64,000 bases of DNA from a virus. The stretch covers positions 32,001 through 96,000 of the IMG/VR virus record IMGVR_UViG_3300042542_005394; one strand, given 5' to 3'. The notes beneath the pieces are model-generated. The model was not told the origin of the DNA. It saw only the letters and a program-made list of their open reading frames with translations, and did not search any database. The position numbers and the translations under genes were made by a program. How positions within the stretch are numbered: the stretch's first letter is position 1; each line of letters opens with the position of its first letter. Below, piece by piece: positions 1-64,000 of the stretch.

Positions 1-2792
1 ATGATAAAACATTTAAAAAATACTTAAAAACATATACTCAATTTGAATTGGACACGCCACTTAGATACGATAAGGCTTACATAGACTTTTCTTGTTTATA
101 TAATGATTTTAGTAATACTGAAGGTATTGACTCTTTCATCATCTTTAGAAATTTAAAAGAAAATCAAGCACTTAAAAAAGAAAATGACTATATATTATAT
201 AATAATAATATAGAAACAAAATGGGGAGATTTAATAGATTACGATGGAAATTACCTAAATGAATTAACAAAATATTTTATAGATAAAAATTATCTATACA
301 ATGTATATCCTTCTTCGCTGTATGGTAACAATTTTTATAAGATTATTGTTAATAATGGAAATTATACGAGGCATCGCTTTAAGGTTAGTGGTACTGAAGG
401 AATAATTAACTTTGATTTAGAAGATAATGTATATTACAACATACATCAAAAATATAACGTTGATTATGGCTCGTATCATACTGAATATACTTATCAAGAT
501 TATAACAATTATTTACCATATATGGATATCAATATTTTGCCAACTGGCAATGATATTAATACTAGTAGAGGTTTATTAACAGATAATGGCAGACTTGCTA
601 ATACGGTAGGTCAAGAGAAAATTTATTCGGGCATAATGAATATTAGTGGAATGCACAAATACTTGGACGATAGTCATGTTTGGGGAGAATACAAAAAACC
701 ACAAGAAGGTAAATATTTCTGGATCAATTTAGATATTAATTTATCAGGGTTTAAATCTGCTTTATCTCCTGTAAAAGGTTTTTACTCTGATTCTATGAGG
801 GTGGATCATCCAGTTTTTATATTGGATTCGACAAATTATTCAATAACAACTAATAGTGCAACATGTAGACAAACATTTAATCCAAAGATTTCTTCTTCTA
901 ACACCGTTTCTTTTAGTTCTAATACATTTAATTTTGATCATTTTAGCATAGTGAATACCGGGTCTTTATTTAATACTGCTAATATTTATTGTGATAGTGA
1001 TAATGTTGTTGGTTGCTCAAACAATGGTTGCGCTGGTCTTGGAGATGCGGGCACGGGCACATATAGTGGGAATTACTCCTTTTATATGCATAAAACCATA
1101 GCAACACCAACTAATATTAATAATATTCCATATATTGTATCTTATGATGCTGGTTTATACAACACTATTGGTAGTAGCGGAGTACCATATATACAAAGAC
1201 ATGAGCTTAAGGCAAAAAATCCATTATTTCCTGTTAGCTTGTGTGATTCTGATATAGGACCCAGACCGGCAAATTATAACGGAGCAATATTAAATGAAGA
1301 ATATCAATCAATACTAAAAGACAGTATATCTGTTATTCATTCTGATATAGTTGACAAAACAGATAAGATGGCAAATGAAATGCTATTTCGTTTAATATAT
1401 GGAGAACAACAAAAAATAAATTATGAAAGAATAGATAGTTCAAATAATCGTATATTTTTAGATGATTTATATAAATACACGCATCCAAGAACAGGTCCAA
1501 AAGATATATATAAAAACATTATTTATGATCTAGATATAACAGCCAACACCGACAAAAGAAAAATTAGCGGTTCTATCAATATAAATGGGGTTCTCGATCT
1601 AAATAAGATCGTATCTGTTACTATTAACGAGATAAACATTATACTAACTATACGAGAAGACCAAAATACTGGAAGTATAAATATAGTAGCAGAAGCTCCG
1701 GGATTACCAGGAGGTAAAATCACTTCTAAAATTTATGATACTAAAAACATTAGTAAAAACATTATTGTTTCTACTGGCCCCATTTCTGGACCTGGAATTT
1801 CTTTTGCTGCTGACTGCACAGAAAGGGGTCAGATAGATATTAATCTTACTAATGGAATAGAATATGCTGAACTTGAAGGAGTATCTAGTTGTAATAGAAC
1901 AGTAATTAAACCCTGTGATGAGAATGGTAATGGTGGAGAGTTAGGACCAACAGTAGGAACTGAGACAGCAATTTTTCCCAGATGGACGCCTGCTCAAAAC
2001 CCTGATAGTCTTCCGTTTCGTTGTAATAATTTTAATCCGACAGTAGCTTCAATAAGCGGGGTTTTTCAGGGGTCTTGTGTTTGTGGTGCATTAAATTGCA
2101 AAACAGGAAAAGCATCATTACCAAAAAATTTAGGAATATATTTTTATGGATATAATGGAAGCGCTGTAGAACTAAATCCACCTGGTATGATTCCAACAAA
2201 TAGAGGAGTTGGCCCAGTTAATGCTCCAAATAATTGTTTTGTAATTTCGCAAGAGACCGCAGAGATAGAGATAGAGGAAGGAGGCGATAATAGAGGATCT
2301 ATTCCTCCTTGGTATTGGCCTTGTTTTGTTTCAGAATATAATGCAAACTCTTATTTTCCTCATCAATTTGTTACTAGTTTGCTAACTTATGGTTTCTTTT
2401 ATGATACGGGTAGAATACAAGACATAGTACCAACAAAACTAATTGTCGATAAACCTCACGACTTAATTGCTCCAGGTTCTACAACTAACGATTGTGGAAT
2501 ATGTTATAGTATAGACTCAAAAGATCCATTAACAGGAAAAAATAGATACGACTCTATACCCATGGGAAGAGGCTATCCACCATCTCCAACTTCAACATCA
2601 GACGCTTGTGAATGTGAAAATTTTACTTATGGATATTGTAGGAATTCGGATAATGCAGCTGAATGCGTATGCAAGTCACTGACATATGATTATACAGAAT
2701 TCCCTTATACTTTTGAATACTGTAAACATTCGATAACTCTTAAAGGCCATAAGAGAAGAATAACGGGTAAAGTTAGTCCTGATGGTAATTGA
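1..2792 (+). CDS. Large Cys/Asn-rich hypothetical protein, putative virion protein (5' end outside window)
   Basis: Frame is open from position 3 to the TGA at 2790-2792; many CxxC/CxC clusters in the C-terminal half; no catalytic motif recognised. Confidence 0.6.
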   Translation, partial: DKTFKKYLKTYTQFELDTPLRYDKAYIDFSCLYNDFSNTEGIDSFIIFRNLKENQALKKENDYILYNNNIETKWGDLIDYDGNYLNELTKYFIDKNYLYNVYPSSLYGNNFYKIIVNNGNYTRHRFKVSGTEGIINFDLEDNVYYNIHQKYNVDYGSYHTEYTYQDYNNYLPYMDINILPTGNDINTSRGLLTDNGRLANTVGQEKIYSGIMNISGMHKYLDDSHVWGEYKKPQEGKYFWINLDINLSGFKSALSPVKGFYSDSMRVDHPVFILDSTNYSITTNSATCRQTFNPKISSSNTVSFSSNTFNFDHFSIVNTGSLFNTANIYCDSDNVVGCSNNGCAGLGDAGTGTYSGNYSFYMHKTIATPTNINNIPYIVSYDAGLYNTIGSSGVPYIQRHELKAKNPLFPVSLCDSDIGPRPANYNGAILNEEYQSILKDSISVIHSDIVDKTDKMANEMLFRLIYGEQQKINYERIDSSNNRIFLDDLYKYTHPRTGPKDIYKNIIYDLDITANTDKRKISGSININGVLDLNKIVSVTINEINIILTIREDQNTGSINIVAEAPGLPGGKITSKIYDTKNISKNIIVSTGPISGPGISFAADCTERGQIDINLTNGIEYAELEGVSSCNRTVIKPCDENGNGGELGPTVGTETAIFPRWTPAQNPDSLPFRCNNFNPTVASISGVFQGSCVCGALNCKTGKASLPKNLGIYFYGYNGSAVELNPPGMIPTNRGVGPVNAPNNCFVISQETAEIEIEEGGDNRGSIPPWYWPCFVSEYNANSYFPHQFVTSLLTYGFFYDTGRIQDIVPTKLIVDKPHDLIAPGSTTNDCGICYSIDSKDPLTGKNRYDSIPMGRGYPPSPTSTSDACECENFTYGYCRNSDNAAECVCKSLTYDYTEFPYTFEYCKHSITLKGHKRRITGKVSPDGN

Positions 2793-2821
2793 TATAAAAA
2801 ACTATTTTAGGAAATAAAATA

Positions 2822-3943
2822 ATGACCTTAAAATTAAATATGCAAGAAAAATGCTTGTGGTATTATTGTGAGACTTCTCAGTCCAAAACATATAAAATAT
2901 ATAATTCTACCACTGTTACTAATAATCCACCATATAAAGCTTCTTGTTCTAAAACATTATGTAACATAACATATGACAACAATAGAATCACCATAACACT
3001 AGGAGGAGAAGGAACTAAGGGATGTATTCTTGAAGAAGAATTTATTAAAGGAGATTGTCCTTCAATAACAGTAACGGTACCGGATGATACATTTTCTGTG
3101 GTGGATTCTATTAATAGCGAATGTGATATGGACAATATAAAACCCAATAGAGCAGATATCAATGACCTTGAACCCTCGTGGGATATAGTAACAGAAAATA
3201 GGATTTGTGTATTAGGGTATTTAGTATATGACGGTAATAAAAATGTTGACGGGCCAGTAGGGGATATTGGTGGTTCTGCGGGCATACCCTGTGGTAGATG
3301 TAATGTCGCCTGTGATGGATTTGCTGGTGTTGCTGGTGTAGCATCTCCTATTGGTAACTGCGGAAAGTCTGGAGATGATTCTCGTCCATGGACCACATAT
3401 ATTGGCAATACTAGAGTTATTTTTCCTCTAGCTACTTCTAATGAACAAACTAAAGAGTACTTATACAGAGAATGGGAAAGTAATATGAAGCAAATATATA
3501 ATAATATTGCGGCTTGTAAAAACAGAATACCAGAAGATATCGCTAATCCGTATATCGACAGAACATATAATGTAAATGATATTGTAGAAGGAATAGTGCC
3601 AGGTACCTGCTCATTTAATGTTGGCTCAATAGATTATCCTGCTATATCTTTTAGGGCCCCTAACTCTAGAACAGACAGCACTGTATCTGTTAAGGTGGCA
3701 TACTATAGCTATAGTTATAGAAGACCAAAAAATATACAAGATATTTTAAAAGATAATGCTGTAGAAGGAAGTTCTAAAAAATGCAATGAAAGAGCTTCTC
3801 AGTGTAATGTTACTGTTCCTAAAATTACATCTAGCTACGATACTCCCACTTGCACAGATACTCCTAATTGTTATGATACTAATATAAACAAATGTTCGTC
3901 TTCAGATTATTGTTGTCAAACTAATAAAATATCATATCTGTAA
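2822..3943 (+). CDS. Cys-rich hypothetical protein, putative virion protein
   Basis: 373-aa ORF preceded by an AGGA RBS-like site; Cys-rich, same composition as the upstream ORF. Confidence 0.6.
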   Translation: MTLKLNMQEKCLWYYCETSQSKTYKIYNSTTVTNNPPYKASCSKTLCNITYDNNRITITLGGEGTKGCILEEEFIKGDCPSITVTVPDDTFSVVDSINSECDMDNIKPNRADINDLEPSWDIVTENRICVLGYLVYDGNKNVDGPVGDIGGSAGIPCGRCNVACDGFAGVAGVASPIGNCGKSGDDSRPWTTYIGNTRVIFPLATSNEQTKEYLYREWESNMKQIYNNIAACKNRIPEDIANPYIDRTYNVNDIVEGIVPGTCSFNVGSIDYPAISFRAPNSRTDSTVSVKVAYYSYSYRRPKNIQDILKDNAVEGSSKKCNERASQCNVTVPKITSSYDTPTCTDTPNCYDTNINKCSSSDYCCQTNKISYL

Positions 3944-3945
3944 AA

Positions 3946-4440
3946 ATGATAAATTCTACATATTGCGATCTAAAGCCTTTACACACATTTTTTAATAATA
4001 AACCATTATATCAATGTAGTTACTGTAGCTTGACTGTAGCTCTAGATAATGCCGACACTCAGATACTATGTTTCAAAAAAATGGAAGACATATCCAGAAC
4101 TATTAATAGTAGTCATACTGGCAATAATACGACTAATATATTCCATGTAGATATAAATTCATCTCTTGGAGATACTGTCTTAGCCAAGATACAGCAAGAT
4201 ACAGAACAGTTAGAAAAAGAAGAAATTGAAAAATATCAGGACCTTAATAGATCGGATAATTTATGTTCATCAGAACAAATAGAGCAAAGATTGGCAATAT
4301 GCAATACTTGTGAGTATTTTAAGAATAATTCTTGCTTACTGTGTGGATGTACTATTATAAGAGAAGCTAATTATCAGAATAAACTAGCGCATAAAGATCA
4401 AAAATGCCCAGCAGATAAATGGGGGATTATAACGGATTAA
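3946..4440 (+). CDS. DUF6171-like Cys-cluster protein
   Basis: C-terminal RLAICNTCEY...CLLCGC...KL.....CP..KW pattern. Confidence 0.6.
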   Translation: MINSTYCDLKPLHTFFNNKPLYQCSYCSLTVALDNADTQILCFKKMEDISRTINSSHTGNNTTNIFHVDINSSLGDTVLAKIQQDTEQLEKEEIEKYQDLNRSDNLCSSEQIEQRLAICNTCEYFKNNSCLLCGCTIIREANYQNKLAHKDQKCPADKWGIITD

Positions 4441-5441
4441 TTTGGGTATTTAAATCTAGCAATCTCTTGAGGTGATTGATACAGCACCGCAATGCATCTT
4501 ATCTCTTCAAATTTATCACCTATCTTAAATCTAGCGATTACTGGTACTTTATTGTTTCCTGACCAGGATCTAAAAAAATGGATATATACGACAAAAAAAC
4601 CTTTAGGAGTAGAGCCCTTTTGCCAGAAAATATTCTCCACTGGGGAGTTTGTTAGCATACCAGAATTAGCATTTCTGTCTATATCCAACATCCCAGCAGA
4701 CAGTCGTCCTACTCTATTTGTCCAGTTTATATTGTCTATCAAACCATTACCTGGAGTATATGTGATATGCAAATCAATATCGTCTATGGTACTCCACATT
4801 ATAGATATTTGTACATCACCAGTCTTAGCTCCAGCCTCAGACAATCTTCTACCAAACTCATCATTCCCATTTGCTCCGCCCCTACCATTTGACGATAAAT
4901 CATTAGTTGTTTTTCTATTTGTTATAGAGCCAGAAAGGTCTTTTATAATACTATTAAGATCTGTTTCTTGCTTTTCCTCACTAGAAAACTCATTTTCATT
5001 CTCAGTATCGGAAGCAGTTACTAATTTTTTAATCAGATCTTTAGTATCGAAATCAGTATATTTTTCTGATGATTGATTTTCTATAACATCATTAATATCG
5101 GCAATATTAGTATCTGAAACGAAATCCACTCTATTGTCAATTTGAATTTTTTCGAAATCAGCTAATTCTTTATCAGTTATTGGAATAGATTCTGCAATTG
5201 TTGGCAAAAGCACATTTGTAAAAATCTCGCTTTCTGCCTCCGAAGAGTTGAATGCCAATGATATTTTAATTGGCTTATGTTTTGGCTCATCGAAAACTAC
5301 GAGAGACATTAATAATAATAATGTAGTATGGAATGCCATACTATGAGCAAAGCCAGAGTCATGTATATAGACACAAAACCAATCAAATGCGTCACAAACT
5401 AACTTTGTTTTTCCAAGGTATTTTTTTGCCATTTGTGCCAA
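4437..5441 (-). CDS. Membrane-anchored protein with C-terminal YfaP/DUF2135-like domain
   Basis: Hydrophobic SMAFHTTLLLLMSLVVF segment, acidic linker, then VQISIMW..DDIDLH...LDID.N...PVENIFW. Confidence 0.6.
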   Translation of the reverse strand: MAQMAKKYLGKTKLVCDAFDWFCVYIHDSGFAHSMAFHTTLLLLMSLVVFDEPKHKPIKISLAFNSSEAESEIFTNVLLPTIAESIPITDKELADFEKIQIDNRVDFVSDTNIADINDVIENQSSEKYTDFDTKDLIKKLVTASDTENENEFSSEEKQETDLNSIIKDLSGSITNRKTTNDLSSNGRGGANGNDEFGRRLSEAGAKTGDVQISIMWSTIDDIDLHITYTPGNGLIDNINWTNRVGRLSAGMLDIDRNANSGMLTNSPVENIFWQKGSTPKGFFVVYIHFFRSWSGNNKVPVIARFKIGDKFEEIRCIAVLYQSPQEIARFKYPN

Positions 5442-5734
5442 CCGTTATTTGGTAACCAATTATTTTCATCATCTTTTCTTTTGGGGAAAAGTGTGCCACC
5501 TTTTTTATGCTGACCAAATGCCAGCACCGCACCACAATCATTACATCTTAGCTCGTAGTAATCATTGCCTTCTACATTTCTAACAATAAATCTTAGATTA
5601 GTACTACCACACAAGCCACACTTCTCTTCGGAGAAAATTTCCTGTATGAGAGCTAGTTCTTTAAATATTTCTTTCTGTCCGGAACCCTCTAATTCAAATT
5701 GAAGCTTGTCACTAGCGCGATATGTTACTTTCAT
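5399..5734 (-). CDS. Zinc-ribbon hypothetical protein
   Basis: CGLC...CNDC pair. Confidence 0.6.
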   Translation of the reverse strand: MKVTYRASDKLQFELEGSGQKEIFKELALIQEIFSEEKCGLCGSTNLRFIVRNVEGNDYYELRCNDCGAVLAFGQHKKGGTLFPKRKDDENNWLPNNGWHKWQKNTLEKQS

Positions 5735-5737
5735 AAG

Positions 5738-6448
5738 TTATTTCCATTTATTATCATAGCCTATTAAATCTTGAGGTATATTTGACATATTTTGTTGATA
5801 CGATGTCAATTGCTGAATTACCTTAACAGCTTCCTCATGACTTATATTATAGACATTGGTTTCTTTTATGTCAAGCGATTTTATTAAAGAAACAGCATTA
5901 ATATTTAATCTTTGAGCAATTACATCAATAAAATTAATTTGATTTATACTAATCTTTGACACAGAATCGGCGTCAGGATGATCCTCGATATTTGCAGCCA
6001 GCTCCTCTGCCGCGACTACTTTGCGAAGTCTTAAAGCTCTTCTTAAAGCCCGACCTTCTGCTCTAGTTTCAGCCACAGCCACCGGGTAGTTACGATATAT
6101 CTTATCACAATTACCCCAAAAAACATCAGCAGCACCACTAACTGTCACAGCAATATCTGTTTGATTAACAAGATATACCAGAGTATGAACAACAGTGGCT
6201 CTTTTTTCATTTTCTGGAGATGGTGATTGGACAACATCACTAGTAGACTGGATCATTCTACAGTTAAGAGCCTTTTCTAGTACTCGACGCAAGCCATCTG
6301 TAGTAGGATTTCCAGATATTTTTTCATCATCGCCCAACATACTCAAAACATGATCAGTCCATCCTGGATCATTAGGAGTTACAGGTTTCTGTTCTTCTGT
6401 TTCTGCGACCGTCTCTTTCTTTTCCTTGACCATTTCAGTTGTCCTCAA
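5738..6448 (-). CDS. Hypothetical protein, possible Rad52/Sak-like single-strand annealing protein
   Basis: AVAETRAEGRALRRAL helix motif after a beta-rich segment; family call tentative. Confidence 0.4.
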   Translation of the reverse strand: MRTTEMVKEKKETVAETEEQKPVTPNDPGWTDHVLSMLGDDEKISGNPTTDGLRRVLEKALNCRMIQSTSDVVQSPSPENEKRATVVHTLVYLVNQTDIAVTVSGAADVFWGNCDKIYRNYPVAVAETRAEGRALRRALRLRKVVAAEELAANIEDHPDADSVSKISINQINFIDVIAQRLNINAVSLIKSLDIKETNVYNISHEEAVKVIQQLTSYQQNMSNIPQDLIGYDNKWK

Positions 6449-7226
6449 TTTCTATAAGTGAAGTACTTTTAAAAGTTTGATTGGTAATAATGTCTAATAG
6501 TTGTTGATAAATTATATTTGCTCGTGCCATTGAGAAATCTTTGGTTTGTTTTACTCTAATTAGACTCAAGCCTTTTCCTGTGAGTAATCCATTTTTTTTC
6601 TCGTCGTATCTTTTGTTTCTTTCTAAAGCATCTTCTCCCCAAATTGGAGAGAAGTGAGACGGCCCGTCAACTTCTATAGCTAGATTCATTGTAGGCAGAA
6701 ACAGGTCTATTTGCAACTTGGTATTTGATAACATTTGCTCCTTATGGAAGTCAATTTTATACCCTTCTTGCAGTAGTCTGTCTAGTAGGTATTTCTCTAG
6801 CTTGGATCCTGTTTTACTACTTAATCTCGCTGCTTCATTCGCTAATTTAAGAATATCTGCTTTTGTTTGATCATCCATGGTTTCCCAATTTGCTCTACTC
6901 TTATCCTGTCTTGCTCTAAGTTCTTCATCAGATAGAGAATCCCATGATCTCATCACTCCTTTGCCAATCTTCGCTTTGGTGGTTAGCGATCTTTCTTGTC
7001 CTTTTGTTGGGTGTTTATGCTTTCCTGTTTTCAAAGCATTTTTTTGAGCTTGACTTTTATCTCTAATTTTTATATTAAATTTTTTAGCGTCTCGTCTAAG
7101 TTTGTTAGCATAGGTATTATATTGAATTGCTATATCATGAAAGCTTAGTTTGTTTTTTAGGTATAAATCATTTAGTAGCTGTTTTCTTTGAGCTTCGTTT
7201 AAATTTTCATAATTTATTGACGACAT
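6435..7226 (-). CDS. Vsr/DUF559-like PD-(D/E)xK endonuclease with basic N-terminal DNA-binding region (possible homing endonuclease)
   Basis: IDLFLPTMNLAIEVDGPSH...D..KN; NUMOD3-like basic repeats; start placed at MSSINY. Confidence 0.7.
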   Translation of the reverse strand: MSSINYENLNEAQRKQLLNDLYLKNKLSFHDIAIQYNTYANKLRRDAKKFNIKIRDKSQAQKNALKTGKHKHPTKGQERSLTTKAKIGKGVMRSWDSLSDEELRARQDKSRANWETMDDQTKADILKLANEAARLSSKTGSKLEKYLLDRLLQEGYKIDFHKEQMLSNTKLQIDLFLPTMNLAIEVDGPSHFSPIWGEDALERNKRYDEKKNGLLTGKGLSLIRVKQTKDFSMARANIIYQQLLDIITNQTFKSTSLIEIEDN

Positions 7227-7674
7227 TACCGATTTCCTCTCCATTAAGAGTTTTCAATAGATGTAAAGGTTTTTTCCAACAAATTTCACATAGCTGATGA
7301 GTGTTTTCATTATCCGTAATTAACTCTATATTATCTTTCATATAAATATTTTCCCAAAAACCATATGGCAAAGATGTGTCATTTGACCACTCTGGTTCCG
7401 ATAGTAACAGTATTTGTTTTTTTGGCGACGGAAATGTTTGAGTTAGCATAGCGCTTTTAGTATCAAAAACGAATAGCATACCATCAAAATACTTTGCTTG
7501 CTGTATATGTAGCGTATAATACTTTTTATTGTTATCAATTCTAGCAAATTGATTATTAAACAGTACTATATTATAGTAGGGTCTAGCTCTGCATAGATCG
7601 TTAATACTAGACAGTATAGCGTCTTGTTTCTCGTTATTTACTACTACGTCTAAAAGATAAAAACCTATATCCAT
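7207..7674 (-). CDS. Hypothetical protein, possible degenerate GT-B N-terminal lobe
   Basis: Rossmann-like alternation; lies within a glycosyltransferase cluster. Confidence 0.4.
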   Translation of the reverse strand: MDIGFYLLDVVVNNEKQDAILSSINDLCRARPYYNIVLFNNQFARIDNNKKYYTLHIQQAKYFDGMLFVFDTKSAMLTQTFPSPKKQILLLSEPEWSNDTSLPYGFWENIYMKDNIELITDNENTHQLCEICWKKPLHLLKTLNGEEIGNVVNKL

Positions 7675-7683
7675 TATATTTTC

Positions 7684-8451
7684 CTATAAAATTGGTAAAA
7701 GTGCTGTTTGTATAAAATTAGAGTATGATTTACTATTAGCTTCTTCTATTGTTTTTTTACATATATTGTTATCTATAATGTTTTGGATATCTCCAGACGT
7801 TGATAGATTATCTATACCGCACGCTGTGGCTTCCAAATAAAACTTATTATCTATATCTATTAGTGCTCTATAAGTATTTAGTATTTTGCAGGAATCTTCG
7901 GGAGTTAAGAGTCCTAAATTTTGACTATGCTTAAAAGAAATAGAATTGAATAGACATAGAGGTGCTACAGAGTTGGGGTACAAAACCTTGTCCAGAAGAT
8001 CATGATTTTTTTGATCATCTGATGATAAATATACAGCAATTTTATTGTTTCTTGGTTTTTCTAAATTTTTATATATTTCATTATCATATAGATTATCGTA
8101 CGATATAAATTTTTCTGGTTTTTTTTCGGGATACCATTCTTTTTTAGAAACTACCACAGTATTCGTAAAATTCCAGAAGTCTATAATTTTTTCATTTACT
8201 ACTAAGTTATTGGTAAAAAGAATAATTTTAACGGTTTTGTGAAATTCTGTTATATAGTCATGAAATTCTTGAGTATATTCATTAGACGGCAGTAATACTA
8301 ATTCTGGTTTTATTTTGTGATTAGTATCAAATAATACATCATGTAAAGCATTACCTATTAGCTGGTAGTCACTTGATGCATTTTTTACCAGCGCTCTTAC
8401 AAAAGATCGGTATTCGTTTTCGTTAGATAAATGGATTAATATTTTTTTCAT
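7684..8451 (-). CDS. Hypothetical protein, degenerate GT-B-like
   Basis: YLEATACG resembles the GT4 EAMACG motif. Confidence 0.45.
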   Translation of the reverse strand: MKKILIHLSNENEYRSFVRALVKNASSDYQLIGNALHDVLFDTNHKIKPELVLLPSNEYTQEFHDYITEFHKTVKIILFTNNLVVNEKIIDFWNFTNTVVVSKKEWYPEKKPEKFISYDNLYDNEIYKNLEKPRNNKIAVYLSSDDQKNHDLLDKVLYPNSVAPLCLFNSISFKHSQNLGLLTPEDSCKILNTYRALIDIDNKFYLEATACGIDNLSTSGDIQNIIDNNICKKTIEEANSKSYSNFIQTALLPIL

Positions 8452-9149
8452 ATTTTTTCTTTAATTTTGTACTTGTCCTTGATGCCTGCAATCATTATAA
8501 ATGAGTCGTTAGGTATAACAAAGTTGTGGTATTTTATCATATTGGAACTTACAGATTTGTTTATTACTTCAAATAGAAACATATTATCATAAAAAGTATT
8601 AGTAGAAGCCTTTAGTTTCTCCACATCTTTTTTGCATAAATAGACCGAATTACACCAAGCTAAAGATCCGACATCATAGAATATGTAATCTAGCTGGTCC
8701 TGAGCATCCATCACAGAGCCTATATATTTGTTCTTGGTGTCATGTTTTTTAGTTTTTCGATTCAGTATCCATGAATTTTTAAAAGGAGGACAGGGCAAGT
8801 TTTCAACATCTTTTAGAACAACTCCGTGATCCATTATAAATAAGCCATCATATTTATTAGAATCGAAATTTGCTAATATTAGCTTAATGGCATATCCATG
8901 ATTAGCATTTTCGAACTTGTCGTTATATATTTTACCTATATTCTTAGACAGTTTTTTGTATAATTTTTCAGTACCAAATCCTGAAACGATAGTGATAGCG
9001 GGTTTAGAGAATACTCTATTTACGCATTCTATTTGATGCAATATCAGTTCCTTAGAGTGGTCATTATTTTTTAAAAGCCCCAAAGGACCATAGGACTTCA
9101 TGCCTTTTGTAATTTCATAAGACAGTATAAAACATTGAATGTTTTTCAT
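8448..9149 (-). CDS. NTP-transferase (LicC-like) fold protein, degenerate
   Basis: FILSYEITKGMKSYGPLGLL, ITIVSGF, YNDKFENAN; the canonical LAAG.G.R signature is eroded. Confidence 0.55.
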   Translation of the reverse strand: MKNIQCFILSYEITKGMKSYGPLGLLKNNDHSKELILHQIECVNRVFSKPAITIVSGFGTEKLYKKLSKNIGKIYNDKFENANHGYAIKLILANFDSNKYDGLFIMDHGVVLKDVENLPCPPFKNSWILNRKTKKHDTKNKYIGSVMDAQDQLDYIFYDVGSLAWCNSVYLCKKDVEKLKASTNTFYDNMFLFEVINKSVSSNMIKYHNFVIPNDSFIMIAGIKDKYKIKEKI

Positions 9150-9562
9150 TTATTCTTTTCGATTACTGCAACAAGATTCAGATCTTCATTAACTAGTTTT
9201 ATTAATTTAAAATCGCTCATAGAAGATATTAAACCCATAAAATCTGATTCTGTCCAAAAGGAGTTTAAATTTTTGATAATATCAGCAAACTTATCTCCAT
9301 CTATGTAACTAGCTTTAACTCTATTGGCCAATAATACAAGATTCAAAAATCTAACAGTCAACTGTGCTCCAGGAGTCAGCTTTTTGAGACATTCGACCAA
9401 AATACCATTTCTGTCTTTCGGATCAAGTTTGTCTATAGTTGTAAAAATTATAGATTCAACATATCCATTAGTGATAGAGGATAATTGTTTGTAATTAATA
9501 TTATTGTATCCAGCAATTTCGTCTGTCGATTGGTCAATAGTTATATTTACTTGCCCTATCAT
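9146..9562 (-). CDS. Degenerate class I SAM-methyltransferase-like fragment
   Basis: ECLKKLTPGAQL resembles the RVLKPGG motif; no GxG motif I. Confidence 0.4.
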   Translation of the reverse strand: MIGQVNITIDQSTDEIAGYNNINYKQLSSITNGYVESIIFTTIDKLDPKDRNGILVECLKKLTPGAQLTVRFLNLVLLANRVKASYIDGDKFADIIKNLNSFWTESDFMGLISSMSDFKLIKLVNEDLNLVAVIEKNK

Positions 9563-10476
9563 ATAATAAACGCCTCCTGATTGATTGTGTTAATGCTATT
9601 TTTTAAAGATTCGCTAAATGAATTAAAATCAAACATTTCATGCACAGCGACTGAATTATCTTCAATAGTGTCTGTGTCTTTAATGATAGATCCGATGGCA
9701 TCAATAACCTCAGATGGAGAATTTATAAGGTATAGACCAGGAACATCGCCATAATCATTGGCCAGCATCTCTGTTTTTAAGCCGATGGCTTTGCATCCAG
9801 AAGCTATAGAACACAAAAGATTTACCACGTTGTGATCTGCAAAATCGATACATATTTTGTACTGATTACAGATACTATTTAATTGATCGACACTCATTTT
9901 ATTAGAGTCCAATGTGTCACACTCATAGCCTCTGGACTTCATAGCTCTTAATAGTTGAGAGTTATGTACTGCTTTATCGAAATTTAATATTAGCACATCT
10001 TTTGGTCTCTCTAGTCCTAGATTGTTGAATGCTTTTGGAATTCCATATTTAATAACCTCATATCTCTGATTTATGCCCCAAGATTTTCTTGCGTTTTCAC
10101 TAAAAAAAATTTTGATTTCTTTTGATAGATTGTTATTTAATATAGAAGCATCTTCTTTTTTAATAAAGTGTGGCCTATATGAGTGTGTAAAAATTATACT
10201 ATTTATGTGAAATTTTTTAAGGTTTGAAGTTGAATAACCTATAATATTATTAGTGATAGACAGATTGTAGTTATACAGACTTAGGTGGGACTGAGGGAGA
10301 TCTATTACGTTAGGTATGCTATAATTGGTTTTGTTGTCACCAAATATGTAATAGTTATTATCGATAAGTTGAAATACAGTATGATCAAATAAATTATTTT
10401 GAGGATAAAATACTATATTTTTTTTATTAGACGATAATTTCTGCAATACGTTACCAGTAATAAAGCTCAAGTACAT
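9559..10476 (-). CDS. Degenerate GT-B (GT4-like) glycosyltransferase
   Basis: VIKYGIP...; LLCSIASGC in place of EAMA.G. Confidence 0.5.
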   Translation of the reverse strand: MYLSFITGNVLQKLSSNKKNIVFYPQNNLFDHTVFQLIDNNYYIFGDNKTNYSIPNVIDLPQSHLSLYNYNLSITNNIIGYSTSNLKKFHINSIIFTHSYRPHFIKKEDASILNNNLSKEIKIFFSENARKSWGINQRYEVIKYGIPKAFNNLGLERPKDVLILNFDKAVHNSQLLRAMKSRGYECDTLDSNKMSVDQLNSICNQYKICIDFADHNVVNLLCSIASGCKAIGLKTEMLANDYGDVPGLYLINSPSEVIDAIGSIIKDTDTIEDNSVAVHEMFDFNSFSESLKNSINTINQEAFII

Positions 10477-11591
10477 AGTTTTTTCCCTATATTTTCGTAA
10501 CTGAAACGATCCATACTATTTCTTCCTATCTCTCTTTTATTTTCTAAATCTTTTTTGTTTTCCTTATACAGCTTGTATACATTTTGCATTTTAGATATTA
10601 GATCATATATATCAATCCTATACCAATATTCATTAGATGTGTATATATCAAAATCTTTAGATAATGGCCTATTATCTATAAAAACTGGTGTCCTATGACT
10701 TTTAACAATAAAACCATTTTCATTGTTTATATAGTCTATCATACCAGTATTATCTGTTACTATGGGAGTTTTCCCCAAACATAAAGCTTCAGCTGCTGGT
10801 CTACAGAAGGCTTCTCCAAAAGAAGGAGCTATTAAGCAATCACACGCGTTATGAAGTCCTATTATGTCCTGATCAGATAATCTTTCTGGTATAATAATTT
10901 CTTTTCTATATCTTTGACTTACTGAAAGTTTTTTCTTGATTGTTTCTAAGTCGTTTTCTATTGTTTTATAGCTTTCGTGCGGAGACATGCCAGAGATAGA
11001 GGTTTTAATAATTAGAGATACTGGTTGGTTAATATCAAAGGCTAAATTAAAAGCTAAAATTAAATCTTGTAAATTTTTACGTTCTACATATTCTCCAATA
11101 AAATAAAACTTAAATGTTCTATTAATTATTTCGCTAAACCCTATTTTATGACTACTGTACTTTTTTAATAGTTCTGTATCTAATGGTTGAGATATGCTGT
11201 GAATAGGTTTATTAACACCTGATTTTAGTAAGCTTTTCTTTTCTTGATTACTAGGTACCCAAATCTCATCCATTCTGTTCATGTTGGCTATACATTCAGA
11301 ATTAGACAAATTATTTGTCTCTAGCTCTGTTAATCCAATGTTCTTTTTATATCTGCCATCATAAAAAAAACAATGAGGCAAAGTCTTTTGTATTACGATA
11401 TCGTATGTATCATATTTTGTATTCTCATATTTTACTAGATCCGGCTCTAGTTCATCATTAGATGCTGAAGCTAAAAATACTGGTCTGATAGTTAAGTTGG
11501 GACATTTAGTCGCGACTGCTCTAATATAGCTTTTAGTCGCCATACCCCAACCATCATTTTGTCTATATGGACCTACAAATAGTACATTCAT
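10467..11591 (-). CDS. GT4-family glycosyltransferase
   Basis: DEIWVPS, ERKN, SFGEAFCRPAAEALCLGKTPI. Confidence 0.85.
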   Translation of the reverse strand: MNVLFVGPYRQNDGWGMATKSYIRAVATKCPNLTIRPVFLASASNDELEPDLVKYENTKYDTYDIVIQKTLPHCFFYDGRYKKNIGLTELETNNLSNSECIANMNRMDEIWVPSNQEKKSLLKSGVNKPIHSISQPLDTELLKKYSSHKIGFSEIINRTFKFYFIGEYVERKNLQDLILAFNLAFDINQPVSLIIKTSISGMSPHESYKTIENDLETIKKKLSVSQRYRKEIIIPERLSDQDIIGLHNACDCLIAPSFGEAFCRPAAEALCLGKTPIVTDNTGMIDYINNENGFIVKSHRTPVFIDNRPLSKDFDIYTSNEYWYRIDIYDLISKMQNVYKLYKENKKDLENKREIGRNSMDRFSYENIGKKLCT

Positions 11592-13255
11592 TGTAATCTG
11601 GCTTTCATGTTCGCGTATTCTATAAAGTCTTCATTTTTTAGACCGCTATCAGCTTCTTTAGCTTTTTGAGCTATATTATTATTTGATATCATATTATTAA
11701 GAACATCTAAAGTTTTAGATATTCCATATGGTTCAGTATTCATACCATTTAGAGTAAAGCCATAATCTAAATCTCTCATCATATTCAATAAAACCATAGA
11801 CGAAGCTATTTGATGGTTCGGCATATGTTTTGATACTACGCTCATTAGAGCATCATGATAACTCGTTGCATTTTCAGGAATATTATCTATCTTAGATAAG
11901 GTTGTGAGACTCTCTTCCCATTTGCCCTGCAATCCTTTTAATTGAACACTATCAAAATACTTTTCCCATTTACTAGCAATTAAGTCCCAGTTATAATATT
12001 GTTCTGTTAACTTTCTAGTTTCATGTCGTTTTTGATTTTTCAGTATTTTGGGCATGTTTATATAATTATATAGTATTTCTACTAAATGATCATTATCTGG
12101 ATAAACTCTTATTGCCTTGGTTTCTAGTTCTTTGAATGCTTGGTTAATTTTTACTGGATAGCCATTCAGCTTATTAACAACGTCACTCATGGCGCTGTAA
12201 TCTACAGAAGCTATAGGAATACCACATGCAGCAGCTTCTACCTGAGGCATACCAAAACCCTCACAGATAGCATATTGTACATATATATCAAAAGTATTCA
12301 TAATAGCAGATAAAATCTGAGTACTAACACCAGAACTAACATTAGGCATACTCATTGACTTTTGTCCACATCTCGGACAAAATGCCACAGGATGTTGGTA
12401 TAGAGACGTACCGAAATGAGCACAATTTTTACAACTGTAGGTGAATAGAACTCTATTACCAATCTTATATTCTTTTAGTAGCTGAGGAATATCCCAACCA
12501 GCATCGGGATAGCTGGTGTGAAGATAAAGATACGTTTTTTCGCCAATGGGATTGTTTTCTTTTTCTAGTTTATCTAGCAGCTGTTTTAATGAAGCGAAAA
12601 GTTCTGGCATTAACTTTCTTTTTTGGTTTCTCATTACAGACCCAATAACAAAAGCTGACGGGTCTATACCTAAAGAATTTCTTAGTTCATCTCTATTAGA
12701 GATAATATTGAATGTTTTTAGATCTACTCCGGGAGATGTTGTGTCGATATAGTTTATCTTATTGTTACTTTGTTGAGATAGCGTGTCTCTACCGAAATCA
12801 GAATATGTGAATACGGCATCTGCATGTAAAAAAGTATCAATCCACTCTTCTTGTTGTGGAGCAGAGTCTACAGTCGGCATCAATACCCAGTGATAAAATG
12901 GTCTTAGTGGAGAAAATTGTTGATAAGAATTCATCCAGTAGTCACGAACATCAAAAACTATATCTGGACGAAAATCTAGCAAAACTCTCTCAAAACGCCA
13001 TCGACCAAACTGGTTTTCCATAGAACTACTGTATTCTCTATGTCGCGGATCTTTATCGTCTACCGCGTTGGCGTAATATCTCCATCTGATGTCTGTATCT
13101 TTTGGATCATTAACTTTACCATATGAGGCAAATTCCGCTATTTCATATTTGCCAGTATCATGAAGTCTTTTGAGTATTTCCTTCGCATAAGTACCAAATC
13201 CGGAACTCAAAAAGCTAGCTTCCGAACACATGAGAATCTTTAGTTTTTTATTCAT
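11588..13255 (-). CDS. GT4-family glycosyltransferase with inserted zinc ribbon
   Basis: SGFG, RNQKRK, EGFGMPQVEAAACGIP; CKNC...CPRC insertion. Confidence 0.85.
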   Translation of the reverse strand: MNKKLKILMCSEASFLSSGFGTYAKEILKRLHDTGKYEIAEFASYGKVNDPKDTDIRWRYYANAVDDKDPRHREYSSSMENQFGRWRFERVLLDFRPDIVFDVRDYWMNSYQQFSPLRPFYHWVLMPTVDSAPQQEEWIDTFLHADAVFTYSDFGRDTLSQQSNNKINYIDTTSPGVDLKTFNIISNRDELRNSLGIDPSAFVIGSVMRNQKRKLMPELFASLKQLLDKLEKENNPIGEKTYLYLHTSYPDAGWDIPQLLKEYKIGNRVLFTYSCKNCAHFGTSLYQHPVAFCPRCGQKSMSMPNVSSGVSTQILSAIMNTFDIYVQYAICEGFGMPQVEAAACGIPIASVDYSAMSDVVNKLNGYPVKINQAFKELETKAIRVYPDNDHLVEILYNYINMPKILKNQKRHETRKLTEQYYNWDLIASKWEKYFDSVQLKGLQGKWEESLTTLSKIDNIPENATSYHDALMSVVSKHMPNHQIASSMVLLNMMRDLDYGFTLNGMNTEPYGISKTLDVLNNMISNNNIAQKAKEADSGLKNEDFIEYANMKARLQ

Positions 13256-13258
13256 AAG

Positions 13259-13294
13259 TAAAATGAGAAAGGGGGTATTTCACCCCCATCTCTC
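13259..13294 (-). terminator. Intrinsic terminator downstream of ssb
   Basis: Minus-strand GGGGGT-GAAAT-ACCCCC hairpin followed by TTTCTCATTTT. Confidence 0.7.
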
Positions 13295-13316
13295 TATTCC
13301 TATTCTTAGGTTATTA

Positions 13317-13697
13317 TTAGAAACTGACCACTTCTTCCTCTGAAGCTTCCTTGTTTTTCCTGTTAGAAAGCTTTGTAATCTTTGAGAAATTGTTTACTCT
13401 GATCTTGAGGCTATTATGCTTTACCCCATCCTTTTCCCAAGAATCATTTCTAAGAGAACCCTCAACTAGAACAAGATCACCCTTCTTAAAAGACTGACTA
13501 ATAATTTCAGCCCCTGTATCCCAAGCCTCGCAAGGAACAAATGTGGTAACCTTATCCTTTTCTCCATTAGCCTTAGTATATTCACGAGAAACAGCAACTG
13601 TAAAATTTACTACTGAAGTCTGCTTACCGTTTGTACTAACAACCCTGAGCTCGGGATCTCTTGCTAAATTACCACGTAAAATATTTAGATTCATCAA
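13317..13697 (-). CDS. ssb: Single-stranded DNA-binding protein
   Basis: GNLARDPELR...F.VAV.R...W...KG.LV.VEG.L; acidic tail ending in F. Confidence 0.95.
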   Translation of the reverse strand: MMNLNILRGNLARDPELRVVSTNGKQTSVVNFTVAVSREYTKANGEKDKVTTFVPCEAWDTGAEIISQSFKKGDLVLVEGSLRNDSWEKDGVKHNSLKIRVNNFSKITKLSNRKNKEASEEEVVSF

Positions 13698-13740
13698 AAT
13701 CTCCTTTTAAAGAAAATAACCAATTCCAACTGACTGAACT

Positions 13741-13769
13741 ATAATAGACGAACCCCGGAGCAACGTCAA
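13741..13769 (-). promoter_or_regulatory. Sigma70-type promoter for ssb
   Basis: TTGACG-N17-TATTAT on the minus strand, about 45 nt upstream of ssb. Confidence 0.7.
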
Positions 13770-15400
13770 GTGCTCGGCAGATAAACTTTTTCAACAATCA
13801 GAGAGTCGCCAGTTTTTGCTCTTGACCCTTTAATAATAACAACGTTCCCACTAAATAGTAAATTACGATACATCTTGTATGATTCTGGGAAAAATATAAC
13901 AGAGTCCAAGAGACCCGTACCATCACTCACTGTAACGAATGCCATTTCTAATCCGGGATTTTTTCCCTTCTTTGTTTTTGTAATCCCTATATTCTCTATT
14001 TCTGCACAAAGTAGAATATTGTCCTTGAAAAGGCTATTTTTAAAATCTTTGCATGTAGTATTTGTCATTGTAACATCATACATATCAACCTTGGAACATG
14101 TAATATTACAACCTAAAATCTCATCTTCGCTATCTGCTATCCATTCAGGATTATCCTCTAAAGAATATGGAGGTTTATTAATAGCATTAATTAAAGTAAG
14201 AATAATGCTTTTCCTGTTTTTATTGATTTTAGCATTATGATACAGGTCGTGCATCGCATCCGATATTGTTGTATATTTAGAGATATTAGATATAATATAT
14301 TCGCATTCTTTTTTTGTTAATTCAGAAGCTATTCCAAAATCAAAAAGCATGGAAGTTCTGCTCTTTACCAGAAAAGATAAAGCACCAGCTTGAATTAAAG
14401 CTTTGGACGCATTAGAGTTTATATTCAATAATATATGCATGAGTAATTCTATCCATGTCATATTATCTATGTATAGTTTTTTATCTTTTAGTAGTTTGAT
14501 TAATTTATCAAAAATAGACTGGCCAAAACCTTTGATATCTGTTAATCCAAAATATATCTTTTGATTTTTTAAAATAAAGTGCTTATTAAGATTTCTAATA
14601 TCTGGTATACTAATATCTATATCCATCTCATTGGCATTTTGTACTAACTCTTTTATTTCTGCTTTGGGGTCTATTTTATCTTTCGCAAATCTTAGATATG
14701 ACGCAAAGAACACCCTGGGAAAATGTGCCTTAGTATACGCCGATAGATAGGCATTAATAGCATATGACACAGCATGGCTTTTGTTAAATGAATATCTTTG
14801 GCTTTTTTCGACCCACCCAAAAATCTCTTCTGCTTGTTCAGTTGATACCGTATTCTTAAGTTTACATCCCTCTAAAAACTTCGACTTGATTTTGGCCATC
14901 TCCTCTGGTTTTTTCTTTCCAATAGCTTTTCTCAACATGTCTGCTTCTTCCAAATTAAAACCAGCAATTACTTTAGCTATTTCCATAGCTTGTTCCTGAT
15001 AGATCATTTCACCATATGTACTGTGCAATATGGGTTCTAATGAAGGATGATAATAATCTACTGATTCTTGAGCATTCTTTTTATCTATATAGTGATTACT
15101 AACATTTTTACCTTCTCTATAAGCTTCAAGACATCCCGGTCTAAGAATACTGATCAACCCAGATAATTGTTCAATATTTTCTGGTTTTAACTTTTTAGCC
15201 ATAGACTTACCAAGCCTAGACTCTAACTGAAAACATCCCTTTGTATTACCGGCAGATATTAACTCCCAAGTTTTGGTACAGTCCAACGGTATATTTTCTA
15301 TAACAGGAAGGAATTCTATTAATGTTTTTTCTGGGTCATTGCCTTCAATTACATTAAACGAACATCCACAAGAATATTGAAATTTTTTAGACATTTGCAA
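13766..15400 (-). CDS. dnaE: DNA polymerase III alpha, C-terminal half (fingers, HhH, OB fold)
   Basis: GCFQLES, LRPG, IYQEQ.M, LRKAIGKK, YSFNKSHAV.Y, GLTDIKGFG, C-terminal MAFVT..D OB fold. Confidence 0.93.
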   Translation of the reverse strand: MQMSKKFQYSCGCSFNVIEGNDPEKTLIEFLPVIENIPLDCTKTWELISAGNTKGCFQLESRLGKSMAKKLKPENIEQLSGLISILRPGCLEAYREGKNVSNHYIDKKNAQESVDYYHPSLEPILHSTYGEMIYQEQAMEIAKVIAGFNLEEADMLRKAIGKKKPEEMAKIKSKFLEGCKLKNTVSTEQAEEIFGWVEKSQRYSFNKSHAVSYAINAYLSAYTKAHFPRVFFASYLRFAKDKIDPKAEIKELVQNANEMDIDISIPDIRNLNKHFILKNQKIYFGLTDIKGFGQSIFDKLIKLLKDKKLYIDNMTWIELLMHILLNINSNASKALIQAGALSFLVKSRTSMLFDFGIASELTKKECEYIISNISKYTTISDAMHDLYHNAKINKNRKSIILTLINAINKPPYSLEDNPEWIADSEDEILGCNITCSKVDMYDVTMTNTTCKDFKNSLFKDNILLCAEIENIGITKTKKGKNPGLEMAFVTVSDGTGLLDSVIFFPESYKMYRNLLFSGNVVIIKGSRAKTGDSLIVEKVYLPST

Positions 15401-16079
15401 AAGAGTTTTTGAATTTAATTTTATTACCCAAATTACGATGCAGTCTTAAAAACCTTATCAGTATCTCAGCACAATCTTGAACATCTTTAAATGCGTCGTG
15501 TGCACCAACTTTTGATATTCCAAAATAATCTCTCAAAGAGTCTAATGTGTAGCTCTTAAGATCATTATTACTTTCAAACCAGTAAAATATTAGATTCATT
15601 ATGTCCACAACGTCTCGTGGATAGAATATATCAGAACGACCTTCTTTATTAGTATGACCATATTTAACGCTCAAGCGATCTATGATATTCAAATCAAAAC
15701 GATTGATATTATATCCAGCCGCTATTGGAGCACTAAATTGACTCTTTTTAGAAGATCTACTGTGATGCATTTCTAAATAATTAGTAAACATCTTCCAAGA
15801 TTGTTCTTGTTCAGGATATTCTTTCCATTGAGTCAAAATATCGTCCTTAGAACAGCCTTTAACCTTAGCATGAAAATCCAGTATATCTGTTGTATATACA
15901 TAATTTTCGTCCTTAGCCAAAGTTTCTGGTTTAAAGAAAACATTAAATTCTGACTTAGGCACAATTTCTAACTTAATTGGGTCGATGATTAATGCAGCCA
16001 TTTGCACTGGACTACAAGTTCTTGGATCAGACCCATCTGTTTCAAAATCAAATACGCAAATTTTGTTATAGTTTATCAT
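15387..16079 (-). CDS. DEDDh 3'-5' exonuclease (DnaQ/epsilon-like)
   Basis: FDFETDG, GYNINRFD, AHDAFKD. Confidence 0.88.
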   Translation of the reverse strand: MINYNKICVFDFETDGSDPRTCSPVQMAALIIDPIKLEIVPKSEFNVFFKPETLAKDENYVYTTDILDFHAKVKGCSKDDILTQWKEYPEQEQSWKMFTNYLEMHHSRSSKKSQFSAPIAAGYNINRFDLNIIDRLSVKYGHTNKEGRSDIFYPRDVVDIMNLIFYWFESNNDLKSYTLDSLRDYFGISKVGAHDAFKDVQDCAEILIRFLRLHRNLGNKIKFKNSFANV

Positions 16080-16297
16080 TAGTTGTTATTACTCGTAGTT
16101 TCTGTTACTAATTCAACCTCTACAAGCGGAGTTATTTGAACCTTTTGTTGAGGGTTGGATACAAGAGCAGCAGTCAGAATATGACAGCAGCTTACTCTCT
16201 CTTCAGATATCTTTACATACTCACTTATTGGTCCACCATTAACAGATGTCCTAAACTTTTGACCTACAGCTAAATCCATAAATTTTACCATAATCAT
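16079..16297 (-). CDS. Small hypothetical protein
   Basis: 72 aa, overlaps both neighbours in coupled fashion; KFMDLAVGQKF start. Confidence 0.6.
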   Translation of the reverse strand: MIMVKFMDLAVGQKFRTSVNGGPISEYVKISEERVSCCHILTAALVSNPQQKVQITPLVEVELVTETTSNNN

Positions 16298-18171
16298 TCT
16301 CCATTTTTAAGAATATCTTGAATAGTCATAATTTTATCTAACATTGCAATTCCAAGAATATCAAACTTAATAACTCCCAAAGCCTCCAAATCTTGCATTT
16401 CCATGCCAGCAATCATTTGATCATTTTTACTATCGTATACCATTGGACAAATTGTATTTAATGGTTCTGAGCTAATTGCTATTCCGGCAGCATGTTTGGA
16501 TTGATTGGACTTTGTTCCTTCTAATCTTATAGCCTGTTCGAATCTTTTTGCAAGCGGGCCTTGTAGTTCATTATTGTCGTCTATGTAGCACCATTCCTTG
16601 AGTTTATCTGGCTGATTTTCTAAAGACCAACGTATAATTGAAGCTTCACCAGTTTCATCCTTCATTTCCTGAAGATCGTCCGCAATTTTTGACTCATCAG
16701 GTATGCTTTTAGTTATTTTATTCATTTCATCGAAACTAATATTACCATAAACTCTCAGAACATCTTTAAGAGCACCTCTACCTTTCATGGTATTAAAAGT
16801 AATCATCTGAGAAACCTTATCGACCCCGTATGTTTGCTTAATATATTCTATAATATTTTCCCTTTTGTCAATAGGAACGTCCACATCTATATCTGGCATT
16901 GATATGTGATCTTTGGAATTTCTACCACTATTATAAAACCTTTCAAACAATAAGCTGTATTTTATAGGATCAATACTTGTTATACCTATAAGATATGAAA
17001 CTAAACAACCCGCCGCCGAGCCTCTGCCCGGTCCGGGAAGCCAACCATTTTTTCTTACATAATTAACAATATCTTGTACTATTAAAAAATAACTAGATAG
17101 ACCAGCACCCTGTAATATATCTAATTCATATTTTACTCTGTCAACATACACTTGATGTTCTTCCTTGGGAATAACATTAGCTATTTTGGCTTTCCAACCT
17201 TTGCGACATAATTCTCTTAAATACTCAGCATCATCCATCCCGTCTGGACAAGGAAATGGAGGTAATCTTGGTTTATGTAAAATATTATATTCTTCACACA
17301 TATTAGCTAATATATTAGTATTAACTATTTCTTCTTCAGTATGAATCTCTTTAATTTCTTCCTGAGATAATATATGAAAATTATCAGATGTAAAAAAACA
17401 GCCAAGAGCAACAGCCTCATCATTAGCTATTTTCCTACTAATGTCAGGAAATGTTGTCTTTAGATTATTGCACAATAAAATTCTTTGATCTGTTGCGTCT
17501 TCTCTTCGTGCATAGTGAGCATCAGGAGTACATATGATCTTAGTATTGGTGATTTTAGATAATTGTCTCATAGCATCAGTTAATATGCTTTGTATTGGAG
17601 AATTATCTTTATCCATAAGCTGAGCCTCCAAAAAGAAATTCTCTGACCCAAAAATAGTTTTATAGGTAGAAATCTCCCGTTTTCCTATATCGACCCAATC
17701 TATTTTAAGTTGGTTGTTTTCAGTAATTTTATCTGCTATTACCGACCCAGGATGACCACAAAAGGCTATAATATTGTTGTTACAGAACTTGGATAACGTG
17801 GTTAGGTCTAGTCTAGGTTTGTGATAATAAAAATCTGGCCTATTAGATTCTGATACTATTCTTATTAGACTTCTCCAACCCTCATAATTTTTGGCTAGAA
17901 TAACTAGATGACTGAGTTTTTTATTTTCAGGGGTTTGTATAGACGGATCGGACTCACAGATATATAATTCACAACCTAATATTGGCTTTATACCATGTTT
18001 TTTCATTTCTGTATAAAACTTAACACACCCAGCTATATTACCATGGTCTGTTAATGCACAAGCTCTTACTCCTATCTCTAAACAACGTTCAGCAATAGTC
18101 GATGGTTGAGAGAGTCCATCCAATAAAGAATAAGTAGAATGTAAATGTAGGGGGATATAGTTTACTGTCAT
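16294..18171 (-). CDS. dnaE: DNA polymerase III alpha, N-terminal half (PHP, palm, thumb)
   Basis: HLHSTYSLLDG, TDHGN, GPGRGSAAG, LLFERF, MPDIDVD, HAAGI, KFDILG. Confidence 0.95.
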   Translation of the reverse strand: MTVNYIPLHLHSTYSLLDGLSQPSTIAERCLEIGVRACALTDHGNIAGCVKFYTEMKKHGIKPILGCELYICESDPSIQTPENKKLSHLVILAKNYEGWRSLIRIVSESNRPDFYYHKPRLDLTTLSKFCNNNIIAFCGHPGSVIADKITENNQLKIDWVDIGKREISTYKTIFGSENFFLEAQLMDKDNSPIQSILTDAMRQLSKITNTKIICTPDAHYARREDATDQRILLCNNLKTTFPDISRKIANDEAVALGCFFTSDNFHILSQEEIKEIHTEEEIVNTNILANMCEEYNILHKPRLPPFPCPDGMDDAEYLRELCRKGWKAKIANVIPKEEHQVYVDRVKYELDILQGAGLSSYFLIVQDIVNYVRKNGWLPGPGRGSAAGCLVSYLIGITSIDPIKYSLLFERFYNSGRNSKDHISMPDIDVDVPIDKRENIIEYIKQTYGVDKVSQMITFNTMKGRGALKDVLRVYGNISFDEMNKITKSIPDESKIADDLQEMKDETGEASIIRWSLENQPDKLKEWCYIDDNNELQGPLAKRFEQAIRLEGTKSNQSKHAAGIAISSEPLNTICPMVYDSKNDQMIAGMEMQDLEALGVIKFDILGIAMLDKIMTIQDILKNGE

Positions 18172-18175
18172 GTTT

Positions 18176-19216
18176 TTAAACGCTGCCTGGAGCTTTGTAG
18201 TATCCTATACTATAACCCGGAACCTGATAGTGGTCAATCACCGCCTCTGGTCCTTTTATATCCATATCGTGCTTAACTTGTTCGCACTTGGTCATACATT
18301 GGTTTTTAGGTGTTATTTGATTATCTCTATATTCAACTATTGGTAACGCATGACTATTTTCGAATGTACTTTTTCCAAAATGACAAAACTTCGTACATTT
18401 CCAGCTTTTATTTAATTGGGGCTTATGTGTATTTTTAATAGTTTCAAATTTTTGTTTTAACATCATTTCTGTTTGATGTAAGTCTTTTTTATCAAAACAG
18501 ATACTAAATGCTCCACCGTCATTTATAAAATAAATAGATACAATTACATGTTCAACTTCAGGGTATAAGTGCTGTATAGCATAATGATATATTCTTAGTT
18601 GAGCATCATTTTGTAATTTAGCTTGGGTTTTTTCTTCTCCGGTTGCCCAGTCAAGTCTCCGACCTGTTTTATAATCAACAATTTCTAATGTTTTGTCATT
18701 AACTCTGGTTATTAAGTCTATCGTACCCTTTATAGCTAACTTACCTTCCAAAATCCCGTCTTTTGTTTCATATTTATAACCTGCCCAAGGCTTATCTATC
18801 TCTATATCAAAATGTTGTTCAGGTTGAACTATGTCTTGATTTCTTGGATCAAACATTCCATTATTGTATTCTAATGCCTTGTATACCCAGTTATGACAAT
18901 CTTTGTAATCTTTGGGCGTCCACGTATGATGTTTTTCAGCAGATGAATAGTGTTTATATACTTTTTCAATAATAGTATTAAGATTATAGTCTGTCACATT
19001 GATCGCGCCAATTATGTCATCCTCTATCGTGGTAGATTTATCCTGTGTGCCCTTTTTTATAACCGCAAGGATTTCCATCACCTTGTGTAAAACAGTGCCC
19101 TTAGCGGCTTTAAGACCGCTGGGACTTCTCATACCAAGTACGTACTCAAGCATGTACTGCATAGGACATAAACTGTGGGTTCCGTAACTAGAACTACGTA
19201 TATATGTAACTATCAT
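18176..19216 (-). CDS. PD-(D/E)xK Cas4/RecB-like nuclease
   Basis: GT.LH, GTIDLI, IVDYKTG, QLRIY; one N-terminal Cys plus C-terminal Cys cluster. Confidence 0.85.
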   Translation of the reverse strand: MIVTYIRSSSYGTHSLCPMQYMLEYVLGMRSPSGLKAAKGTVLHKVMEILAVIKKGTQDKSTTIEDDIIGAINVTDYNLNTIIEKVYKHYSSAEKHHTWTPKDYKDCHNWVYKALEYNNGMFDPRNQDIVQPEQHFDIEIDKPWAGYKYETKDGILEGKLAIKGTIDLITRVNDKTLEIVDYKTGRRLDWATGEEKTQAKLQNDAQLRIYHYAIQHLYPEVEHVIVSIYFINDGGAFSICFDKKDLHQTEMMLKQKFETIKNTHKPQLNKSWKCTKFCHFGKSTFENSHALPIVEYRDNQITPKNQCMTKCEQVKHDMDIKGPEAVIDHYQVPGYSIGYYKAPGSV

Positions 19217-19827
19217 TAGTTTAAAATTCCATTTTGATATAAGAATTGTTCTATAAATTGATTTTTATCAGCTATATTGATGTTTTGATTATTAATAACT
19301 GTGCTGAATTTTGACCAATCGTAATTATTTGGATCCAAAGCCATTTCAGCATCAGACTTTGATTCAAATGGATCTTTAGTGATTCTAATAACAAATCCAT
19401 TATTTTTTAATATGCTATTGACCTCATTGGGAAATCTACAATCAGCTATAATTGCGATATCTAAATTATCTCTTTGTATAGCTACTAAAGTAGCTTGGAC
19501 CCAAACATCGTTTTTAATTTTACGAAAAATATTGGTACCAATAACCTCCATAACTTCTCTAGCGGTCATGGGACCAGTAATATTACCTAAATATCCTGGT
19601 ATATTCTCCCATAAAATATCCGTTAAACTATTTTTATCGTCATCGCTACCGTAACACTGATCATATGTTAATCCTAGTATATTGATACATATGTCTTGTT
19701 TCAAAGGATCCGCAAAACTATAAACCTTATTTTTTAGACCCTTATTGTTTAATAGGTGCTGAACATACTCAGCACCAGTACTTTTACCAGATTGTTTTCT
19801 ACCAGAAAAAGCTATTATTTTGGTCAT
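19216..19827 (-). CDS. Deoxynucleoside monophosphate kinase
   Basis: GRKQSGKST P-loop, SFADPLK, R..M...GT...R, DCRFPNE. Confidence 0.88.
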   Translation of the reverse strand: MTKIIAFSGRKQSGKSTGAEYVQHLLNNKGLKNKVYSFADPLKQDICINILGLTYDQCYGSDDDKNSLTDILWENIPGYLGNITGPMTAREVMEVIGTNIFRKIKNDVWVQATLVAIQRDNLDIAIIADCRFPNEVNSILKNNGFVIRITKDPFESKSDAEMALDPNNYDWSKFSTVINNQNINIADKNQFIEQFLYQNGILN

Positions 19828-20978
19828 TTAATACTTTCTATATAGTCGCTGATTTGTTCCTTGATCTCAACGGGTGTCATTTCTGCAACGTCAGCTTTGC
19901 TAATTTGGGGAATAAAGATACGATAAGTATTTTTACACTTCAAGCTTATTTGCTCGGCAGCTTTACGTCCAGCGTCGTCTTGATCAGTTAGTATTATAAG
20001 AGTCATAGCTCCTGAAGAATCCAAAATAATTTTTTGTCTATCGCTTAATGACGATCCGAACATTGCTACGCTATTATGAATTCCATTTTCTTCTAATCTC
20101 CATACATTACCTGGACTTTCAACAATAATCGCAATAGCCGATTGCTGTATAAAAGATTTGGCAAACCAAAAATTATATAGACAATTTTGGCTCTTAAAAT
20201 TAGCGCTATGCTTCCATTTAGAGAATAACCACCTACTGTGTTCTGCTGGACAATCATGTTGATTGTTATGATAGGATGAACAAGTTTTACATTTTTCAAA
20301 AATACTTCTACCAGAACAACCTATCATATATTGGTAGTCATTATTGTATATGGGGGTTACAACCCTATTATACATCTCTTTATCTGGTTTAGAACATAAA
20401 CCTATATCATATTTATCTAGTATTTCTGATGAATAGTTTCTATCTATATAATAGGATGCTGGTATAGCTAATGATCTCCTAATTTGCTCTCTAGAAGGTC
20501 TTGGTCCAACACTAGCATTATTAGGATTATTTGTCAAATAAGTTATAGCATTAGAAAAGAATTGTTTATCTTTTGCTGTTTTTGATACTTTGATACTATT
20601 AAAATCTTTATTTAGAAACTTAAGAGCAAAGTCAAGAGCCTCATCAAATGAGCAGGCTTTGTCTCCATCTTTAGTCCATCCGTATTTATTATGAGACAAT
20701 ATACCTCTTATAAAGCCTATAATCGAAGACTTAAATATTTGTTCACAATTATGAGTCCTACATTTCCAATTACCTCTATATCTCTCTCCTTCTGGATAAA
20801 GATTTACAGCAGATTTATTGTCACCTCCATGGATTGGGCAGGACATGCTGATCATTTTGGAATTATTTCGATAATCGATCTGAAAAGCATCTAATAAATC
20901 ATAGATACTATCACACAAATCGTCACAAATAATTTTAAGTTTAGCCTGATCTTTAGTTAAACTGGATTTCTGATTCAT
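19824..20978 (-). CDS. DnaG-like DNA primase (zinc-binding domain + TOPRIM)
   Basis: CPIH...CRTHNC, IIVES, LTDQDDAG; start placed at MNQKSS. Confidence 0.85.
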   Translation of the reverse strand: MNQKSSLTKDQAKLKIICDDLCDSIYDLLDAFQIDYRNNSKMISMSCPIHGGDNKSAVNLYPEGERYRGNWKCRTHNCEQIFKSSIIGFIRGILSHNKYGWTKDGDKACSFDEALDFALKFLNKDFNSIKVSKTAKDKQFFSNAITYLTNNPNNASVGPRPSREQIRRSLAIPASYYIDRNYSSEILDKYDIGLCSKPDKEMYNRVVTPIYNNDYQYMIGCSGRSIFEKCKTCSSYHNNQHDCPAEHSRWLFSKWKHSANFKSQNCLYNFWFAKSFIQQSAIAIIVESPGNVWRLEENGIHNSVAMFGSSLSDRQKIILDSSGAMTLIILTDQDDAGRKAAEQISLKCKNTYRIFIPQISKADVAEMTPVEIKEQISDYIESIK

Positions 20979-22419
20979 TTTCACTTTGTTCATCAACAAC
21001 GAAGCCATCTTGTTTACCACCCTTATTGTTAATAATTTCTAATCTAGTTCTGCCTTCTGTAATCTTAGCACACCAGCCCTTCATATAGCAATTGATATAA
21101 TCATTATCGTCCAAGCCTCCCCCGTGTCTACTAATCAATGGTACTAATTTTCTATTACCATTTTCAGGACCATCTTCTGCTATTTCTTCTGGGGTCTTTC
21201 TTTTGAATATACTAAAGTTGCTACATAACCAAATAATTCTATCAGAACCGCTAGCGGCATCTGTGCTTTCTTTAGTTATTCCATCCCTGTTGAGCTGTAT
21301 AAATGCTACGATTGGGACTTTGTATCTAACAGCAAAATTATGTAAACTAGTCATCATGAATCCTAGAACCTGATATTCTTTAAGGTCTTGACTCATACCA
21401 GCACTATCCATAAGTTTTAGATAATCATAAAATATTACGCACTCCTTTGCTGTTCCGTCATCGTGTAATCCTACTTCCTTTACTAACCATCTTCTCATAA
21501 TAGCTAGTTGATCTTCAAATGGTTTACCAGCAATACTTTTATGGAACATTCTTAATGTTTTAAGTTTATCAACAGATTGTAATATTTTATGCTTTTTATC
21601 CGGCGACTCTGAGAACTTTCCTGTTTCTATACTATTGATTTCGATCTCACTCATCATAGCTAATGTTCTATTAATATGATCTTCTTTGTTCATTTCAGTA
21701 TCCATGTTCAAAGTTGGTATACCTAGTTGAGCAACATTAAAGCCAATATTATCCGATAAAAGTGTTTTTCCTGTCTTGGGACGGGCAGCTATAATATTTA
21801 CAGTACCCTTTCTTAAACCTCCACCAATAGCTTGGTCATATACGGGAAATCCAGTAGGAATACCGACTTGATCAATTTTATTCTCTTCTAGATTCTTTAC
21901 ATACTCATCCAGATTTTGTCCAAAAGATGAAGGATTATTATCTCCATCATTAAGAAGAGTCGTGAAGTTGAAGATGGTGTCTTCTGCTATACTTAGAATT
22001 GATCCTATTGGTTCGCTTCCGTTTACGTCTAAAATCTTGTCTTGAGCTAGTTCTAGTTGCTTTCTTAAAAGTCTGGCTATTTCCAATTTTCTTATTTTTG
22101 CAGCAAATTTTCTAACATTTTCCAGAACAACAGGAAAATCCATTACAGCTTTAAGATGCTGTACTTCTTCTTTTTTTGTAAGAATATGAGCTAAGCCTAG
22201 TTCTTCTGCTGTAGAAAAGATAGTAGCAATATCTATTGATGGCTTGTGTTCTCTTTCACATATAATTTTTAGGCATTTATATATAATATTATTACTATCA
22301 ATAGTGAAAGTAGTATCTTGTATAATATCTGCAATATCAAGATATGCGTCCTCACCATAATTACAAATACCAGCCAATACTGCTCTTTCAGCAGATGGAT
22401 CGCATAGTACCATTGTCAT
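20953..22419 (-). CDS. dnaB: Replicative DnaB helicase
   Basis: AERAVL, GIPTGF, ARPKTGKT, DYLKLM, QLNR. Confidence 0.92.
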   Translation of the reverse strand: MTMVLCDPSAERAVLAGICNYGEDAYLDIADIIQDTTFTIDSNNIIYKCLKIICEREHKPSIDIATIFSTAEELGLAHILTKKEEVQHLKAVMDFPVVLENVRKFAAKIRKLEIARLLRKQLELAQDKILDVNGSEPIGSILSIAEDTIFNFTTLLNDGDNNPSSFGQNLDEYVKNLEENKIDQVGIPTGFPVYDQAIGGGLRKGTVNIIAARPKTGKTLLSDNIGFNVAQLGIPTLNMDTEMNKEDHINRTLAMMSEIEINSIETGKFSESPDKKHKILQSVDKLKTLRMFHKSIAGKPFEDQLAIMRRWLVKEVGLHDDGTAKECVIFYDYLKLMDSAGMSQDLKEYQVLGFMMTSLHNFAVRYKVPIVAFIQLNRDGITKESTDAASGSDRIIWLCSNFSIFKRKTPEEIAEDGPENGNRKLVPLISRHGGGLDDNDYINCYMKGWCAKITEGRTRLEIINNKGGKQDGFVVDEQSENESEIQFN

Positions 22420-22820
22420 CAGCCTGCTCCCGTTGCGCACTTGTTACACTTGTATCTATCAATACTATCTGTTATTAGTACTGGATTAACTTTCTCTTTT
22501 TTACCACAGACTCTGCATACGGCATTTATCCACTCAAATGGTCTGGCTCTTGGAACAGGAGGTAGTACAGATAGTTTTTTATCTATTGCGATATCTTCTT
22601 TATGCATTCTAGCTTCCATCATAGCGTCAAATTTATTCTCTCGTGATGGCTTGGTCTTAGCTTTATGTTGTGTATTCTTTTTGGGTCTGGATCTGGATTG
22701 CTTTGCTTCGGATTTGGGTAGCTCCTCTTGTTTTATTTCATCATTAGACTGAGGCAACATAGACTGAAGCATAAGAATCATCTGTTGTATTTGTCTTGGG
22801 TCTAGATTTATATTATCCAT
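22419..22820 (-). CDS. Hypothetical protein with C-terminal zinc ribbon
   Basis: CRVC...CNKC. Confidence 0.65.
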   Translation of the reverse strand: MDNINLDPRQIQQMILMLQSMLPQSNDEIKQEELPKSEAKQSRSRPKKNTQHKAKTKPSRENKFDAMMEARMHKEDIAIDKKLSVLPPVPRARPFEWINAVCRVCGKKEKVNPVLITDSIDRYKCNKCATGAG

Positions 22821-23304
22821 TTTTTGTCACCAGTTTAATCTTTTGAATAGAAATTAGTATGTCAGATAAATTTTTGATCGAGTTAGCCAAATAAGATAGT
22901 CTATCTGTTCGTTGTTTTGCATAGATCTTAATCTTATTGATAGCTTGTGCTTTTTCATTATGTTTGATAGCTTGTAGAGATTTTTCTACGTATCCGTATC
23001 CCTTATAATTATTAATTTCGTCAGCTATAACCATTTTGATTGTTTCATCGGCCCAGTTATTACGAGCTATTTCTCTATTTATAGTACGTTGTATATAAAA
23101 AGAAAACTGAGCTAATCTATAAGATATTTGAGCACAATCTTCCGGTGTTATTTTTTCTAGCTCTGTTCTATCCATGGTTAAATAATTATTAAGCTCTTGC
23201 TCTGGCATACCATTACTATTATATTTTGGTAAGCCGAGTCCTTTCTCATATTCATCTAGGATATTATCCCAGTCTTGTAATTCTTCCTTAGCTGTTTTGT
23301 TCAT
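22813..23304 (-). CDS. Helical hypothetical protein, possible UvsY-like recombination mediator
   Basis: All-helical, two genes downstream of recA; family call tentative. Confidence 0.4.
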   Translation of the reverse strand: MNKTAKEELQDWDNILDEYEKGLGLPKYNSNGMPEQELNNYLTMDRTELEKITPEDCAQISYRLAQFSFYIQRTINREIARNNWADETIKMVIADEINNYKGYGYVEKSLQAIKHNEKAQAINKIKIYAKQRTDRLSYLANSIKNLSDILISIQKIKLVTKNG

Positions 23305-23704
23305 TTGTTAACCTTCCAGTCCACTGGTTTTCATTTTCATGAAATGGTAATGCTATAAATTTTATCTGATTATTTTCACACCATTCTACTTTTTCACGAT
23401 CTCTTTTTTGTGATCTTATAAAGCCCAAAGTATTATGATGGTAAAAGGGTACAAACTTATAATGCTGTTCTCCATGTACTTCTACGCACATCTGAATTAA
23501 TGGTAGATAAAAATCTAGAAATAATGTTTCATTCTTCCTAATTACTACAGGCACCTCTTCCAATATTTGCAAAGTTGGAAAGCATAACATGAGTATTGAG
23601 CGAGCTTTGAGATGCAAATTAGATTTATTGGCAATTTTACCCTTAGCCATATTCCCGGTAAGTTGCCATTGAGATACGTTTCCTTCCAAATCTCTTACTA
23701 TCAT
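23288..23704 (-). CDS. Small PD-(D/E)xK (Vsr-like) nuclease
   Basis: LFLDFYLP....VEVHGEQHY...RD..K..WC. Confidence 0.75.
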   Translation of the reverse strand: MIVRDLEGNVSQWQLTGNMAKGKIANKSNLHLKARSILMLCFPTLQILEEVPVVIRKNETLFLDFYLPLIQMCVEVHGEQHYKFVPFYHHNTLGFIRSQKRDREKVEWCENNQIKFIALPFHENENQWTGRLTNEQNS

Positions 23705-24723
23705 CCTTTGATCCCCATTGTCTCCTTAACTTTTAGCCACAGACTTTCGTATACCTCAGGATTGTCTACAAGATACTGGCGAACCTTTTCTGTTCCCTGA
23801 AATTTAGGTTTTGATTCGACCGTTGTTATAGTATACCAAGCTCCTGCTTTATGTATCAGTCCCAAGTCTGAGGCCAGTGTAACTATTTCTGTTTGTTTGT
23901 CAATACCTTGACCATATCTAATATAGCTAGTTATAGTGCCTCCAGGCGGACCTAATGCTGAACACTGTACTTGCCACTGTATTTCTTGACCTATTTGTTG
24001 ACCGTCTTCTGCTGATCCAACTTTCCATGGTCTATGAAATTGAGCTTTTAACTTAATGTCTGTTTGATATGCAATAGCCTGACCGCTTTTCTCTTTCCAT
24101 TCACTATGACCCAAGCCAGGGTTACCCATAAGATGAGTAATACCGATAACAATATTTCTATTGACAGGAATAACATTGGCAACTTTTCTACAAAACTTAG
24201 CCAATAATTTAGCTCCGTCTGCTCTTTGCATCTTGTCCATATCGCTAGTAATTTCGGCCTCTGTACATAATGCGGAGTATGAGTCTATGATTAAAACAGA
24301 TCCAGGTATTTCATTAATAATTCTTTCGCCTATTTGTAGATATTCTTCGGCATGTAATATTTTACCTTGCTTAGACCCTATAACATTAAACCGTGTCAAA
24401 TCAAGGCCAGGTATACCCTCCAGATCTCGTTTTTTAAGCCGTCCCTCAATGTTAAGATAGTATACATTTCGACCTTCGGCAAAGGAACTGTGAGCGTATT
24501 CTTTTCTTTGTGCTGTGGCACAAAAATCTAATGAGGTTGTAGTTTTTCCACATTTTGGTTGACCAGTTAAAATCACAAAACTACCTTCGGGAATTCCACC
24601 ATTTAGAACAATATCCAAAGAGGGACTAACTGGTATTGTGATCAATTTCTTATCCACAATGGAATTACCATTAAGGATAATATCATCGCCAAATTTTTTG
24701 ACTACGTCTTCCTTTAAGCTCAT
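23701..24723 (-). CDS. recA: RecA/UvsX recombinase
   Basis: SLD..L.GGIP.G, GQPKCGKTT, IIDSYSAL, I.YG.GID, GAWY. Confidence 0.92.
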   Translation of the reverse strand: MSLKEDVVKKFGDDIILNGNSIVDKKLITIPVSPSLDIVLNGGIPEGSFVILTGQPKCGKTTTSLDFCATAQRKEYAHSSFAEGRNVYYLNIEGRLKKRDLEGIPGLDLTRFNVIGSKQGKILHAEEYLQIGERIINEIPGSVLIIDSYSALCTEAEITSDMDKMQRADGAKLLAKFCRKVANVIPVNRNIVIGITHLMGNPGLGHSEWKEKSGQAIAYQTDIKLKAQFHRPWKVGSAEDGQQIGQEIQWQVQCSALGPPGGTITSYIRYGQGIDKQTEIVTLASDLGLIHKAGAWYTITTVESKPKFQGTEKVRQYLVDNPEVYESLWLKVKETMGIKG

Positions 24724-25202
24724 TATTCTAAATCCTTCAGTTTTGAAATAATATTATTTTTAGTATTTTGTTGTTTTCCGAATTTAACGTTTGAGCTTCT
24801 ATCTATCTCTAACGTAATTTGTTTATTTTCTGAAGCTATCAATGCTTCCTGTTGTTCTATGATAGCTGGCAGATGGGGCGCTCGCAACGAATATATTCTT
24901 TTTCCAACATCAGTAGCAAGCGCCTTTATAATTGCTTTTGAACTATATTTTTTTAGCAATTTATGAGCAGAGCCTATTTGATTCCTATAAAAAGTTGCCC
25001 ATTTTTTTTCTACCCAAAACCTATAGTGCAGATCTTCTTTTTGGGAGACTGCTTTTCTTTCACAGATGATTTCTGTTATAAATTGAGCTGCTGATACTGG
25101 CTTATTGTTGGAATAACGAGATAGATATGTATCATTTTTCATGTTTTTTATTAGAGTGGATAATCCTGCAAGTTTCTTCCAAAGTAGTATGGAACTTATC
25201 AA
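24723..25202 (-). CDS. Hypothetical protein
   Basis: ORF within the operon; true start probably MKNDTY. Confidence 0.6.
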   Translation of the reverse strand: MISSILLWKKLAGLSTLIKNMKNDTYLSRYSNNKPVSAAQFITEIICERKAVSQKEDLHYRFWVEKKWATFYRNQIGSAHKLLKKYSSKAIIKALATDVGKRIYSLRAPHLPAIIEQQEALIASENKQITLEIDRSSNVKFGKQQNTKNNIISKLKDLE

Positions 25203-25554
25203 AAAACTTATCTATATGTGGTTTATAGTCATCGTCTGTTTGTATAGGTATGTGGTAAAATTTTTCTATTATATCAACAATTGACAATAGTTGTCCGTGT
25301 TCACCTATCTGAGAAGCCTCTGCTTTGATTATAAAAACCAATTCATTAGGAGAGCCTGTAATATTTTTCTTTTTGATAATATCAGGATGCTCTGTGGATA
25401 AATCTATATACGGATCAACTATGTCTTCTAGTTTTTGATTTTTTTGATTTTTTTGATCTTCTAAAGAGGATAATAACTTGTTTTGAATCTTGTCTAGTAT
25501 TTGTTTTTCTTCATCGGATAGTTCGTTTACAATTTCTTGGAAAAAATCAGACAT
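25132..25554 (-). CDS. Hypothetical protein
   Basis: 140-aa ORF within the operon. Confidence 0.6.
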   Translation of the reverse strand: MSDFFQEIVNELSDEEKQILDKIQNKLLSSLEDQKNQKNQKLEDIVDPYIDLSTEHPDIIKKKNITGSPNELVFIIKAEASQIGEHGQLLSIVDIIEKFYHIPIQTDDDYKPHIDKFFDKFHTTLEETCRIIHSNKKHEK

Positions 25555-25556
25555 AA

Positions 25557-25898
25557 TTATTTACTATATGGTCTATAGATACCTTTCTGGATTTTGGAAG
25601 AAGAATTAGTATTCTTTTTTAAATCATCATTCAATTGAGATGCTTCTTTGGTCATTATAGCTACGCTTCGAGTTTTATTAGAAGACTCTGTTATCATAAG
25701 GTTTTTGGATCGTGATCCATTAACCGGCGAAGTTTTGGTTTGCAAACCTTTTTCTGAAGTCTTATTAGCGTATTCTATTATAGTATTTGCAATTTGTGTT
25801 TTACCAAGTTTTGTCTCTGCAACTATAGCTTCAGTGTCTAAACCCTGACTACTCAACCATAATATCGCATACTTTTGCATTTTATTTATTCTAGCCAT
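25557..25898 (-). CDS. Hypothetical protein, possible N-terminal HTH
   Basis: GLDTEAIVAETKLGKTQIANTI. Confidence 0.55.
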   Translation of the reverse strand: MARINKMQKYAILWLSSQGLDTEAIVAETKLGKTQIANTIIEYANKTSEKGLQTKTSPVNGSRSKNLMITESSNKTRSVAIMTKEASQLNDDLKKNTNSSSKIQKGIYRPYSK

Positions 25899-26290
25899 TA
25901 CTCGTGCTCCCTTTCTGCATTAATTAACCATGATACATTTTTTGTGTTCAAGAACTCTAAATACATATTAAAAACCTTTTGTCCTACTTCTTTGAATCTG
26001 TCGTTGGATCTACAAATCCTATTAAGAAATGTATGAGTTTTTTCTTGTCCATAGATTGATAAAGGATTATAGAACTTACCGTTGTTTCCTAGTCTAATGC
26101 TGTATTTTAGAGTACCGTTTTTTCTTGTGGTTTTTTTAGCAAATACCGAACTATTCTCTTCCTCAACCCTTGCTCTATTGGATTCATCTATAAAAGATTC
26201 GTGATCTCGCAGAGTATAGAACTCTACTGTTTCTTCAGTGTTGATTTTTTTTGTAAATAAACTACTGGGCTTAAAAATAAAATTATCCAT
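25898..26290 (-). CDS. Hypothetical protein
   Basis: 130-aa ORF within the operon. Confidence 0.6.
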   Translation of the reverse strand: MDNFIFKPSSLFTKKINTEETVEFYTLRDHESFIDESNRARVEEENSSVFAKKTTRKNGTLKYSIRLGNNGKFYNPLSIYGQEKTHTFLNRICRSNDRFKEVGQKVFNMYLEFLNTKNVSWLINAEREHE

Positions 26291-26645
26291 CTTGTCTCCA
26301 TTTAATTTTCTGCTTGGGCCTTTGTAATCTGCTCATACCTTTTGGAAGTTCTTTAGTAGAAGCGGGTTCTTTATATTCATTATGTTTTTTGCCCAAGTGA
26401 GCCTTGTGGTCTTCGCTCATCTTATCTCTATTCCTATTTGCCAGATCTCCAATAGTTTTTAACTCGCTGTCGCTTTTCTTTATTGATGTATTTAAAGTAA
26501 GTAGATCCTCAACATAAAGTCTTGATACTTTTTTATCTTTATTACAAGATGGACAAATCTTTTTAGATTTATCATATTGCTGTAAAGATAGATAAAGCTC
26601 GAATTTTTCTTTACATCCGTCGCAAAAAAATGAATATGTTGGCAT
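26283..26645 (-). CDS. FmdB-family zinc-ribbon protein
   Basis: MPTYSFFCDGC...FE...CPSC. Confidence 0.8.
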   Translation of the reverse strand: MPTYSFFCDGCKEKFELYLSLQQYDKSKKICPSCNKDKKVSRLYVEDLLTLNTSIKKSDSELKTIGDLANRNRDKMSEDHKAHLGKKHNEYKEPASTKELPKGMSRLQRPKQKIKWRQDG

Positions 26646-26648
26646 GTT

Positions 26649-27224
26649 TTATATATAGGAATCAGGCAAATAAATTTTCCATTCGTTCGGTATGTCTGAT
26701 CTTATTCTAAGAAGAAAGTGAGATATAGGCAAGTACTTGGGGCTTTTATTTGGTATCATCGGAAGATTTCTAATAGGCATATTAGCCTGTTTAGGTGTTC
26801 TATTTCCTTTTTTACGATTACATTCTACGCAAGCTGTTACTATATTTGTCCAATTCGTTGGTGATCCATTCTTATTTTTCCATAATGATTTTGGAATAAC
26901 ATGATCATAGGTTAATTTAGCTATTTCTTTAGTTTCTCCACAATACTGACAGCTATAATTATCTCTTATAAAAATATTTTTTCTAGAGAAATTAACTTTA
27001 GCATTATTCACTCTAAAATATTTAGATGTTCTTATCACTGCTGGTATTGGAAATTTTTTGTTATTAGTACCATTAATATAATCATTTTTGTAGAAGTCTA
27101 TAACTTCTATATGAGAATGATTGCTATCTATTAATGACCATGTTATAGCTCTTTTCCAATCAACAATAGCTAATGGCGTAAAATCAGCATTTAACACCAA
27201 GCATTTACTGTGTCTTATTTTCAT
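26649..27224 (-). CDS. HNH endonuclease (McrA-like)
   Basis: LVLNA, RD.Y.CQYCG, T.DHVIP, W.N.VTAC..CN..KG. Confidence 0.9.
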   Translation of the reverse strand: MKIRHSKCLVLNADFTPLAIVDWKRAITWSLIDSNHSHIEVIDFYKNDYINGTNNKKFPIPAVIRTSKYFRVNNAKVNFSRKNIFIRDNYSCQYCGETKEIAKLTYDHVIPKSLWKNKNGSPTNWTNIVTACVECNRKKGNRTPKQANMPIRNLPMIPNKSPKYLPISHFLLRIRSDIPNEWKIYLPDSYI

Positions 27225-27930
27225 TTTCGAAAGAATCTAAACGATGAATAATTTTGCCGATAATTGGATTTCTAACAATATCAGATGATGTTAATTTTGC
27301 AATACCTATACCTTCAACACCTTCAAGAACGCTCATCATATTATAAAAGCCGCCCTGCATGTGTCTATGTAAATCTGATTGGCTGGTATCTCCTGTTACA
27401 ACCATCTTGCTATTCATGCCAATTCGAGTCAATAACATTTTAAGTTGATCATAGGAAGCATTTTGACATTCGTCAGCAACAATAAAGCAATTATGAAAGT
27501 TTCGCCCTCTCATTAAGCCCAATGGTACAATCTCTATTTTGTTATTGATTTTCAGATTAGCATATTGTGCTGCTGGAATAAAATAATTTATTTCATCTAG
27601 TAAGGGCAGTAGATATGGATGAAGTTTTTCTTCAGCACTTCCGGGTAAGTATCCTAATTTTTCTCCAGATTCTACTACTGGCCTTGTAATAATAATCTTT
27701 TTAACTTTTTCATCTAATAAATACTCTAGAGCTAAACCTACGGCTATATGACTTTTGCCGCTACCAGCTACTCCTTGACAGAAAGTTATAACGTTTTCTG
27801 CTACGGTTCTGATGTATTCCTTTTGATTATCTGTTCTTGGTTTTAGTCTGTTTCTATAAGCATCTGGCATCCTGATTTCGTTTGTTGCGTCTATAACTTT
27901 ACTTTTCTTCTTATTGGGTTTTTTTCTCAA
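27205..27930 (-). CDS. phoH: PhoH-like ATPase
   Basis: GVAGSGKS, RPVVE.GE.LGYLPG, MRGR, DECQN, GD..Q.D. Confidence 0.93.
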   Translation of the reverse strand: MRKKPNKKKSKVIDATNEIRMPDAYRNRLKPRTDNQKEYIRTVAENVITFCQGVAGSGKSHIAVGLALEYLLDEKVKKIIITRPVVESGEKLGYLPGSAEEKLHPYLLPLLDEINYFIPAAQYANLKINNKIEIVPLGLMRGRNFHNCFIVADECQNASYDQLKMLLTRIGMNSKMVVTGDTSQSDLHRHMQGGFYNMMSVLEGVEGIGIAKLTSSDIVRNPIIGKIIHRLDSFENENKTQ

Positions 27931-27975
27931 GTTAGGCCCTTTATTAATAGAATTAGTAAAACCAATGCATATTAA

Positions 27976-27984
27976 AATACACCG
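27976..27984 (-). promoter_or_regulatory. YGGTGTAT motif upstream of phoH
   Basis: cGGTGTATtt, 47 nt upstream of the start. Confidence 0.55.
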
Positions 27985-28003
27985 TTAATAAAGGCTATTT
28001 ATA

Positions 28004-28372
28004 TTATTTTAACACAAAATTCTCTAGATTTGGAGCTTTCCATCCCTCTGGTTTTAGCACCTTGCCGTCCTCTCTTTTCTTTACTTTTCCTGTTACAGAA
28101 TCAATCTTGTCAAAATTGGTACGCATTACCTCATCCCAACCAGCTTCTCCATTTGCTCCCATACTATTGATAGCTCCCACAGTAACTACTATTATATCTA
28201 TTAGAGCATCTAGAATTTCAACTCTGTCATTAGCGTCTATAGCCTCTTGTAATTCTTGAGTTTCTTCCTTGATCAAAGTATGATACATATTTAACTGCTT
28301 TTCATTAAACTCACATACTGTCTGATCACAAGCCACCATAAACTTAGTCTGGTCCTGAAATACGTTTCCCAT
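28004..28372 (-). CDS. MazG/HisE-like all-alpha NTP pyrophosphohydrolase
   Basis: LIKEETQEL..., EILDALIDII.V, EV..TN..K, KVLKP. Confidence 0.85.
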   Translation of the reverse strand: MGNVFQDQTKFMVACDQTVCEFNEKQLNMYHTLIKEETQELQEAIDANDRVEILDALIDIIVVTVGAINSMGANGEAGWDEVMRTNFDKIDSVTGKVKKREDGKVLKPEGWKAPNLENFVLK

Positions 28373-28399
28373 AATTTACTTTTGTCCTTTCATGATTGA

Positions 28400-30049
28400 T
28401 TATGATTCACAACTACTACACGTTAAAATACTTCTAGCTAATTCCTGAGCAGGATTGCTCGATCTCTGATAATAAAATGTCTTAATTCCATTTTCCCATC
28501 CAAAAATCAATAACTCGCTCACTTCTTTAGCCGGACAGTTTGGAGGTATCATTAAGTTAAGAGATACTGCCTGATCTATATATTTCTGACGTTGTATATT
28601 TTGAATAACAATTTCTTTCTGACTTATTTCGCCAAAAGTCTTAAAGATATTTTTTTCTTCTTGTGTGAGAAAATCTAAATGCTGAACACTACCACCCCTA
28701 ACAAGAATATCTTTCCATACTTCTTCTGTGTCTTGATTTTTGTCCTTTAGGAGTTTTTTAAGGTATGGATTTTTGTATGTGAAACTACCTTTAGCCAGTT
28801 TCTTCACAAAGTAGTTACTATTTAAAGGTTCGATGGATGGACTCACTTGCCCTAAAATAAAACTACTGCTCGTAGTGGGCGCCACAGCGACTGTGGTGAC
28901 GTTTCTACGTCCATAGCCCTTGAGCAATTCTGGCTCTCCATACCTATGAGCTAATTCTACAGAAGCCTTGTCTGCCTTAGATTTTATTGTTTTCCATACG
29001 TCTACATTTAAAGCTTTTGCTCCCATAGACTCAAAAGGAACCATCTTAGACTGTAATAATGAATGCCAGCCAAGAACCCCCATACCTAATGCTCTTTGGT
29101 TTTTAGCAAAATTATGAGAAGACTCCATAAATTGACTATTAGCAGTTTTTCTAATGAACTCCTCATTGACTGCATCAAGAAAATATACTAAAGTTTCTAT
29201 TGCGTCTGTTTCCTTGATCTCGTCCCAATGCAATAAATTAAGACTAGACAATACACAAACAAAACTATTATCCTCATCAGAAAATAGTGTAATTTCTGAG
29301 CATAGATTTGATGACTTAATTTTTAGTCTTTTGTCTTTATATGGCTGAGGAGCAACATTGTTAACATTATCGCTAAACATAATATATGGATAGCCTGTCT
29401 GAAATCTCTTTTGAATTATTTTTGCCCAAATTTTTCTTTTTTCTTTGTCTCCATTAACCATATCTTTCATCCACTCATCACCTATGGTAACACCAATACT
29501 CATATTTTGAATGGGATGACCCTCACTGCGTATTTGTAGAAACTCTTCTATATCAGGATGTTCTACAGGAAGATATGCAGCAAACGAACCTCTACGAGCA
29601 GAGCCTTGGGACACAACCTCAGCAACCTTGTCAAATAACTCCATAAAATGCACAGGACCACTACTTTCTCCACCAACACTTATCTTAGCTCCTCTAGCTC
29701 TAAGATCTCCAAAATAACCACTGGTGCCTCCACCTAATTTGCTCATCATACCAACTTCTGCTACTTTATTCAATATGCCATCCATAGTATCTGGAATATA
29801 AGAATTAAAGCAGGAAACTGGAAGCCCTCTATCGTTGCCAAAATTAGTCCACACTGGGGTTGCTAGACTATAGAAACCTCTACTCATATAGTCTTCGAAT
29901 TTGTCAGCAAATCCTTCTGTGTTTAGGATAGCTTGAGCCGTTTCGGCAATTTGTCTAACTCTAGTTTCCGGAGTTATTCCTTCTTTAAGATATCCTCTTT
30001 CCAAGAAAATGCGACTATGAGAGTTAAGCCAGTAATATTTTTTATTCAT
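28400..30049 (-). CDS. nrdA: Class I ribonucleotide reductase alpha subunit (short, no ATP cone)
   Basis: PVSCF, SNLCSEI, FVCVLSS, APT, YY.RS, C-terminal CSSCES. Confidence 0.93.
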   Translation of the reverse strand: MNKKYYWLNSHSRIFLERGYLKEGITPETRVRQIAETAQAILNTEGFADKFEDYMSRGFYSLATPVWTNFGNDRGLPVSCFNSYIPDTMDGILNKVAEVGMMSKLGGGTSGYFGDLRARGAKISVGGESSGPVHFMELFDKVAEVVSQGSARRGSFAAYLPVEHPDIEEFLQIRSEGHPIQNMSIGVTIGDEWMKDMVNGDKEKRKIWAKIIQKRFQTGYPYIMFSDNVNNVAPQPYKDKRLKIKSSNLCSEITLFSDEDNSFVCVLSSLNLLHWDEIKETDAIETLVYFLDAVNEEFIRKTANSQFMESSHNFAKNQRALGMGVLGWHSLLQSKMVPFESMGAKALNVDVWKTIKSKADKASVELAHRYGEPELLKGYGRRNVTTVAVAPTTSSSFILGQVSPSIEPLNSNYFVKKLAKGSFTYKNPYLKKLLKDKNQDTEEVWKDILVRGGSVQHLDFLTQEEKNIFKTFGEISQKEIVIQNIQRQKYIDQAVSLNLMIPPNCPAKEVSELLIFGWENGIKTFYYQRSSNPAQELARSILTCSSCES

Positions 30050-30074
30050 TGTTATTTCTATTATAATCCTTCAA

Positions 30075-31046
30075 CTAAAATAAATCATTAGCATCGAAAC
30101 TTTGAGAATGTTTAGCATACTCCACAGGACGACTATGGAAAAAATCTGTCATGTTATTACCTAATATTTGTTCATCAAACCAAGATGTTTTTGAGATTAT
30201 TTCCTTGTCAGCTTCAAAAATAGCATCGTACCCTATTTGTTTTAAAGACTCATTCATCCTATTCTTTATGAATTCTTTGAGGAGATCAGAGCTAAGTTTC
30301 TCATGGTCGTATCCATTTACTATCCACTCTATAATTTGACACTCATACTTGATGGCATCTTTGGCTTCGTGTTCTATTTTAGCTTTCAGTTCCTCATCAA
30401 ACAGCTCAGGATGTTCGCTTTTGATCGTGTTTATAATTTTAATACCAATCATAGCATGAAGGTTTTCTTCTCTGCTGGTATATTCTACTTGTTTGTTAGT
30501 ATCTTTCAACAAGTTTTTATATCTGCCAAAAAAGCTAATAGTATAAAACTGAGAGAACAAAGCAATGTTTTCTACAAACAAAGTAAAAAGAATTAGTGAG
30601 TAAATAAATTGTTTTTTGTTGTTATCATGAAATTTATGTAGATGTTTGCGTAGATAATTTACTCTGCCCTTAATGATATCTAATTTGAGAATATCATCGA
30701 AAGCATCATCTATGCCTAAGACTTCTAGCAGTCTCTCATAGGCATCTCCATGAATGACTTCCACATTAGCCATTACATAACCCATATCATTAATACTTGG
30801 GTGAGGCAGATTATCTCCCAATTTGGCCCAAAACTTTTTGACACTAATTTCTAGTTGGCCTATTGTTGATAATGCTCTTATAACTATCTCTCGTTCTTGA
30901 TCGGTCAAATTAACTTTAAAATCTTGAGTATCGCTACTAAAATTAAACTCTTTATCTGTCCAGAACCCGTTGTGCATGGCCGTTATGAATTCTTGTGTCC
31001 AAGGATAATTGTCTGGTTTGCGAGATATTTGTTCTTCAAAAATCAT
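30075..31046 (-). CDS. nrdB: Class I ribonucleotide reductase beta subunit (class Id-like)
   Basis: QLEISVKKFW, EVIHGDAY, FVENIALF, EE.LH, DFF..RP..Y. Confidence 0.92.
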   Translation of the reverse strand: MIFEEQISRKPDNYPWTQEFITAMHNGFWTDKEFNFSSDTQDFKVNLTDQEREIVIRALSTIGQLEISVKKFWAKLGDNLPHPSINDMGYVMANVEVIHGDAYERLLEVLGIDDAFDDILKLDIIKGRVNYLRKHLHKFHDNNKKQFIYSLILFTLFVENIALFSQFYTISFFGRYKNLLKDTNKQVEYTSREENLHAMIGIKIINTIKSEHPELFDEELKAKIEHEAKDAIKYECQIIEWIVNGYDHEKLSSDLLKEFIKNRMNESLKQIGYDAIFEADKEIISKTSWFDEQILGNNMTDFFHSRPVEYAKHSQSFDANDLF

Positions 31047-31086
31047 ATAAGCACCTTTTGTGGTCGGATTATGGGAATACGTTCCA

Positions 31087-31095
31087 TATACACCG
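31087..31095 (-). promoter_or_regulatory. YGGTGTAT motif upstream of nrdB
   Basis: cGGTGTATat, 42 nt upstream of the ATG. Confidence 0.55.
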
Positions 31096-31149
31096 CGACC
31101 GTATTCAGTATACTAGAGTTTCTGGTGTTCTGGGGAAGGTCGAAATTTT

Positions 31150-31962
31150 TTATTTGATTGTGTGTGGAGTTGGAACTCTTTTATCAAAGACCTGATTGTA
31201 CCAAAAATGGTATTGATATTTATTACCGTCTCCAACATCAAATAAACATACCGATTGATCAATGCTAGAAACTAATCCTGGCCACATTTCTAAACTCAGT
31301 AGGTGATTGTGCGGCTTATACCAATCATCTTGGAATAGTATATCTGCATCGAACCAAAAAAAGGTACCAGAATAGTGAAAACAACTATTGAAATAGCAGT
31401 CTTTGTCTGTTCTTAAACAACCAATAAAATTATATAATTTAGATTCTATTTTGGGTTTGACAAGATCAAAAAATAAATCAATATTATATTTCCATAATGT
31501 ATTTACCCAACAAGTTACGGCATAATCTTTTTCTGGATGAGAACATCCTTTCCCATGACCAAAAAATACAAAATTCTGTTCTTCATCATTTTTTAATAGG
31601 CTTCGTAATAGCGGAGCAGATTTATCAAAAAAGTGTGACGATTCTTTGGTGGTTGATGAGTTAATACATGGTATGATTATGGTTCTCGGATCATATAATT
31701 CATCTACAATCTTCTGAAACATAATATTATTATGGAACTCATTATTTGGGCTAGATACTGTTATTATTTTATAACCATTGAAAATATATAAATTTTGTTT
31801 TAATTTGGCTATGGCATAATGTATTTTTTCATGATTCACACAATGAAGATGAAATATAAAATGATAATTTATATTATTTTGACTATTATCTAACGTTGCA
31901 AAACTAGTATTTTCTTTTGTATTTTTGCATAAAAATTTAAACAACATGACTTCTACACTCAA
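31150..31962 (-). CDS. Hypothetical glycan-island protein (possible divergent GT-A)
   Basis: FFGHGKG and HYSGTFFWF motifs; neighbours are glycosyltransferases. Confidence 0.5.
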   Translation of the reverse strand: MSVEVMLFKFLCKNTKENTSFATLDNSQNNINYHFIFHLHCVNHEKIHYAIAKLKQNLYIFNGYKIITVSSPNNEFHNNIMFQKIVDELYDPRTIIIPCINSSTTKESSHFFDKSAPLLRSLLKNDEEQNFVFFGHGKGCSHPEKDYAVTCWVNTLWKYNIDLFFDLVKPKIESKLYNFIGCLRTDKDCYFNSCFHYSGTFFWFDADILFQDDWYKPHNHLLSLEMWPGLVSSIDQSVCLFDVGDGNKYQYHFWYNQVFDKRVPTPHTIK

Positions 31963-33070
31963 TTAAATTTTTAACCATAATTGTGTAGATATCTAACTTA
32001 AAAGTTCCTGTTTGATTGTTATTTTTTATCATGGTTGGTAACCTAGCTAATAACCCAAAATTATTTTCATTAATTTTATTAGCGTCACATAGTATAAGCA
32101 CGCTATCATTTGTTAAAATATTATCTATATTTTCAAAAAAATGTATTTTATTCCGTAAGTTAATTTTTGTATTTTTTTGTTCTTCTTTTAAGTAGTCAAC
32201 ATATAAATTAGACAAATTTTTATGTATATAAATATTATTACACCATGGTTCTATTAGCTCTAATATCTGATCATTACAATTATTTATTGCTATTGATGTC
32301 GAGTATTTAGGTCCTTTGAGTGTTGATCCCCATTTTCTAATAAAATTTCTATTTGACCGATATTCTATTTCTGAAGAAGTATTCATAAATTCATCAGAAA
32401 ATCTTGATGTTTTACTAACAAAATGGTAAGACAAAGCGTCTTTTGATGTAATAAGTTTTAAATTATTTGCTTCTAATCTCCATATTAAGTCAATATCTTC
32501 AGCAAACATTGGGTAAAAAAGAGTATCAAATCCTCCCACTTTTTCAAATGTCTCTTTACTTAAGGCCATAAAAAATGAACACCCTGCTTCTACTTGATCG
32601 AGATATTCATGTTGATAACTTTCACAAAACTCATAGAACTTATTTGTGTCGATATTACCAACATTGTCACCGAAATTATTTAATACCTTACCAACTGAGG
32701 TATTATTAAAAATTGGTGGCTCAACAACAGTATAAGAAACGACAGAATTATCATTAAGATGCTTATGTATATTTTCTAGAAATTTTGGACCTACAATCAT
32801 ATCATTGTGTAAAAAAACAACGTACTTATTAGTAGATAATGATACTGCTTTATTATATGTTGTTGCTAAGCTGGCGTTTTCATGACTATAGTAAATTTTA
32901 ACATTACTATCTTTGGTAGCTATTTGTTTTAACCATTTATGTGTATAGTCAGTACTACCATATGATACTAAACATATTTCTGTATCTGGATACAGCTTTC
33001 TGAAAGTTTGGTAAAAATATTTAGTATATTCTAGATTATTTTTAAGACCGACTATTGTTGAAATATTCAT
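31937..33070 (-). CDS. GT2-family glycosyltransferase
   Basis: GSTD.T, FLHND, GGFD..F...AEDIDL..R. Confidence 0.85.
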   Translation of the reverse strand: MNISTIVGLKNNLEYTKYFYQTFRKLYPDTEICLVSYGSTDYTHKWLKQIATKDSNVKIYYSHENASLATTYNKAVSLSTNKYVVFLHNDMIVGPKFLENIHKHLNDNSVVSYTVVEPPIFNNTSVGKVLNNFGDNVGNIDTNKFYEFCESYQHEYLDQVEAGCSFFMALSKETFEKVGGFDTLFYPMFAEDIDLIWRLEANNLKLITSKDALSYHFVSKTSRFSDEFMNTSSEIEYRSNRNFIRKWGSTLKGPKYSTSIAINNCNDQILELIEPWCNNIYIHKNLSNLYVDYLKEEQKNTKINLRNKIHFFENIDNILTNDSVLILCDANKINENNFGLLARLPTMIKNNNQTGTFKLDIYTIMVKNLIECRSHVV

Positions 33071-33155
33071 TTTATTATTAGGTTTTTAACTAGATAGTTC
33101 ATTGACTTTTTTTATTATAGAGAAGCATCCAAGTAAAACAAGAATAGGAATATTT

Positions 33156-33530
33156 ATGGATTTTATACAAAAAAAATGGGGATATGAAATTTGGATAGAG
33201 AATAATAGCTTGTATTGCGGCAAGCATTTACATGTGGTTCCAAATCGCTGGTGTTCAGTACATTATCATAAGAATAAAAAAGAAACTTTTTATGTTATTA
33301 GTGGCACATTAAAGCTACAATACTCTACTTCACTAGATAAAGAAGAATGGAAAACAAATCCCGAAGAACACTTAGTAAAAAGCATCATTTTAGAAAAGGG
33401 TCAATCCTTTACTATTAATCCCATGACAGCGCACAGATTTACTGCTCAATCACATTATCCTTGTGATTTTATAGAGATATCAACATTTCATGAGGATTCT
33501 GATTCTTATAGAATAATAGAAGCTATATGA
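33156..33530 (+). CDS. Cupin-fold sugar isomerase/epimerase-like protein
   Basis: KKWGYE.W, CS.HYH..K.ETFYV..G, HRF, IEIST.H...DSYR; start placed at MDFIQ. Confidence 0.8.
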   Translation: MDFIQKKWGYEIWIENNSLYCGKHLHVVPNRWCSVHYHKNKKETFYVISGTLKLQYSTSLDKEEWKTNPEEHLVKSIILEKGQSFTINPMTAHRFTAQSHYPCDFIEISTFHEDSDSYRIIEAI

Positions 33531-33823
33531 TATACTATGTAGATATTGATAATACAATCTGTTTGACAGAAAATAGTGACTATGACAACAGTAGTCCATT
33601 ATATGATAGAATCAGAGCAATAAACAACCTATATGACCAAGGACATACAATAGTTTATTGGACAGCGAGAGGGTCTAAAAGTAATAGAGATTGGTCTGAA
33701 TTAACTAAAAATCAGTTGGACTTTTGGGGATGCAGAAGACATAATATATTATTTAATAAACCTCATTATGATCTGTATATAGATGATAAATCAATAAATT
33801 CAGAAAGTTTTTTCAATGAATAA
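33527..33823 (+). CDS. Minimal (capless) HAD phosphatase
   Basis: VDIDNTI, WTARG, KP.YD.YIDDK. Confidence 0.85.
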   Translation: MIYYVDIDNTICLTENSDYDNSSPLYDRIRAINNLYDQGHTIVYWTARGSKSNRDWSELTKNQLDFWGCRRHNILFNKPHYDLYIDDKSINSESFFNE

Positions 33824-34574
33824 AATTGCTGTGATAGGAGAATCTTGTATAGATGAATATGTTTATGGGATATGCGATAGGGTTTGCCCGGAAGCTGCCG
33901 CTCTGTGTTTCAAAACCAGTGAGGAAAAAAGATCTAATATGGGCATGGCACATAATGTATATAACAATATATTAGCAATGAATACGGATTTGGATGTTAC
34001 TCTAATAACAAATAATACTACTATCATTAAAAGAAGATTTATAGACTATAGATATAATACTATAGTATTTAGAGAAGATATCAATGATTCATGTGAGCCT
34101 ATCGATATTAAACAATATGATTTTGACTCATATGATGTTATAGTATTCTCTGACTATTGTAAAGGATTTTTATCTGAAACAAGTATTATTGACATATGTA
34201 AAAAAATTAAAAAATCCTGCTATGTGTTTATAGATACAAAAAAAAAGATTAAAGATTTTATTAGATATGTAAGTTTTTTGAAGATTAATAGCACAGAATT
34301 AAAGCAGAATATTGTTGACATCGAAGATATTAGTAAATATTGTCGGGTAATTGTAACCAAAGGAGAGAATGGAGCTACTCTTTATGAGGGTAGTGTCGTT
34401 AAAAACTATCCAACAAAAAAAATAGAAGTAAGAGATGTTTGTGGAGCAGGGGATACTTTTATGGCTGGTCTGGTGGTTAAGTTCTTGGAAAACAAAGATA
34501 TTGATGAAAGTATCAATTATGCTAATTTGTGTTCTTCCGTAGTGGTAGAAAAATTTGGGGTAACCACACCATGA
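33816..34574 (+). CDS. hldA: HldA/RfaE-I-like heptose-7-phosphate kinase (PfkB family)
   Basis: VIGE.CID.YVYG...R.CPEA, SDY.KG, DVCGAGDTF. Confidence 0.8.
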   Translation: MNKIAVIGESCIDEYVYGICDRVCPEAAALCFKTSEEKRSNMGMAHNVYNNILAMNTDLDVTLITNNTTIIKRRFIDYRYNTIVFREDINDSCEPIDIKQYDFDSYDVIVFSDYCKGFLSETSIIDICKKIKKSCYVFIDTKKKIKDFIRYVSFLKINSTELKQNIVDIEDISKYCRVIVTKGENGATLYEGSVVKNYPTKKIEVRDVCGAGDTFMAGLVVKFLENKDIDESINYANLCSSVVVEKFGVTTP

Positions 34575-34972
34575 AAAATATATGGGTCAATGGATGTTTT
34601 GATATTTTACATGTAGGGCATATTAGACTTTTAAAATATGCTAAGTCTTTAGGAGATAGATTGATAGTTGGTATCGACAGCGATGCTAGAGTCAGTGAGA
34701 TGAAGGGTCTAAATAGACCCATTAATTCTCATATATATAGAAAAGAAATGCTTTTGAGTATTAAGTGGGTAGATAATGTTGTGGTTTTTGATTCTGAAAT
34801 ATCTCTGATAAAAGCTATTAAAAATCATAGTATATCAGTTATGGTAGTTGGAGATGACTATGTAAATAAAAAAGTAATAGGGTCAGAATATGTAGAATCA
34901 TTAATTTATTTTTCAAGGATACCTAATATTTCTACAACAATATTATTAAACAATAATATTACTTCTGATTGA
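34571..34972 (+). CDS. hldC: HldC/RfaE-II-like heptose-1-phosphate nucleotidyltransferase
   Basis: NGCFDILHVGH, GIDSD..V...KG..RPIN, C-terminal STT; ATGA overlap with the kinase gene. Confidence 0.82.
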   Translation: MKNIWVNGCFDILHVGHIRLLKYAKSLGDRLIVGIDSDARVSEMKGLNRPINSHIYRKEMLLSIKWVDNVVVFDSEISLIKAIKNHSISVMVVGDDYVNKKVIGSEYVESLIYFSRIPNISTTILLNNNITSD

Positions 34973-35806
34973 TGTTTTATTGACATATTCTAGAATATTA
35001 TATAAATCTGATAAATCTATGTCGTTTATAGTGTATGATTCTATAGATATCTGATTATGATTTTTAGGTTGCCAATTAATAGCAGTTGTAGCACCTGAAT
35101 AGAAGGAATAACCATAAAACCCAATAACTGGATGGTTATATGCTGACGCAGCCCATATCATTCCAGTATCAGCCGATATTAAAAATCTACTAGATAACAT
35201 TACTTTAACTGATTCAAAATATGTACCATTAAATTTTGTAGCTCCTTCTATTGTAGAATCATTTGGTCCACCAAGCTGGACAATAGGAAGATTGAATTGC
35301 AAAGCAAATTTTTGAACTTTCTCTAGTATTTTATGCGTTAAATTTTTTGGACTTCCAAAACTAGTAAAAGGAGCTATTGTTATATAATCTTGTCTACATA
35401 TTTGTCCAGGAATATTTAATGAGAAGTCCATTTGTTCTTCCGATGGTTCTGGAAGATTGTGCATTAAACAGTTTTCTGTTGTCTGGTGCCTATGTAAATA
35501 CCAGTTTATTTCTTTGTGTTTAGCATTTGGATCGAATACATGCAAATTTTTCCCATAGATATCTATGAGATTTTGTATCATGAATACATCTTGCTCTCCT
35601 GGCCAATCATCATATTTATCCCATACGATTATATCGTCTATGTGATCACTATGTAAAAATATTTCTTTACAGTCTGAAAACTTTTTATTAATAGAGTATA
35701 TGAGTCTAGACTCTGGATATTTTTGTTTTAAGACTGAGGCCGCTGTTAAACCTATGAACAAATCCCCGTACTGTCCATGATTAAATCCTATAAAAGTTTT
35801 TTTCAT
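34946..35806 (-). CDS. GT9-family (heptosyltransferase-like) glycosyltransferase
   Basis: GQYGDL......LKQKYP...LIY and ISADTGM..AASAY..PVIGFYG. Confidence 0.75.
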   Translation of the reverse strand: MKKTFIGFNHGQYGDLFIGLTAASVLKQKYPESRLIYSINKKFSDCKEIFLHSDHIDDIIVWDKYDDWPGEQDVFMIQNLIDIYGKNLHVFDPNAKHKEINWYLHRHQTTENCLMHNLPEPSEEQMDFSLNIPGQICRQDYITIAPFTSFGSPKNLTHKILEKVQKFALQFNLPIVQLGGPNDSTIEGATKFNGTYFESVKVMLSSRFLISADTGMIWAASAYNHPVIGFYGYSFYSGATTAINWQPKNHNQISIESYTINDIDLSDLYNILEYVNKTSIRSNIIV

Positions 35807-35815
35807 AAAAACTCT

Positions 35816-36352
35816 TCAACTTGATACTTTATTGTATACTGCCATCTCAAATCTGCTTCCAGTAAGATAAAATAAATCAAAAATAGGATATTCTAATCTT
35901 AATGCTGAACCCTTACTATTAAAATCATCACATAAAATCACTGCTTGTGTTCTATCTATTTTATTAAACTGCCTAAGCATCTCTTGTGGATCATCTGATC
36001 CATCTAAATATATCAAATCATATGTACTATCAGAGATATGATTATATGCGTCATCATTTAAAAAATTTATTTTCGCATTAATTCCATAAACTAATTTTTT
36101 GCAATTTTCGAGCGCTTGATTATCTATATCTATTATATCTAGTCTACCGCCATATTGTTCTATATATCTAGCCCAAAAAATACTACTCCATCCGTCCCCA
36201 AATCTGGCTTGATCAGATAAATCTCTAGCTGCTCCTATCTCTAATATATTGACTGGATTATGATTAAACATGTCTAAACAATGTTTAAATATATGATCTC
36301 TCCCAGCTTCTGTTTTTATTAGATGGTCTATGTATTTATTTGCAGTTGTCAT
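35816..36352 (-). CDS. Class I SAM methyltransferase-like protein
   Basis: ILEIG, IIDID, DLIYLDG, ILCDD. Confidence 0.75.
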   Translation of the reverse strand: MTTANKYIDHLIKTEAGRDHIFKHCLDMFNHNPVNILEIGAARDLSDQARFGDGWSSIFWARYIEQYGGRLDIIDIDNQALENCKKLVYGINAKINFLNDDAYNHISDSTYDLIYLDGSDDPQEMLRQFNKIDRTQAVILCDDFNSKGSALRLEYPIFDLFYLTGSRFEMAVYNKVSS

Positions 36353-36367
36353 AAGATAGAATAACTT

Positions 36368-36958
36368 TTATTTTGGTGTGTAGACCCCATATATTTCATC
36401 ATCATAGAATATTTGTAAATTATGAGTATCAGATAGAATATCTTGTATAAAATTAGAATTATCAAATTCTTTATTTGGTTTTAGATCTGTTCTTTTATTT
36501 TTTGAACACCATTCGCCATTATTGAGATAGACTCTTAAATCATCAACGAGTATAACGTCTTGGTGATTTTTTCTAAGTTTTTGTATCATTAATAGTTCTT
36601 CTTCTAATGGTAATCTTATTCTGTTAGGTTCATCACTACTATAAGAAGATAAGCCAGCATCAGCACCAGGATAATGAGCATCTAACCAAAAAATAATATT
36701 TTCTTCAATTGTTGGTAATATATCTGACATCGCAGATAGGCTATTATCTAGTTTAATTATTATGTTATTGATATTGTTGAACTTTTTGCTAACATTAGTA
36801 TATAGTTCTTGATTAATTTCTACAGATATTAATTTTTTAAATCCATATCTTTGTGCTGATACTAAACCGTCTCCTTTGTACGTACCTGTTTCAAAAAAGA
36901 TAGTCGTATTATATTGTTTGATATATTGTTGTAAATTAAAATAATTAAGAGTACCCAT
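36368..36958 (-). CDS. Class I SAM methyltransferase-like protein
   Basis: FFETGTYKGDG, SVEI, FWLDAH, ILVDD.R. Confidence 0.75.
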   Translation of the reverse strand: MGTLNYFNLQQYIKQYNTTIFFETGTYKGDGLVSAQRYGFKKLISVEINQELYTNVSKKFNNINNIIIKLDNSLSAMSDILPTIEENIIFWLDAHYPGADAGLSSYSSDEPNRIRLPLEEELLMIQKLRKNHQDVILVDDLRVYLNNGEWCSKNKRTDLKPNKEFDNSNFIQDILSDTHNLQIFYDDEIYGVYTPK

Positions 36959-36973
36959 TTGACTATCCTTTAT

Positions 36974-37624
36974 CTAAATATTAACGAATATATGAGGAGG
37001 AATATTTTTAAATTTTTCTTCTGATTTTGGCCAGAGCATTTTTGAACTATCCCATCCTAAATTACGCAGTGTGTATACTACTTGCACAAAAGCCGCTTGG
37101 TGTATTCTTCTGTCCATAATTTCAAAAGCCATTTGTCGTAGAAAGGTATCAAAATTTTCTGGTGGATAAATTAATCCTGGATAAATAGTATTATGAGTAA
37201 TACTACTATGTGGTATAGTAATATATAAAATTCTTCCAGGCTTTAGGATTTGTTTGATCTCAAACAATAAATTGTATGGGTTGGTTACATGCTCTATGGT
37301 TTCTAAACAAAAGGCAATATCAATTGGTGCATTTTTTTCTAGAAATATTTCTGCAAATTTTGAATCAAGATTGGTAACAAAATATTCGCAAACTTCTGAT
37401 GCTGCTTTGTTGTCGTATCCGTCCCATCCATAGAAGGTATTATTTTGATTTTTGGGTAGTCTATTAAATAGCATTCCATACCCGCATCCAAAATCACCAA
37501 TTCTTAGATTGTTAAGTTCTTTTAACTTAAAATCTTTAACAAAATAGTCAAGCCTAAGTTGATGACTATTTTCATATACTTCTATAGGCTGTCTATCAAA
37601 AAAATTATAGTAGTTATTATTCAT
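36974..37624 (-). CDS. Class I SAM methyltransferase
   Basis: DFGCGYG, ETIEHV.NP, ILKPG...I..P. Confidence 0.85.
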   Translation of the reverse strand: MNNNYYNFFDRQPIEVYENSHQLRLDYFVKDFKLKELNNLRIGDFGCGYGMLFNRLPKNQNNTFYGWDGYDNKAASEVCEYFVTNLDSKFAEIFLEKNAPIDIAFCLETIEHVTNPYNLLFEIKQILKPGRILYITIPHSSITHNTIYPGLIYPPENFDTFLRQMAFEIMDRRIHQAAFVQVVYTLRNLGWDSSKMLWPKSEEKFKNIPPHIFVNI

Positions 37625-38477
37625 GAGTGTAAAATTTATATAAGTTTAGAATATTTTTAGCAATTTGAAACTTAGAAAACCTGTGCTGGATTTGATTACT
37701 GCAATAGAGCATTATATGCTTGTTATATTCTTCAAAATTATTCAATATTTCTTGGTATTTATTTGATATTGATTCTTTGGTAGGATCACAAATGCAAAAC
37801 TCTGGACATAATTCGGAATTGGGATTGTCTGAACAAACAATAGGCACCGCTCCGCAAACCATTGCTTCTAAAGCTGTTAATCCTAATCCTTCAAAACTAG
37901 AAGGTAATGGTACAATTTTGGCTCTATTATAGAGTTGATTTAAATTAATATCATTTACCATTCCAAGATTATGGCCAATGCCACCAAATGGGCCGACAGA
38001 AATAATTTCTTCGAATAATGGCTCAAGCAAGTGTGTTCTTTTAACTGGGTCTGTGGCTCTTCCAACATACAAACAATTTATATCTTTGGTTATAGAAGAG
38101 TCATAAAAAATATCTTTAATTGGATTATCAATAACATAAGCATCAATACCTATAATTTCATGTAGTTGTTTTTTGACTGGCTCACTAATGCAGGTGACTA
38201 CCGACGCATGGGATAATTCATCCTTGAGCTGATCTATTGGGAAACTACTAATGTGCGTAGGAATATCTAACACATTAAATATTTTGAATACGTCATTATC
38301 TAATGCGCAGTCTTGATAGTCTGGATCTCTCGATGAATAAGGAAAGTTATTGGCATATACAAAATCATACTTATCGGAGGGGCCGACATTGTGACCTAAG
38401 CCAGCAAACCCCTGCATTATACGAGGGACTTGACACCAATATTGTTTAGCTCCGTAAACCTTAATATTCATGAACAT
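37617..38477 (-). CDS. GT4-family glycosyltransferase
   Basis: YVGR, PSSFEGLGLTALEAMVCG. Confidence 0.85.
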   Translation of the reverse strand: MFMNIKVYGAKQYWCQVPRIMQGFAGLGHNVGPSDKYDFVYANNFPYSSRDPDYQDCALDNDVFKIFNVLDIPTHISSFPIDQLKDELSHASVVTCISEPVKKQLHEIIGIDAYVIDNPIKDIFYDSSITKDINCLYVGRATDPVKRTHLLEPLFEEIISVGPFGGIGHNLGMVNDINLNQLYNRAKIVPLPSSFEGLGLTALEAMVCGAVPIVCSDNPNSELCPEFCICDPTKESISNKYQEILNNFEEYNKHIMLYCSNQIQHRFSKFQIAKNILNLYKFYTHE

Positions 38478-39111
38478 TATTTTTTGCCATATTTTTATAG
38501 AATGAATTTTGACTTCTTTGTTTATTTATGTGTTTTCTATGCAAAATAGCTACTCTACCATCGTCTGAAATAGCGGCACTAGATTTAAATCCTTCTAGGT
38601 GCTCATGTACAAATCCACTCCAGTGTATTAAGTTATTATTTTTGTAAATCCTTGGCTGGTAGTCTGGCCAATTTATCCATCCTTTTTCATTTATTTTCCA
38701 TGACCATTTTTTAATATCCTCTTCAGTTAATCCATCAACAATATTAATACGTGGAAGATAATATAAATCTATATCATTGGAAGCTATCTCTTTTCTTAAT
38801 GCTTGAATAGCATCAAAACGCATTTCCTCATCAGCATCAAAATTAAAAATATATGGCTGAGATGCTTGGCTAGTCATATAGTTTTTAAGTTCAGCAAAAT
38901 TATTTTTAAAATGGAAAGTGCTATATTTATTAGAGTATCTCTGGCAAATTTCTTCTATAAGCTTATAATTGTCTGTTTCTTTTTCGGATTCGTCTCTGTA
39001 TGTTTGAATAATGACTAGTTCATCATTATCTTTTTTAGCACCATTAAGTAGCGTTATTAGCTTGATAATCTCTTTGGTTTCATTATATACTGTAACACAA
39101 TATGAGATCAT
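38461..39111 (-). CDS. GT2-family glycosyltransferase (WaaE/KdtX-like)
   Basis: YNE, FAELKN, FDADE, WPDYQPR, VHE. Confidence 0.85.
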   Translation of the reverse strand: MISYCVTVYNETKEIIKLITLLNGAKKDNDELVIIQTYRDESEKETDNYKLIEEICQRYSNKYSTFHFKNNFAELKNYMTSQASQPYIFNFDADEEMRFDAIQALRKEIASNDIDLYYLPRINIVDGLTEEDIKKWSWKINEKGWINWPDYQPRIYKNNNLIHWSGFVHEHLEGFKSSAAISDDGRVAILHRKHINKQRSQNSFYKNMAKNNVHEY

Positions 39112-39599
39112 ATTTTAATATTCCTAATCCAGGATAGGTCGGGATCGATATACTCTATATTAATACCGCTCATTTGTATAAACAAGTTGAATCTTTTTTG
39201 GTGTTCATCATCAAACAGATGAGTTCCGTGGTTTTTCCTCATAAATACTTTGGTAATACCTTCTTGCCATAGGGCCATGATACAATCATTGCAGCATTGA
39301 CCAGTAACATATGCTATTCCATTTTCTGGTCTTATGGTGCAGTTTGAGAGGGCGTTCCTTTCCGCATGAATCATCCAAGGATATTTATCTGGCCTAGTAT
39401 TAGGCAGTTTGCTATCGTCTAATCCTTTTGGAAATCCATTATATCCAACTCCCAAAATTCTATTGTCCTTATCTGTGATGACACAACCGTGTTTGGTTTG
39501 AATGTCATGACTGCGCATTGCTACTGCGTGAGCTAGTCCTATAAAATATTCGTTCCACGATGGGCGATTAGTGGCTTTTGATTGATCTGTCATGATCAA
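39108..39599 (-). CDS. dCMP deaminase (ComEB-like)
   Basis: W.EYF, GYNG, HAE.NA, CCNDC. Confidence 0.9.
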   Translation of the reverse strand: MIMTDQSKATNRPSWNEYFIGLAHAVAMRSHDIQTKHGCVITDKDNRILGVGYNGFPKGLDDSKLPNTRPDKYPWMIHAERNALSNCTIRPENGIAYVTGQCCNDCIMALWQEGITKVFMRKNHGTHLFDDEHQKRFNLFIQMSGINIEYIDPDLSWIRNIKI

Positions 39600-39601
39600 T
39601 T

Positions 39602-39629
39602 ATCATAGTTCTAGTGTTTGGGAAGTCAA
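39602..39629 (-). promoter_or_regulatory. Sigma70-type promoter for the dCMP deaminase/glycan operon
   Basis: TTGACT-N16-TATGAT on the minus strand. Confidence 0.55.
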
Positions 39630-39645
39630 GTTTTATTCTATTTGA

Positions 39646-42600
39646 CTATATTCTTCCTGAACAGGTGGTGAATCTAGGGACTTGGTTTGCGATACCTCCA
39701 ACATCGCTCCAATTAAATATGCCATACGCATTGTATAATGGATATGGATATTCATTCCATTTATCAAGATCTATTTTACCCCAACGAGTATATAGAACTA
39801 TACCCGATGCTACGGGAGAGTCATTAAAATCAGGCCACTCTACTGTATAAGTACCACCACATCCGGTACTATTATTCATAGTCATAAAAGTACTTTGTAT
39901 ATTTCCTCTATGTAAAGAATTAGTGAAGTCCACACTATAACTAACTCCTATATCTGCATCGTTTAAAGAATTATTTATTATAATATATCGATTACCAGTA
40001 TTAGTAGATATATTGCCATAGTTAACAGAGCTATAAAACCAAGCGTCATTATTAATTCTATATATGGCTCTAAATCCAGTGCTGCTGGTCATCGTCATAT
40101 CGTAAGCTTGAATATTACTATAATTTGTAGAAAGAGTAAAGTTAATAGTACGAGCACTTAAAAATCCTCTGTTTTCCGATTGATTAAAAATAATAGAACC
40201 AACGCCGTTAGGATCATTTCCTGTATTAACAGATATGTTACCATAATTGATGGAGTTTGAAAATAAACAACTTAAATTACACAATCCAGAGTTAACAGAA
40301 TTAGTAAAATATACTGATTCGAAAATATTATCTCCCGATGAAGCTGGTCCTTGTATTTTGCCATAGTTTATTGAGTTATAAAAATAAGGATATATAACAT
40401 TTCCATAATTAATAGTATTGCTAAATGAGGATTTTCCTGCAATACTACCGCTGTTGATACATGACTGCGGTGAGGAACCACTGAAGATTGCTGTGGTATG
40501 TTCATTTGCTACCACTGGATAATTTGTAATATTTCCTTTGTTTGTGGAGTTATGCAAAAAATTATATTGATTGTAGCCATATAAATTTGCTAAATTTTGT
40601 GAATAATCTAGAAAGCTTAATTTATTATTTAAAAATCCGGTATAGAAATCAGATAAAAACTGTAATTTATCACTATCTAAATCTCCGTTTGGTCCAGAGT
40701 AATGGGTCAGGTCGTCATTGATTTTTAAAAAAATACCATCTGAATTAAAAATAAAATTATTACCAAAAATAAGATTACCAGAATTAACACTATTTTGACC
40801 AAAACTTACAATGCTATTATATATAGTAGATAGGTTTACTGAATATCCGCTAAAAATGATATTTGCTCTATTAATTCTATCAAATGATCCTGCATTTTTA
40901 GAGAAATTTAAAAATAATGCATTGGTTGCTGCTCCTGTTTTTCTGTTAGAGCTATTATCTTGAAATATTCCACTATTGACTAAGCCTTCATTATATGACT
41001 GATTATAAAAAAACCAAATTAATCCCGAGCTGTTTTTAGAAGCAGATGATGAGTCGATATACGATCCGCTCCCCACAAATTTTTTATTTATCGCACTATT
41101 CTCAAAGTTGGCTTTTAAACAAAATCCTTCGTTCGAAGATTTATCATAAAAATCAAAACTGAAGTTTTCATTGCCACCAGAGCCATAATTAATACTATTG
41201 TCATGGAATTGTGCTACTATTACATTTGGATTATATACTACATCCCCCATTTGATTCACATAATAATGACAATTTATAGATGAATCATTAAAAGTAGCAC
41301 CAACCAGAATAGGATTATCATTACCATATCCGCCAATTAATTGATTATTATTAAAGCTTAAATATATTCCATTTCTAGATTTATCATAAAAAGATGCATA
41401 TTCTCCACGACCATAGTTTTGACTATTGTCATAGTAACTAGCATTTTCTGACCAACCATGATTATAGCTTTTATCGTTAAATCTACCATAAATCAAACCA
41501 GTAAGTCCAGAATTAGCAGAAGTATCGAAAAAAGAAGCCTGGTTAATTACTGCTTGAGCATAACTTAAGTTATAGCTTTGTTTATAAAAAGCTCCTGAAT
41601 ATACAGAACCTGCATTTATTGATGAATAAAAAAAAGCTTGACCAACTATTCTTCCTTCATTTGCGTTAACAGCATTGTTGAACGAAGCTTTGACAACCTG
41701 ATCACCAAAATTAGTTGAGTTAGTAAATTGACAATTAAAACTATCTAAATTTTCTCTTAACCATTTGTACCAATGAATATTTGGGATTGTTTCCTGGTCA
41801 AAAAAATTAGAAACATAATTCCCACTAGTATAGTCTTGCATAAATAAATGAGGAACATCATATTCTATTGCTTCTAGTAAGAAAGGCTGTTTTCTCGATG
41901 GAACACCCTCAATATTATCTTTTTTTCTCCCTATCAAAAAGAAATCTTTGGATATCAATGCTCTTATCTTGCCATAATTCTTACTATCTTGTGTAAACGA
42001 GACATTTTGAGAAGTTAAAGAACTGTTGTTGATACTTATTTGATTAAATGTTATATTTGGTGATTTTATCGGAAAGTAATTGTTAGAATTTTTGAATATT
42101 ATCTCTCCCTCGGTTCTGATAGTTCCATAGTTGCGCGAACCTATATACAATTGATCATCTGAATTAATTGGATTTACAGCAGACAAGAAAGAAACACTGC
42201 ATCCTTTTCCAACATACGGTCCATATTTTTGTTCTATATCTACAATAACAAAAGGATTACCTTCTTCTATTAGTTGTTGTGCTAGGCTCTGAGCACCTTC
42301 AAGGTTTGTGTGCTCGCGAAAAAAATCACCAGAACTTATAATCAATCCGGAATTAATTGAATTAATAAAAGTAATACTATTGTCACCAGAAATAGAACCA
42401 TAATTGATTGATTGACTATCATAAGAATTATATGGAGATGTAAATGTAGCATCAGATAATAATATGCCTCTATTAGTGGCATTTTTAAAAGTAGTTATAC
42501 CAGATATACTACCGTAGTTTGTAGCTATAATACTTTGATTAGTGCTAAAATCATAACCTCCTCGCTGCCACGGTTGTCCTGTGGTTTCAAAAATTACATC

Positions 42601-43500
42601 ACCAATTATAGTTCCTCTATTAATAGAGTTTATGAAGTGTGCATTTCCTATTATGTTTCCCCAGTTTTCTGCTTGATCATAAAAAATACAATTACCAGTT
42701 ACTGTTCCGAAATTATAGGACTTACTGAAAGAGCTTCCTGTTGAAAAAATAGCACTGCCTACAACCGTTCCACGATTACTTGAGCCACGATCAAACAAAA
42801 CATTTCCATAAATAGTTCCATCAAAATAAGACCCATTATAAAAAGAAAAATCACCAACACCAGTAACTTTCTCACGAAAATTACCCAAAATAACATCACA
42901 TTTATTTACTGTAAGGTTTGTGTTAGCTATCCAACTATTACAATTTATAGTTCCGGACAAAGCCGTTATATCACACCCAATAACTGCTGGTTGATCAAAA
43001 GCAAAACCACCACATATACAGAAGCTATTAGTATTTATTTTACAATTAATTATTGAGCCCTTGCCCCCGAAAGTCATTTCTGTGGGACTGCCACTACAAT
43101 TAAAATTAAATTGATCAGTATCTATAACCAATGAAGCCATAAATACATTTCCGGTTGATAATATGGTTTCAGCTTCGTAATAGCAAAATTCTCCAGGCTC
43201 CCAGTGAGTAAGAGTAACCCCCGGACCAACCGTAAGTGTCGAAGTTTTTAAGTTTTCGCAAGTAAATTTTTTTTGCCCGAATGTATATGAATAATTATCA
43301 TTTGTAGTAGAATCAATTTCTACATTAATATTAATGCTTTCTATAGATGGAATTTTTGTAAAACATGTAATATCGTCGATTTTTAAATTTATACTTTCTA
43401 CTACAATGTCATTAACTTCATTTATTGGTATAGTTTTATGTGGTTTGCTAAATTCAGCATTTTTGTACCACTTACTAGAATCACACCAGTTATTAGACAT
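39646..43500 (-). CDS. 1284-aa Asn/Ser/Gly-rich repeat (beta-solenoid) protein, putative fibre/spike
   Basis: Many degenerate ~15-16 aa units of form xFx(N/D)(x)SxNxGxI. Confidence 0.7.
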   Translation of the reverse strand: MSNNWCDSSKWYKNAEFSKPHKTIPINEVNDIVVESINLKIDDITCFTKIPSIESININVEIDSTTNDNYSYTFGQKKFTCENLKTSTLTVGPGVTLTHWEPGEFCYYEAETILSTGNVFMASLVIDTDQFNFNCSGSPTEMTFGGKGSIINCKINTNSFCICGGFAFDQPAVIGCDITALSGTINCNSWIANTNLTVNKCDVILGNFREKVTGVGDFSFYNGSYFDGTIYGNVLFDRGSSNRGTVVGSAIFSTGSSFSKSYNFGTVTGNCIFYDQAENWGNIIGNAHFINSINRGTIIGDVIFETTGQPWQRGGYDFSTNQSIIATNYGSISGITTFKNATNRGILLSDATFTSPYNSYDSQSINYGSISGDNSITFINSINSGLIISSGDFFREHTNLEGAQSLAQQLIEEGNPFVIVDIEQKYGPYVGKGCSVSFLSAVNPINSDDQLYIGSRNYGTIRTEGEIIFKNSNNYFPIKSPNITFNQISINNSSLTSQNVSFTQDSKNYGKIRALISKDFFLIGRKKDNIEGVPSRKQPFLLEAIEYDVPHLFMQDYTSGNYVSNFFDQETIPNIHWYKWLRENLDSFNCQFTNSTNFGDQVVKASFNNAVNANEGRIVGQAFFYSSINAGSVYSGAFYKQSYNLSYAQAVINQASFFDTSANSGLTGLIYGRFNDKSYNHGWSENASYYDNSQNYGRGEYASFYDKSRNGIYLSFNNNQLIGGYGNDNPILVGATFNDSSINCHYYVNQMGDVVYNPNVIVAQFHDNSINYGSGGNENFSFDFYDKSSNEGFCLKANFENSAINKKFVGSGSYIDSSSASKNSSGLIWFFYNQSYNEGLVNSGIFQDNSSNRKTGAATNALFLNFSKNAGSFDRINRANIIFSGYSVNLSTIYNSIVSFGQNSVNSGNLIFGNNFIFNSDGIFLKINDDLTHYSGPNGDLDSDKLQFLSDFYTGFLNNKLSFLDYSQNLANLYGYNQYNFLHNSTNKGNITNYPVVANEHTTAIFSGSSPQSCINSGSIAGKSSFSNTINYGNVIYPYFYNSINYGKIQGPASSGDNIFESVYFTNSVNSGLCNLSCLFSNSINYGNISVNTGNDPNGVGSIIFNQSENRGFLSARTINFTLSTNYSNIQAYDMTMTSSTGFRAIYRINNDAWFYSSVNYGNISTNTGNRYIIINNSLNDADIGVSYSVDFTNSLHRGNIQSTFMTMNNSTGCGGTYTVEWPDFNDSPVASGIVLYTRWGKIDLDKWNEYPYPLYNAYGIFNWSDVGGIANQVPRFTTCSGRI

Positions 43501-43505
43501 TGTTT

Positions 43506-45326
43506 TTACTCATCTAAATATAAAGTTGCACTATCCAATAATTTACGATTGTTGATTGGATAAAATTGTTTATAACTTAGATTTCTTTTAGGAAAACCTT
43601 TAGTTGTAGATAACGCAAATAATAAACCAAATGCAGACTGATTTTTCCCGCAATAATAGGGAATACAATTACTACTACCAGAGCAACATTCTCCTGTTGG
43701 AGGATTAGCATTACAGCCCTCATATTGTTTTCTAATAAATTCATCTACACAAGGGCCAGTATTTGGTCCATTATTTAGAGCATTAATAAGTCTATACAAC
43801 AGAGCATCAGAATTAGAAAGAAATCCACTAACAGCTAATAAAGAAGGTAAGTCAGGCGAAAGAATGATATTGTTCTCTTGCAAATCTAGTCCTATCCTAG
43901 CTCCAGCAGAAGCAACATTAGATGGACAAAATTTACTTCTACAACCCTTAAAGCTTGGACTGTGATTAAATTTAGTCATTCCTTTAAGATGACTTTCTGT
44001 AACCAAAAAAGATCCTGGAGGAATAGGTCCCCAGCTAGGCTCTCCTCCACTATTCCAGTCCCCCCAACTATTTGCAATCAAATACACACACTCAGGATAC
44101 TCTATTTTTGTATCATCATAGCCTATAATAGAAAAAGTATGATACCAAATTCTATCTGGATAAGCTACGCCGCTAGAATCTCGTGAATTAGGAAATCCTA
44201 CATTAGTCATCCAGACAACACCATATCCATTAAATAGTAAGTCTTTTATTCTATTCATTCTAGTATTATCGTCTCCGCCAATAAAAGATATTGTTTTAAA
44301 TCTTTCTATGGCTGTATGATCGTTAACATAATCCGTGGTACCGGGCATTATTTCTGCAGCATTTTTATAGTTATAGTTATTTTTACTTTGAAAATATTTT
44401 AAAAATATATCATCAGTACACGCATAAAAATTAGGACCACTATTATTAATAAAATTACCATATCCTCCATAACTTTTCCTTTTTAGGATTCCAATATGTT
44501 TTAGAGTGGAAAAGTCTATATCCATCATCATTCGTAGTTCGATAATAGTATCTAGGTTAAGTTTGCTATTAGAATTTTTTTGTATGTATGAAAAATATAA
44601 TCTATTAGTTTCTGGCGCCCCGCAGCACATTTCTTTATTTTCAACACAGGTTTTAGCCTGACAACATAAACTACCCGGCTCTTCTGGATTACAAGTTTCA
44701 CAACTTACACATTTAGGAGTAGTTTCAGGAGGAAAAACTTTGCAATAAAAGTCGGCTCCTGCCGCTCCTTTCTCTGGATTCTTTATACAGTTAAAGAAGT
44801 ACTCTGTGTCTCCTTCTCTATAAGAGCATCCTGGTGCCTGCTGATTTTGAGCTATTTCCTCCGTTACAATATCTGGTCCTAACATCATTAAACAGTCCGG
44901 TAATGAGTTGTTACCAAAATGCTCAAGATACTCAGCAGACATGCGACTTTCCCATTTATGATATTCTCTAGTATTCTCAATATCGCATGCTCTGGTAATG
45001 TCGCAAGCATTTCTTACAGCATGAGATGTGCCGCTTCTTGTTGTTGGTTGAATTTCTGTAAAAGCTTCTGCATCTATACGGCTTAAAAATTTATATGGTA
45101 TTCCTAACTTTCCTGCTCCCGTATCTTTTATCCCTAAAGGATTTTGCTCAGAAGGTACTATATCAACATAAGGAGCGCCTTCTATACATGGATACTTTAG
45201 ATGTCTCAGAAATCGTATTAAACGAGGTAAATCATACGGAGTACCATTAGCTTCATACATGATTATGGAGTCATAATAACACGGCTCCAGAGTGTACTGC
45301 AAATATAATTCCTGGGGAGATAGCAT
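43506..45326 (-). CDS. Papain-like (C1) peptidase homolog lacking the catalytic Cys, with Cys-rich insertions
   Basis: QPTTRSGTSHA (Cys to Gly), WYHTFSIIGYDD, LIANSWG.W..GG.P.WGPIP.GSF. Confidence 0.75.
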   Translation of the reverse strand: MLSPQELYLQYTLEPCYYDSIIMYEANGTPYDLPRLIRFLRHLKYPCIEGAPYVDIVPSEQNPLGIKDTGAGKLGIPYKFLSRIDAEAFTEIQPTTRSGTSHAVRNACDITRACDIENTREYHKWESRMSAEYLEHFGNNSLPDCLMMLGPDIVTEEIAQNQQAPGCSYREGDTEYFFNCIKNPEKGAAGADFYCKVFPPETTPKCVSCETCNPEEPGSLCCQAKTCVENKEMCCGAPETNRLYFSYIQKNSNSKLNLDTIIELRMMMDIDFSTLKHIGILKRKSYGGYGNFINNSGPNFYACTDDIFLKYFQSKNNYNYKNAAEIMPGTTDYVNDHTAIERFKTISFIGGDDNTRMNRIKDLLFNGYGVVWMTNVGFPNSRDSSGVAYPDRIWYHTFSIIGYDDTKIEYPECVYLIANSWGDWNSGGEPSWGPIPPGSFLVTESHLKGMTKFNHSPSFKGCRSKFCPSNVASAGARIGLDLQENNIILSPDLPSLLAVSGFLSNSDALLYRLINALNNGPNTGPCVDEFIRKQYEGCNANPPTGECCSGSSNCIPYYCGKNQSAFGLLFALSTTKGFPKRNLSYKQFYPINNRKLLDSATLYLDE

Positions 45327-45329
45327 AAT

Positions 45330-45578
45330 TTATTTGCTGGTTAATTTATTATATAAAACAAGAGTTAGCACACCACCAACTGTACCAGCAAATAGTCCAG
45401 CAGGAGATAGAGTTTCATATTTACCAATCATATATAAAATAGCCCCACCCATGTATGATCCTGCTACTCCAAGAGCGACCGTTTTAACAAAACCAAAATT
45501 TTCTTCGCCAGGAACTAAACTTTTAGCAATTGATCCCACGAATAAGCCATAAACACACCATACTAATAGACTAAACAT
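45330..45578 (-). CDS. GlsB/YeaQ/YmgE (transglycosylase-associated) membrane protein
   Basis: W...GL.VG.IAK..VPG...G...T..LGVAGS..GG. Confidence 0.85.
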   Translation of the reverse strand: MFSLLVWCVYGLFVGSIAKSLVPGEENFGFVKTVALGVAGSYMGGAILYMIGKYETLSPAGLFAGTVGGVLTLVLYNKLTSK

Positions 45579-45969
45579 TGGCAGCCTCCACTAAGGTTTG
45601 AATATCATCATCCGTGAGAGTTTCTCCTGTATTCAGCAGGGCCGATAGTATGCTTAGCCCATATTTTTCATAATCTTCTCTGTTCATTTCTTTGCGTAAA
45701 ACTTTTTTGATTCTCATTTTGGTAAACCAACCACGATTTCTAGAAAATGTTTTTATTTGTTCTCCATATAATATATATTTATCTTCCGGAGAGCAACTAG
45801 ATGATAACTTATTTTTATTACATTCTTGTAGTATTCTGACGCAAGTGAGTATAATGCTAATTATCATCAAAATAGTAACAATAGCAAAGCCATATTCATC
45901 ATTTCTTTGCACTTGAGATTTTTCAAGAATTTTAATTGCTATATTTTTAAGTTTTTCATTACTATCCAT
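45571..45969 (-). CDS. Membrane protein, hypothetical
   Basis: One TM segment FAIVTILMIISIILTCV; start placed at MDSNEK. Confidence 0.65.
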   Translation of the reverse strand: MDSNEKLKNIAIKILEKSQVQRNDEYGFAIVTILMIISIILTCVRILQECNKNKLSSSCSPEDKYILYGEQIKTFSRNRGWFTKMRIKKVLRKEMNREDYEKYGLSILSALLNTGETLTDDDIQTLVEAANV

Positions 45970-45973
45970 TAGT

Positions 45974-46324
45974 TTACCTTTTGTTGTTTTTAGGTAAGGG
46001 ACAAACACCATTTGGACAATCTTTACGAGGAGGAGTTGGCGCTGGTGTGACGGACTTAATTGGACCAATAGAAATAGTTCCTGAACCTTCATCCGGTTCG
46101 CAATAATTACAATCTATTTTTTTAATACCATCACCACTCATATACCAACCCTTACCCTTGCATACAGGACAGTCTTTGCGCTTGTGTTTAATTGTGATCT
46201 CGTCTGAGTGCTTAGCTTTTATAATACCTCCAGCTATGACCACTGGGGCGGTTGTAGAGCCATAGTATGAGTCTTGAAATGAGAGAAAGCCTATAGCTAA
46301 TATTCCACACATTATTTTATTCAT
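45974..46324 (-). CDS. Exported Cys-motif protein
   Basis: Signal-like N terminus, CPVCKGKG...C..C, C-terminal CPNGVCP. Confidence 0.7.
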   Translation of the reverse strand: MNKIMCGILAIGFLSFQDSYYGSTTAPVVIAGGIIKAKHSDEITIKHKRKDCPVCKGKGWYMSGDGIKKIDCNYCEPDEGSGTISIGPIKSVTPAPTPPRKDCPNGVCPLPKNNKR

Positions 46325-46325
46325 A

Positions 46326-46547
46326 TTACTTCCTCCATGGAAGAGGGATAACTTTATCTATACTATCTATTACTTTCTTAAGTGGTCTTGGTCTGTTAGG
46401 TTTGCTTGGAGAAGGAGTAACTTCTGGCTTTGGTTTGGACGGACCATATTTGTCAAAAAGAGCAGCTAATCTTTCGATTACGCTAATAATGAGATTGATT
46501 AATGCTCTGATTTGCAATCTTTCTCTTAAATTCATAAACCACCTCAT
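46326..46547 (-). CDS. Small basic Pro-rich protein
   Basis: Amphipathic N-terminal helix, PKPKP linker. Confidence 0.55.
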   Translation of the reverse strand: MRWFMNLRERLQIRALINLIISVIERLAALFDKYGPSKPKPEVTPSPSKPNRPRPLKKVIDSIDKVIPLPWRK

Positions 46548-46570
46548 AGAGTATTAATGCTACATATATT

Positions 46571-46579
46571 AATACACCA
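46571..46579 (-). promoter_or_regulatory. YGGTGTAT motif
   Basis: tGGTGTATta in the intergenic gap upstream of 46547. Confidence 0.55.
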
Positions 46580-46595
46580 CAAAATAGCCTATATT

Positions 46596-48614
46596 TTAGA
46601 GATAGGTATCAAAGCCGTAATCTGGGAGTTTTTGTAGTGGAAACCCGTCGAATCCACTAAAAGCATACGATCCATTTTGAGAAAGCATACCTTCAGCAAC
46701 ATCTGCGTGAATAAGAAACGATCCATCTGGAATTGGTCCCCATTCTGGATGACCACCATCGTTCCATTTGCCCCAGCTATTTTGAACTAGAAATGCTGGT
46801 TCTCCTTGGGTATCATCACATGCTATCCATGCCATGCAATTATGAGATGCTACTCCGTCTACTATATAACTGTGATTGTTTTTAACTTCTAAATTATATA
46901 CTTTACCTATATATTTATTAGATTTAATGTTTCTAATAGGATTATATAAATAATTACTATCGTTTTTTAGTTTGGATACAGCATTCTTCAAATTCCAGGC
47001 TAGAGTATAAGAGCTATTATGAGAATTATAAGCAGTATCCCCATGTTTTTGCTCAAATATAGTTGGCTTATAGTCTAAATTAATTAATATATTTCTTAAT
47101 TGATAAATTAATGGTTTATTGCTCATACTGATATATTTGATTTCTTTTCTATAGAAACCATCACCACAAAAAATACCATCTATAATACTTTCTACATCCC
47201 ACCCTTCGGTTAATAAAAATTCTGGTATTTGTCGTTCTGTAGAATAATGACCAAACCAGCTATCAAATGAACGAGCTAATACGGAAGAATCACAGTACAC
47301 TCGGATATAGGTTGTGTGTTCTTTAATTCTGATTTTAAGACCCAATATATCAAAAGCTTTTTTTAGTCTAGCTATATAATCTTTTTCTGTAATAGAAAAG
47401 GTAAAACAAATTTTATGATTTTTTACACTATTTCCATCGGCAATATATAGACCAAACATCCAAGCAACATCGTTATTAGGATGATTTAGTTGTTCCGGAA
47501 TATTTTTGGTTTTATTACTAATACCTATATATGGTAATCCTGCGAATGGTTTTGATTGAAATTTTGTTTTTGGAGTAACTAGCCAGTCCGTATCTATAAT
47601 ATCTTTTGCTTCCACCCACATTAATTTTCTTTTTTCAACTTTTTGTTTTTGCTTTTTGATAACTAATACCCCGCCATCGGACTCTTCTATGTCTTCATAT
47701 TCTTTAATATCTCTTATATTTCTAAAAATTAATATAGGATGCTCTGCTGTTACATTAAAAGAAGGTAATCCCCAAGCTCTAACAGATACCACTTCTCCAT
47801 CATAGTCTTTTTCAAAAACATGACTTACAGAATCGACTTCTCCGATATGATTAAATAGTTTATCTCCTACGTAAAAACTATTGATAGTTTTATTTCCATC
47901 GGGGGTAAAAACTAAAGAATTTGACATATAACAATGAGCCCAACTACCAGATACTTTTGCGAATCCCTTTTTATCTCTAGTATTACTAAATCCATAACTA
48001 GAGCATACGGCTAACCCATAACCATTAGCAAGAGCATCACGAGCTTCTTCTACTGTTCGTATTAGTGAAGCTGTCTTGATCTGGTGATCATTAGAAAGGT
48101 CTAATACCTTATCAGGAAGACCTCTGCCACCCCAACCCGCTCCTAAATTACCATTATATTTACTAAAGTCCACAAAACCATAATTCTTTCTTACCACAAT
48201 ACCACCAACCTTACTAACAAATTCAGCTGCTCTGGCACAACTCATGCCCTGTCCACTAAATCCCCTATATCCATAGATAGCCTCTGTTGCACCCCTTGCT
48301 GTCCAATCCTCTCTCTCGTTATGTACATCTATTTCTACTGCTCTTGTAACATCACAAGCGTTTCGTGTTCCATGACTAACACAATCCCCAGTGGTTTGTC
48401 TTTCGTTATAAGGATTTTTATCAAATTTTAACACACTCTTATATGGTGTTGATAGTTTACCCTTACCACTACCACTAATTTTTTTACTAGCATCACCGAA
48501 TAGTGGATATTTGGAAGTTTCCATCAAATGATCATATACGTGCTGTTCAAATAAACAACCACTAAAACCATTACGATAATTATCATATAATTCTTTTGGT
48601 GTCATTCTTGCCAT
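46596..48614 (-). CDS. Papain-like (C1) cysteine peptidase interrupted by an intein
   Basis: Q..GDCVSHG, WAH|C, VQNSWG; spliced product 307 aa. Confidence 0.85.
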   Translation of the reverse strand: MARMTPKELYDNYRNGFSGCLFEQHVYDHLMETSKYPLFGDASKKISGSGKGKLSTPYKSVLKFDKNPYNERQTTGDCVSHGTRNACDVTRAVEIDVHNEREDWTARGATEAIYGYRGFSGQGMSCARAAEFVSKVGGIVVRKNYGFVDFSKYNGNLGAGWGGRGLPDKVLDLSNDHQIKTASLIRTVEEARDALANGYGLAVCSSYGFSNTRDKKGFAKVSGSWAHCYMSNSLVFTPDGNKTINSFYVGDKLFNHIGEVDSVSHVFEKDYDGEVVSVRAWGLPSFNVTAEHPILIFRNIRDIKEYEDIEESDGGVLVIKKQKQKVEKRKLMWVEAKDIIDTDWLVTPKTKFQSKPFAGLPYIGISNKTKNIPEQLNHPNNDVAWMFGLYIADGNSVKNHKICFTFSITEKDYIARLKKAFDILGLKIRIKEHTTYIRVYCDSSVLARSFDSWFGHYSTERQIPEFLLTEGWDVESIIDGIFCGDGFYRKEIKYISMSNKPLIYQLRNILINLDYKPTIFEQKHGDTAYNSHNSSYTLAWNLKNAVSKLKNDSNYLYNPIRNIKSNKYIGKVYNLEVKNNHSYIVDGVASHNCMAWIACDDTQGEPAFLVQNSWGKWNDGGHPEWGPIPDGSFLIHADVAEGMLSQNGSYAFSGFDGFPLQKLPDYGFDTYL
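46839..47933 (-). mobile_element. 365-aa intein with LAGLIDADG homing endonuclease
   Basis: C1 in CYMSNSLV, block B VTAEHPI, GLYIADG and DGIFCGDG motifs, VYNLEV..NHSY, terminal HN followed by C+1. Confidence 0.93.
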
Positions 48615-49102
48615 TATTTACTAGCCTCATTATAAGCCCAAGCTAATGCATTGAAACCATCTACAGCCTTAGCTCTTAGTTCTGTTGAAAGATTGATATT
48701 ATCGTCGCCAACTGCTGCGAACATGACCTCTTTAGCTTCTTTGGCTAAATTTGGATATTTGCCTTTCACATCCAACTTTAACATAGGACCAGCAATACTA
48801 TTAGCTTGGCGAATCTCATCAGTATTTTTAATTACAACATCTTCGCCATCTAATTTAACCAATCGTCCTAGATCAAGACTCAAGTCTCGCAACCTCTTAA
48901 AATCATTTTTTGAACCACCCGAACCTTTAAGCAAAGTTACTACATCATTTGCTTCTTTTTTAAGAGTTTCGTCTGTTGGAGCAGTTAGCTCCATCACATC
49001 TACATTAGCTGGGGAAACTGGCACAAATCTAGATGGGTCTAACTTAGTTAACCCTACCAATATTAGTAATCCAGCAACAACTAGAATTATATTCTTATTC
49101 AT
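48614..49102 (-). CDS. Exported or membrane-anchored helical protein
   Basis: N-terminal signal/anchor MNKNIILVVAGLLILVGL. Confidence 0.65.
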   Translation of the reverse strand: MNKNIILVVAGLLILVGLTKLDPSRFVPVSPANVDVMELTAPTDETLKKEANDVVTLLKGSGGSKNDFKRLRDLSLDLGRLVKLDGEDVVIKNTDEIRQANSIAGPMLKLDVKGKYPNLAKEAKEVMFAAVGDDNINLSTELRAKAVDGFNALAWAYNEASK

Positions 49103-49476
49103 TTGACAGCATCCTTGTTACAAACATTAGGACTTAAGAAAGGAAACATTTGATCAGCCACCTTAACTGCTTCAGAACATCCGCTCTGAACAGCAAGATC
49201 GCGAGTTTGTTTCCAGCTTACTACCAGCTTAAAAAAAGTGTCTTCTGTATCATTCTTTTTAGACGGCAAAACTACTGGATCAATAGTTGGAACATTAACA
49301 ACCGGTAAGGCTGATCCACTCTTAATCTTCTCGGTTAGTGATAAAAGAAACTTTTGAACCGGACTAAGTTTATCCTTAAACAATACCCATAATACTAATC
49401 CCACACCAGCATAAAGAGCCAGATCCGTTGGGCCTAACTTGCTGCTAAATTCTTGAAAACTTTCTGTAAAATTCAT
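49099..49476 (-). CDS. Single-TM membrane protein
   Basis: LALYAGVGLVLWVLF. Confidence 0.65.
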   Translation of the reverse strand: MNFTESFQEFSSKLGPTDLALYAGVGLVLWVLFKDKLSPVQKFLLSLTEKIKSGSALPVVNVPTIDPVVLPSKKNDTEDTFFKLVVSWKQTRDLAVQSGCSEAVKVADQMFPFLSPNVCNKDAVK

Positions 49477-49487
49477 CTTAGCCTCTC

Positions 49488-49925
49488 TTATTTATCTGAA
49501 ACTCTGGGTTTAACATCAACAAAAGTATTTACCCTTACACTAGGATCAACAAATACGCCCGTTTGTCTAAATGTTGTGACCATAGCATCAATGGTAGAAC
49601 TTACTAGTATCATCAAAAACGATTTGAGATACTTATGTATAATAGGTTCAACCAGAGATGGAACAAAGGGAATATCTATCACAATGAAAACACTATCATA
49701 AAACTTAGATAATAGATCCATAGCAATAACTTTTTTATCTTTACCAGTTAGGTCTGTCGCACTATTCTCTATGATCTGAACTGTGCTAGCTACTGCTAGT
49801 TGCAATATTTTCCACGCTTGAGATATAGCAACAGCTTTTACTTCTTTAAGTGATTGTTTGGCTTGATCTATTAGCTTATCAACTTCTGATAGTATAAGAG
49901 ATTGTATTTCTACAGAAACCGACAT
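49488..49925 (-). CDS. Amphipathic/hydrophobic protein, holin-associated-like
   Basis: G.DKK..A motif reminiscent of LL-H-type holins; tentative. Confidence 0.45.
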   Translation of the reverse strand: MSVSVEIQSLILSEVDKLIDQAKQSLKEVKAVAISQAWKILQLAVASTVQIIENSATDLTGKDKKVIAMDLLSKFYDSVFIVIDIPFVPSLVEPIIHKYLKSFLMILVSSTIDAMVTTFRQTGVFVDPSVRVNTFVDVKPRVSDK

Positions 49926-49958
49926 AGTTTTATCCTTTATATAAGAGCTACTATAAGT

Positions 49959-49967
49959 AGTACACCA
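49959..49967 (-). promoter_or_regulatory. GGTGTA motif (variant GGTGTAC)
   Basis: tGGTGTActa, 35 nt upstream of 49925. Confidence 0.5.
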
Positions 49968-49974
49968 AAAACGG

Positions 49975-50325
49975 CTATTTTTTAATCTGTGGTTTTTTCT
50001 TGGTTTTTCTGGTTACTGGCTTCTTTTTCTGTTTGGGAACCGTTATCGTTTCGGTTTTTGGAGATTCTGGGTGATTGTCTTTTTCTGAACTCCACCAAAT
50101 TTTTTTAATTTCTGTTCGTCCTTTAATATAGCGAAATAGTACCGCTAATTGACCTATAATCAAAATAAAGGCCTCAACTCCTCTACTAGTTTCTGCTATT
50201 AGATCTTCTTTTTGACCATGATCATCCAATAATCCCACTAGGTATAGACCACTAAAAATAAAACTTACTACGGTTAACCAGAATTCACTAGTTCTATAGC
50301 CGGGTTTTACCATATTAAACTCCAA
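49975..50325 (-). CDS. Holin-like two-TM protein
   Basis: KPGYRTSEFW N terminus, two TM segments, highly basic C-terminal tail. Confidence 0.6.
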   Translation of the reverse strand: MEFNMVKPGYRTSEFWLTVVSFIFSGLYLVGLLDDHGQKEDLIAETSRGVEAFILIIGQLAVLFRYIKGRTEIKKIWWSSEKDNHPESPKTETITVPKQKKKPVTRKTKKKPQIKK

Positions 50326-50355
50326 ATAAAGATAGGATTTATATATTTAGAATAA

Positions 50356-50364
50356 TATACACCG
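50356..50364 (-). promoter_or_regulatory. YGGTGTAT motif
   Basis: cGGTGTATat, 32 nt upstream of 50325. Confidence 0.55.
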
Positions 50365-50371
50365 ATTAGCA

Positions 50372-51010
50372 CTATACGTTTTGGTCAACAAATCCGAAGC
50401 AAACTGTGCAGTAATATTCGGCAGCTCCGTAATTAAACGTCACACTACTCATTGTTCCGTCGATTCGTATAATGTTAAAACCTTCTTCTCCAACAAATTG
50501 AGTATATTGTGTAGAATTTACTTGGTTTAGGTATATTGTTTGTGTGTTGGGAACAATACCGTTTGACGACCAAATAGGAGTAAAAGGTTTTGGATCACCA
50601 TTCCCATCAAGCACTTGTACGGGAACTGCTCCGCCCGCTTGACCAACACTTGCAAATGCAACCAAAGCATCCGTGATTGGTTGGCTAAATACAGCAGTAA
50701 ATACTCCCTGCTCTGTGTTTGCAATTTGATTACCGCTAGTTGGTACTCCATATTCTGCGGGAAAGAGTTCGGACGCAACCATTCCAGTATGCAAAAACAT
50801 GCCACCACCGTTCTGGGTAATATTGACTGTTATATTATTTTGACCAATTCCTGATGCTGTAGATTCCGTAATAGAATTCATTGTCATCCATTGAAAACCA
50901 GAACTTCCAAAAACAGGAAACACTTGTTCTGTTCCCAAAAATATTTTAGAAACATTATTATTACCTAATTTAATAGCAGATGTTACAGAATTATTTAATA
51001 ATATAGACAT
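50372..51010 (-). CDS. Fibre-tip/adaptor protein
   Basis: N-terminal IKLG...VSKIFLG..QVFP motif, then a beta-rich domain. Confidence 0.55.
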   Translation of the reverse strand: MSILLNNSVTSAIKLGNNNVSKIFLGTEQVFPVFGSSGFQWMTMNSITESTASGIGQNNITVNITQNGGGMFLHTGMVASELFPAEYGVPTSGNQIANTEQGVFTAVFSQPITDALVAFASVGQAGGAVPVQVLDGNGDPKPFTPIWSSNGIVPNTQTIYLNQVNSTQYTQFVGEEGFNIIRIDGTMSSVTFNYGAAEYYCTVCFGFVDQNV

Positions 51011-52084
51011 TTATGAGATAACATACAAAGTAGTAGAATTTTTAGTAACAAGAGCGTCGTAATTTGCTTGAGATATACTAACTATATTAGTAATATTAAT
51101 TGAATTTGGAACTAGTCCAGTATTACTTGGTACTCCAGCAGAAGTTTGAGTGGTGTTATCTGAGAATGTGATACTACCACTAGCTGGTAATGTTAATGCC
51201 CCATCTGTGCCAAAAGTCCAGAGATTGGTATTTGAATCGGTGCCGATCACAACATCTCCACCATCTTTTTCAATCTTAACATATTGATCATCATCACCCA
51301 AATAAATATCAACCGTCGAAGGATCTCCTGCCACAAGATGTACATGACTATGTTCTGAACTAGATATTCCATTATTAGTTACAGTAATAAACTGACCAAT
51401 GGGCATAGCATTTTCTTCAAAATCATAATATAAAGCTGGATCATTTTGAGTCTGTTCATTAGTGGATCTTGTGCCATCAACACTTGTTAGTGTAAGAGTA
51501 AATTCAGAAATAGTACTATTAGCTGGTATTGTCCAAGTAATACTTTCTGCCTCTGGACCGGTTGTACTTACGAAAGTTAGTTTACCAGTTAGTGCTCGAC
51601 CCAATGATTGTGGGGTAACTCCAGTACCAGAGATTGTATAGTTTACTGTTCCAAAATAAGACCAGGTTTGTAAAGTAACTATAATAGTAATAGGATTACC
51701 ATATTCAATATAATTACTAGAACTAATTGCCCAAATAGCTGCGGTTGGACGAATTACTAAACTCTGTCCAGAAGCTGCTGTTGGAGGCATTAAAGATACT
51801 GTATTATTTGTTTCACTGAATATGCTGCCGCTGGGTAATGTTAAAGAACCATTTCCAGTAAGTATAACTTCTTTATCGTCTTTAATTAATCTGTCTGATG
51901 AAGAACCTACGACTCCTATAGCACTAGTGAGTTCGCTTAAAGTTATTTTTTTAGTAACTCCGCTAACTAATGGACTGTCCATGAATAAAAATATATCATC
52001 GCTACTTAGTGATCCACTACCTGTTGGAAATTCGTTTATTCTTTTTATACTCATATTAGCCACCAACCAATGTTTGATCATCAA
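51011..52084 (-). CDS. Tail-fibre-like protein
   Basis: KRINEFP...TKKITL.EL N terminus, W.FGTDG.LTLP..G.I.F.D.T.Q, C-terminal ISQANYDAL..K...TLYVI. Confidence 0.65.
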   Translation of the reverse strand: MMIKHWLVANMSIKRINEFPTGSGSLSSDDIFLFMDSPLVSGVTKKITLSELTSAIGVVGSSSDRLIKDDKEVILTGNGSLTLPSGSIFSETNNTVSLMPPTAASGQSLVIRPTAAIWAISSSNYIEYGNPITIIVTLQTWSYFGTVNYTISGTGVTPQSLGRALTGKLTFVSTTGPEAESITWTIPANSTISEFTLTLTSVDGTRSTNEQTQNDPALYYDFEENAMPIGQFITVTNNGISSSEHSHVHLVAGDPSTVDIYLGDDDQYVKIEKDGGDVVIGTDSNTNLWTFGTDGALTLPASGSITFSDNTTQTSAGVPSNTGLVPNSINITNIVSISQANYDALVTKNSTTLYVIS

Positions 52085-52277
52085 CTAATTGTACAAAAAT
52101 ACCGTTATAGAATCTATTACCATATTTACTCTGAATAGAACTTATAGCTGGAGTATTTTTAACATTGGTATTATTAGTATTATGTGTTCCGGTAAAAGTT
52201 GTTGATGTAATCGTTGTACCATTTTTAATAGGTTGACTGTTTTTACTTTTAGCAATATCTGTGAATGGTCTGCTCAT
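52056..52277 (-). CDS. Small hypothetical protein
   Basis: 73 aa, GGAG RBS; weakly similar in style to the N terminus of the 53652-54203 protein. Confidence 0.55.
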   Translation of the reverse strand: MSRPFTDIAKSKNSQPIKNGTTITSTTFTGTHNTNNTNVKNTPAISSIQSKYGNRFYNGIFVQLVDDQTLVGG

Positions 52278-52295
52278 TTTTTATCTCCATTAATA

Positions 52296-52766
52296 TTATG
52301 ATATTTTTTCATAGCTAGCAAAGCCGGAAAGACGATTACTCACATTAGAGATTAACTTAATACTTTGACCCTCTGTAAGATATATCGAAGAAGTTTGTCC
52401 TATAACAAGATCAACTGTTTGACCAGCACTAACAGGAGTATATTTAGCAATATAACTAAGTATGTCGCTTCCATCATCAATATAAGCTGTAATTGTGGCA
52501 CTATTAAGACCATCTATATTTGTAACATACAGGTTATTAATTTTTAATACTTTATTATTCTCACAAGAAACAATAACCTGAGCCTGGGCGTCAAGAACAC
52601 TGTCGAATAACTTTGTTGTACCTCGATATACTTTTTTAATCAGATTTGTTCCATTGTATATCGCTATTCCATTATTTGATCCATACTTAATATTACTATC
52701 CGGAATATTAGAAATATGGGCATTTTCGCCATATACATTAAGTAAGTTTTTTAAATTAATATTCAT
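52296..52766 (-). CDS. Fibre-tip/adaptor protein
   Basis: IYNG...IKKVYRG..KLF motif, then V.NIDG.NSA.I...IA....V......L......IYL.EG..I domain. Confidence 0.55.
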   Translation of the reverse strand: MNINLKNLLNVYGENAHISNIPDSNIKYGSNNGIAIYNGTNLIKKVYRGTTKLFDSVLDAQAQVIVSCENNKVLKINNLYVTNIDGLNSATITAYIDDGSDILSYIAKYTPVSAGQTVDLVIGQTSSIYLTEGQSIKLISNVSNRLSGFASYEKIS

Positions 52767-52767
52767 A

Positions 52768-53178
52768 TTAGGTTACAAAATAAATAGTGTTGGAATCTTT
52801 AACAGAAAGGGCGGTATAGCTTGCTTCACTAATTACAACAATATTATTAACAGTTGAGGCACCGTTGATAGTTGTAACATCGCTTTTAACTAATCCAGTA
52901 GAACTTACAGTGAATGTCTTATTGGAAGAAGCAACATTAATATTTGCGCTTCCAACAACATTTACAACTGAGAGTAAACCGCTAACAGAACTATTGAAAT
53001 CGGTTATACTACTAGTTTGATGAGTATGACTTGTTAAGCTTACTCCAGTACTGTTAACATATAAGCCTTGAGTAAAATTACCACTGCCAATAACATCAAT
53101 AGAACCAGTACCAGCTATATTAAAGTTATTTAAATCTAGATTAGCTCCTAGTTTCGGATTTGTTTCATCTATAAGCAT
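52768..53178 (-). CDS. Short tail-fibre-like protein
   Basis: D..P.LG.NLDLN..NI.G.G, H.H..S.ITDF, C-terminal ISEASYTAL..KD..TIYFV. Confidence 0.65.
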   Translation of the reverse strand: MLIDETNPKLGANLDLNNFNIAGTGSIDVIGSGNFTQGLYVNSTGVSLTSHTHQTSSITDFNSSVSGLLSVVNVVGSANINVASSNKTFTVSSTGLVKSDVTTINGASTVNNIVVISEASYTALSVKDSNTIYFVT

Positions 53179-53218
53179 ACTATCTTCCTTTATATAAAGT
53201 TAATTATTGATTCTATTT

Positions 53219-53227
53219 AATACACCA
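53219..53227 (-). promoter_or_regulatory. YGGTGTAT motif
   Basis: tGGTGTATta, 42 nt upstream of 53178. Confidence 0.55.
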
Positions 53228-53236
53228 AATGACCTT

Positions 53237-53560
53237 TTAGCTTTTTTCAATACGATTTTCTATTGCTTCTAGTGTTTTACTCAACATTGCTATCTGTACT
53301 TTTAATTCATTCATCACTTCTGTGTTGCGTTGCAAAGCATTAGCAAAAGCTGCTTGATTTTCTTTATTATTATTTAAACGCTCCATAATAAATTGTCTAT
53401 CTTGAACATATGGAGAATGAGTTTCTATTAGAGACAATACTTCTGCTTTGGTAATCATATGTCTTACTATAGTAGCCCAAAAAGTAATTAGTGTTACAAT
53501 AACGCCAACGCTAGTGGTTGCTATAATTTGCCATAAATGAGCCAAGTTTGAATCTGTCAT
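53237..53560 (-). CDS. TM + coiled-coil protein
   Basis: Start at MTDSNL after an AGGAGAG RBS; N-terminal TM, C-terminal heptads. Confidence 0.65.
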   Translation of the reverse strand: MTDSNLAHLWQIIATTSVGVIVTLITFWATIVRHMITKAEVLSLIETHSPYVQDRQFIMERLNNNKENQAAFANALQRNTEVMNELKVQIAMLSKTLEAIENRIEKS

Positions 53561-53573
53561 ATTAGTCTCTCCT

Positions 53574-53614
53574 AAAAAAATGAGCCAACGACACATAAGC
53601 ATCATTGGCTCATC
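53574..53614 (-). terminator. Intrinsic terminator
   Basis: GATGAGCCAATGATGC-TTAT-GTGTCGTTGGCTCAT followed by a T run. Confidence 0.8.
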
Positions 53615-53651
53615 GTATTATGGTATTTACCTCGTATGAGTAATATACGAA

Positions 53652-54203
53652 TCAACCGGTTTTTGCTTTATAGTTAACCTCTACAGGAACGGGCTGACCA
53701 AGTTTGTAGGTTATAGTACCAGGAACAGATCGAGTAGGTGTAGCAGCATTATCTGTTGCTAATGTGTCAACGGTAACTGCTGGGAAACCTGAATCAAACT
53801 GACCGGTATAACGATTATACTTGTTGGCTCTGATTGCTGTTGTAAACTTACGAGTTCTTAAAACTTCTAGCTTATGAATACCTCTATTCAGAGAAGGTAC
53901 ATTAGCTCCACTTCTTAAAGAGGTGTTGCTAACACCACCTATTGTGGATGTGTATCTCATGCCGACACCATCTTTGTCTCCGTAAGCAAAAGCACCACCA
54001 CTAACAGCCTTATCTGCCCAGCTATTATCAAGAACTGTAGAAGCAAAAACTGTTGTATTATAACGAGAAACACCTACGTTAGTTAGTTTGCCAGAAGCAA
54101 CAGAACCGCCTCTAGCCACAACACCACGATTATTGCGTGATCCACTAGCTATTACATTTGGTGGAACGCTATATGCTGAACCATTTACTTTTTGTGTGGC
54201 CAT
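53652..54203 (-). CDS. Gly/Ala/Thr-rich basic protein, probably an abundant virion component
   Basis: GGAG RBS before MATQKV, own terminator, GGGTATA motif variant upstream. Confidence 0.55.
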   Translation of the reverse strand: MATQKVNGSAYSVPPNVIASGSRNNRGVVARGGSVASGKLTNVGVSRYNTTVFASTVLDNSWADKAVSGGAFAYGDKDGVGMRYTSTIGGVSNTSLRSGANVPSLNRGIHKLEVLRTRKFTTAIRANKYNRYTGQFDSGFPAVTVDTLATDNAATPTRSVPGTITYKLGQPVPVEVNYKAKTG

Positions 54204-54265
54204 TTTAATCTCCATGTGTTAGTAGAAATACTAATATAGTATACCCTAAATCTGAAAAAACTTGG

Positions 54266-54907
54266 TTATTTTTTAGATACCAACTCTAGAGCATTAAGAG
54301 AATTGACCATTATTCCAAACATACTACTTTTTTTGATAATATTAATTTGATTAATATTCCATAAATTACCATTACATATAATGTTAACAGATACTTTTTT
54401 ATTAATTAGGCCAGCGGCTAGTATATTATCATTAATATCGTCTAATAAATATCCGGTTGATGGATAAATAGTACCAACTCCTAAATCCAATAAAATTTGA
54501 GATACCTTATATAGTAGCTCGTAGGTAAACACCCGATATTCCAATATATACCTTAATTCTGCCCCATATTTTGAGCAAATTTCGCTATTTGTGCGAATAT
54601 CCTCTCTAAACTTATCATACTTTCTATTGCAAAAATTATAAGGTTGTGCTACAACACTTACTATTTGAGCACCATTTTTTAAACATGTTTCAACAGCCGA
54701 GCTTCTATTTTTAGTGTCTAATAGACCTAAAGGATAATCGACTATTGTTGCTAATCCTATTGAAGCCGGTAGAATATTTTTTGCTAATTTAACAGATGTT
54801 GGTAATACGGATATGGTATCCGGCTGAAAAGTAATTGCTTGTTGCAAATTAGTTCTTAGTTCATCATCAGAGAGAGATATATCATATGCTGAGTATTCGA
54901 TGATCAT
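54266..54907 (-). CDS. DeoC (deoxyribose-phosphate aldolase)-like TIM barrel lacking catalytic residues
   Basis: IVDYPLG, GA..V.VV, LRYILE, TIYPSTG. Confidence 0.7.
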   Translation of the reverse strand: MIIEYSAYDISLSDDELRTNLQQAITFQPDTISVLPTSVKLAKNILPASIGLATIVDYPLGLLDTKNRSSAVETCLKNGAQIVSVVAQPYNFCNRKYDKFREDIRTNSEICSKYGAELRYILEYRVFTYELLYKVSQILLDLGVGTIYPSTGYLLDDINDNILAAGLINKKVSVNIICNGNLWNINQINIIKKSSMFGIMVNSLNALELVSKK

Positions 54908-55584
54908 TTTTTAAACTTATAGGATTTTAGAAAGTCAATATTAGGATATTTCTTACTACCTAATACACCGTCAGCAAATCCGTATTCAACAGCATCGTCA
55001 GCCTTTAGTAACCAGTCACACTTACTAGCTAACTGAGAAACTATATGTTTCTTAGCCATCATTTTTTTCCAATTTTTTTGTTTGGACATTTCACTTTCCA
55101 TACATCTGTCAGAAAATATATCAACCATTTTATCACATTCTTCTTCATTCCATTTAACGCTGCTAGCTGCCGCTTTACTGTGTTCATCATTTAGGCTAAA
55201 TGAACCATAATGAATAAGCATCGTCACGTTGGGCATTAAAATTCTTAGTGGAGCAGCTTGCAGCACAACACTGCTAGATGATTCTACCTTTGCATATGCC
55301 AGTAAGATAATTTTGGATTTAGAAAATTTAATAGTGTCATAAATACCTAAACAATCTTGCCATTCACCTCCAGGCAAGTGCATATGAACAAGAATGGGTT
55401 CGTGTGATAATGTATTGAGATATCTGACATTCTTCTCGAATACTACGGCAGATCTATAGTCTACTCCCGGCTCTCCTGATTCTGATGAATCAAAATATGA
55501 ATGCAAATAGATCTCTCTGTTTTTAGTATCTATATTAAAATTTTGAATATCAGTTATGTCATTATCATTTAGATTTACCATCAT
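54904..55584 (-). CDS. clpP: ClpP-family (S14) serine peptidase
   Basis: REIYL, H.PGG....LGIYD.I, VESSSSVVLQA, R...PN...LIH, DW.L.A..AVEYG.ADGV. Confidence 0.8.
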   Translation of the reverse strand: MMVNLNDNDITDIQNFNIDTKNREIYLHSYFDSSESGEPGVDYRSAVVFEKNVRYLNTLSHEPILVHMHLPGGEWQDCLGIYDTIKFSKSKIILLAYAKVESSSSVVLQAAPLRILMPNVTMLIHYGSFSLNDEHSKAAASSVKWNEEECDKMVDIFSDRCMESEMSKQKNWKKMMAKKHIVSQLASKCDWLLKADDAVEYGFADGVLGSKKYPNIDFLKSYKFKK

Positions 55585-56009
55585 ATTTCTTGATCCAGGT
55601 ATTCGTAAACTTTGTCGTTAATATTTGTCATTACTTTTGCATCATCAAATACTTTCCCTATAGCTATCCTAAAACGATATCTTGTAAAAACATCTAGAGT
55701 TTCTACTCCGTCTGAAGTTTCAATTATATCGACTACTTTTCGAGACAGATTAAAGTTAGTATGACCAACCCAAAAATTAAAAATTTTACTACTAGCAGTA
55801 TTTTCGGTATATGGTATTAATCCCATAGGAGTGATGATAGCCTTTAGAGGTCCCTCTTTTAGAGAAGCGGTATCTTCTTTTGAAGAATAATCTTTTAGAT
55901 CATCATTATCTTCTTCGTCTATAGGATTTTCTAAAGGTAGATCATCATGACCAAAAGGATCAAACCATTTTTGCCAAACTATTAAATTAGAAGATTTATA
56001 CGTGCTCAT
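55581..56009 (-). CDS. Conserved-looking hypothetical protein
   Basis: FNFWVGHTNF, GVE.L....RYRFRI.IGK.F. Confidence 0.6.
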   Translation of the reverse strand: MSTYKSSNLIVWQKWFDPFGHDDLPLENPIDEEDNDDLKDYSSKEDTASLKEGPLKAIITPMGLIPYTENTASSKIFNFWVGHTNFNLSRKVVDIIETSDGVETLDVFTRYRFRIAIGKVFDDAKVMTNINDKVYEYLDQEI

Positions 56010-56446
56010 TTATACTGTTTGAAAACATTAGATGGTTTAATTAAGGGTTTGAAGCTTTTGCTCTGTACCTTATCATAATACTCAACCCATTTATCGAGAA
56101 CCTCTTGAACAAAGAATATATCGTATGCGTTATTTGCTTTATGAACATCATATAAAGTATCTATGATATCTTTTTTAGCTAATCCATTATCTATTAAATA
56201 TATCATCTGAGCATATTGCTCTGCTATAAGTTTTATTGCTGGCTCATTAAGATTTTCTAATTCTGGCCAATAACACGTAATATTTATTAATCCATCAAAA
56301 CCCAGCTCAAAGTTTAAACTACATAAAAATTTCTTATCAGGAATAATCGGAGATGGTTGTTCTTTTTCTATAGTATTTTCCTTAGATTTTTCTATGGTAG
56401 ATGTTTGAAATCTAGATAATAGCCAAACTAAAATTTTTTTAAACAT
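56006..56446 (-). CDS. Hypothetical protein
   Basis: 146-aa ORF coupled to its neighbours. Confidence 0.55.
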   Translation of the reverse strand: MFKKILVWLLSRFQTSTIEKSKENTIEKEQPSPIIPDKKFLCSLNFELGFDGLINITCYWPELENLNEPAIKLIAEQYAQMIYLIDNGLAKKDIIDTLYDVHKANNAYDIFFVQEVLDKWVEYYDKVQSKSFKPLIKPSNVFKQYK

Positions 56447-56858
56447 AGTATAATGCTTTACGAGCTAACCTATCTATGATTGATATATTTTTACTTATAT
56501 AGTATGTGTTTTTTAAGGGGGTGTTAGGAGGTATTGTGCAAGCGTATGATATAAGAATGTTATCTTCTTCTTTGGTTACATCTATTAATTTTGTATTTAT
56601 CCAACCAAATCCAAGACTAACGTGTTCTTCAAATAGTTTTTGCAGTAATGATTCTATTGACCCTTTGTCTTCTTTTATTTCTGTCTCTAGAGGAGTATAT
56701 TTATTATCTTTTAAGGATACAAAACATTGCTCTGAGGAGAGTAGATTATAACTAACTATATAAAGACGTAACTTAATATCACACATACTGTTTGATTCTC
56801 GACAATCCCTTTTGTATATTTTGGCGAATGGCTTCTCTAGTGACTCCAAACTCTTCAC
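56439..56858 (-). CDS. Hypothetical protein (true start probably MCDIK), possible degenerate Nudix fold
   Basis: ORF within the operon; fold call speculative. Confidence 0.45.
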   Translation of the reverse strand: MKSLESLEKPFAKIYKRDCRESNSMCDIKLRLYIVSYNLLSSEQCFVSLKDNKYTPLETEIKEDKGSIESLLQKLFEEHVSLGFGWINTKLIDVTKEEDNILISYACTIPPNTPLKNTYYISKNISIIDRLARKALYYV

Positions 56859-57363
56859 CTATCTCAGATAAAGTCTTATCTTCAAAATAATATTGCTTAA
56901 TCTGCTCGGCCTGTTTTTCTGTAATCAAACCACTATACATTATATCGTCAATATTCTGTCTTAGGTTTTCATGATACTCTTTCTCTTCTGCCAAAATAGC
57001 TGGATCATACTCCTGTTTGTCTGCCAAATGATCAGCAAAAGAAGTATCAAATTCTGGATTCTTATTTTCTAGAGACAGATGATTATTCTGCTTCTTATAC
57101 TTATTGGTTATATAGGTTTTAATAGCCCATATGCCGCATTGATTTCTATAAGAATAGCGAGTTTTCTTTTTGCCCTCGAAACCTGTACGATCTTTGTCCC
57201 ATTTCCAGTCTCCTACCATAATTGCAGAAGCTATATCTGCTATAGCATCTTCATTAGATAGTAATTCTTGTCTTAATGAAGAGTAGAATGATGGGGCAAA
57301 CTTAGATATGATCTTTTTAGCCAGAGTAATATACGTAGACAAGCTTTCAAATTCTTTTTCCAT
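56779..57363 (-). CDS. Sigma70-family-like factor (regions 2 and 4)
   Basis: Region-2-like segment and C-terminal HTH KTLSEIGEEFGVTREAIRQ..KGL..IK. Confidence 0.8.
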   Translation of the reverse strand: MEKEFESLSTYITLAKKIISKFAPSFYSSLRQELLSNEDAIADIASAIMVGDWKWDKDRTGFEGKKKTRYSYRNQCGIWAIKTYITNKYKKQNNHLSLENKNPEFDTSFADHLADKQEYDPAILAEEKEYHENLRQNIDDIMYSGLITEKQAEQIKQYYFEDKTLSEIGEEFGVTREAIRQNIQKGLSRIKQYV

Positions 57364-57399
57364 TTATTTTTCCTTTTAAAGAGTCCTTAAAACCAAATC

Positions 57400-57828
57400 T
57401 TACTTACTGAGCCTTTTCCATGCATCTGGGTCGGGTCTATCTTTATCTCCAGGTTTAGCTGGTCGATATTTCTTTCCTTCCCTTTCTCTTTTCTTGCGAA
57501 TATTTTCCCAGAGTCCGGGTTTTGATCCGCTTAGAGCATTATCGTCATGATCCGAGACGTACATGACAAAATCGTGTATAGTGCGCATATAATCCTCAGT
57601 TATGGCGATTTTACCTTGTAGCCAGCTTTCTGTCAAGTTTTCTTTAATTTTTGGATCGCTAACAGCATCTAGTATAGACTGAGCGTTAGCAACTATAGCT
57701 CTCAGAGAACCAATATTCATCTCATAAAAATCTTCTTTATAATCTTCTAGATTATCATTAGACGAATGTGTTTTGTTATGAGTTAATACTGTTTGTATAG
57801 AGTTCAATATTTGGTAAAATCTATTCAT
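57400..57828 (-). CDS. Hypothetical protein with basic C-terminal module
   Basis: LTESWLQGKI...DY...HDF and KPGLWENIRKKR...RP. Confidence 0.6.
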   Translation of the reverse strand: MNRFYQILNSIQTVLTHNKTHSSNDNLEDYKEDFYEMNIGSLRAIVANAQSILDAVSDPKIKENLTESWLQGKIAITEDYMRTIHDFVMYVSDHDDNALSGSKPGLWENIRKKREREGKKYRPAKPGDKDRPDPDAWKRLSK

Positions 57829-58469
57829 AATATTTTATCTTTAAGCTTATTAAATAATAATTTTGTTAATTTTATTGAAGCATTATTGTCTGATGGATAA
57901 TGAACACCTTGTAATACCCTAGCCTTTGCAGTATTTTTAACCAATACATCCAATTTTTTTTCATCCACTTCCGGATAATGATGCTTAATAATTTGAGACA
58001 CCAAACTACTATACACCGTATGTCCAGATGGATATGCTGCCGTATGATGAGTATCAGTTACTATAACATCAATATCCAGATTGTAATATTTGGCCAATTG
58101 AGCAGGTCTGGGCCTGTTCCATAAAGACTTAATATTAAATATAATAGGTTTGATAATATTGTAAAATTCTAATATTTTAGGATATGGATATTCCAGACCA
58201 TATTGTTTAAGTAATTCAATAAAAAAACTATCAGGATCTTGGTCCATTCTTTTTACTAATTCAATATCTTTATCATTTCTATTTATAGTTGATCGTGATA
58301 CTAGCTGTAATTCTAAAAAAGTCTCTTTACTAATGTTAGACGGAGGAGCTTCTAAAATTTTCTTCCAATCAAAATCTACTATATCAGCAACGGGCTGCTC
58401 TACATATACAGTATCATAGCCTAATGATTCGATTTCTTTGTATTTTATCAACGAGTTTAGATTGATCAT
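57825..58469 (-). CDS. PAP2-superfamily phosphatase (soluble)
   Basis: K....RPRP, YPSGH, R...GVHYPSD. Confidence 0.88.
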   Translation of the reverse strand: MINLNSLIKYKEIESLGYDTVYVEQPVADIVDFDWKKILEAPPSNISKETFLELQLVSRSTINRNDKDIELVKRMDQDPDSFFIELLKQYGLEYPYPKILEFYNIIKPIIFNIKSLWNRPRPAQLAKYYNLDIDVIVTDTHHTAAYPSGHTVYSSLVSQIIKHHYPEVDEKKLDVLVKNTAKARVLQGVHYPSDNNASIKLTKLLFNKLKDKIL

Positions 58470-59020
58470 GTTTGTATACTAAGAAAATTATCAAGACCCA
58501 TTTGCTCAATTAACTTGAGATAACCTTCATATAATACTATACCATCTTCACTTCCTTTTAGTAGTGGTATCATTACATTGGCTGTCATCTCATCACCGAT
58601 TGATCTAGCTGCAACTATAGTTGCTCTTTCAGCAGCGGACGCTTCTTGAACTGAAGCTAGATTATATTTGATCATAGCAAGCATATCATGCCTACTCCAA
58701 ACTGGAGGTTGAACTACCAGTGGTTGATAGTCAGCATCAAAGAATTCTAGTCTTGATAGATTAATCATAGCGTGTTCATGCTCTTCTTTTGCATCAGCTT
58801 TTATAACTTCAGCAAGTTTTTTATATCCCCATCTATCTAGATGAACAGCTTGAGCAGACAATACTGTGGTTTGCTGCCAGTGTATATTTAGAGACTTTTT
58901 AAGTAGTTCAATCACAGTGTCAGTTGAATAATTAGATACTTCTTGTGCTTGTATTGGAGATGTTTCTACTTCTTGCATTGTTAGTCCTTGTTCTTCTAGT
59001 AGTTGAGAAATTGTTTTCAT
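58466..59020 (-). CDS. Bacterioferritin-like protein with altered metal site
   Basis: WGYKKL, EEHEHA, C-terminal LIEQMGLDNFL. Confidence 0.8.
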   Translation of the reverse strand: MKTISQLLEEQGLTMQEVETSPIQAQEVSNYSTDTVIELLKKSLNIHWQQTTVLSAQAVHLDRWGYKKLAEVIKADAKEEHEHAMINLSRLEFFDADYQPLVVQPPVWSRHDMLAMIKYNLASVQEASAAERATIVAARSIGDEMTANVMIPLLKGSEDGIVLYEGYLKLIEQMGLDNFLSIQT

Positions 59021-59024
59021 GATT

Positions 59025-59609
59025 TTATCCTATTTGAGTAGCATGTAATACACCACTATTAGACTCTAATTGTTTCATATATTTATATACTAATTCTAGC
59101 TCTCTAAAATTAGCATTACTTTTGATAGTATTAGCTTTAAAACTTATAATTTGTACATTTCCTTTAATATATCCTTTATTATTATCTATTCTATCTATAG
59201 AATAGGAATTATCTTCAGCTTTTCCTTTGTTAAATTGTAGCTCTATTCCGAGTATAGGACATTCTCTAGGTAATATTATGTCATTCAGATCTAAATTAAA
59301 TTCTAGATTATAGTCTTTAGATCTTTTTTTGGCAGCATTAAGCAAAACTTTTCTTCTGTCTCTGGTATAGACTCTTTGCTTGTCACAGCATTTACAAAAA
59401 TAAGAATATCCAAAGGCAGAATTTTTATTTTTCCTAAATTCTTCAAATTTTTTAATAATACGACATCTACCACATTTTTTACAGTTGGCGGGAACATCTT
59501 TATGTAGAACTAATAATCTATTATAGCTAGTTGAGCAAGAAAGCGAGCAGAATCTGACATTTTTTCTTTTGTGAGATATATCTTTATTACAGGCTATACA
59601 TTTTTTCAT
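59025..59609 (-). CDS. Free-standing HNH-type (homing) endonuclease with N-terminal zinc fingers
   Basis: CxxC repeats, CPILG, SIDRIDN.KGY..GNV.IIS..AN..K. Confidence 0.85.
   Translation of the reverse strand: MKKCIACNKDISHKRKNVRFCSLSCSTSYNRLLVLHKDVPANCKKCGRCRIIKKFEEFRKNKNSAFGYSYFCKCCDKQRVYTRDRRKVLLNAAKKRSKDYNLEFNLDLNDIILPRECPILGIELQFNKGKAEDNSYSIDRIDNNKGYIKGNVQIISFKANTIKSNANFRELELVYKYMKQLESNSGVLHATQIG
59047..59055 (-). promoter_or_regulatory. YGGTGTAT motif upstream of the ferritin-like gene
   Basis: tGGTGTATta, 28 nt upstream of 59020. Confidence 0.5.
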
Positions 59610-59631
59610 ATCTTTTTCTCCGTTGTGATTC

Positions 59632-59640
59632 TATACACCA
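59632..59640 (-). promoter_or_regulatory. YGGTGTAT motif upstream of the HNH gene
   Basis: tGGTGTATag, 24 nt upstream of 59609. Confidence 0.55.
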
Positions 59641-59665
59641 CAATGGAAGAGAATATATAAAAATA

Positions 59666-60232
59666 TTAGTCTTTAACTGGACTATTTGATCGCCACTGAT
59701 AACAACTCCACCATTTTGGTTTCCACTTTGGTCCTGGATTTTTATCACATCCATGTCTAGCCCTAAAGCTTTTACGACGTTCTGGATCATCTCTCTTTAT
59801 GGATAAATTGGGATCCCCAAATCTGACTATAACAACCTTACCCTTGTCGTTTTTTGTATAAACAGCAAACTTTTTAGAACCTCCGGGAGTTCTAAATGGT
59901 TTGTTTAGAGTAACTTTACGTCCTTGATATTCAGCAGCTAATGTATAAAGATCCCATACTTCTTCTGGTTCGTTAAAATCTATATAATCTTCATCATTTG
60001 GGATAATGAGATTAGATGGGGTAACCTCTTCACCATCTTCATCCAACTCTTCGTCATAATTATACTCCAGAATTTGTCTAACCTGTTCTACTAATGAAGA
60101 TTTAGTTTGACCTAAACAAACAGCTATTCTCTGCTTATTGTCAGGATAGTCTTTTTTCATAACTTCGTCGCCCATGCAACGAGCTACAAACTTTTGTTGA
60201 TCTTCGTCTTTATCTGGTTTTGGTATAGGCAT
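59666..60232 (-). CDS. Two-module basic/acidic phage protein
   Basis: MPIPKP..E....F..RCM...QR.AVC, plus AEYQGRKV.LNKP...V.FGDP...RRKSFRARH.C...WSC..W. Confidence 0.65.
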   Translation of the reverse strand: MPIPKPDKDEDQQKFVARCMGDEVMKKDYPDNKQRIAVCLGQTKSSLVEQVRQILEYNYDEELDEDGEEVTPSNLIIPNDEDYIDFNEPEEVWDLYTLAAEYQGRKVTLNKPFRTPGGSKKFAVYTKNDKGKVVIVRFGDPNLSIKRDDPERRKSFRARHGCDKNPGPKWKPKWWSCYQWRSNSPVKD

Positions 60233-60242
60233 AGTATTTCTC

Positions 60243-61307
60243 CTATTCTTGTATACACCTAACTAATGTATTGGCCGAATTTTCCCAACTATATTGTTCG
60301 GCCGTTGCTAATCCTGCTGGATTTTCTTTTGTTCTATTTTGATACATTTGTCTCATATACCATATAATAAAATCTTTTTCGTTATCTCCAATTTTAGCCC
60401 AATTTCCTGTGCCATGAAACCATCTATTATCAATAGCAGACTCTGAATCAGATATTTCTATTAAAGAGCAATTATCTTTATTGCAATATTCTGTGTGTGC
60501 GGAATAATTCGTAGCTATTATCGGTTTGTTCATAGACATAGTCTCTAGTAGTTCAAGATTCCAACCCTCCGCTTTAGATATGTAAATACCGCAATCACAA
60601 TAACTCATTATATGAGCTAAATCATTTTGAGTAGGTAATCTAGGAAAAACTCTTATTTTAGATTTTAATTTAGAATTTTGCACCAAATTTAGCCATTGTT
60701 TTTCTTCTTCTTGTTTAAGAAATATATTGTGTGTAACTAACCATAACTCAACCTCATCATTCTGTTCAAAAGCTTTATTAAAGCATTCTATTAAAACATC
60801 ATGAGATTTTCTAATTTCCCATTTTCCAGCTGTCATAAATATATAATTATTTATTTTTCCTTTGTCTTCTGGAGTTCTAGGATAGAATATTGATCTATCT
60901 ACCCCTAAAGGCACCACCTTAACGGGCTTATTAATATTATTTTTTTCTACGATAGATTTTGCCCAATTACTACTAACTATAATAGTATCTGGAAAATTTA
61001 AATGATGTTTTTCTAGTTCATTAAAAGTGTCAATTTCAAAAAATGGATAAGCAAAGTATTTTCCCCTACCAGGCTTATTTAGCAGATCAAACTGGTGCCA
61101 AATTTTAACCGCTGGAGCGTCGTATGCTACTGATGCTTGTTTCATTGTGGCGTTATTTATTACTTCTGCATCTTCTCTATTTTCAGGCGTAGCATTTCCA
61201 ATAATAGATAAGCACACATTATTATTTTTAGCTAGTGCTTTTAGTATATGTAAAGAAGCGTGTCCATAACCTGTGCCTCCCATTGGGGCTTGTAGATGTA
61301 TATTCAT
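60243..61307 (-). CDS. GT4-family glycosyltransferase
   Basis: TGYG, VVPLGVD, GKWE.RK, EGWNLELLE.M...KPIIAT. Confidence 0.87.
   Translation of the reverse strand: MNIHLQAPMGGTGYGHASLHILKALAKNNNVCLSIIGNATPENREDAEVINNATMKQASVAYDAPAVKIWHQFDLLNKPGRGKYFAYPFFEIDTFNELEKHHLNFPDTIIVSSNWAKSIVEKNNINKPVKVVPLGVDRSIFYPRTPEDKGKINNYIFMTAGKWEIRKSHDVLIECFNKAFEQNDEVELWLVTHNIFLKQEEEKQWLNLVQNSKLKSKIRVFPRLPTQNDLAHIMSYCDCGIYISKAEGWNLELLETMSMNKPIIATNYSAHTEYCNKDNCSLIEISDSESAIDNRWFHGTGNWAKIGDNEKDFIIWYMRQMYQNRTKENPAGLATAEQYSWENSANTLVRCIQE
60252..60260 (-). promoter_or_regulatory. GGTGTAT motif
   Basis: aGGTGTATac, 21 nt upstream of 60232, followed by an AGGAG RBS. Confidence 0.5.
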
Positions 61308-61311
61308 ATAT

Positions 61312-62412
61312 TTATATTCCTAGTATTGGATTGTGATTATTGTGTATTTTATTAACTCTACAAAATTGTCCACATTTGGACATATATTTTATATTATTGG
61401 CTCCTATATAACAACAACAAGATCTTATTCCTCCAAGAAGTTCTTGTGTTACTTGATCAAGAGTTCCTTTATATGGAACCGTTATTTTAGTACCTTCGCT
61501 GGCTCTATAATTTTTCTTACCGTCCTCGAATAGGTCTTGAGAATGATGAGTACTCATGCCATAGTAGGTGAATCGACCTTTAGATTTTTTCTCAGACCCT
61601 AATATTTTAGAATAATCTCCTCCAAATTCCCACTCTCCTTCGCACGGTTCACTACCAGAAAAGTACCCGCCTAACATTAAAAAGTCTGCCCCTGCGCATA
61701 GTGCTTTACATACATCTCCAACAGTTTTATGTCCACCATCTGAGCATATTAGTCCTAGTTTTTTAGGTCCGTTTTGGAGTCCATGAGCGACGTAAGAATT
61801 TTCTAAACAAGTTGACAATTGAGGAATTCCACATCCTGTTTGAAAGCGAGTGGTACACGCACTACCTCCTCCCACTCCAACCTTTACAATATCAACTCCA
61901 CCATATATAATTAATTCTTGTGTTGAAGAAGTATTGGTAACATTACCAGCCAGTATAATAGATTCTGGAAACTCGTCCCTTACTTTTTTGCAATATTTAA
62001 CAAAAACATCCATATGACCATTGGGTACATCAATGCATATGTTAGGTTGTTTATTAAGTTTATTTTTAAGTTCAAGTAAATGATTTAGGTCGCTTTTTTT
62101 ATAGCCTATAGACACAAAAGTATAATCTATATTTTCTGGGTGTTCTGTAAAATAATTATATAAATCATCCACAGAATGATACTTATGTAAGCACGCTATC
62201 ATTTTGTGTTTAGCTAGAGCCTTTGCCATATCAAAACTACAAAAACTCATATTTGCACACATTACTGGAACACCTGTCCATTTGCGTGAAGAATGATAAA
62301 AACTAAACGTTCTCTCAAGTTGTATTTCTGATCTACTAGTAAGAGTAGATCGCTGAGGAACTATTAGTACATCATCAAAATCAAGCTTGGTTTCATTGAG
62401 AATTTTTTGCAT
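61312..62412 (-). CDS. guaC: GMP reductase
   Basis: LDFDDVLI.P.RS, ICIDVPNG, AGNV, KVGVGGGSACTTR, YRASEG. Confidence 0.9.
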   Translation of the reverse strand: MQKILNETKLDFDDVLIVPQRSTLTSRSEIQLERTFSFYHSSRKWTGVPVMCANMSFCSFDMAKALAKHKMIACLHKYHSVDDLYNYFTEHPENIDYTFVSIGYKKSDLNHLLELKNKLNKQPNICIDVPNGHMDVFVKYCKKVRDEFPESIILAGNVTNTSSTQELIIYGGVDIVKVGVGGGSACTTRFQTGCGIPQLSTCLENSYVAHGLQNGPKKLGLICSDGGHKTVGDVCKALCAGADFLMLGGYFSGSEPCEGEWEFGGDYSKILGSEKKSKGRFTYYGMSTHHSQDLFEDGKKNYRASEGTKITVPYKGTLDQVTQELLGGIRSCCCYIGANNIKYMSKCGQFCRVNKIHNNHNPILGI

Positions 62413-62860
62413 TATTCAGCTCTATTTTTTCTTTATCTTTAAAATAATTGGGCCCATAATTTACATATATTTCTTCTCCTGCTAATATGTCTTTATTGGC
62501 TATTACATCAGCATAACTGTGTTCCCAATTAAATTTCCATACAGCATTAGGTTCATCTTGATGATTATAAATCATGCCATATCCTAATGCCATATGTAAT
62601 ACAAATCCATGTCTTTTACATTCTTGGCATGGGCATAATGGCTGTGTATATAAATATCTGTATATTTGAGGGTCTGTATGATATCTTGACCTAAAAGCCA
62701 AAGGGACCAATGGACATCTTTCAATTAGTTCGTCTGTTTTAATATTCTTTGTTGAAAAAATACCCAATCCTTGAATAAGAGATTTTTTAATAGTAACCTT
62801 AGAAGGATATACATAATCTATATCTGGAATTATTTTAGGATTATTATCATTATTGTCCAT
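62393..62860 (-). CDS. SET-domain protein lysine methyltransferase
   Basis: GLGIF, GYGMIYNHQDEPN, GEEIYVNYG..YF. Confidence 0.88.
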   Translation of the reverse strand: MDNNDNNPKIIPDIDYVYPSKVTIKKSLIQGLGIFSTKNIKTDELIERCPLVPLAFRSRYHTDPQIYRYLYTQPLCPCQECKRHGFVLHMALGYGMIYNHQDEPNAVWKFNWEHSYADVIANKDILAGEEIYVNYGPNYFKDKEKIELNNAKNSQ

Positions 62861-63302
62861 TGTATTTTACCTGTTCTATGCCAGTATAGGCATCTTTACT
62901 ATTAAAGTAGCAATTACCATAGTTAATAAAAATTTCCATATCTTTTGGTATATCTTTTATTGCAACAATGTCCCCTAGTAATTGAGGATAATTGAACTTC
63001 CACAAAGCATTGGGTTCGTCCTGATGATTATAAAGCATACCATACCCAGCAGCAACATACATTATAAATCCATGTTTTTGTGCTTCTTCATCATTTTGAT
63101 ACCTAGCGTACATGTATCCAAATATTGTCGGGTCTAATTGATACTTAGAACGATATTCCATTTGTATTAATGGACATCTTTCTATAACCTCTCCTTTTTT
63201 AATATTGGTAGTAGCAAAAACTCCTCGACCTTGTATTGTGGAATCACCAACAATAATTTTGGTGGGAGCAATATATGCCGGTTGTTGTAAATTAATATTC
63301 AT
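62850..63302 (-). CDS. SET-domain protein lysine methyltransferase
   Basis: GRGVFA, GYGMLYNHQDEPN, EIFINYG..YF. Confidence 0.88.
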   Translation of the reverse strand: MNINLQQPAYIAPTKIIVGDSTIQGRGVFATTNIKKGEVIERCPLIQMEYRSKYQLDPTIFGYMYARYQNDEEAQKHGFIMYVAAGYGMLYNHQDEPNALWKFNYPQLLGDIVAIKDIPKDMEIFINYGNCYFNSKDAYTGIEQVKYNGQ

Positions 63303-63499
63303 ATAGTTTCCTTTAAAAAATCATCAGTATCGTAGCAGGTAAGGTTGGTTGACCATCCCGTTTCGCTAACGCAAATTTTTGCTACAGTTAAAAATCCTTT
63401 ACCTTTATATTTTTGAATGACGCACAATATTGCTGCTCTGTGAGATTTTCTATCTATAATTTCTTTGATTTGACCTGAGATAACATAGTATTTTGGCAT
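63299..63499 (-). CDS. Small hypothetical protein
   Basis: 66 aa, MPKYYV.SG start, coupled to its neighbours. Confidence 0.55.
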   Translation of the reverse strand: MPKYYVISGQIKEIIDRKSHRAAILCVIQKYKGKGFLTVAKICVSETGWSTNLTCYDTDDFLKETI

Positions 63500-63501
63500 T
63501 A

Positions 63502-64000
63502 TTAAATATCAAAAAAGCGCCATCTATTATAGTGTTCTATATTTTCATCACTATTGATATGACTTATGTAATTCTTTAATTCTTCCCAGTCTGAAAAAAA
63601 CCATTCATGAGGCAATGTTCCAAACAACCAATCTGGAACGTGTGTTTTACCTTGTTCTATATGAATCAATATGGGTTTTTTAGAACGATTACATAAGAAT
63701 AATTCTTCCCATGTTCCGCAGGCATAGTGGTCGAGATCTAGATTGACTACCAAAAAATCACTTATATCTACTAATCTCAAGTCAACTGATCTTATAGTTT
63801 TCATCATTGATGAAAGCTCATCGTATCTTTTTTGATTTTTGAGTTTAGTTTTTATAATATGAGAATCATTATCTTCCATGCCGGTCGTAGTAGGTTTTGT
63901 TATAGGATTAAATACTACAACACCCATACTTTCAAGAAAGGGAGTTATATTATCTCTCCATGTTGCTCCTCTATCCGCAACTCTGTCCATAGCACCGGCC
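63502..64000 (-). CDS. Nucleoside 2-deoxyribosyltransferase-like (NDT/RCL) protein, 5' end outside window
   Basis: Frame open to the window edge (AGAMD..), WR, VFNP, D...VD.SD..VV, GT.EE. Confidence 0.75.
   Translation of the reverse strand, partial: AGAMDRVADRGATWRDNITPFLESMGVVVFNPITKPTTTGMEDNDSHIIKTKLKNQKRYDELSSMMKTIRSVDLRLVDISDFLVVNLDLDHYACGTWEELFLCNRSKKPILIHIEQGKTHVPDWLFGTLPHEWFFSDWEELKNYISHINSDENIEHYNRWRFFDI

Follow-up and report, generated by a model that had tools for sequence, protein, structure and literature searches.

In the canonical heptose pathway, sedoheptulose-7-phosphate is isomerised by GmhA, a protein of the SIS fold, and the activated sugar is then obtained through the kinase HldA, the phosphatase GmhB and the nucleotidyltransferase HldC. 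Viral counterparts have been reported: the genes of a cyanomyovirus cassette were described as heptose-related LPS genes (PMC7378029), and Tang et al. (Science 2024), as related in two commentaries (PMC11461863, PMC11573728), found a functional viral kinase and nucleotidyltransferase as well as tridomain isomerase/kinase/nucleotidyltransferase proteins, the phosphatase being absent from viruses in their survey. Another phage-encoded route, the Afh pathway, is described in PMC13326640 (He et al., Nat Chem Biol 2026, as cited there) as yielding UDP-D-arabinofuranose for 5-hydroxycytosine arabinosylation, and is represented by HY126 AfhE/AfhF, RB69 gp51-55 and DLP3 gp81-83.

Here we analysed a window of 64,000 nucleotides from a marine phage record (IMG/VR IMGVR_UViG_3300042542_005394; 113 kb, about 82% complete), in which a cupin and a small HAD protein may take the places of GmhA and GmhB. 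The DnaE fragment of this record showed 33-35% identity to diverse phages.

Organization of the cassette and its surroundings

Analysis of the open reading frames revealed four plus-strand genes coding for a cupin, a 98-aa HAD protein, a PfkB kinase and a nucleotidyltransferase, with successive overlaps of 4-8 bp; the start of the nucleotidyltransferase gene and the stop of the kinase gene share an ATGA. Such an arrangement indicates that the four genes are translationally coupled. The features of the region are as follows.

31150..33070, minus strand: left island arm, a 270-aa protein without family match and a 377-aa GT2 (profile search)
33071..33155, no strand: divergent intergenic region, 85 bp, flanked by the GT2 gene (minus strand) and the cupin gene (plus strand); presumed promoter region
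33156..33530, plus strand: cupin, 124 aa; proposed sedoheptulose-7-phosphate ketol-isomerase, GmhA analogue
33527..33823, plus strand: capless HAD phosphatase, 98 aa; proposed heptose-1,7-bisphosphate 7-phosphatase, GmhB analogue
33816..34574, plus strand: short PfkB kinase, 252 aa; HldA (heptose-7-phosphate 1-kinase) type
34571..34972, plus strand: cytidylyltransferase-fold nucleotidyltransferase, 133 aa; HldC type
34946..35806, minus strand: GT9-like glycosyltransferase, 286 aa, candidate heptosyltransferase; weak PF01075 match
35816..39111, minus strand: right island arm, a methyltransferase (178 aa), an unknown protein (196 aa), a methyltransferase (216 aa), a GT4 (286 aa) and a GT2 (216 aa) (profile search)

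The ATG at position 33156 corresponds to the start of a 124-aa database protein with 100% identity to the cupin. A sigma-70-type scan of 33071..33155 showed no enrichment relative to shuffled sequences, and the promoter of the cassette is presumed to lie in this region from its position only. The surroundings of the cassette form a glyco-island of glycosyltransferases and methyltransferases, bordered by NrdB/NrdA/MazG/PhoH on one side and by dCMP deaminase on the other; one of the island transferases matched GT4 families known from conflict systems. The left-arm genes (270-aa protein and GT2) also adjoin the cassette in the viral contigs L001 and L002.

The same four-gene order was found in 19 viral contigs retrieved with the cupin, and all four genes were present in 51 of 80 viral loci retrieved with the HAD alone; because of this recurrence the order is not due to chance. 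The set was kept at 55-98% identity over many viral contigs, while the HAD was absent from some viral cassettes (L003, L004 and L010). The plus-strand operon proposed by the initial annotation was thus confirmed by the reading frames, by Pfam and NCBIfam matches and by its recurrence in viral contigs.

The convergence of this operon on a gene of the minus-strand island was confirmed as well, the 286-aa gene overlapping the 3' end of the transferase gene by 27 bp; on the contrary, the GT9 label given to that gene proved weak. The 286-aa protein scored 20.7 bits against PF01075 (E 2.8e-4), under the cut-off of 22, and matched the NCBIfam heptosyltransferase II model at E 4.5e-4 and PDB 3tov at E 0.071. 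An hhalign comparison with cellular GT9 proteins gave a probability of 70.7% (E 3.8e-5) over 96 C-terminal columns that include the DTG motif region. Assignment of this gene to GT9 is therefore tentative.

The cupin resembles metal-dependent ketol isomerases

The cupin matched Cupin_2 (PF07883) at 9.5e-10 with 38.5 bits (cut-off 27.2), and its scores against Lyx_isomer (PF07385; 29.4 bits, gathering cut-off 20.8) and the C-terminal domain of PMI (MannoseP_isomer, PF01050; 27.3 bits, cut-off 23.6) were also above threshold, while the Pfam and NCBIfam searches gave no match to the SIS models TIGR00441 and PF13580. Motif alignment showed that its HxHxxKxE is common to L-ribose isomerase and to the D-lyxose isomerase YdaE. 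Residues H36, H38, K41, E43, H93 and E107 are invariant in the family, which includes phage, bacterial and archaeal homologues, and all 30 aligned sequences keep H36, H38, K41, E43 and H93; the protein retains a His-His-Glu-His metal site together with the Lys/Glu motif (HxHxxKxE plus a distal His). The best Foldseek matches of its AF2 model (pLDDT 94) were D-lyxose/D-mannose isomerases, small Thermococcus PMIs and cupin PGI. Fold and motifs together support the view that the cupin is of the metal-dependent ketol isomerase type. A literature search retrieved no paper on a cupin-type sedoheptulose-7-phosphate (heptose) isomerase.

The family is widespread, with 3,420 cluster representatives at E <= 1e-10, and its carriers are ocean phages, CPR bacteria, DPANN and other archaea, and predatory bacteria. 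HldA was adjacent in 42 of 80 cellular cupin loci, and cellular cupins adjoin HldA, GmhB and HldC proteins that pass the NCBIfam cut-offs, as well as GT9. Fusions of the types HldA-cupin, cupin-HldA, nucleotidyltransferase-cupin, HldE-cupin and cupin-HldE were identified, besides others to SDR epimerases and methyltransferases.

The small HAD, the kinase and the nucleotidyltransferase

The 98-aa HAD matched TIGR01689, the model of small capless HAD sugar-bisphosphate phosphatases such as PDB 9iqw and 1xpj, at E 2e-8 with 34 bits, under the cut-off of 162. PDB 9iqw, which its depositors titled phage HY126 D-arabinose-1,5-diphosphate phosphatase AfhF, was reached at E 1.7e-13 by phmmer and ranked first in Foldseek (39% identity). 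AfhF is described in PMC13326640, citing He et al. 2026, as a Mg-dependent arabinofuranose-1,5-bisphosphate 5-phosphatase, and its reaction is chemically parallel to that of GmhB. Tests of membership in GmhB (TIGR00213/TIGR01656) returned only HAD-SF-IIIA at E 0.0026, and GmhB structures were reached only at a Foldseek E of about 2e-3. HAD motifs I-IV (DxD, T, K, DD) are intact; among 12 sequences D6, D8, T10, T46, K78 and D87 were invariant and D86 nearly so.

Fusion partners of the small HAD include the cupin, GmhA, nucleotidyltransferase and CMP-nonulosonate/Kdo-type synthetases. Among the best 120 longer proteins with a small HAD, 52 carried the cupin, 31 a GmhA-type SIS domain (TIGR00441 at 134-159 bits) and none both, and a small HAD together with GmhB was never seen in one cassette. 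No viral locus for the HAD-GmhA fusions was obtained by single-protein search, and an alignment-based search gave stand-alone HAD loci only. A 98-aa reading frame of locus L151 (6293-6589) considered as a second small HAD was discarded, as it showed no similarity. Literature searches on bcbF/ecbF gave nothing useful, and those on the code 9IQW only irrelevant matches.

The best family of the kinase was rfaE_dom_I (TIGR02198; 1.7e-37), 22 orders of magnitude ahead of ribokinase (2.6e-15), at a score of 129.2 bits that is far under the equivalog cut-off of 345. Its best PDB match was HldA 4e84. The kinase aligned over its full length with cellular HldA proteins that pass the cut-off and kept the HldA motifs GDxxxDxYxxGxxxRxxPEA, SDYxKG and GAGDT, and about 26 residues are deleted after the first of them. 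Some relatives of the short kinase are encoded in sugar contexts other than heptose, where neither the cupin nor the transferase is present.

For the transferase the best family was rfaE_dom_II (TIGR02199; 6.9e-31, versus 1.2e-20 for TagD), again with a score (107 bits) far under the cut-off (181.5). Motifs HxGH (HVGH) and xSTT (PNISTT) are present and its PDB matches were cytidylyltransferases; the residue before STT is Ile and not Arg, and the Arg of the STTR5 nucleotidyltransferase motif, as described in PMC11461863, is absent. Since both kinase and transferase lie far below the family cut-offs, the identity of the sugar is a prediction.

A proposed route to an activated heptose

Gene content, folds, motifs, synteny, fusions and co-occurrence statistics were the observations from which a pathway was drawn. 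We judge it probable, with moderate confidence, that the four genes constitute a self-contained route from sedoheptulose-7-phosphate to NDP-D-glycero-D-manno-heptose, which would then be used in glycan building. In this proposal the cupin, as an enzyme of PMI/D-lyxose-isomerase type, would replace the SIS-fold GmhA in converting sedoheptulose-7-phosphate to heptose-7-phosphate, phosphorylation of O1 would fall to the short HldA-like PfkB kinase, the capless 98-aa HAD would remove the 7-phosphate in place of GmhB, and the HldC-like transferase would form the NDP-heptose, each catalytic activity and the nucleotide used being predicted from sequence and context. The surrounding glycosyltransferases, one of them weakly GT9-like, and methyltransferases would put the sugar into a glycan, the candidate acceptors being the host envelope and the virion. 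No HldD-type or other SDR epimerase was detected in the record, which implies that the route includes no 6-epimerisation.

The same four-step logic could serve another sugar, namely an NDP-pentose (D-arabinose from ribulose-5-phosphate, as in Afh), an NDP-hexose (mannose from fructose-6-phosphate via mannose-1,6-bisphosphate) or a heptose that is configured differently at C2, an alternative that we regard as unlikely. It agrees with the fact that AfhF, the nearest characterised relative of the HAD, acts on arabinose (as arabinofuranose-1,5-bisphosphate), which speaks against a heptose; with the pentoses, hexoses and hexose phosphates on which the structural neighbours of the cupin act; with the sub-cut-off scores of kinase and transferase, the 26-residue deletion and the non-heptose contexts of short-kinase relatives; with the fusion of the small HAD to CMP-nonulosonate/Kdo-type synthetases; and with the weak GT9 call. 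On the contrary, Afh relies on an SIS isomerase and on a fusion of an APH-like kinase with an enzyme of the NTP_transferase fold, which are unrelated to the present kinase and transferase; the latter match HldA and HldC better than other families, with a lead of 10-22 orders of magnitude; cellular cupins stand with HldA, GmhB and HldC proteins above the cut-offs, and with GT9; and a true GmhA is fused to the small HAD. Cupin isomerases of the lyxose/mannose type give manno-configured products, and the manno configuration expected for the heptose would thus be that produced by such enzymes.

Occurrence of GmhA and GmhB

Occurrence of gmhA or gmhB elsewhere in the genome together with routine co-occurrence with the cupin, which the initial annotation had named as contrary evidence, was not seen at the cassette level. 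Neither GmhA (SIS, SIS_2) nor a GmhB-type HAD (TIGR01656) was detected in the 113-kb record, about 82% complete. GmhA was found near the cupin/HAD cassettes in none of 190 viral loci; of 42 cellular loci, three had it at a distance of no more than 7 kb from the cupin. Among 124 Bdellovibrionota genomes gmhA was absent from 8 of the 10 with strong cupin fusions versus 7 of the 114 others (Fisher p = 2.4e-7), a signal coming from about two lineages of MAGs of which the completeness is not established. The exclusivity of cupin and gmhA that had been suggested therefore holds at the cassette level and within Bdellovibrionota; on the contrary, as a general genome-wide rule it was rejected, since 19 of 35 cellular genomes with cupin and HldA also encode a GmhA-sized SIS_2 protein. 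The "phosphoheptose isomerase" of cyanophages, considered as a true GmhA beside the cupin, proved to be the small HAD, with 45% identity and without a match to SIS.

The GmhA co-occurring in the cellular loci L034, L151 and L159, the three for which both neighbours were annotated, lies beside the GHMP kinase HddA, in a separate alpha-type module, and that of L136 adjoins a transaldolase; in L159 the sole GmhB stands with GmhA. Since GmhA is near the cupin in three cellular loci and the GmhB of L159 stands with it, the cellular cupin cassettes may share the product of GmhA.

In another reading the cupin would serve the beta (HldA) branch in an accessory or tailoring role, for instance as an epimerase acting on heptose phosphate or NDP-heptose, and heptose-7-phosphate would be supplied by a GmhA of the host or by an unlinked one. 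This appears quite improbable. It would be in agreement with the 19 genomes that carry GmhA-like genes, with the presence of GmhA in the wider surroundings of the cupin in L136, L151 and L159, with the fusions of the cupin to SDR epimerases and methyltransferases, and with the cupin-fold C3/C5 epimerases of Campylobacter heptose modification (abstract of PMC7949155). Against it stand the separate alpha-type modules of L034, L151 and L159 and the transaldolase neighbour in L136, the 8 of 10 Bdellovibrionota genomes that combine cupin-HldA/HldE fusions with no gmhA, and the HAD-cupin and HAD-GmhA fusions, which are alternative and never combined. Epimerases of the RmlC type are metal-free and belong to a different Pfam family; in the present cupin, by contrast, both the His-His-Glu-His site and the Lys/Glu motif typical of ketol isomerases are retained.

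Very little probability was given to the NDP-sugar glycosylating the DNA of the phage itself, as a heptose-type base hypermodification. This idea is suggested by the position of the island between ribonucleotide reductase/MazG and dCMP deaminase, by the role of the HAD relative AfhF in DNA arabinosylation and by the GT4 match, and is weakened because no ThyA-like hydroxylase/hydroxymethylase was found in the record. A decaying or non-functional remnant, or a coincidental gene order, is hardly credible, as nothing specific favours it beyond the short and divergent proteins, while no catalytic motif is damaged, translation of the genes is coupled and many viral contigs keep the four-gene set at 55-98% identity.

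The one-to-one mapping of the four genes onto the heptose steps, with which the initial annotation had explained the operon, thus drew support from genomic context, fusions and the anticorrelation with GmhA in Bdellovibrionota. That interpretation as a whole appears only partly supported because 19 of 35 genomes carry a GmhA-like gene, kinase and transferase are below the cut-offs, the GT9 match is weak and catalysis is inferred. If the cupin does isomerise sedoheptulose-7-phosphate, it would be a second, unrelated and widespread enzyme solution for the first committed step of heptose activation, and genome surveys based on GmhA and GmhB would under-count heptose capacity. The same would apply to surveys concerned with the innate-immune agonist ADP-heptose; in one of them, according to its commentaries, viruses were reported to lack the phosphatase. 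Long-propagated cyanophage annotations of the small HAD and cupin would be corrected, and a compact four-enzyme set for NDP-heptose synthesis would be at hand.

Comparison with known systems

The proposed route shares with the canonical heptose pathway the four chemical steps, a kinase and a transferase homologous to HldA and HldC, and an adjacent GT9-like gene. It differs in its proposed isomerase, a cupin where the canonical route has the SIS-fold GmhA (step 1), and in its proposed phosphatase, a capless HAD of 98 aa where that route has a GmhB of roughly 180 aa (step 3). The phage record is also without an HldD-type epimerase, and canonical HldA is about 60 residues longer than the phage kinase.

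With the Afh pathway it has in common its four kinds of enzyme (an isomerase, an anomeric kinase, a HAD phosphatase for the terminal phosphate and a nucleotidyltransferase), its encoding by phages and a HAD 39% identical to AfhF. The SIS arabinose-5-phosphate isomerase, the fusion of an APH-like kinase with an NTP_transferase-fold enzyme and the dependence on a ThyA-like 5-hydroxy-dCMP synthase are particular to Afh (PMC13326640), and no such isomerase, fusion or synthase was found in the present record.

Cupin ketol isomerases, such as the type II PMI of GMP-PMI (ManC/AlgA), the Thermococcus PMIs 7zvm and 7zvy, the D-lyxose/D-mannose isomerases 7nzo, 2y0o and 3kmh and cupin PGI, share the fold, the metal-ligand motif and HxHxxKxE with the phage cupin, whereas identity was only 15-26%, the phage protein belonging to a distinct and tightly conserved family (WGYExWIENN...YCGK...HYHKxKxETF). 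For a C7 ketose phosphate, the substrate proposed here, our literature search found no documented cupin. The fusion of PMI to the nucleotidyltransferase of its own pathway in GMP-PMI provides a precedent for the cupin fusions described above.

Cultured cyanomyoviruses (P-SSM2 PSSM2_309-312, S-CAM1, S-T4, S-SM2 and SynMITS9220M01) carry nucleotidyltransferase, kinase, small HAD and cupin in one cassette at 37-48% identity, but in other gene orders and with an SDR epimerase and a carbamoyltransferase attached. There "phosphoheptose isomerase" is the label of the small HAD, and the cupin appears either as "nucleotidyltransferase" or as "cysteine dioxygenase", labels which our tests did not support.

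Viral heptose genes are thus already known from the cyanophage literature and from Tang et al. 2024, and the exchange of GmhA for a cupin and of GmhB for a mini-HAD is undescribed in these sources; the commentaries on Tang et al. (PMC11461863, PMC11573728) make no mention of a cupin-type isomerase. Compared with the enzyme set related there, a mini-HAD would fill the phosphatase slot in the present cassette, and tridomain proteins of the cupin-HldE type exist.

Organization of the cassette and its surroundings

Gene calls and overlaps agreed with the four-gene plus-strand operon within a minus-strand island described in the initial annotation:

33156-33530, plus strand, cupin, 124 aa
33527-33823, plus strand, HAD, 98 aa
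33816-34574, plus strand, PfkB kinase, 252 aa
34571-34972, plus strand, cytidylyltransferase-fold enzyme, 133 aa
34946-35806, minus strand, GT9-like gene, 286 aa, overlapping the 3' end of the transferase gene by 27 bp

The four cassette genes lie head to tail with mutual overlaps of 4-8 bp. The surrounding island carries two GT2 genes, one GT4 gene, two clear and one weaker methyltransferase genes and two unknowns. Its borders are formed by PhoH, MazG, NrdA and NrdB at one end and by dCMP deaminase with a 1284-aa protein at the other. This glyco-island is inserted amid nucleotide-metabolism genes (27205-31046 and 39108-39599), the MazG-like product being a pyrophosphohydrolase. The cupin, HAD, HldA-like and HldC-like assignments were upheld, while the GT9 label of the 286-aa gene proved weak (PF01075, 20.7 bits against a cut-off of 22; PDB 3tov, E 0.071; 70.7% probability against cellular GT9 by hhalign). 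No SIS, SIS_2 or GmhB-type gene and no SDR epimerase or ThyA homologue was found in the source record, a 113-kb IMG/VR virus estimated to be 82% complete, of which the window covers bases 32001-96000. We consider it probable that the cassette encodes a self-contained route to NDP-D-glycero-D-manno-heptose, with the cupin in place of GmhA and the mini-HAD in place of GmhB; the activated sugar would feed the neighbouring transferases.

The cupin

The cupin exceeded the Pfam cut-offs for Cupin_2, D-lyxose isomerase and the phosphomannose isomerase (PMI) C-terminal domain. Its HxHxxKxE motif is common to L-ribose and D-lyxose isomerases, and H36, H38, K41, E43, H93 and E107 were invariant in 30 phage, bacterial and archaeal homologues. 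The structures closest to its confident AF2 model (pLDDT 94) were D-lyxose/D-mannose isomerases, small Thermococcus phosphomannose isomerases and cupin phosphoglucose isomerases. The PMI reaction has its C7 counterpart in the isomerization of sedoheptulose-7-P to the manno-heptose, which by this analogy is a candidate reaction of the window cupin; no description of a cupin-type sedoheptulose-7-P isomerase was found in the literature.

Conservation in viruses and cyanophage annotation

The cupin search retrieved 19 viral contigs, most of which keep the window's arrangement of HAD, kinase and transferase after the cupin; three (L003, L004 and L010) lack the HAD. Cupins 37-44% identical to that of the window occur in 35 GenBank phage records, nearly all from Synechococcus or Prochlorococcus myoviruses; in the literature their cassette genes count as LPS genes related to heptose (PMC7378029). 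P-SSM2 and S-CAM1 share the order nucleotidyltransferase, kinase, "phosphoheptose isomerase" and cupin, accompanied by an SDR epimerase and a carbamoyltransferase.

GenBank/RefSeq labels in the two cyanophages
L020:6661-7005 (P-SSM2 PSSM2_311) and L021:6682-7005 (S-CAM1), small HAD labelled 'phosphoheptose isomerase'
L020:6986-7342 and L021:6989-7342, adjacent cupins labelled 'putative nucleotidyltransferase' or 'cysteine dioxygenase'

The "phosphoheptose isomerase" was considered as a GmhA beside the cupin and rejected, being a 107-114-aa protein 45% identical to the window HAD (E 5e-32) with no match to an SIS model. Since it is a small HAD, the cyanophage cassettes do not count against the replacement as cases of GmhA co-occurrence. 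Judged from sequence, neither the HAD label nor the cupin label is supported; the former probably arose from HAD-GmhA fusion proteins and has spread to an automatic ESM Atlas cluster name. Most of one ESM Atlas cluster of HAD-cupin fusions (222 aa, 104 members) is assigned to Nucleocytoviricota, and the cupin/HAD swap may therefore reach into giant viruses that infect eukaryotes.

Kinase and transferase

The phage kinase and transferase matched HldA and HldC best by wide margins, yet scored far under the curated cut-offs; the kinase retains the HldA signature motifs, with about 26 residues missing. Short HldA-like kinases are encoded by at least 577 viral stretches. Among 76 such loci with full flanks, 39 carried transferase, cupin and HAD, 7 carried transferase and cupin, and in 18 the kinase stood alone in other sugar contexts. 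Because of the sub-cut-off scores and these kinase-alone loci, substrate specificity is not secure for the phage branch. Use of the same four-step logic for another sugar is a main rival reading, in our judgement an unlikely one. In L052:2566-8480 and about 18 similar viral loci, the short kinase occurs without cupin, HAD or transferase, beside a DegT aminotransferase, RmlC-like epimerase, FkbM methyltransferase, PNP_UDP_1-like protein and UDP-glucose dehydrogenase; such surroundings suggest that these kinases act on a different substrate.

Cupin and GmhA in cellular genomes

The cupin family (3,420 representatives at E <= 1e-10) includes homologues in CPR bacteria, DPANN and other archaea, Bdellovibrionota, Planctomycetota and other groups. 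An HldA-type kinase adjoins the cupin in 42 of 80 cellular loci, and fusions include HldA-cupin, cupin-HldA, nucleotidyltransferase-cupin, HldE-cupin (P0208) and a 608-aa cupin-HldE (L206).

Gene content of selected cellular loci
L023: O-antigen ligase, HldA-cupin fusion, HldC-GmhB fusion, GT9, methyltransferase
L024: GT2, HldA-cupin fusion, HldC-GmhB fusion, SDR, GT9
L028: GT9; further along cupin, GSU2086-family protein, HldA, GmhB, HldC (the last three above NCBIfam cut-offs)
L034: HddA, GmhA, GmhB, transaldolase
L151: HddA, GmhA, HAD-nucleotidyltransferase fusion, SDR
L159: HddA, GmhA, GmhB
L136: transaldolase and GmhA

The GSU2086-family protein (about 300 aa; NF052581, 421 bits; weak deoxyhypusine-synthase-like Pfam match) lies between cupin and HldA in Methanosarcinales and Woesearchaeota clusters (L028:8335-9231, L026:8339-9250).

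GmhA was absent from all 190 viral loci, sampled via cupin, transferase, kinase or HAD with some overlap, and lay within 7 kb of the cupin in only 3 of 42 cellular cupin and HldA loci; at the cassette level it is displaced. In 124 Bdellovibrionota genomes, gmhA was absent from 8 of 10 with strong cupin fusions versus 7 of 114 others (odds ratio 61; Fisher p 2.4e-7, which overstates independence because the ten genomes fall into about two architectures or lineages, and are MAGs whose gmhA absences may reflect incompleteness). The tridomain cupin-HldA-HldC (608 aa, L206:6611-8437, Bdellovibrionota G067; similar in G068-G070) occurs in genomes without gmhA and adjoins GDP-mannose genes, namely Gmd, RmlD and a ManC-like gene without the PMI domain.

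Outside Bdellovibrionota GmhA is not displaced genome-wide, a GmhA-sized SIS_2 protein being present in 19 of 35 cellular cupin and HldA genomes. The mutual exclusivity of cupin and gmhA raised in the initial annotation thus holds for cassettes and Bdellovibrionota but not for other genomes. Such co-occurrence would suit a cupin with a different role in a pathway relying on an unlinked GmhA. In the four co-occurrence cases examined, however, GmhA belonged to a separate alpha-type module, beside the GHMP kinase HddA (L034, L151, L159) or transaldolase (L136), while the cupin remained beside the PfkB kinase. The arrangement is consistent with a pair of parallel modules that each have an isomerase of their own, and we regard the unlinked-GmhA reading, the other main rival, as improbable. 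The only GmhB of L159 lies in the GmhA module, therefore some sharing occurs between modules. In L151:4568-10426 (13.4-kb contig of a marine 'Acidimicrobiaceae' MAG, possibly viral) two sugar-activation modules stand side by side, one with SDR, short PfkB kinase, 98-aa unknown, nucleotidyltransferase and cupin, the other with HddA-like GHMP kinase, GmhA-like SIS protein, small-HAD-nucleotidyltransferase fusion and SDR.

The small HAD and comparison with known systems

All HAD motifs are conserved in the window's small HAD. Among the best 120 longer HAD-containing proteins, 52 carried a cupin, 31 a GmhA-type SIS domain (TIGR00441, 134-159 bits) and 4 a transferase, and none carried both cupin and SIS. 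Depending on the lineage, the HAD thus partners either true GmhA or the cupin, which then takes the fusion slot of GmhA. The small HAD and GmhB were never seen in one cassette. The family is not confined to heptose, since it is also fused to PF02348 cytidylyltransferases of the CMP-Kdo/CMP-nonulosonate synthetase type (P0361, P0371, P0412, P0416, P0428), which implies activity of family members on the terminal phosphate of C8/C9 acidic sugars as well.

Among solved structures, PDB 9iqw came closest (E 1.7e-13, 39% identity); its title names phage HY126 D-arabinose-1,5-diphosphate phosphatase AfhF. GmhB structures matched far more weakly. PMC13326640, with reference to He et al. 2026, describes AfhF as a Mg-dependent phosphatase stripping the 5-phosphate from arabinofuranose-1,5-bisphosphate, in a pathway of isomerase, kinase, phosphatase and nucleotidyltransferase leading to UDP-arabinofuranose for DNA modification. 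A DNA-modification role for the cassette's sugar has low probability and is hinted at only by the island lying amid genes of nucleotide metabolism and by the relationship to AfhF. Commentaries on Tang et al. 2024 (PMC11461863, PMC11573728) describe the phosphatase as absent from viruses, a gap that the small HAD is a candidate to fill. The reaction of AfhF is of the same type as that of GmhB.

Follow-up and report, generated by a model that had tools for sequence, protein, structure and literature searches.

To our knowledge, endolysins are thought almost without exception to be peptidoglycan hydrolases of a limited set of families, and we know of no C1 (papain-family) peptidase that cuts peptidoglycan. 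P1 Lyz is a SAR endolysin that is activated by a thiol-disulfide change. Among viral C1 proteases, V-CATH of the baculoviruses takes part in the late breakdown of host structures and frees the progeny. CHAP and NlpC/P60 are Cys-His peptidases of the papain-like superfamily, with which phages cut the peptide links of the wall (for example the CHAP domain of LysK; PMC4126393); unlike the protease studied here, they belong to different families with smaller folds. No described C1-family phage lysin was found in our literature searches.

Below we report the analysis of nine genes around a C1 protease in a window of 64,000 nucleotides (positions 32,001 to 96,000 of the IMG/VR virus record IMGVR_UViG_3300042542_005394). 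The genes resemble lambda S-R-Rz/Rz1, a holin-endolysin-spanin cassette of the kind known from phages of Gram-negative bacteria, in forming a compact cluster, with a small 2-TM (transmembrane) protein carrying a charged tail and an enzyme without signal peptide, and they resemble lambda-type cassettes in their further membrane or exported proteins, in their probably late expression and in being the sole such cluster of the genome. The block differs from these cassettes in its size, with nine genes where they have three or four, and in its enzyme, a C1 protease in place of a muramidase, transglycosylase, amidase or M15 peptidase. Moreover, the window is without an outer-membrane spanin with a lipobox, and holins are assigned here from features and sub-threshold matches.

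Conserved gene order and small membrane proteins

All nine ORFs listed in a preliminary description of the window were found, on the minus strand at 45330-50325 (Table 1). Based on 80 related loci and on tblastn and HMM searches, the order of the nine genes is shown to be kept in 73-80 of the 80 viral contigs, with both flanks variable, and the gene arrangement is therefore not due to chance. Start and stop codons overlap between adjoining genes, and the block is the sole cluster of small TM proteins in the genomes G000 and G005. The carriers are a widespread group of large freshwater phages with genomes of 150-238 kb; megablast of the region gave no match. At distant loci the protease keeps beside it small 2-TM proteins, the anchor and a thioredoxin protein with a lipobox, the order at one of them (L101) being 2-TM protein, fused protease and lipoprotein. 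In close as well as distant relatives, dCMP deaminase and ribonucleotide reductase come after the block, which has glycosyltransferase, heptose-pathway and nucleotide-metabolism genes as its neighbours, and which lies far from the virion block on the opposite strand. Outside the conserved core there are variable inserts, namely fibre-like genes with a Phage_tail_C domain that flank the block, and the gene of a 606-aa paralogue of the protease, missing from most related loci. On the whole, the evidence supports a conserved block of genes that function together, with a true papain-fold enzyme at its centre.

Table 1. Features of the block and of accessory genes, by position in the window
Feature	Position	Strand	Description
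GGTGTAT promoter-like motif	50357..50363	-	38 nt upstream of 116-aa 2-TM gene; copy at the same place in relative G005
116-aa holin-like protein	49975..50325	-	TM at residues 15-33 and 49-67; Lys-rich C-terminal tail
GGTGTAC motif variant	49960..49966	-	41 nt upstream of 145-aa gene
145-aa protein, weakly LL-H-holin-like	49488..49925	-	one hydrophobic segment; 76 of 80 loci
125-aa protein	49099..49476	-	N-terminal hydrophobic anchor; C-terminal domain with two conserved Cys; 78 of 80 loci
162-aa membrane-anchored four-helix-bundle protein	48614..49102	-	N-terminal hydrophobic anchor; stop overlaps protease start
Protease precursor, 672 aa	46596-48614	-	N-extein, intein and C-extein
Protease N-extein, residues 1-227	47934..48614	-	Gln73, catalytic Cys78; catalytic His is the last residue
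Intein with LAGLIDADG homing endonuclease, residues 228-592	46839..47933	-	Cys1, TxxH block, ...SHN then +1 Cys
Protease C-extein and stop codon	46596..46838	-	NSWG motif; Asn of papain triad
GGTGTAT motif	46572..46578	-	31 nt upstream of 73-aa gene
73-aa basic, Pro-rich protein	46326..46547	-	N-terminal amphipathic or hydrophobic helix
116-aa exported protein, CxxCxGxG...CxxC	45974..46324	-	signal-like N-terminus, then CPVCKGKG...CNYC
132-aa protein	45571..45969	-	one strong central TM segment
82-aa GlsB/YeaQ/YmgE (Transgly_assoc) membrane protein	45330..45578	-	PF04226
Accessory gene, 606-aa pseudo-protease	43506..45326	-	paralogue of protease; catalytic Cys replaced by Gly; Cys-rich insertions
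Accessory gene, 1284-aa Asn-rich repeat protein	39646..43500	-	travels with 606-aa paralogue

The three GGTGTA motifs noticed earlier are all present, each of them in an intergenic gap 31-41 nt before a start codon. In the complete relative G005, GGTGTAT precedes genes of the presumed virion block as well as the three units of the module; all 20 copies there are oriented like the genes, and 12 of them fall between genes. The motif also precedes nrdB. Since it is common to the module and to the presumed virion genes of G005, the sequence suggests that GGTGTAT is a candidate late promoter.

As for the genes that had been called holin-like, their assignment to holins is not supported, since the matches to holin families all stay below threshold; the 116-aa 2-TM protein does have holin-type features. 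This protein has the class II holin architecture, i.e. a small size, two TM segments and a charged C-terminal tail; its gene is found in 74 of the 80 loci, and the two TM segments and the Lys-rich tail are conserved in 55 distinct homologous sequences. Among 134 homologues of the module proteins, pooled and not separated by gene family, 7 match Phage_holin_2_3 (best 0.023, below threshold) and 2 match phrog_6918 'holin' (5.8e-4, below the curated threshold). The 145-aa protein has a sub-threshold match to Phage_holin_6_1 (E 0.04), as have 6 of its 17 homologues (best 0.024). The 82-aa protein is assigned to PF04226 with 26.5 bits (cut-off 25.3), and so are 17 of 17 homologues (best 2e-9); this Transgly_assoc family is TCDB 1.E.43, putative holins, with a function that is not understood (PMC7593918). 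Most of the small module proteins are without a significant family match. The 73-aa gene is detected by tblastn in 24 of the 80 loci. The counterpart of the 116-aa exported protein in distant relatives is a lipoprotein, which has in addition a thioredoxin WCGPC domain, and the 132-aa TM protein, with its conserved start at 45969 and not at 46092, has a homologue adjoining the protease at the distant locus L099. A conserved lipobox Cys, and with it a two-component spanin, is absent from the small proteins of the window, lipobox proteins occurring only in distant relatives.

Papain-fold protease, its intein and its anchored partner

In the preliminary description the 672-aa product was labelled a C1 protease. 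The label is absent from Pfam and PHROGs results, which gave nothing on the exteins or on the intein-free and N-terminally extended homologues, and neither the exteins nor the intein-free homologues reach the gathering score of Pfam Peptidase_C1 (PF00112); it is confirmed by profile search and fold search. In a profile-to-PDB search the family profile matches caricain (5e-5) and xylellain. The AlphaFold model (pLDDT 93.8) has the papain-like two-lobe fold, for which Foldseek gives xylellain (9e-9) and then cathepsin B, Der p 1 and papain pro-forms with probability 1.0. The BFVD fold search gives Peptidase C1 entries, V-CATH among the matches, and some proteins of uncultured phages with a C1-like fold are named there 'Peptidoglycan binding-like' or 'N-acetylmuramidase'. 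The ESM Atlas has PF00112 on 14% of one neighbouring cluster. Cys78 and His228 are the same in all of 48 diverse homologues, in which Gln73, Ser249 and Trp250 reach a conservation of at least 90%, and the exteins in the window carry all residues of the catalytic site (Cys, His, Gln, Asn-Ser-Trp). By profile and modelled fold, the gene product is a papain-family (C1) protease with predicted activity.

The protease shares with described members of family C1 (xylellain 3OIS, cathepsin B, papain, caricain) the fold, the Gln-Cys-His-Asn residues and the motifs HxxxxxG.DD and NSWG. Unlike them, it has ~13-16% identity to described C1 peptidases, lies below Pfam detection, has no conserved disulfide cysteines, no recognised I29 propeptide and no signal peptide, and is encoded by a phage, with a membrane-anchored partner and with inteins at both catalytic residues. 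Like V-CATH, it is a C1 fold encoded by a virus; V-CATH differs in coming from a eukaryote virus, in passing as a proenzyme through the secretory pathway and in working with a chitinase, and no homology between the two was found beyond the common fold. The family is large and almost entirely viral, with 1125 clusters at 50% identity and over 1500 close proteins; in the single-protein scan of genome contigs the only matches were on two MAG contigs, each of them probably phage DNA. Against 50,697 cultured phage records, tblastn of the intein-free protease found none even at E 1, and that of the full precursor found intein matches only. The N-extein also has a phmmer match to the phi92 gp138 spike (E 0.027), which we put down to chance because it covers only a short low-complexity stretch. 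Sequence identity of the protease is 81-84%, against 50-62% for its module neighbours, and between G000 and G005 only one protein is more conserved.

The intein is placed directly after the catalytic His. It has all the features of an intein, namely Hint splicing blocks, Cys1, terminal His-Asn, +1 Cys and an endonuclease domain (Intein_splicing 2.9e-13, LAGLIDADG_3 1.2e-6, Hom_end 3.2e-4), with the junctions AH|CYMS... and ...SHN|CMAW, and intein-free homologues of 308 aa are continuous at this place (...WGH|CMAW...). Because the catalytic His and the Asn-Ser-Trp segment lie on either side of the intein, splicing is needed before the enzyme works. In the protease family as a whole, inteins are carried at both catalytic residues.

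The 162-aa partner is linked to the protease in all distant loci checked, and in P0146, P0153, P0166-P0168, P0171, P0172 and P0175 the anchor is fused to it; in the model of a fused homologue, a TM helix and a four-helix bundle are joined through a disordered linker to the protease domain. The fusion places the enzyme at the membrane. We found no fusion of the anchor domain to other enzymes when the alignment was queried against longer proteins, which is weak evidence, and a region query gave only close intein-bearing relatives. The window protease itself has neither a signal peptide nor an N-terminal TM segment, and positive-inside charge counts give no settled orientation for the anchor, so a position of the enzyme on the cytoplasmic face is possible. 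The N-terminal TM segment of the fused distant homologues is Gly/Ala-rich, as in the SAR endolysins P1 Lyz and phage 21 R21, and the thiol-redox neighbour of the protease recalls the activation of P1 Lyz. In contrast to SAR endolysins, the window encodes the anchor as a protein of its own, which has a four-helix domain, and the enzyme class differs; a SAR is not found in the window protease, the fusion of enzyme and anchor being restricted to distant homologues.

Peptidoglycan hydrolases and host

The window had been described as having no lysozyme, amidase, M15 or M23 enzyme. This holds, and the absence extends to whole genomes. A search for canonical endolysins in six frames of this genome and of five relatives (152-238 kb, 100% complete by CheckV) found none of 17 peptidoglycan-hydrolase or peptidoglycan-binding Pfam families, i.e. 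Phage_lysozyme, SLT, Amidase_2, Amidase_3, M15_3, M15_4, VanY, M23, GH19, GH25, GH108, NLPC_P60, CHAP, Glucosaminidase, Hydrolase_2, Lysozyme_like and PG_binding_1; the papain-like families CHAP and NLPC_P60 are thus among those without a match in all six genomes. A Peptidase_M15_4 match inside the polymerase gene (E 0.015, 13 bits) was rejected as chance. The protease itself matches no known peptidoglycan-hydrolase family. A divergent muramidase beyond Pfam could be present among the many unnamed ORFs; for the non-structural ORFs of G005, the Pfam survey comprised 25 of 57 families.

With regard to the host, the planctomycete suggested in the preliminary description is unsupported, and the only host hint, from one gene, points weakly to Bacteroidota. 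An archaeal host, considered for the missing peptidoglycan enzymes and a Volactin-like gene, was rejected because the phages encode DnaE, DnaB, RecA, RuvB and a sigma-70 region 4 protein.

Lysis and other possible functions of the block

Because complete genomes are without a recognisable cell-wall-cutting enzyme, these phages may burst the host with the protease. The most likely reading, to which we give about an even chance, is that a jumbo phage expresses the block late, as a cassette for lysis or envelope disruption, with the C1 protease as effector in place of a peptidoglycan glycosidase or amidase. In such a cassette, three transcription units starting from the GGTGTAT element would make the membrane proteins (2-TM holin-like, LL-H-like, YeaQ-type and several single-pass proteins) together with the protease precursor, from which the intein would first splice out to leave the mature enzyme of 308 aa. 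The mature protease would work with the membrane-anchored four-helix partner, with which it forms one polypeptide in distant relatives. The holin-like proteins would permeabilise the inner membrane and so let the protease get to the envelope, to which the fused forms may have an alternative access through a tether like that of SAR endolysins; there the protease would cut peptide links, either in envelope or tether proteins or in the peptide stems of peptidoglycan, and the adjoining exported CxxC/thioredoxin protein may keep or make the catalytic thiol active. Several facts count against a role in lysis: C1 peptidases are not known as peptidoglycan-cutting enzymes, the window protease lacks a signal peptide and might sit on the cytoplasmic face, a divergent muramidase could be encoded among the unnamed ORFs, the conservation of the protease in comparison with its neighbours is unusual in a lysin, the block lies among nucleotide-metabolism genes and shares its motif with nrdB, the holin-family matches are sub-threshold, and the window has no spanin with a lipobox. 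A more specific form, which we put forward tentatively and regard as somewhat unlikely, is that an entire clade of jumbo phages, abundant in fresh water, has dispensed with peptidoglycan hydrolases and uses a papain-family protease as lysin, restrained by the four-helix partner, the thiol-redox protein and obligatory splicing, and acting on envelope proteins or peptide stems.

Alternatively, the membrane-tethered protease would not be a lysis device and would remodel membrane or envelope proteins of the host, possible roles being the destruction of receptors or transporters (superinfection exclusion), the removal of membrane-bound defence and the recycling of host proteins. We consider this unlikely. 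It agrees with the membrane placement of the fused enzyme and with the possible cytoplasmic-face position of an enzyme without signal peptide; the very high conservation of the protease would suggest a conserved protein substrate, the glycosyltransferase, heptose-pathway and nucleotide-metabolism neighbours are in keeping with it, and proteolysis seems to be a broader theme in this genome, which has genes for an exported trypsin-like protease and an S8 subtilase as well. However, it leaves unexplained how the host is lysed without a recognisable endolysin, given the negative search of 17 families; moreover, the motif common to presumed virion genes points to late expression, and small 2-TM proteins and the lipoprotein accompany the protease across distant relatives.

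The same motif, together with a conservation typical of core morphogenetic genes, might speak for a morphogenetic protease that processes phage proteins at the membrane, such as giant tail or tape-measure polyproteins or head proteins, with the small membrane proteins as an assembly platform; the phages do encode very large tail proteins (2300-5100 aa), and fibre-like genes flank the block. This explanation, close to the virion-maturation alternative raised in the preliminary description, is quite improbable. The block is made up largely of membrane proteins and stands among genes of nucleotide metabolism, remote from the virion block and on the opposite strand, with dCMP deaminase and ribonucleotide reductase behind it. 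The fibre genes are variable inserts outside the conserved core; membrane anchors, the CxxC/thioredoxin lipoprotein and the YeaQ protein are without a known role in tailed-phage assembly, and a ClpP-like protease encoded elsewhere could serve head maturation. That the block is no functional unit and unrelated small genes stand beside the protease by chance is scarcely credible, since, although significant family matches are missing for most of the small proteins, the order is conserved between variable flanks, start and stop codons of neighbours overlap, partners of the same kinds turn up again in distant relatives, and the anchor-protease fusion found there, together with the synteny, argues strongly against it.

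Whatever its function, the protease family offers a natural example of one enzyme with inteins at its two catalytic residues. It is a large and almost wholly viral family, borne on a conserved cassette of membrane proteins in phages without a recognisable peptidoglycan hydrolase. If the protease is indeed the lysin, it would be a new enzyme class in phage lysis and a new class of phage lysin, the weak point of the host envelope would be proteinaceous, and the enzyme would represent a new type of enzybiotic, i.e. a lytic enzyme usable against bacteria.

The gene block and its neighbours

All nine ORFs that the preliminary description listed around the cysteine protease are present on the minus strand, in the order 2-TM protein, 145 aa, 125 aa, 162 aa, protease, 73 aa, 116 aa, 132 aa and YeaQ-type protein. 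Synteny was examined by tblastn with the window's proteins in 80 related viral loci, and the block is conserved, its nine-gene order being kept in 73-80 of the 80; the 73-aa protein is detected less often than the other module proteins (24 of 80). The protease has a median identity of 81-84% over these loci against 50-62% for its neighbours, and between the window's genome and a complete relative of 151,782 bp (G005) it is the second most conserved protein. Neither of these genomes has a cluster of small TM proteins besides the module. The YeaQ protein alone passes a curated Pfam threshold, and in many loci a dCMP deaminase gene directly follows it. As to the holin-like genes proposed earlier, the 2-TM architecture stands, and the similarity to the LL-H holin is below threshold (E 0.04).

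Two variable inserts are seen, the fibre-like genes and a gene pair. The fibre-like genes are hypervariable between relatives and lie far from the main tail block; at their position G005 carries a 1183-aa gene, and Laminin_G_3 and Mtd_N matches occur somewhere in that genome. Just upstream of them is the gene of a conserved 122-aa protein, which looks like an inner-membrane spanin component and may be part of the same functional neighbourhood.

Features of the block and its surroundings (window positions; membrane features of the block proteins from a hydropathy scan)
Feature	Position	Strand	Remark
122-aa protein	53237-53605		N-terminal TM segment, C-terminal coiled-coil-like region
Variable insert 1	50372-53178		fibre-like genes
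Fibre-like genes	51011-52084, 52768-53178	minus	terminal Phage_tail_C 'tail tip' domain
116-aa protein (2-TM)	49975-50325	minus	two TM segments, Lys-rich tail
145-aa protein	49488-49925	minus	one TM segment
162-aa protein	48614-49102	minus	N-terminal anchor
672-aa protease	46596-48614	minus	
132-aa TM protein, next-to-last gene	start 45969	minus	strong central TM segment; conserved start, not 46092
YeaQ-type protein	45330-45578	minus	two TM segments
Variable insert 2	39646-45326		gene pair
606-aa protease paralogue	43506-45326		
1284-aa Asn-rich repeat protein	39646-43500		
Heptose-pathway kinase-like gene	33816-34571		

The protease, its inteins and its membrane anchor

The 672-aa ORF falls into three parts: an N-extein (residues 1-227, ending ...SGSWAH), an intein (residues 228-592, with Intein_splicing at 2.9e-13 and LAGLIDADG and Hom_end domains), and a C-extein that begins CMAWIACDD...NSWG. 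Neither extein has a match in Pfam or PHROGs. Intein-free homologues of 308 aa are abundant (1513 matches, the best 120 of 1513 being about 80-90% identical), and a representatives search yields 1125 clusters at 50% identity for the family. Cys78 and His228 are invariant in 48 diverse members, with Gln73, Asp77, Ser249 and Trp250 nearly so, and a profile from the alignment of these 48 matches caricain (5e-5), papaya protease omega and xylellain over both lobes. The AlphaFold model is confident (pLDDT 93.8, pTM 0.93), and in structure it comes closest to xylellain (9e-9), cathepsin B, Der p 1 and papain pro-forms; the ESM Atlas clusters among which the protein falls consist almost wholly of viral proteins, and one bears the automatic name 'Peptidase C1A'. 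By the profile matches, the model and the structural matches, the label 'C1 protease' is correct in the sense of a remote family member, and the fold and catalytic residues are on firm ground.

The need for splicing is also firm. The intein interrupts the protein immediately after the catalytic His, with the native Cys that follows as +1 nucleophile, which separates the His from the Asn-Ser-Trp segment; judging from the sequence, splicing therefore has to precede activity. A second intein site of the family lies between Asp77 and the catalytic Cys78 (QTTGD|C...HN|CVSH; homologues P0140, P0141, P0144, P0125, P0126 and P0132), so that the catalytic Cys itself is the +1 splice residue, and P0132 has inteins at both catalytic residues. 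The 606-aa paralogue has the catalytic Cys changed to Gly with the His and Asn-Ser-Trp kept; an insert of about 195 aa and the tail are both rich in Cys, and the protein may serve for binding rather than catalysis. Together with the 1284-aa protein it travels as a variable cassette, found among five complete relatives searched in one only (G001, locus L005).

The physical link of the protease to a membrane anchor is also well established. In the window the stop of the anchor gene overlaps the protease start, and in distant homologues (P0146, P0153, P0166-P0168, P0171, P0172, P0175 and others) the anchor is fused to the protease N-terminus, the model of one fused form showing a TM helix (4-21), a four-helix bundle (56-153), a disordered linker (155-206) and then the protease domain. 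This fusion and the modelled TM helix make the 162-aa protein a membrane-anchored partner of the protease. The steady association with small membrane proteins and exported thiol proteins is likewise observed in distant relatives. In the unfused distant loci L095 and L097-L100, protease and anchor stay within a few genes of each other and are accompanied by small 2-TM proteins (72 and 58 aa), and L099 has a homologue of the 132-aa TM protein among the protease neighbours. In L097 (9417-10034) and L099 (8994-9596) a lipobox lipoprotein directly follows the protease gene, joining a Zn-ribbon-like CxxC...CxxC segment, as in the window's exported 116-aa protein (45974-46324), to a thioredoxin WCGPC domain; it may be a periplasmic redox partner for the thiol enzyme. 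Downstream in L097 are ribonucleotide reductase, PhoH and RecA. Another distant locus, L101, has the order 2-TM protein, fused anchor-protease (with intein) and 328-aa lipoprotein, which matches the classic arrangement of holin, tethered enzyme and lipoprotein.

Genome setting, expression and the search for lytic enzymes

The viral contig has 113,002 bp (the window being bases 32001-96000) and about 33% G+C, and is rated 82% complete. Its head genes are missing because it starts inside a plus-strand block of giant tail genes (ORFs of 5082, 1461, 1680 and 2385 aa); the remainder is a long minus-strand array including a split DnaE polymerase, DnaB, primase, ribonucleotide reductase, glycosyltransferases and dCMP deaminase. 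In G005, the virion block and neighbouring plus-strand ORFs encode alginate lyase, FGE-sulfatase, arylsulfotransferase, Laminin_G_3 and subtilase/P-domain modules, and other regions encode a Volactin-type actin homologue (4.9e-61) and a ClpP-like protease; Pfam recognises no terminase, portal or capsid family in its ORFs (L084-L091). Each large relative has one protease copy, so the records of 200-238 kb are true jumbo genomes, not dimers.

The window contains 11 copies of GGTGTAT where 5.7 would be expected, 10 of the 11 on the minus strand, and the three motifs noted earlier in the module are borne out as copies or variants that precede the starts at 50325, 49925 and 46547 by 31-41 nt, probably splitting the block into three transcription units. 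All 20 copies of GGTGTA[TC] in G005 are oriented like the local genes, and 12 of them lie in the rare intergenic gaps. On its minus strand the motif precedes the same three module units, and on its plus strand presumed virion-block genes, with copies ahead of the 371-aa, 2439-aa and 886-aa genes and behind the tape measure. This behaviour was noted across G005 (L084-L091) and window positions 27977-60259. With the A/T-rich sequence that follows, the motif resembles a single-box promoter, for which a sigma-like protein of the phage is a plausible reader. Being common to the module and the presumed virion genes, it suggests that the module may be expressed late; it is also present upstream of nrdB.

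The absence of lysozyme, amidase and M15/M23 enzymes from the window holds, and extends to whole genomes. A six-frame search with 17 Pfam families of the contig and five relatives of 152-238 kb (each rated 100% complete by CheckV, one with terminal repeats) gave no match over threshold for Phage_lysozyme, SLT, Amidase_2, Amidase_3, Peptidase_M15_3, Peptidase_M15_4, VanY, M23, GH19, GH25, GH108, NLPC_P60, CHAP, Glucosaminidase, Hydrolase_2, Lysozyme_like or PG_binding_1. Pfam finds 12 families and no wall hydrolase in 44 G005 ORFs (the virion block and another gene block, both on the plus strand, with a few small neighbours), and 57 families in the remaining 75, with no lysin among the 25 of 57 listed. 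Fragments of distant relatives, which as fragments are weak evidence, show no Phage_lysozyme, Amidase_2 or SLT. The lack of recognisable peptidoglycan hydrolases, for the 17 families in the contig and the five relatives, is on firm ground. Among the BFVD fold matches are proteins of uncultured phages that have a C1-like domain and whose entry names read 'Peptidoglycan binding-like' and 'N-acetylmuramidase (fragment)'; these names hint that wall-directed lysins can incorporate C1-like domains. Outside the window, at genome positions 97502-99180 (L083:2102-3780), neighbouring genes specify an S8 subtilase (7e-57) and, with a clear signal peptide, a trypsin-like S1 protease (7e-19), and GGTGTAT is present upstream; the phage encodes three proteases of different classes, C1, S8 and S1.

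Function and host

The most economical reading, which we hold with evenly balanced confidence, is a late lysis or envelope-disruption cassette with the C1 protease as effector; within it we infer the holin function, the compartment and substrate of the protease, and lysis itself. Topology is its main difficulty. The protease of the window lacks a signal peptide, and the orientation of its anchor is not settled by charge counts, so action on the cytoplasmic face against host membrane proteins is a serious rival, if an unlikely one. A morphogenetic role, raised earlier as virion maturation, is less likely again and rather improbable, since the block is remote from the virion genes, membrane proteins form its core, and the fibre genes beside it belong to a variable insert.

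DnaE, RecA, RuvB and a sigma-70 region 4 protein encoded by the phage indicate a bacterial host. For the planctomycete suggested at first we found nothing in support; weak hints at other hosts are the heptose-pathway kinase-like gene, whose nearest matches (42% identity) are in Ferruginibacter and further Bacteroidota genomes, and a 2.6-kb fragment binned into an alphaproteobacterial MAG. The idea of a protein-rich host envelope is kept alive by the three proteases and the lack of a wall glycosidase. The cultured phage collection holds no homologue of the protease, and our literature search found no paper describing a C1-family phage lysin. On the lysis reading, the novelty would be an enzyme without precedent in a lysis-type cassette, together with its membrane-anchored partner.
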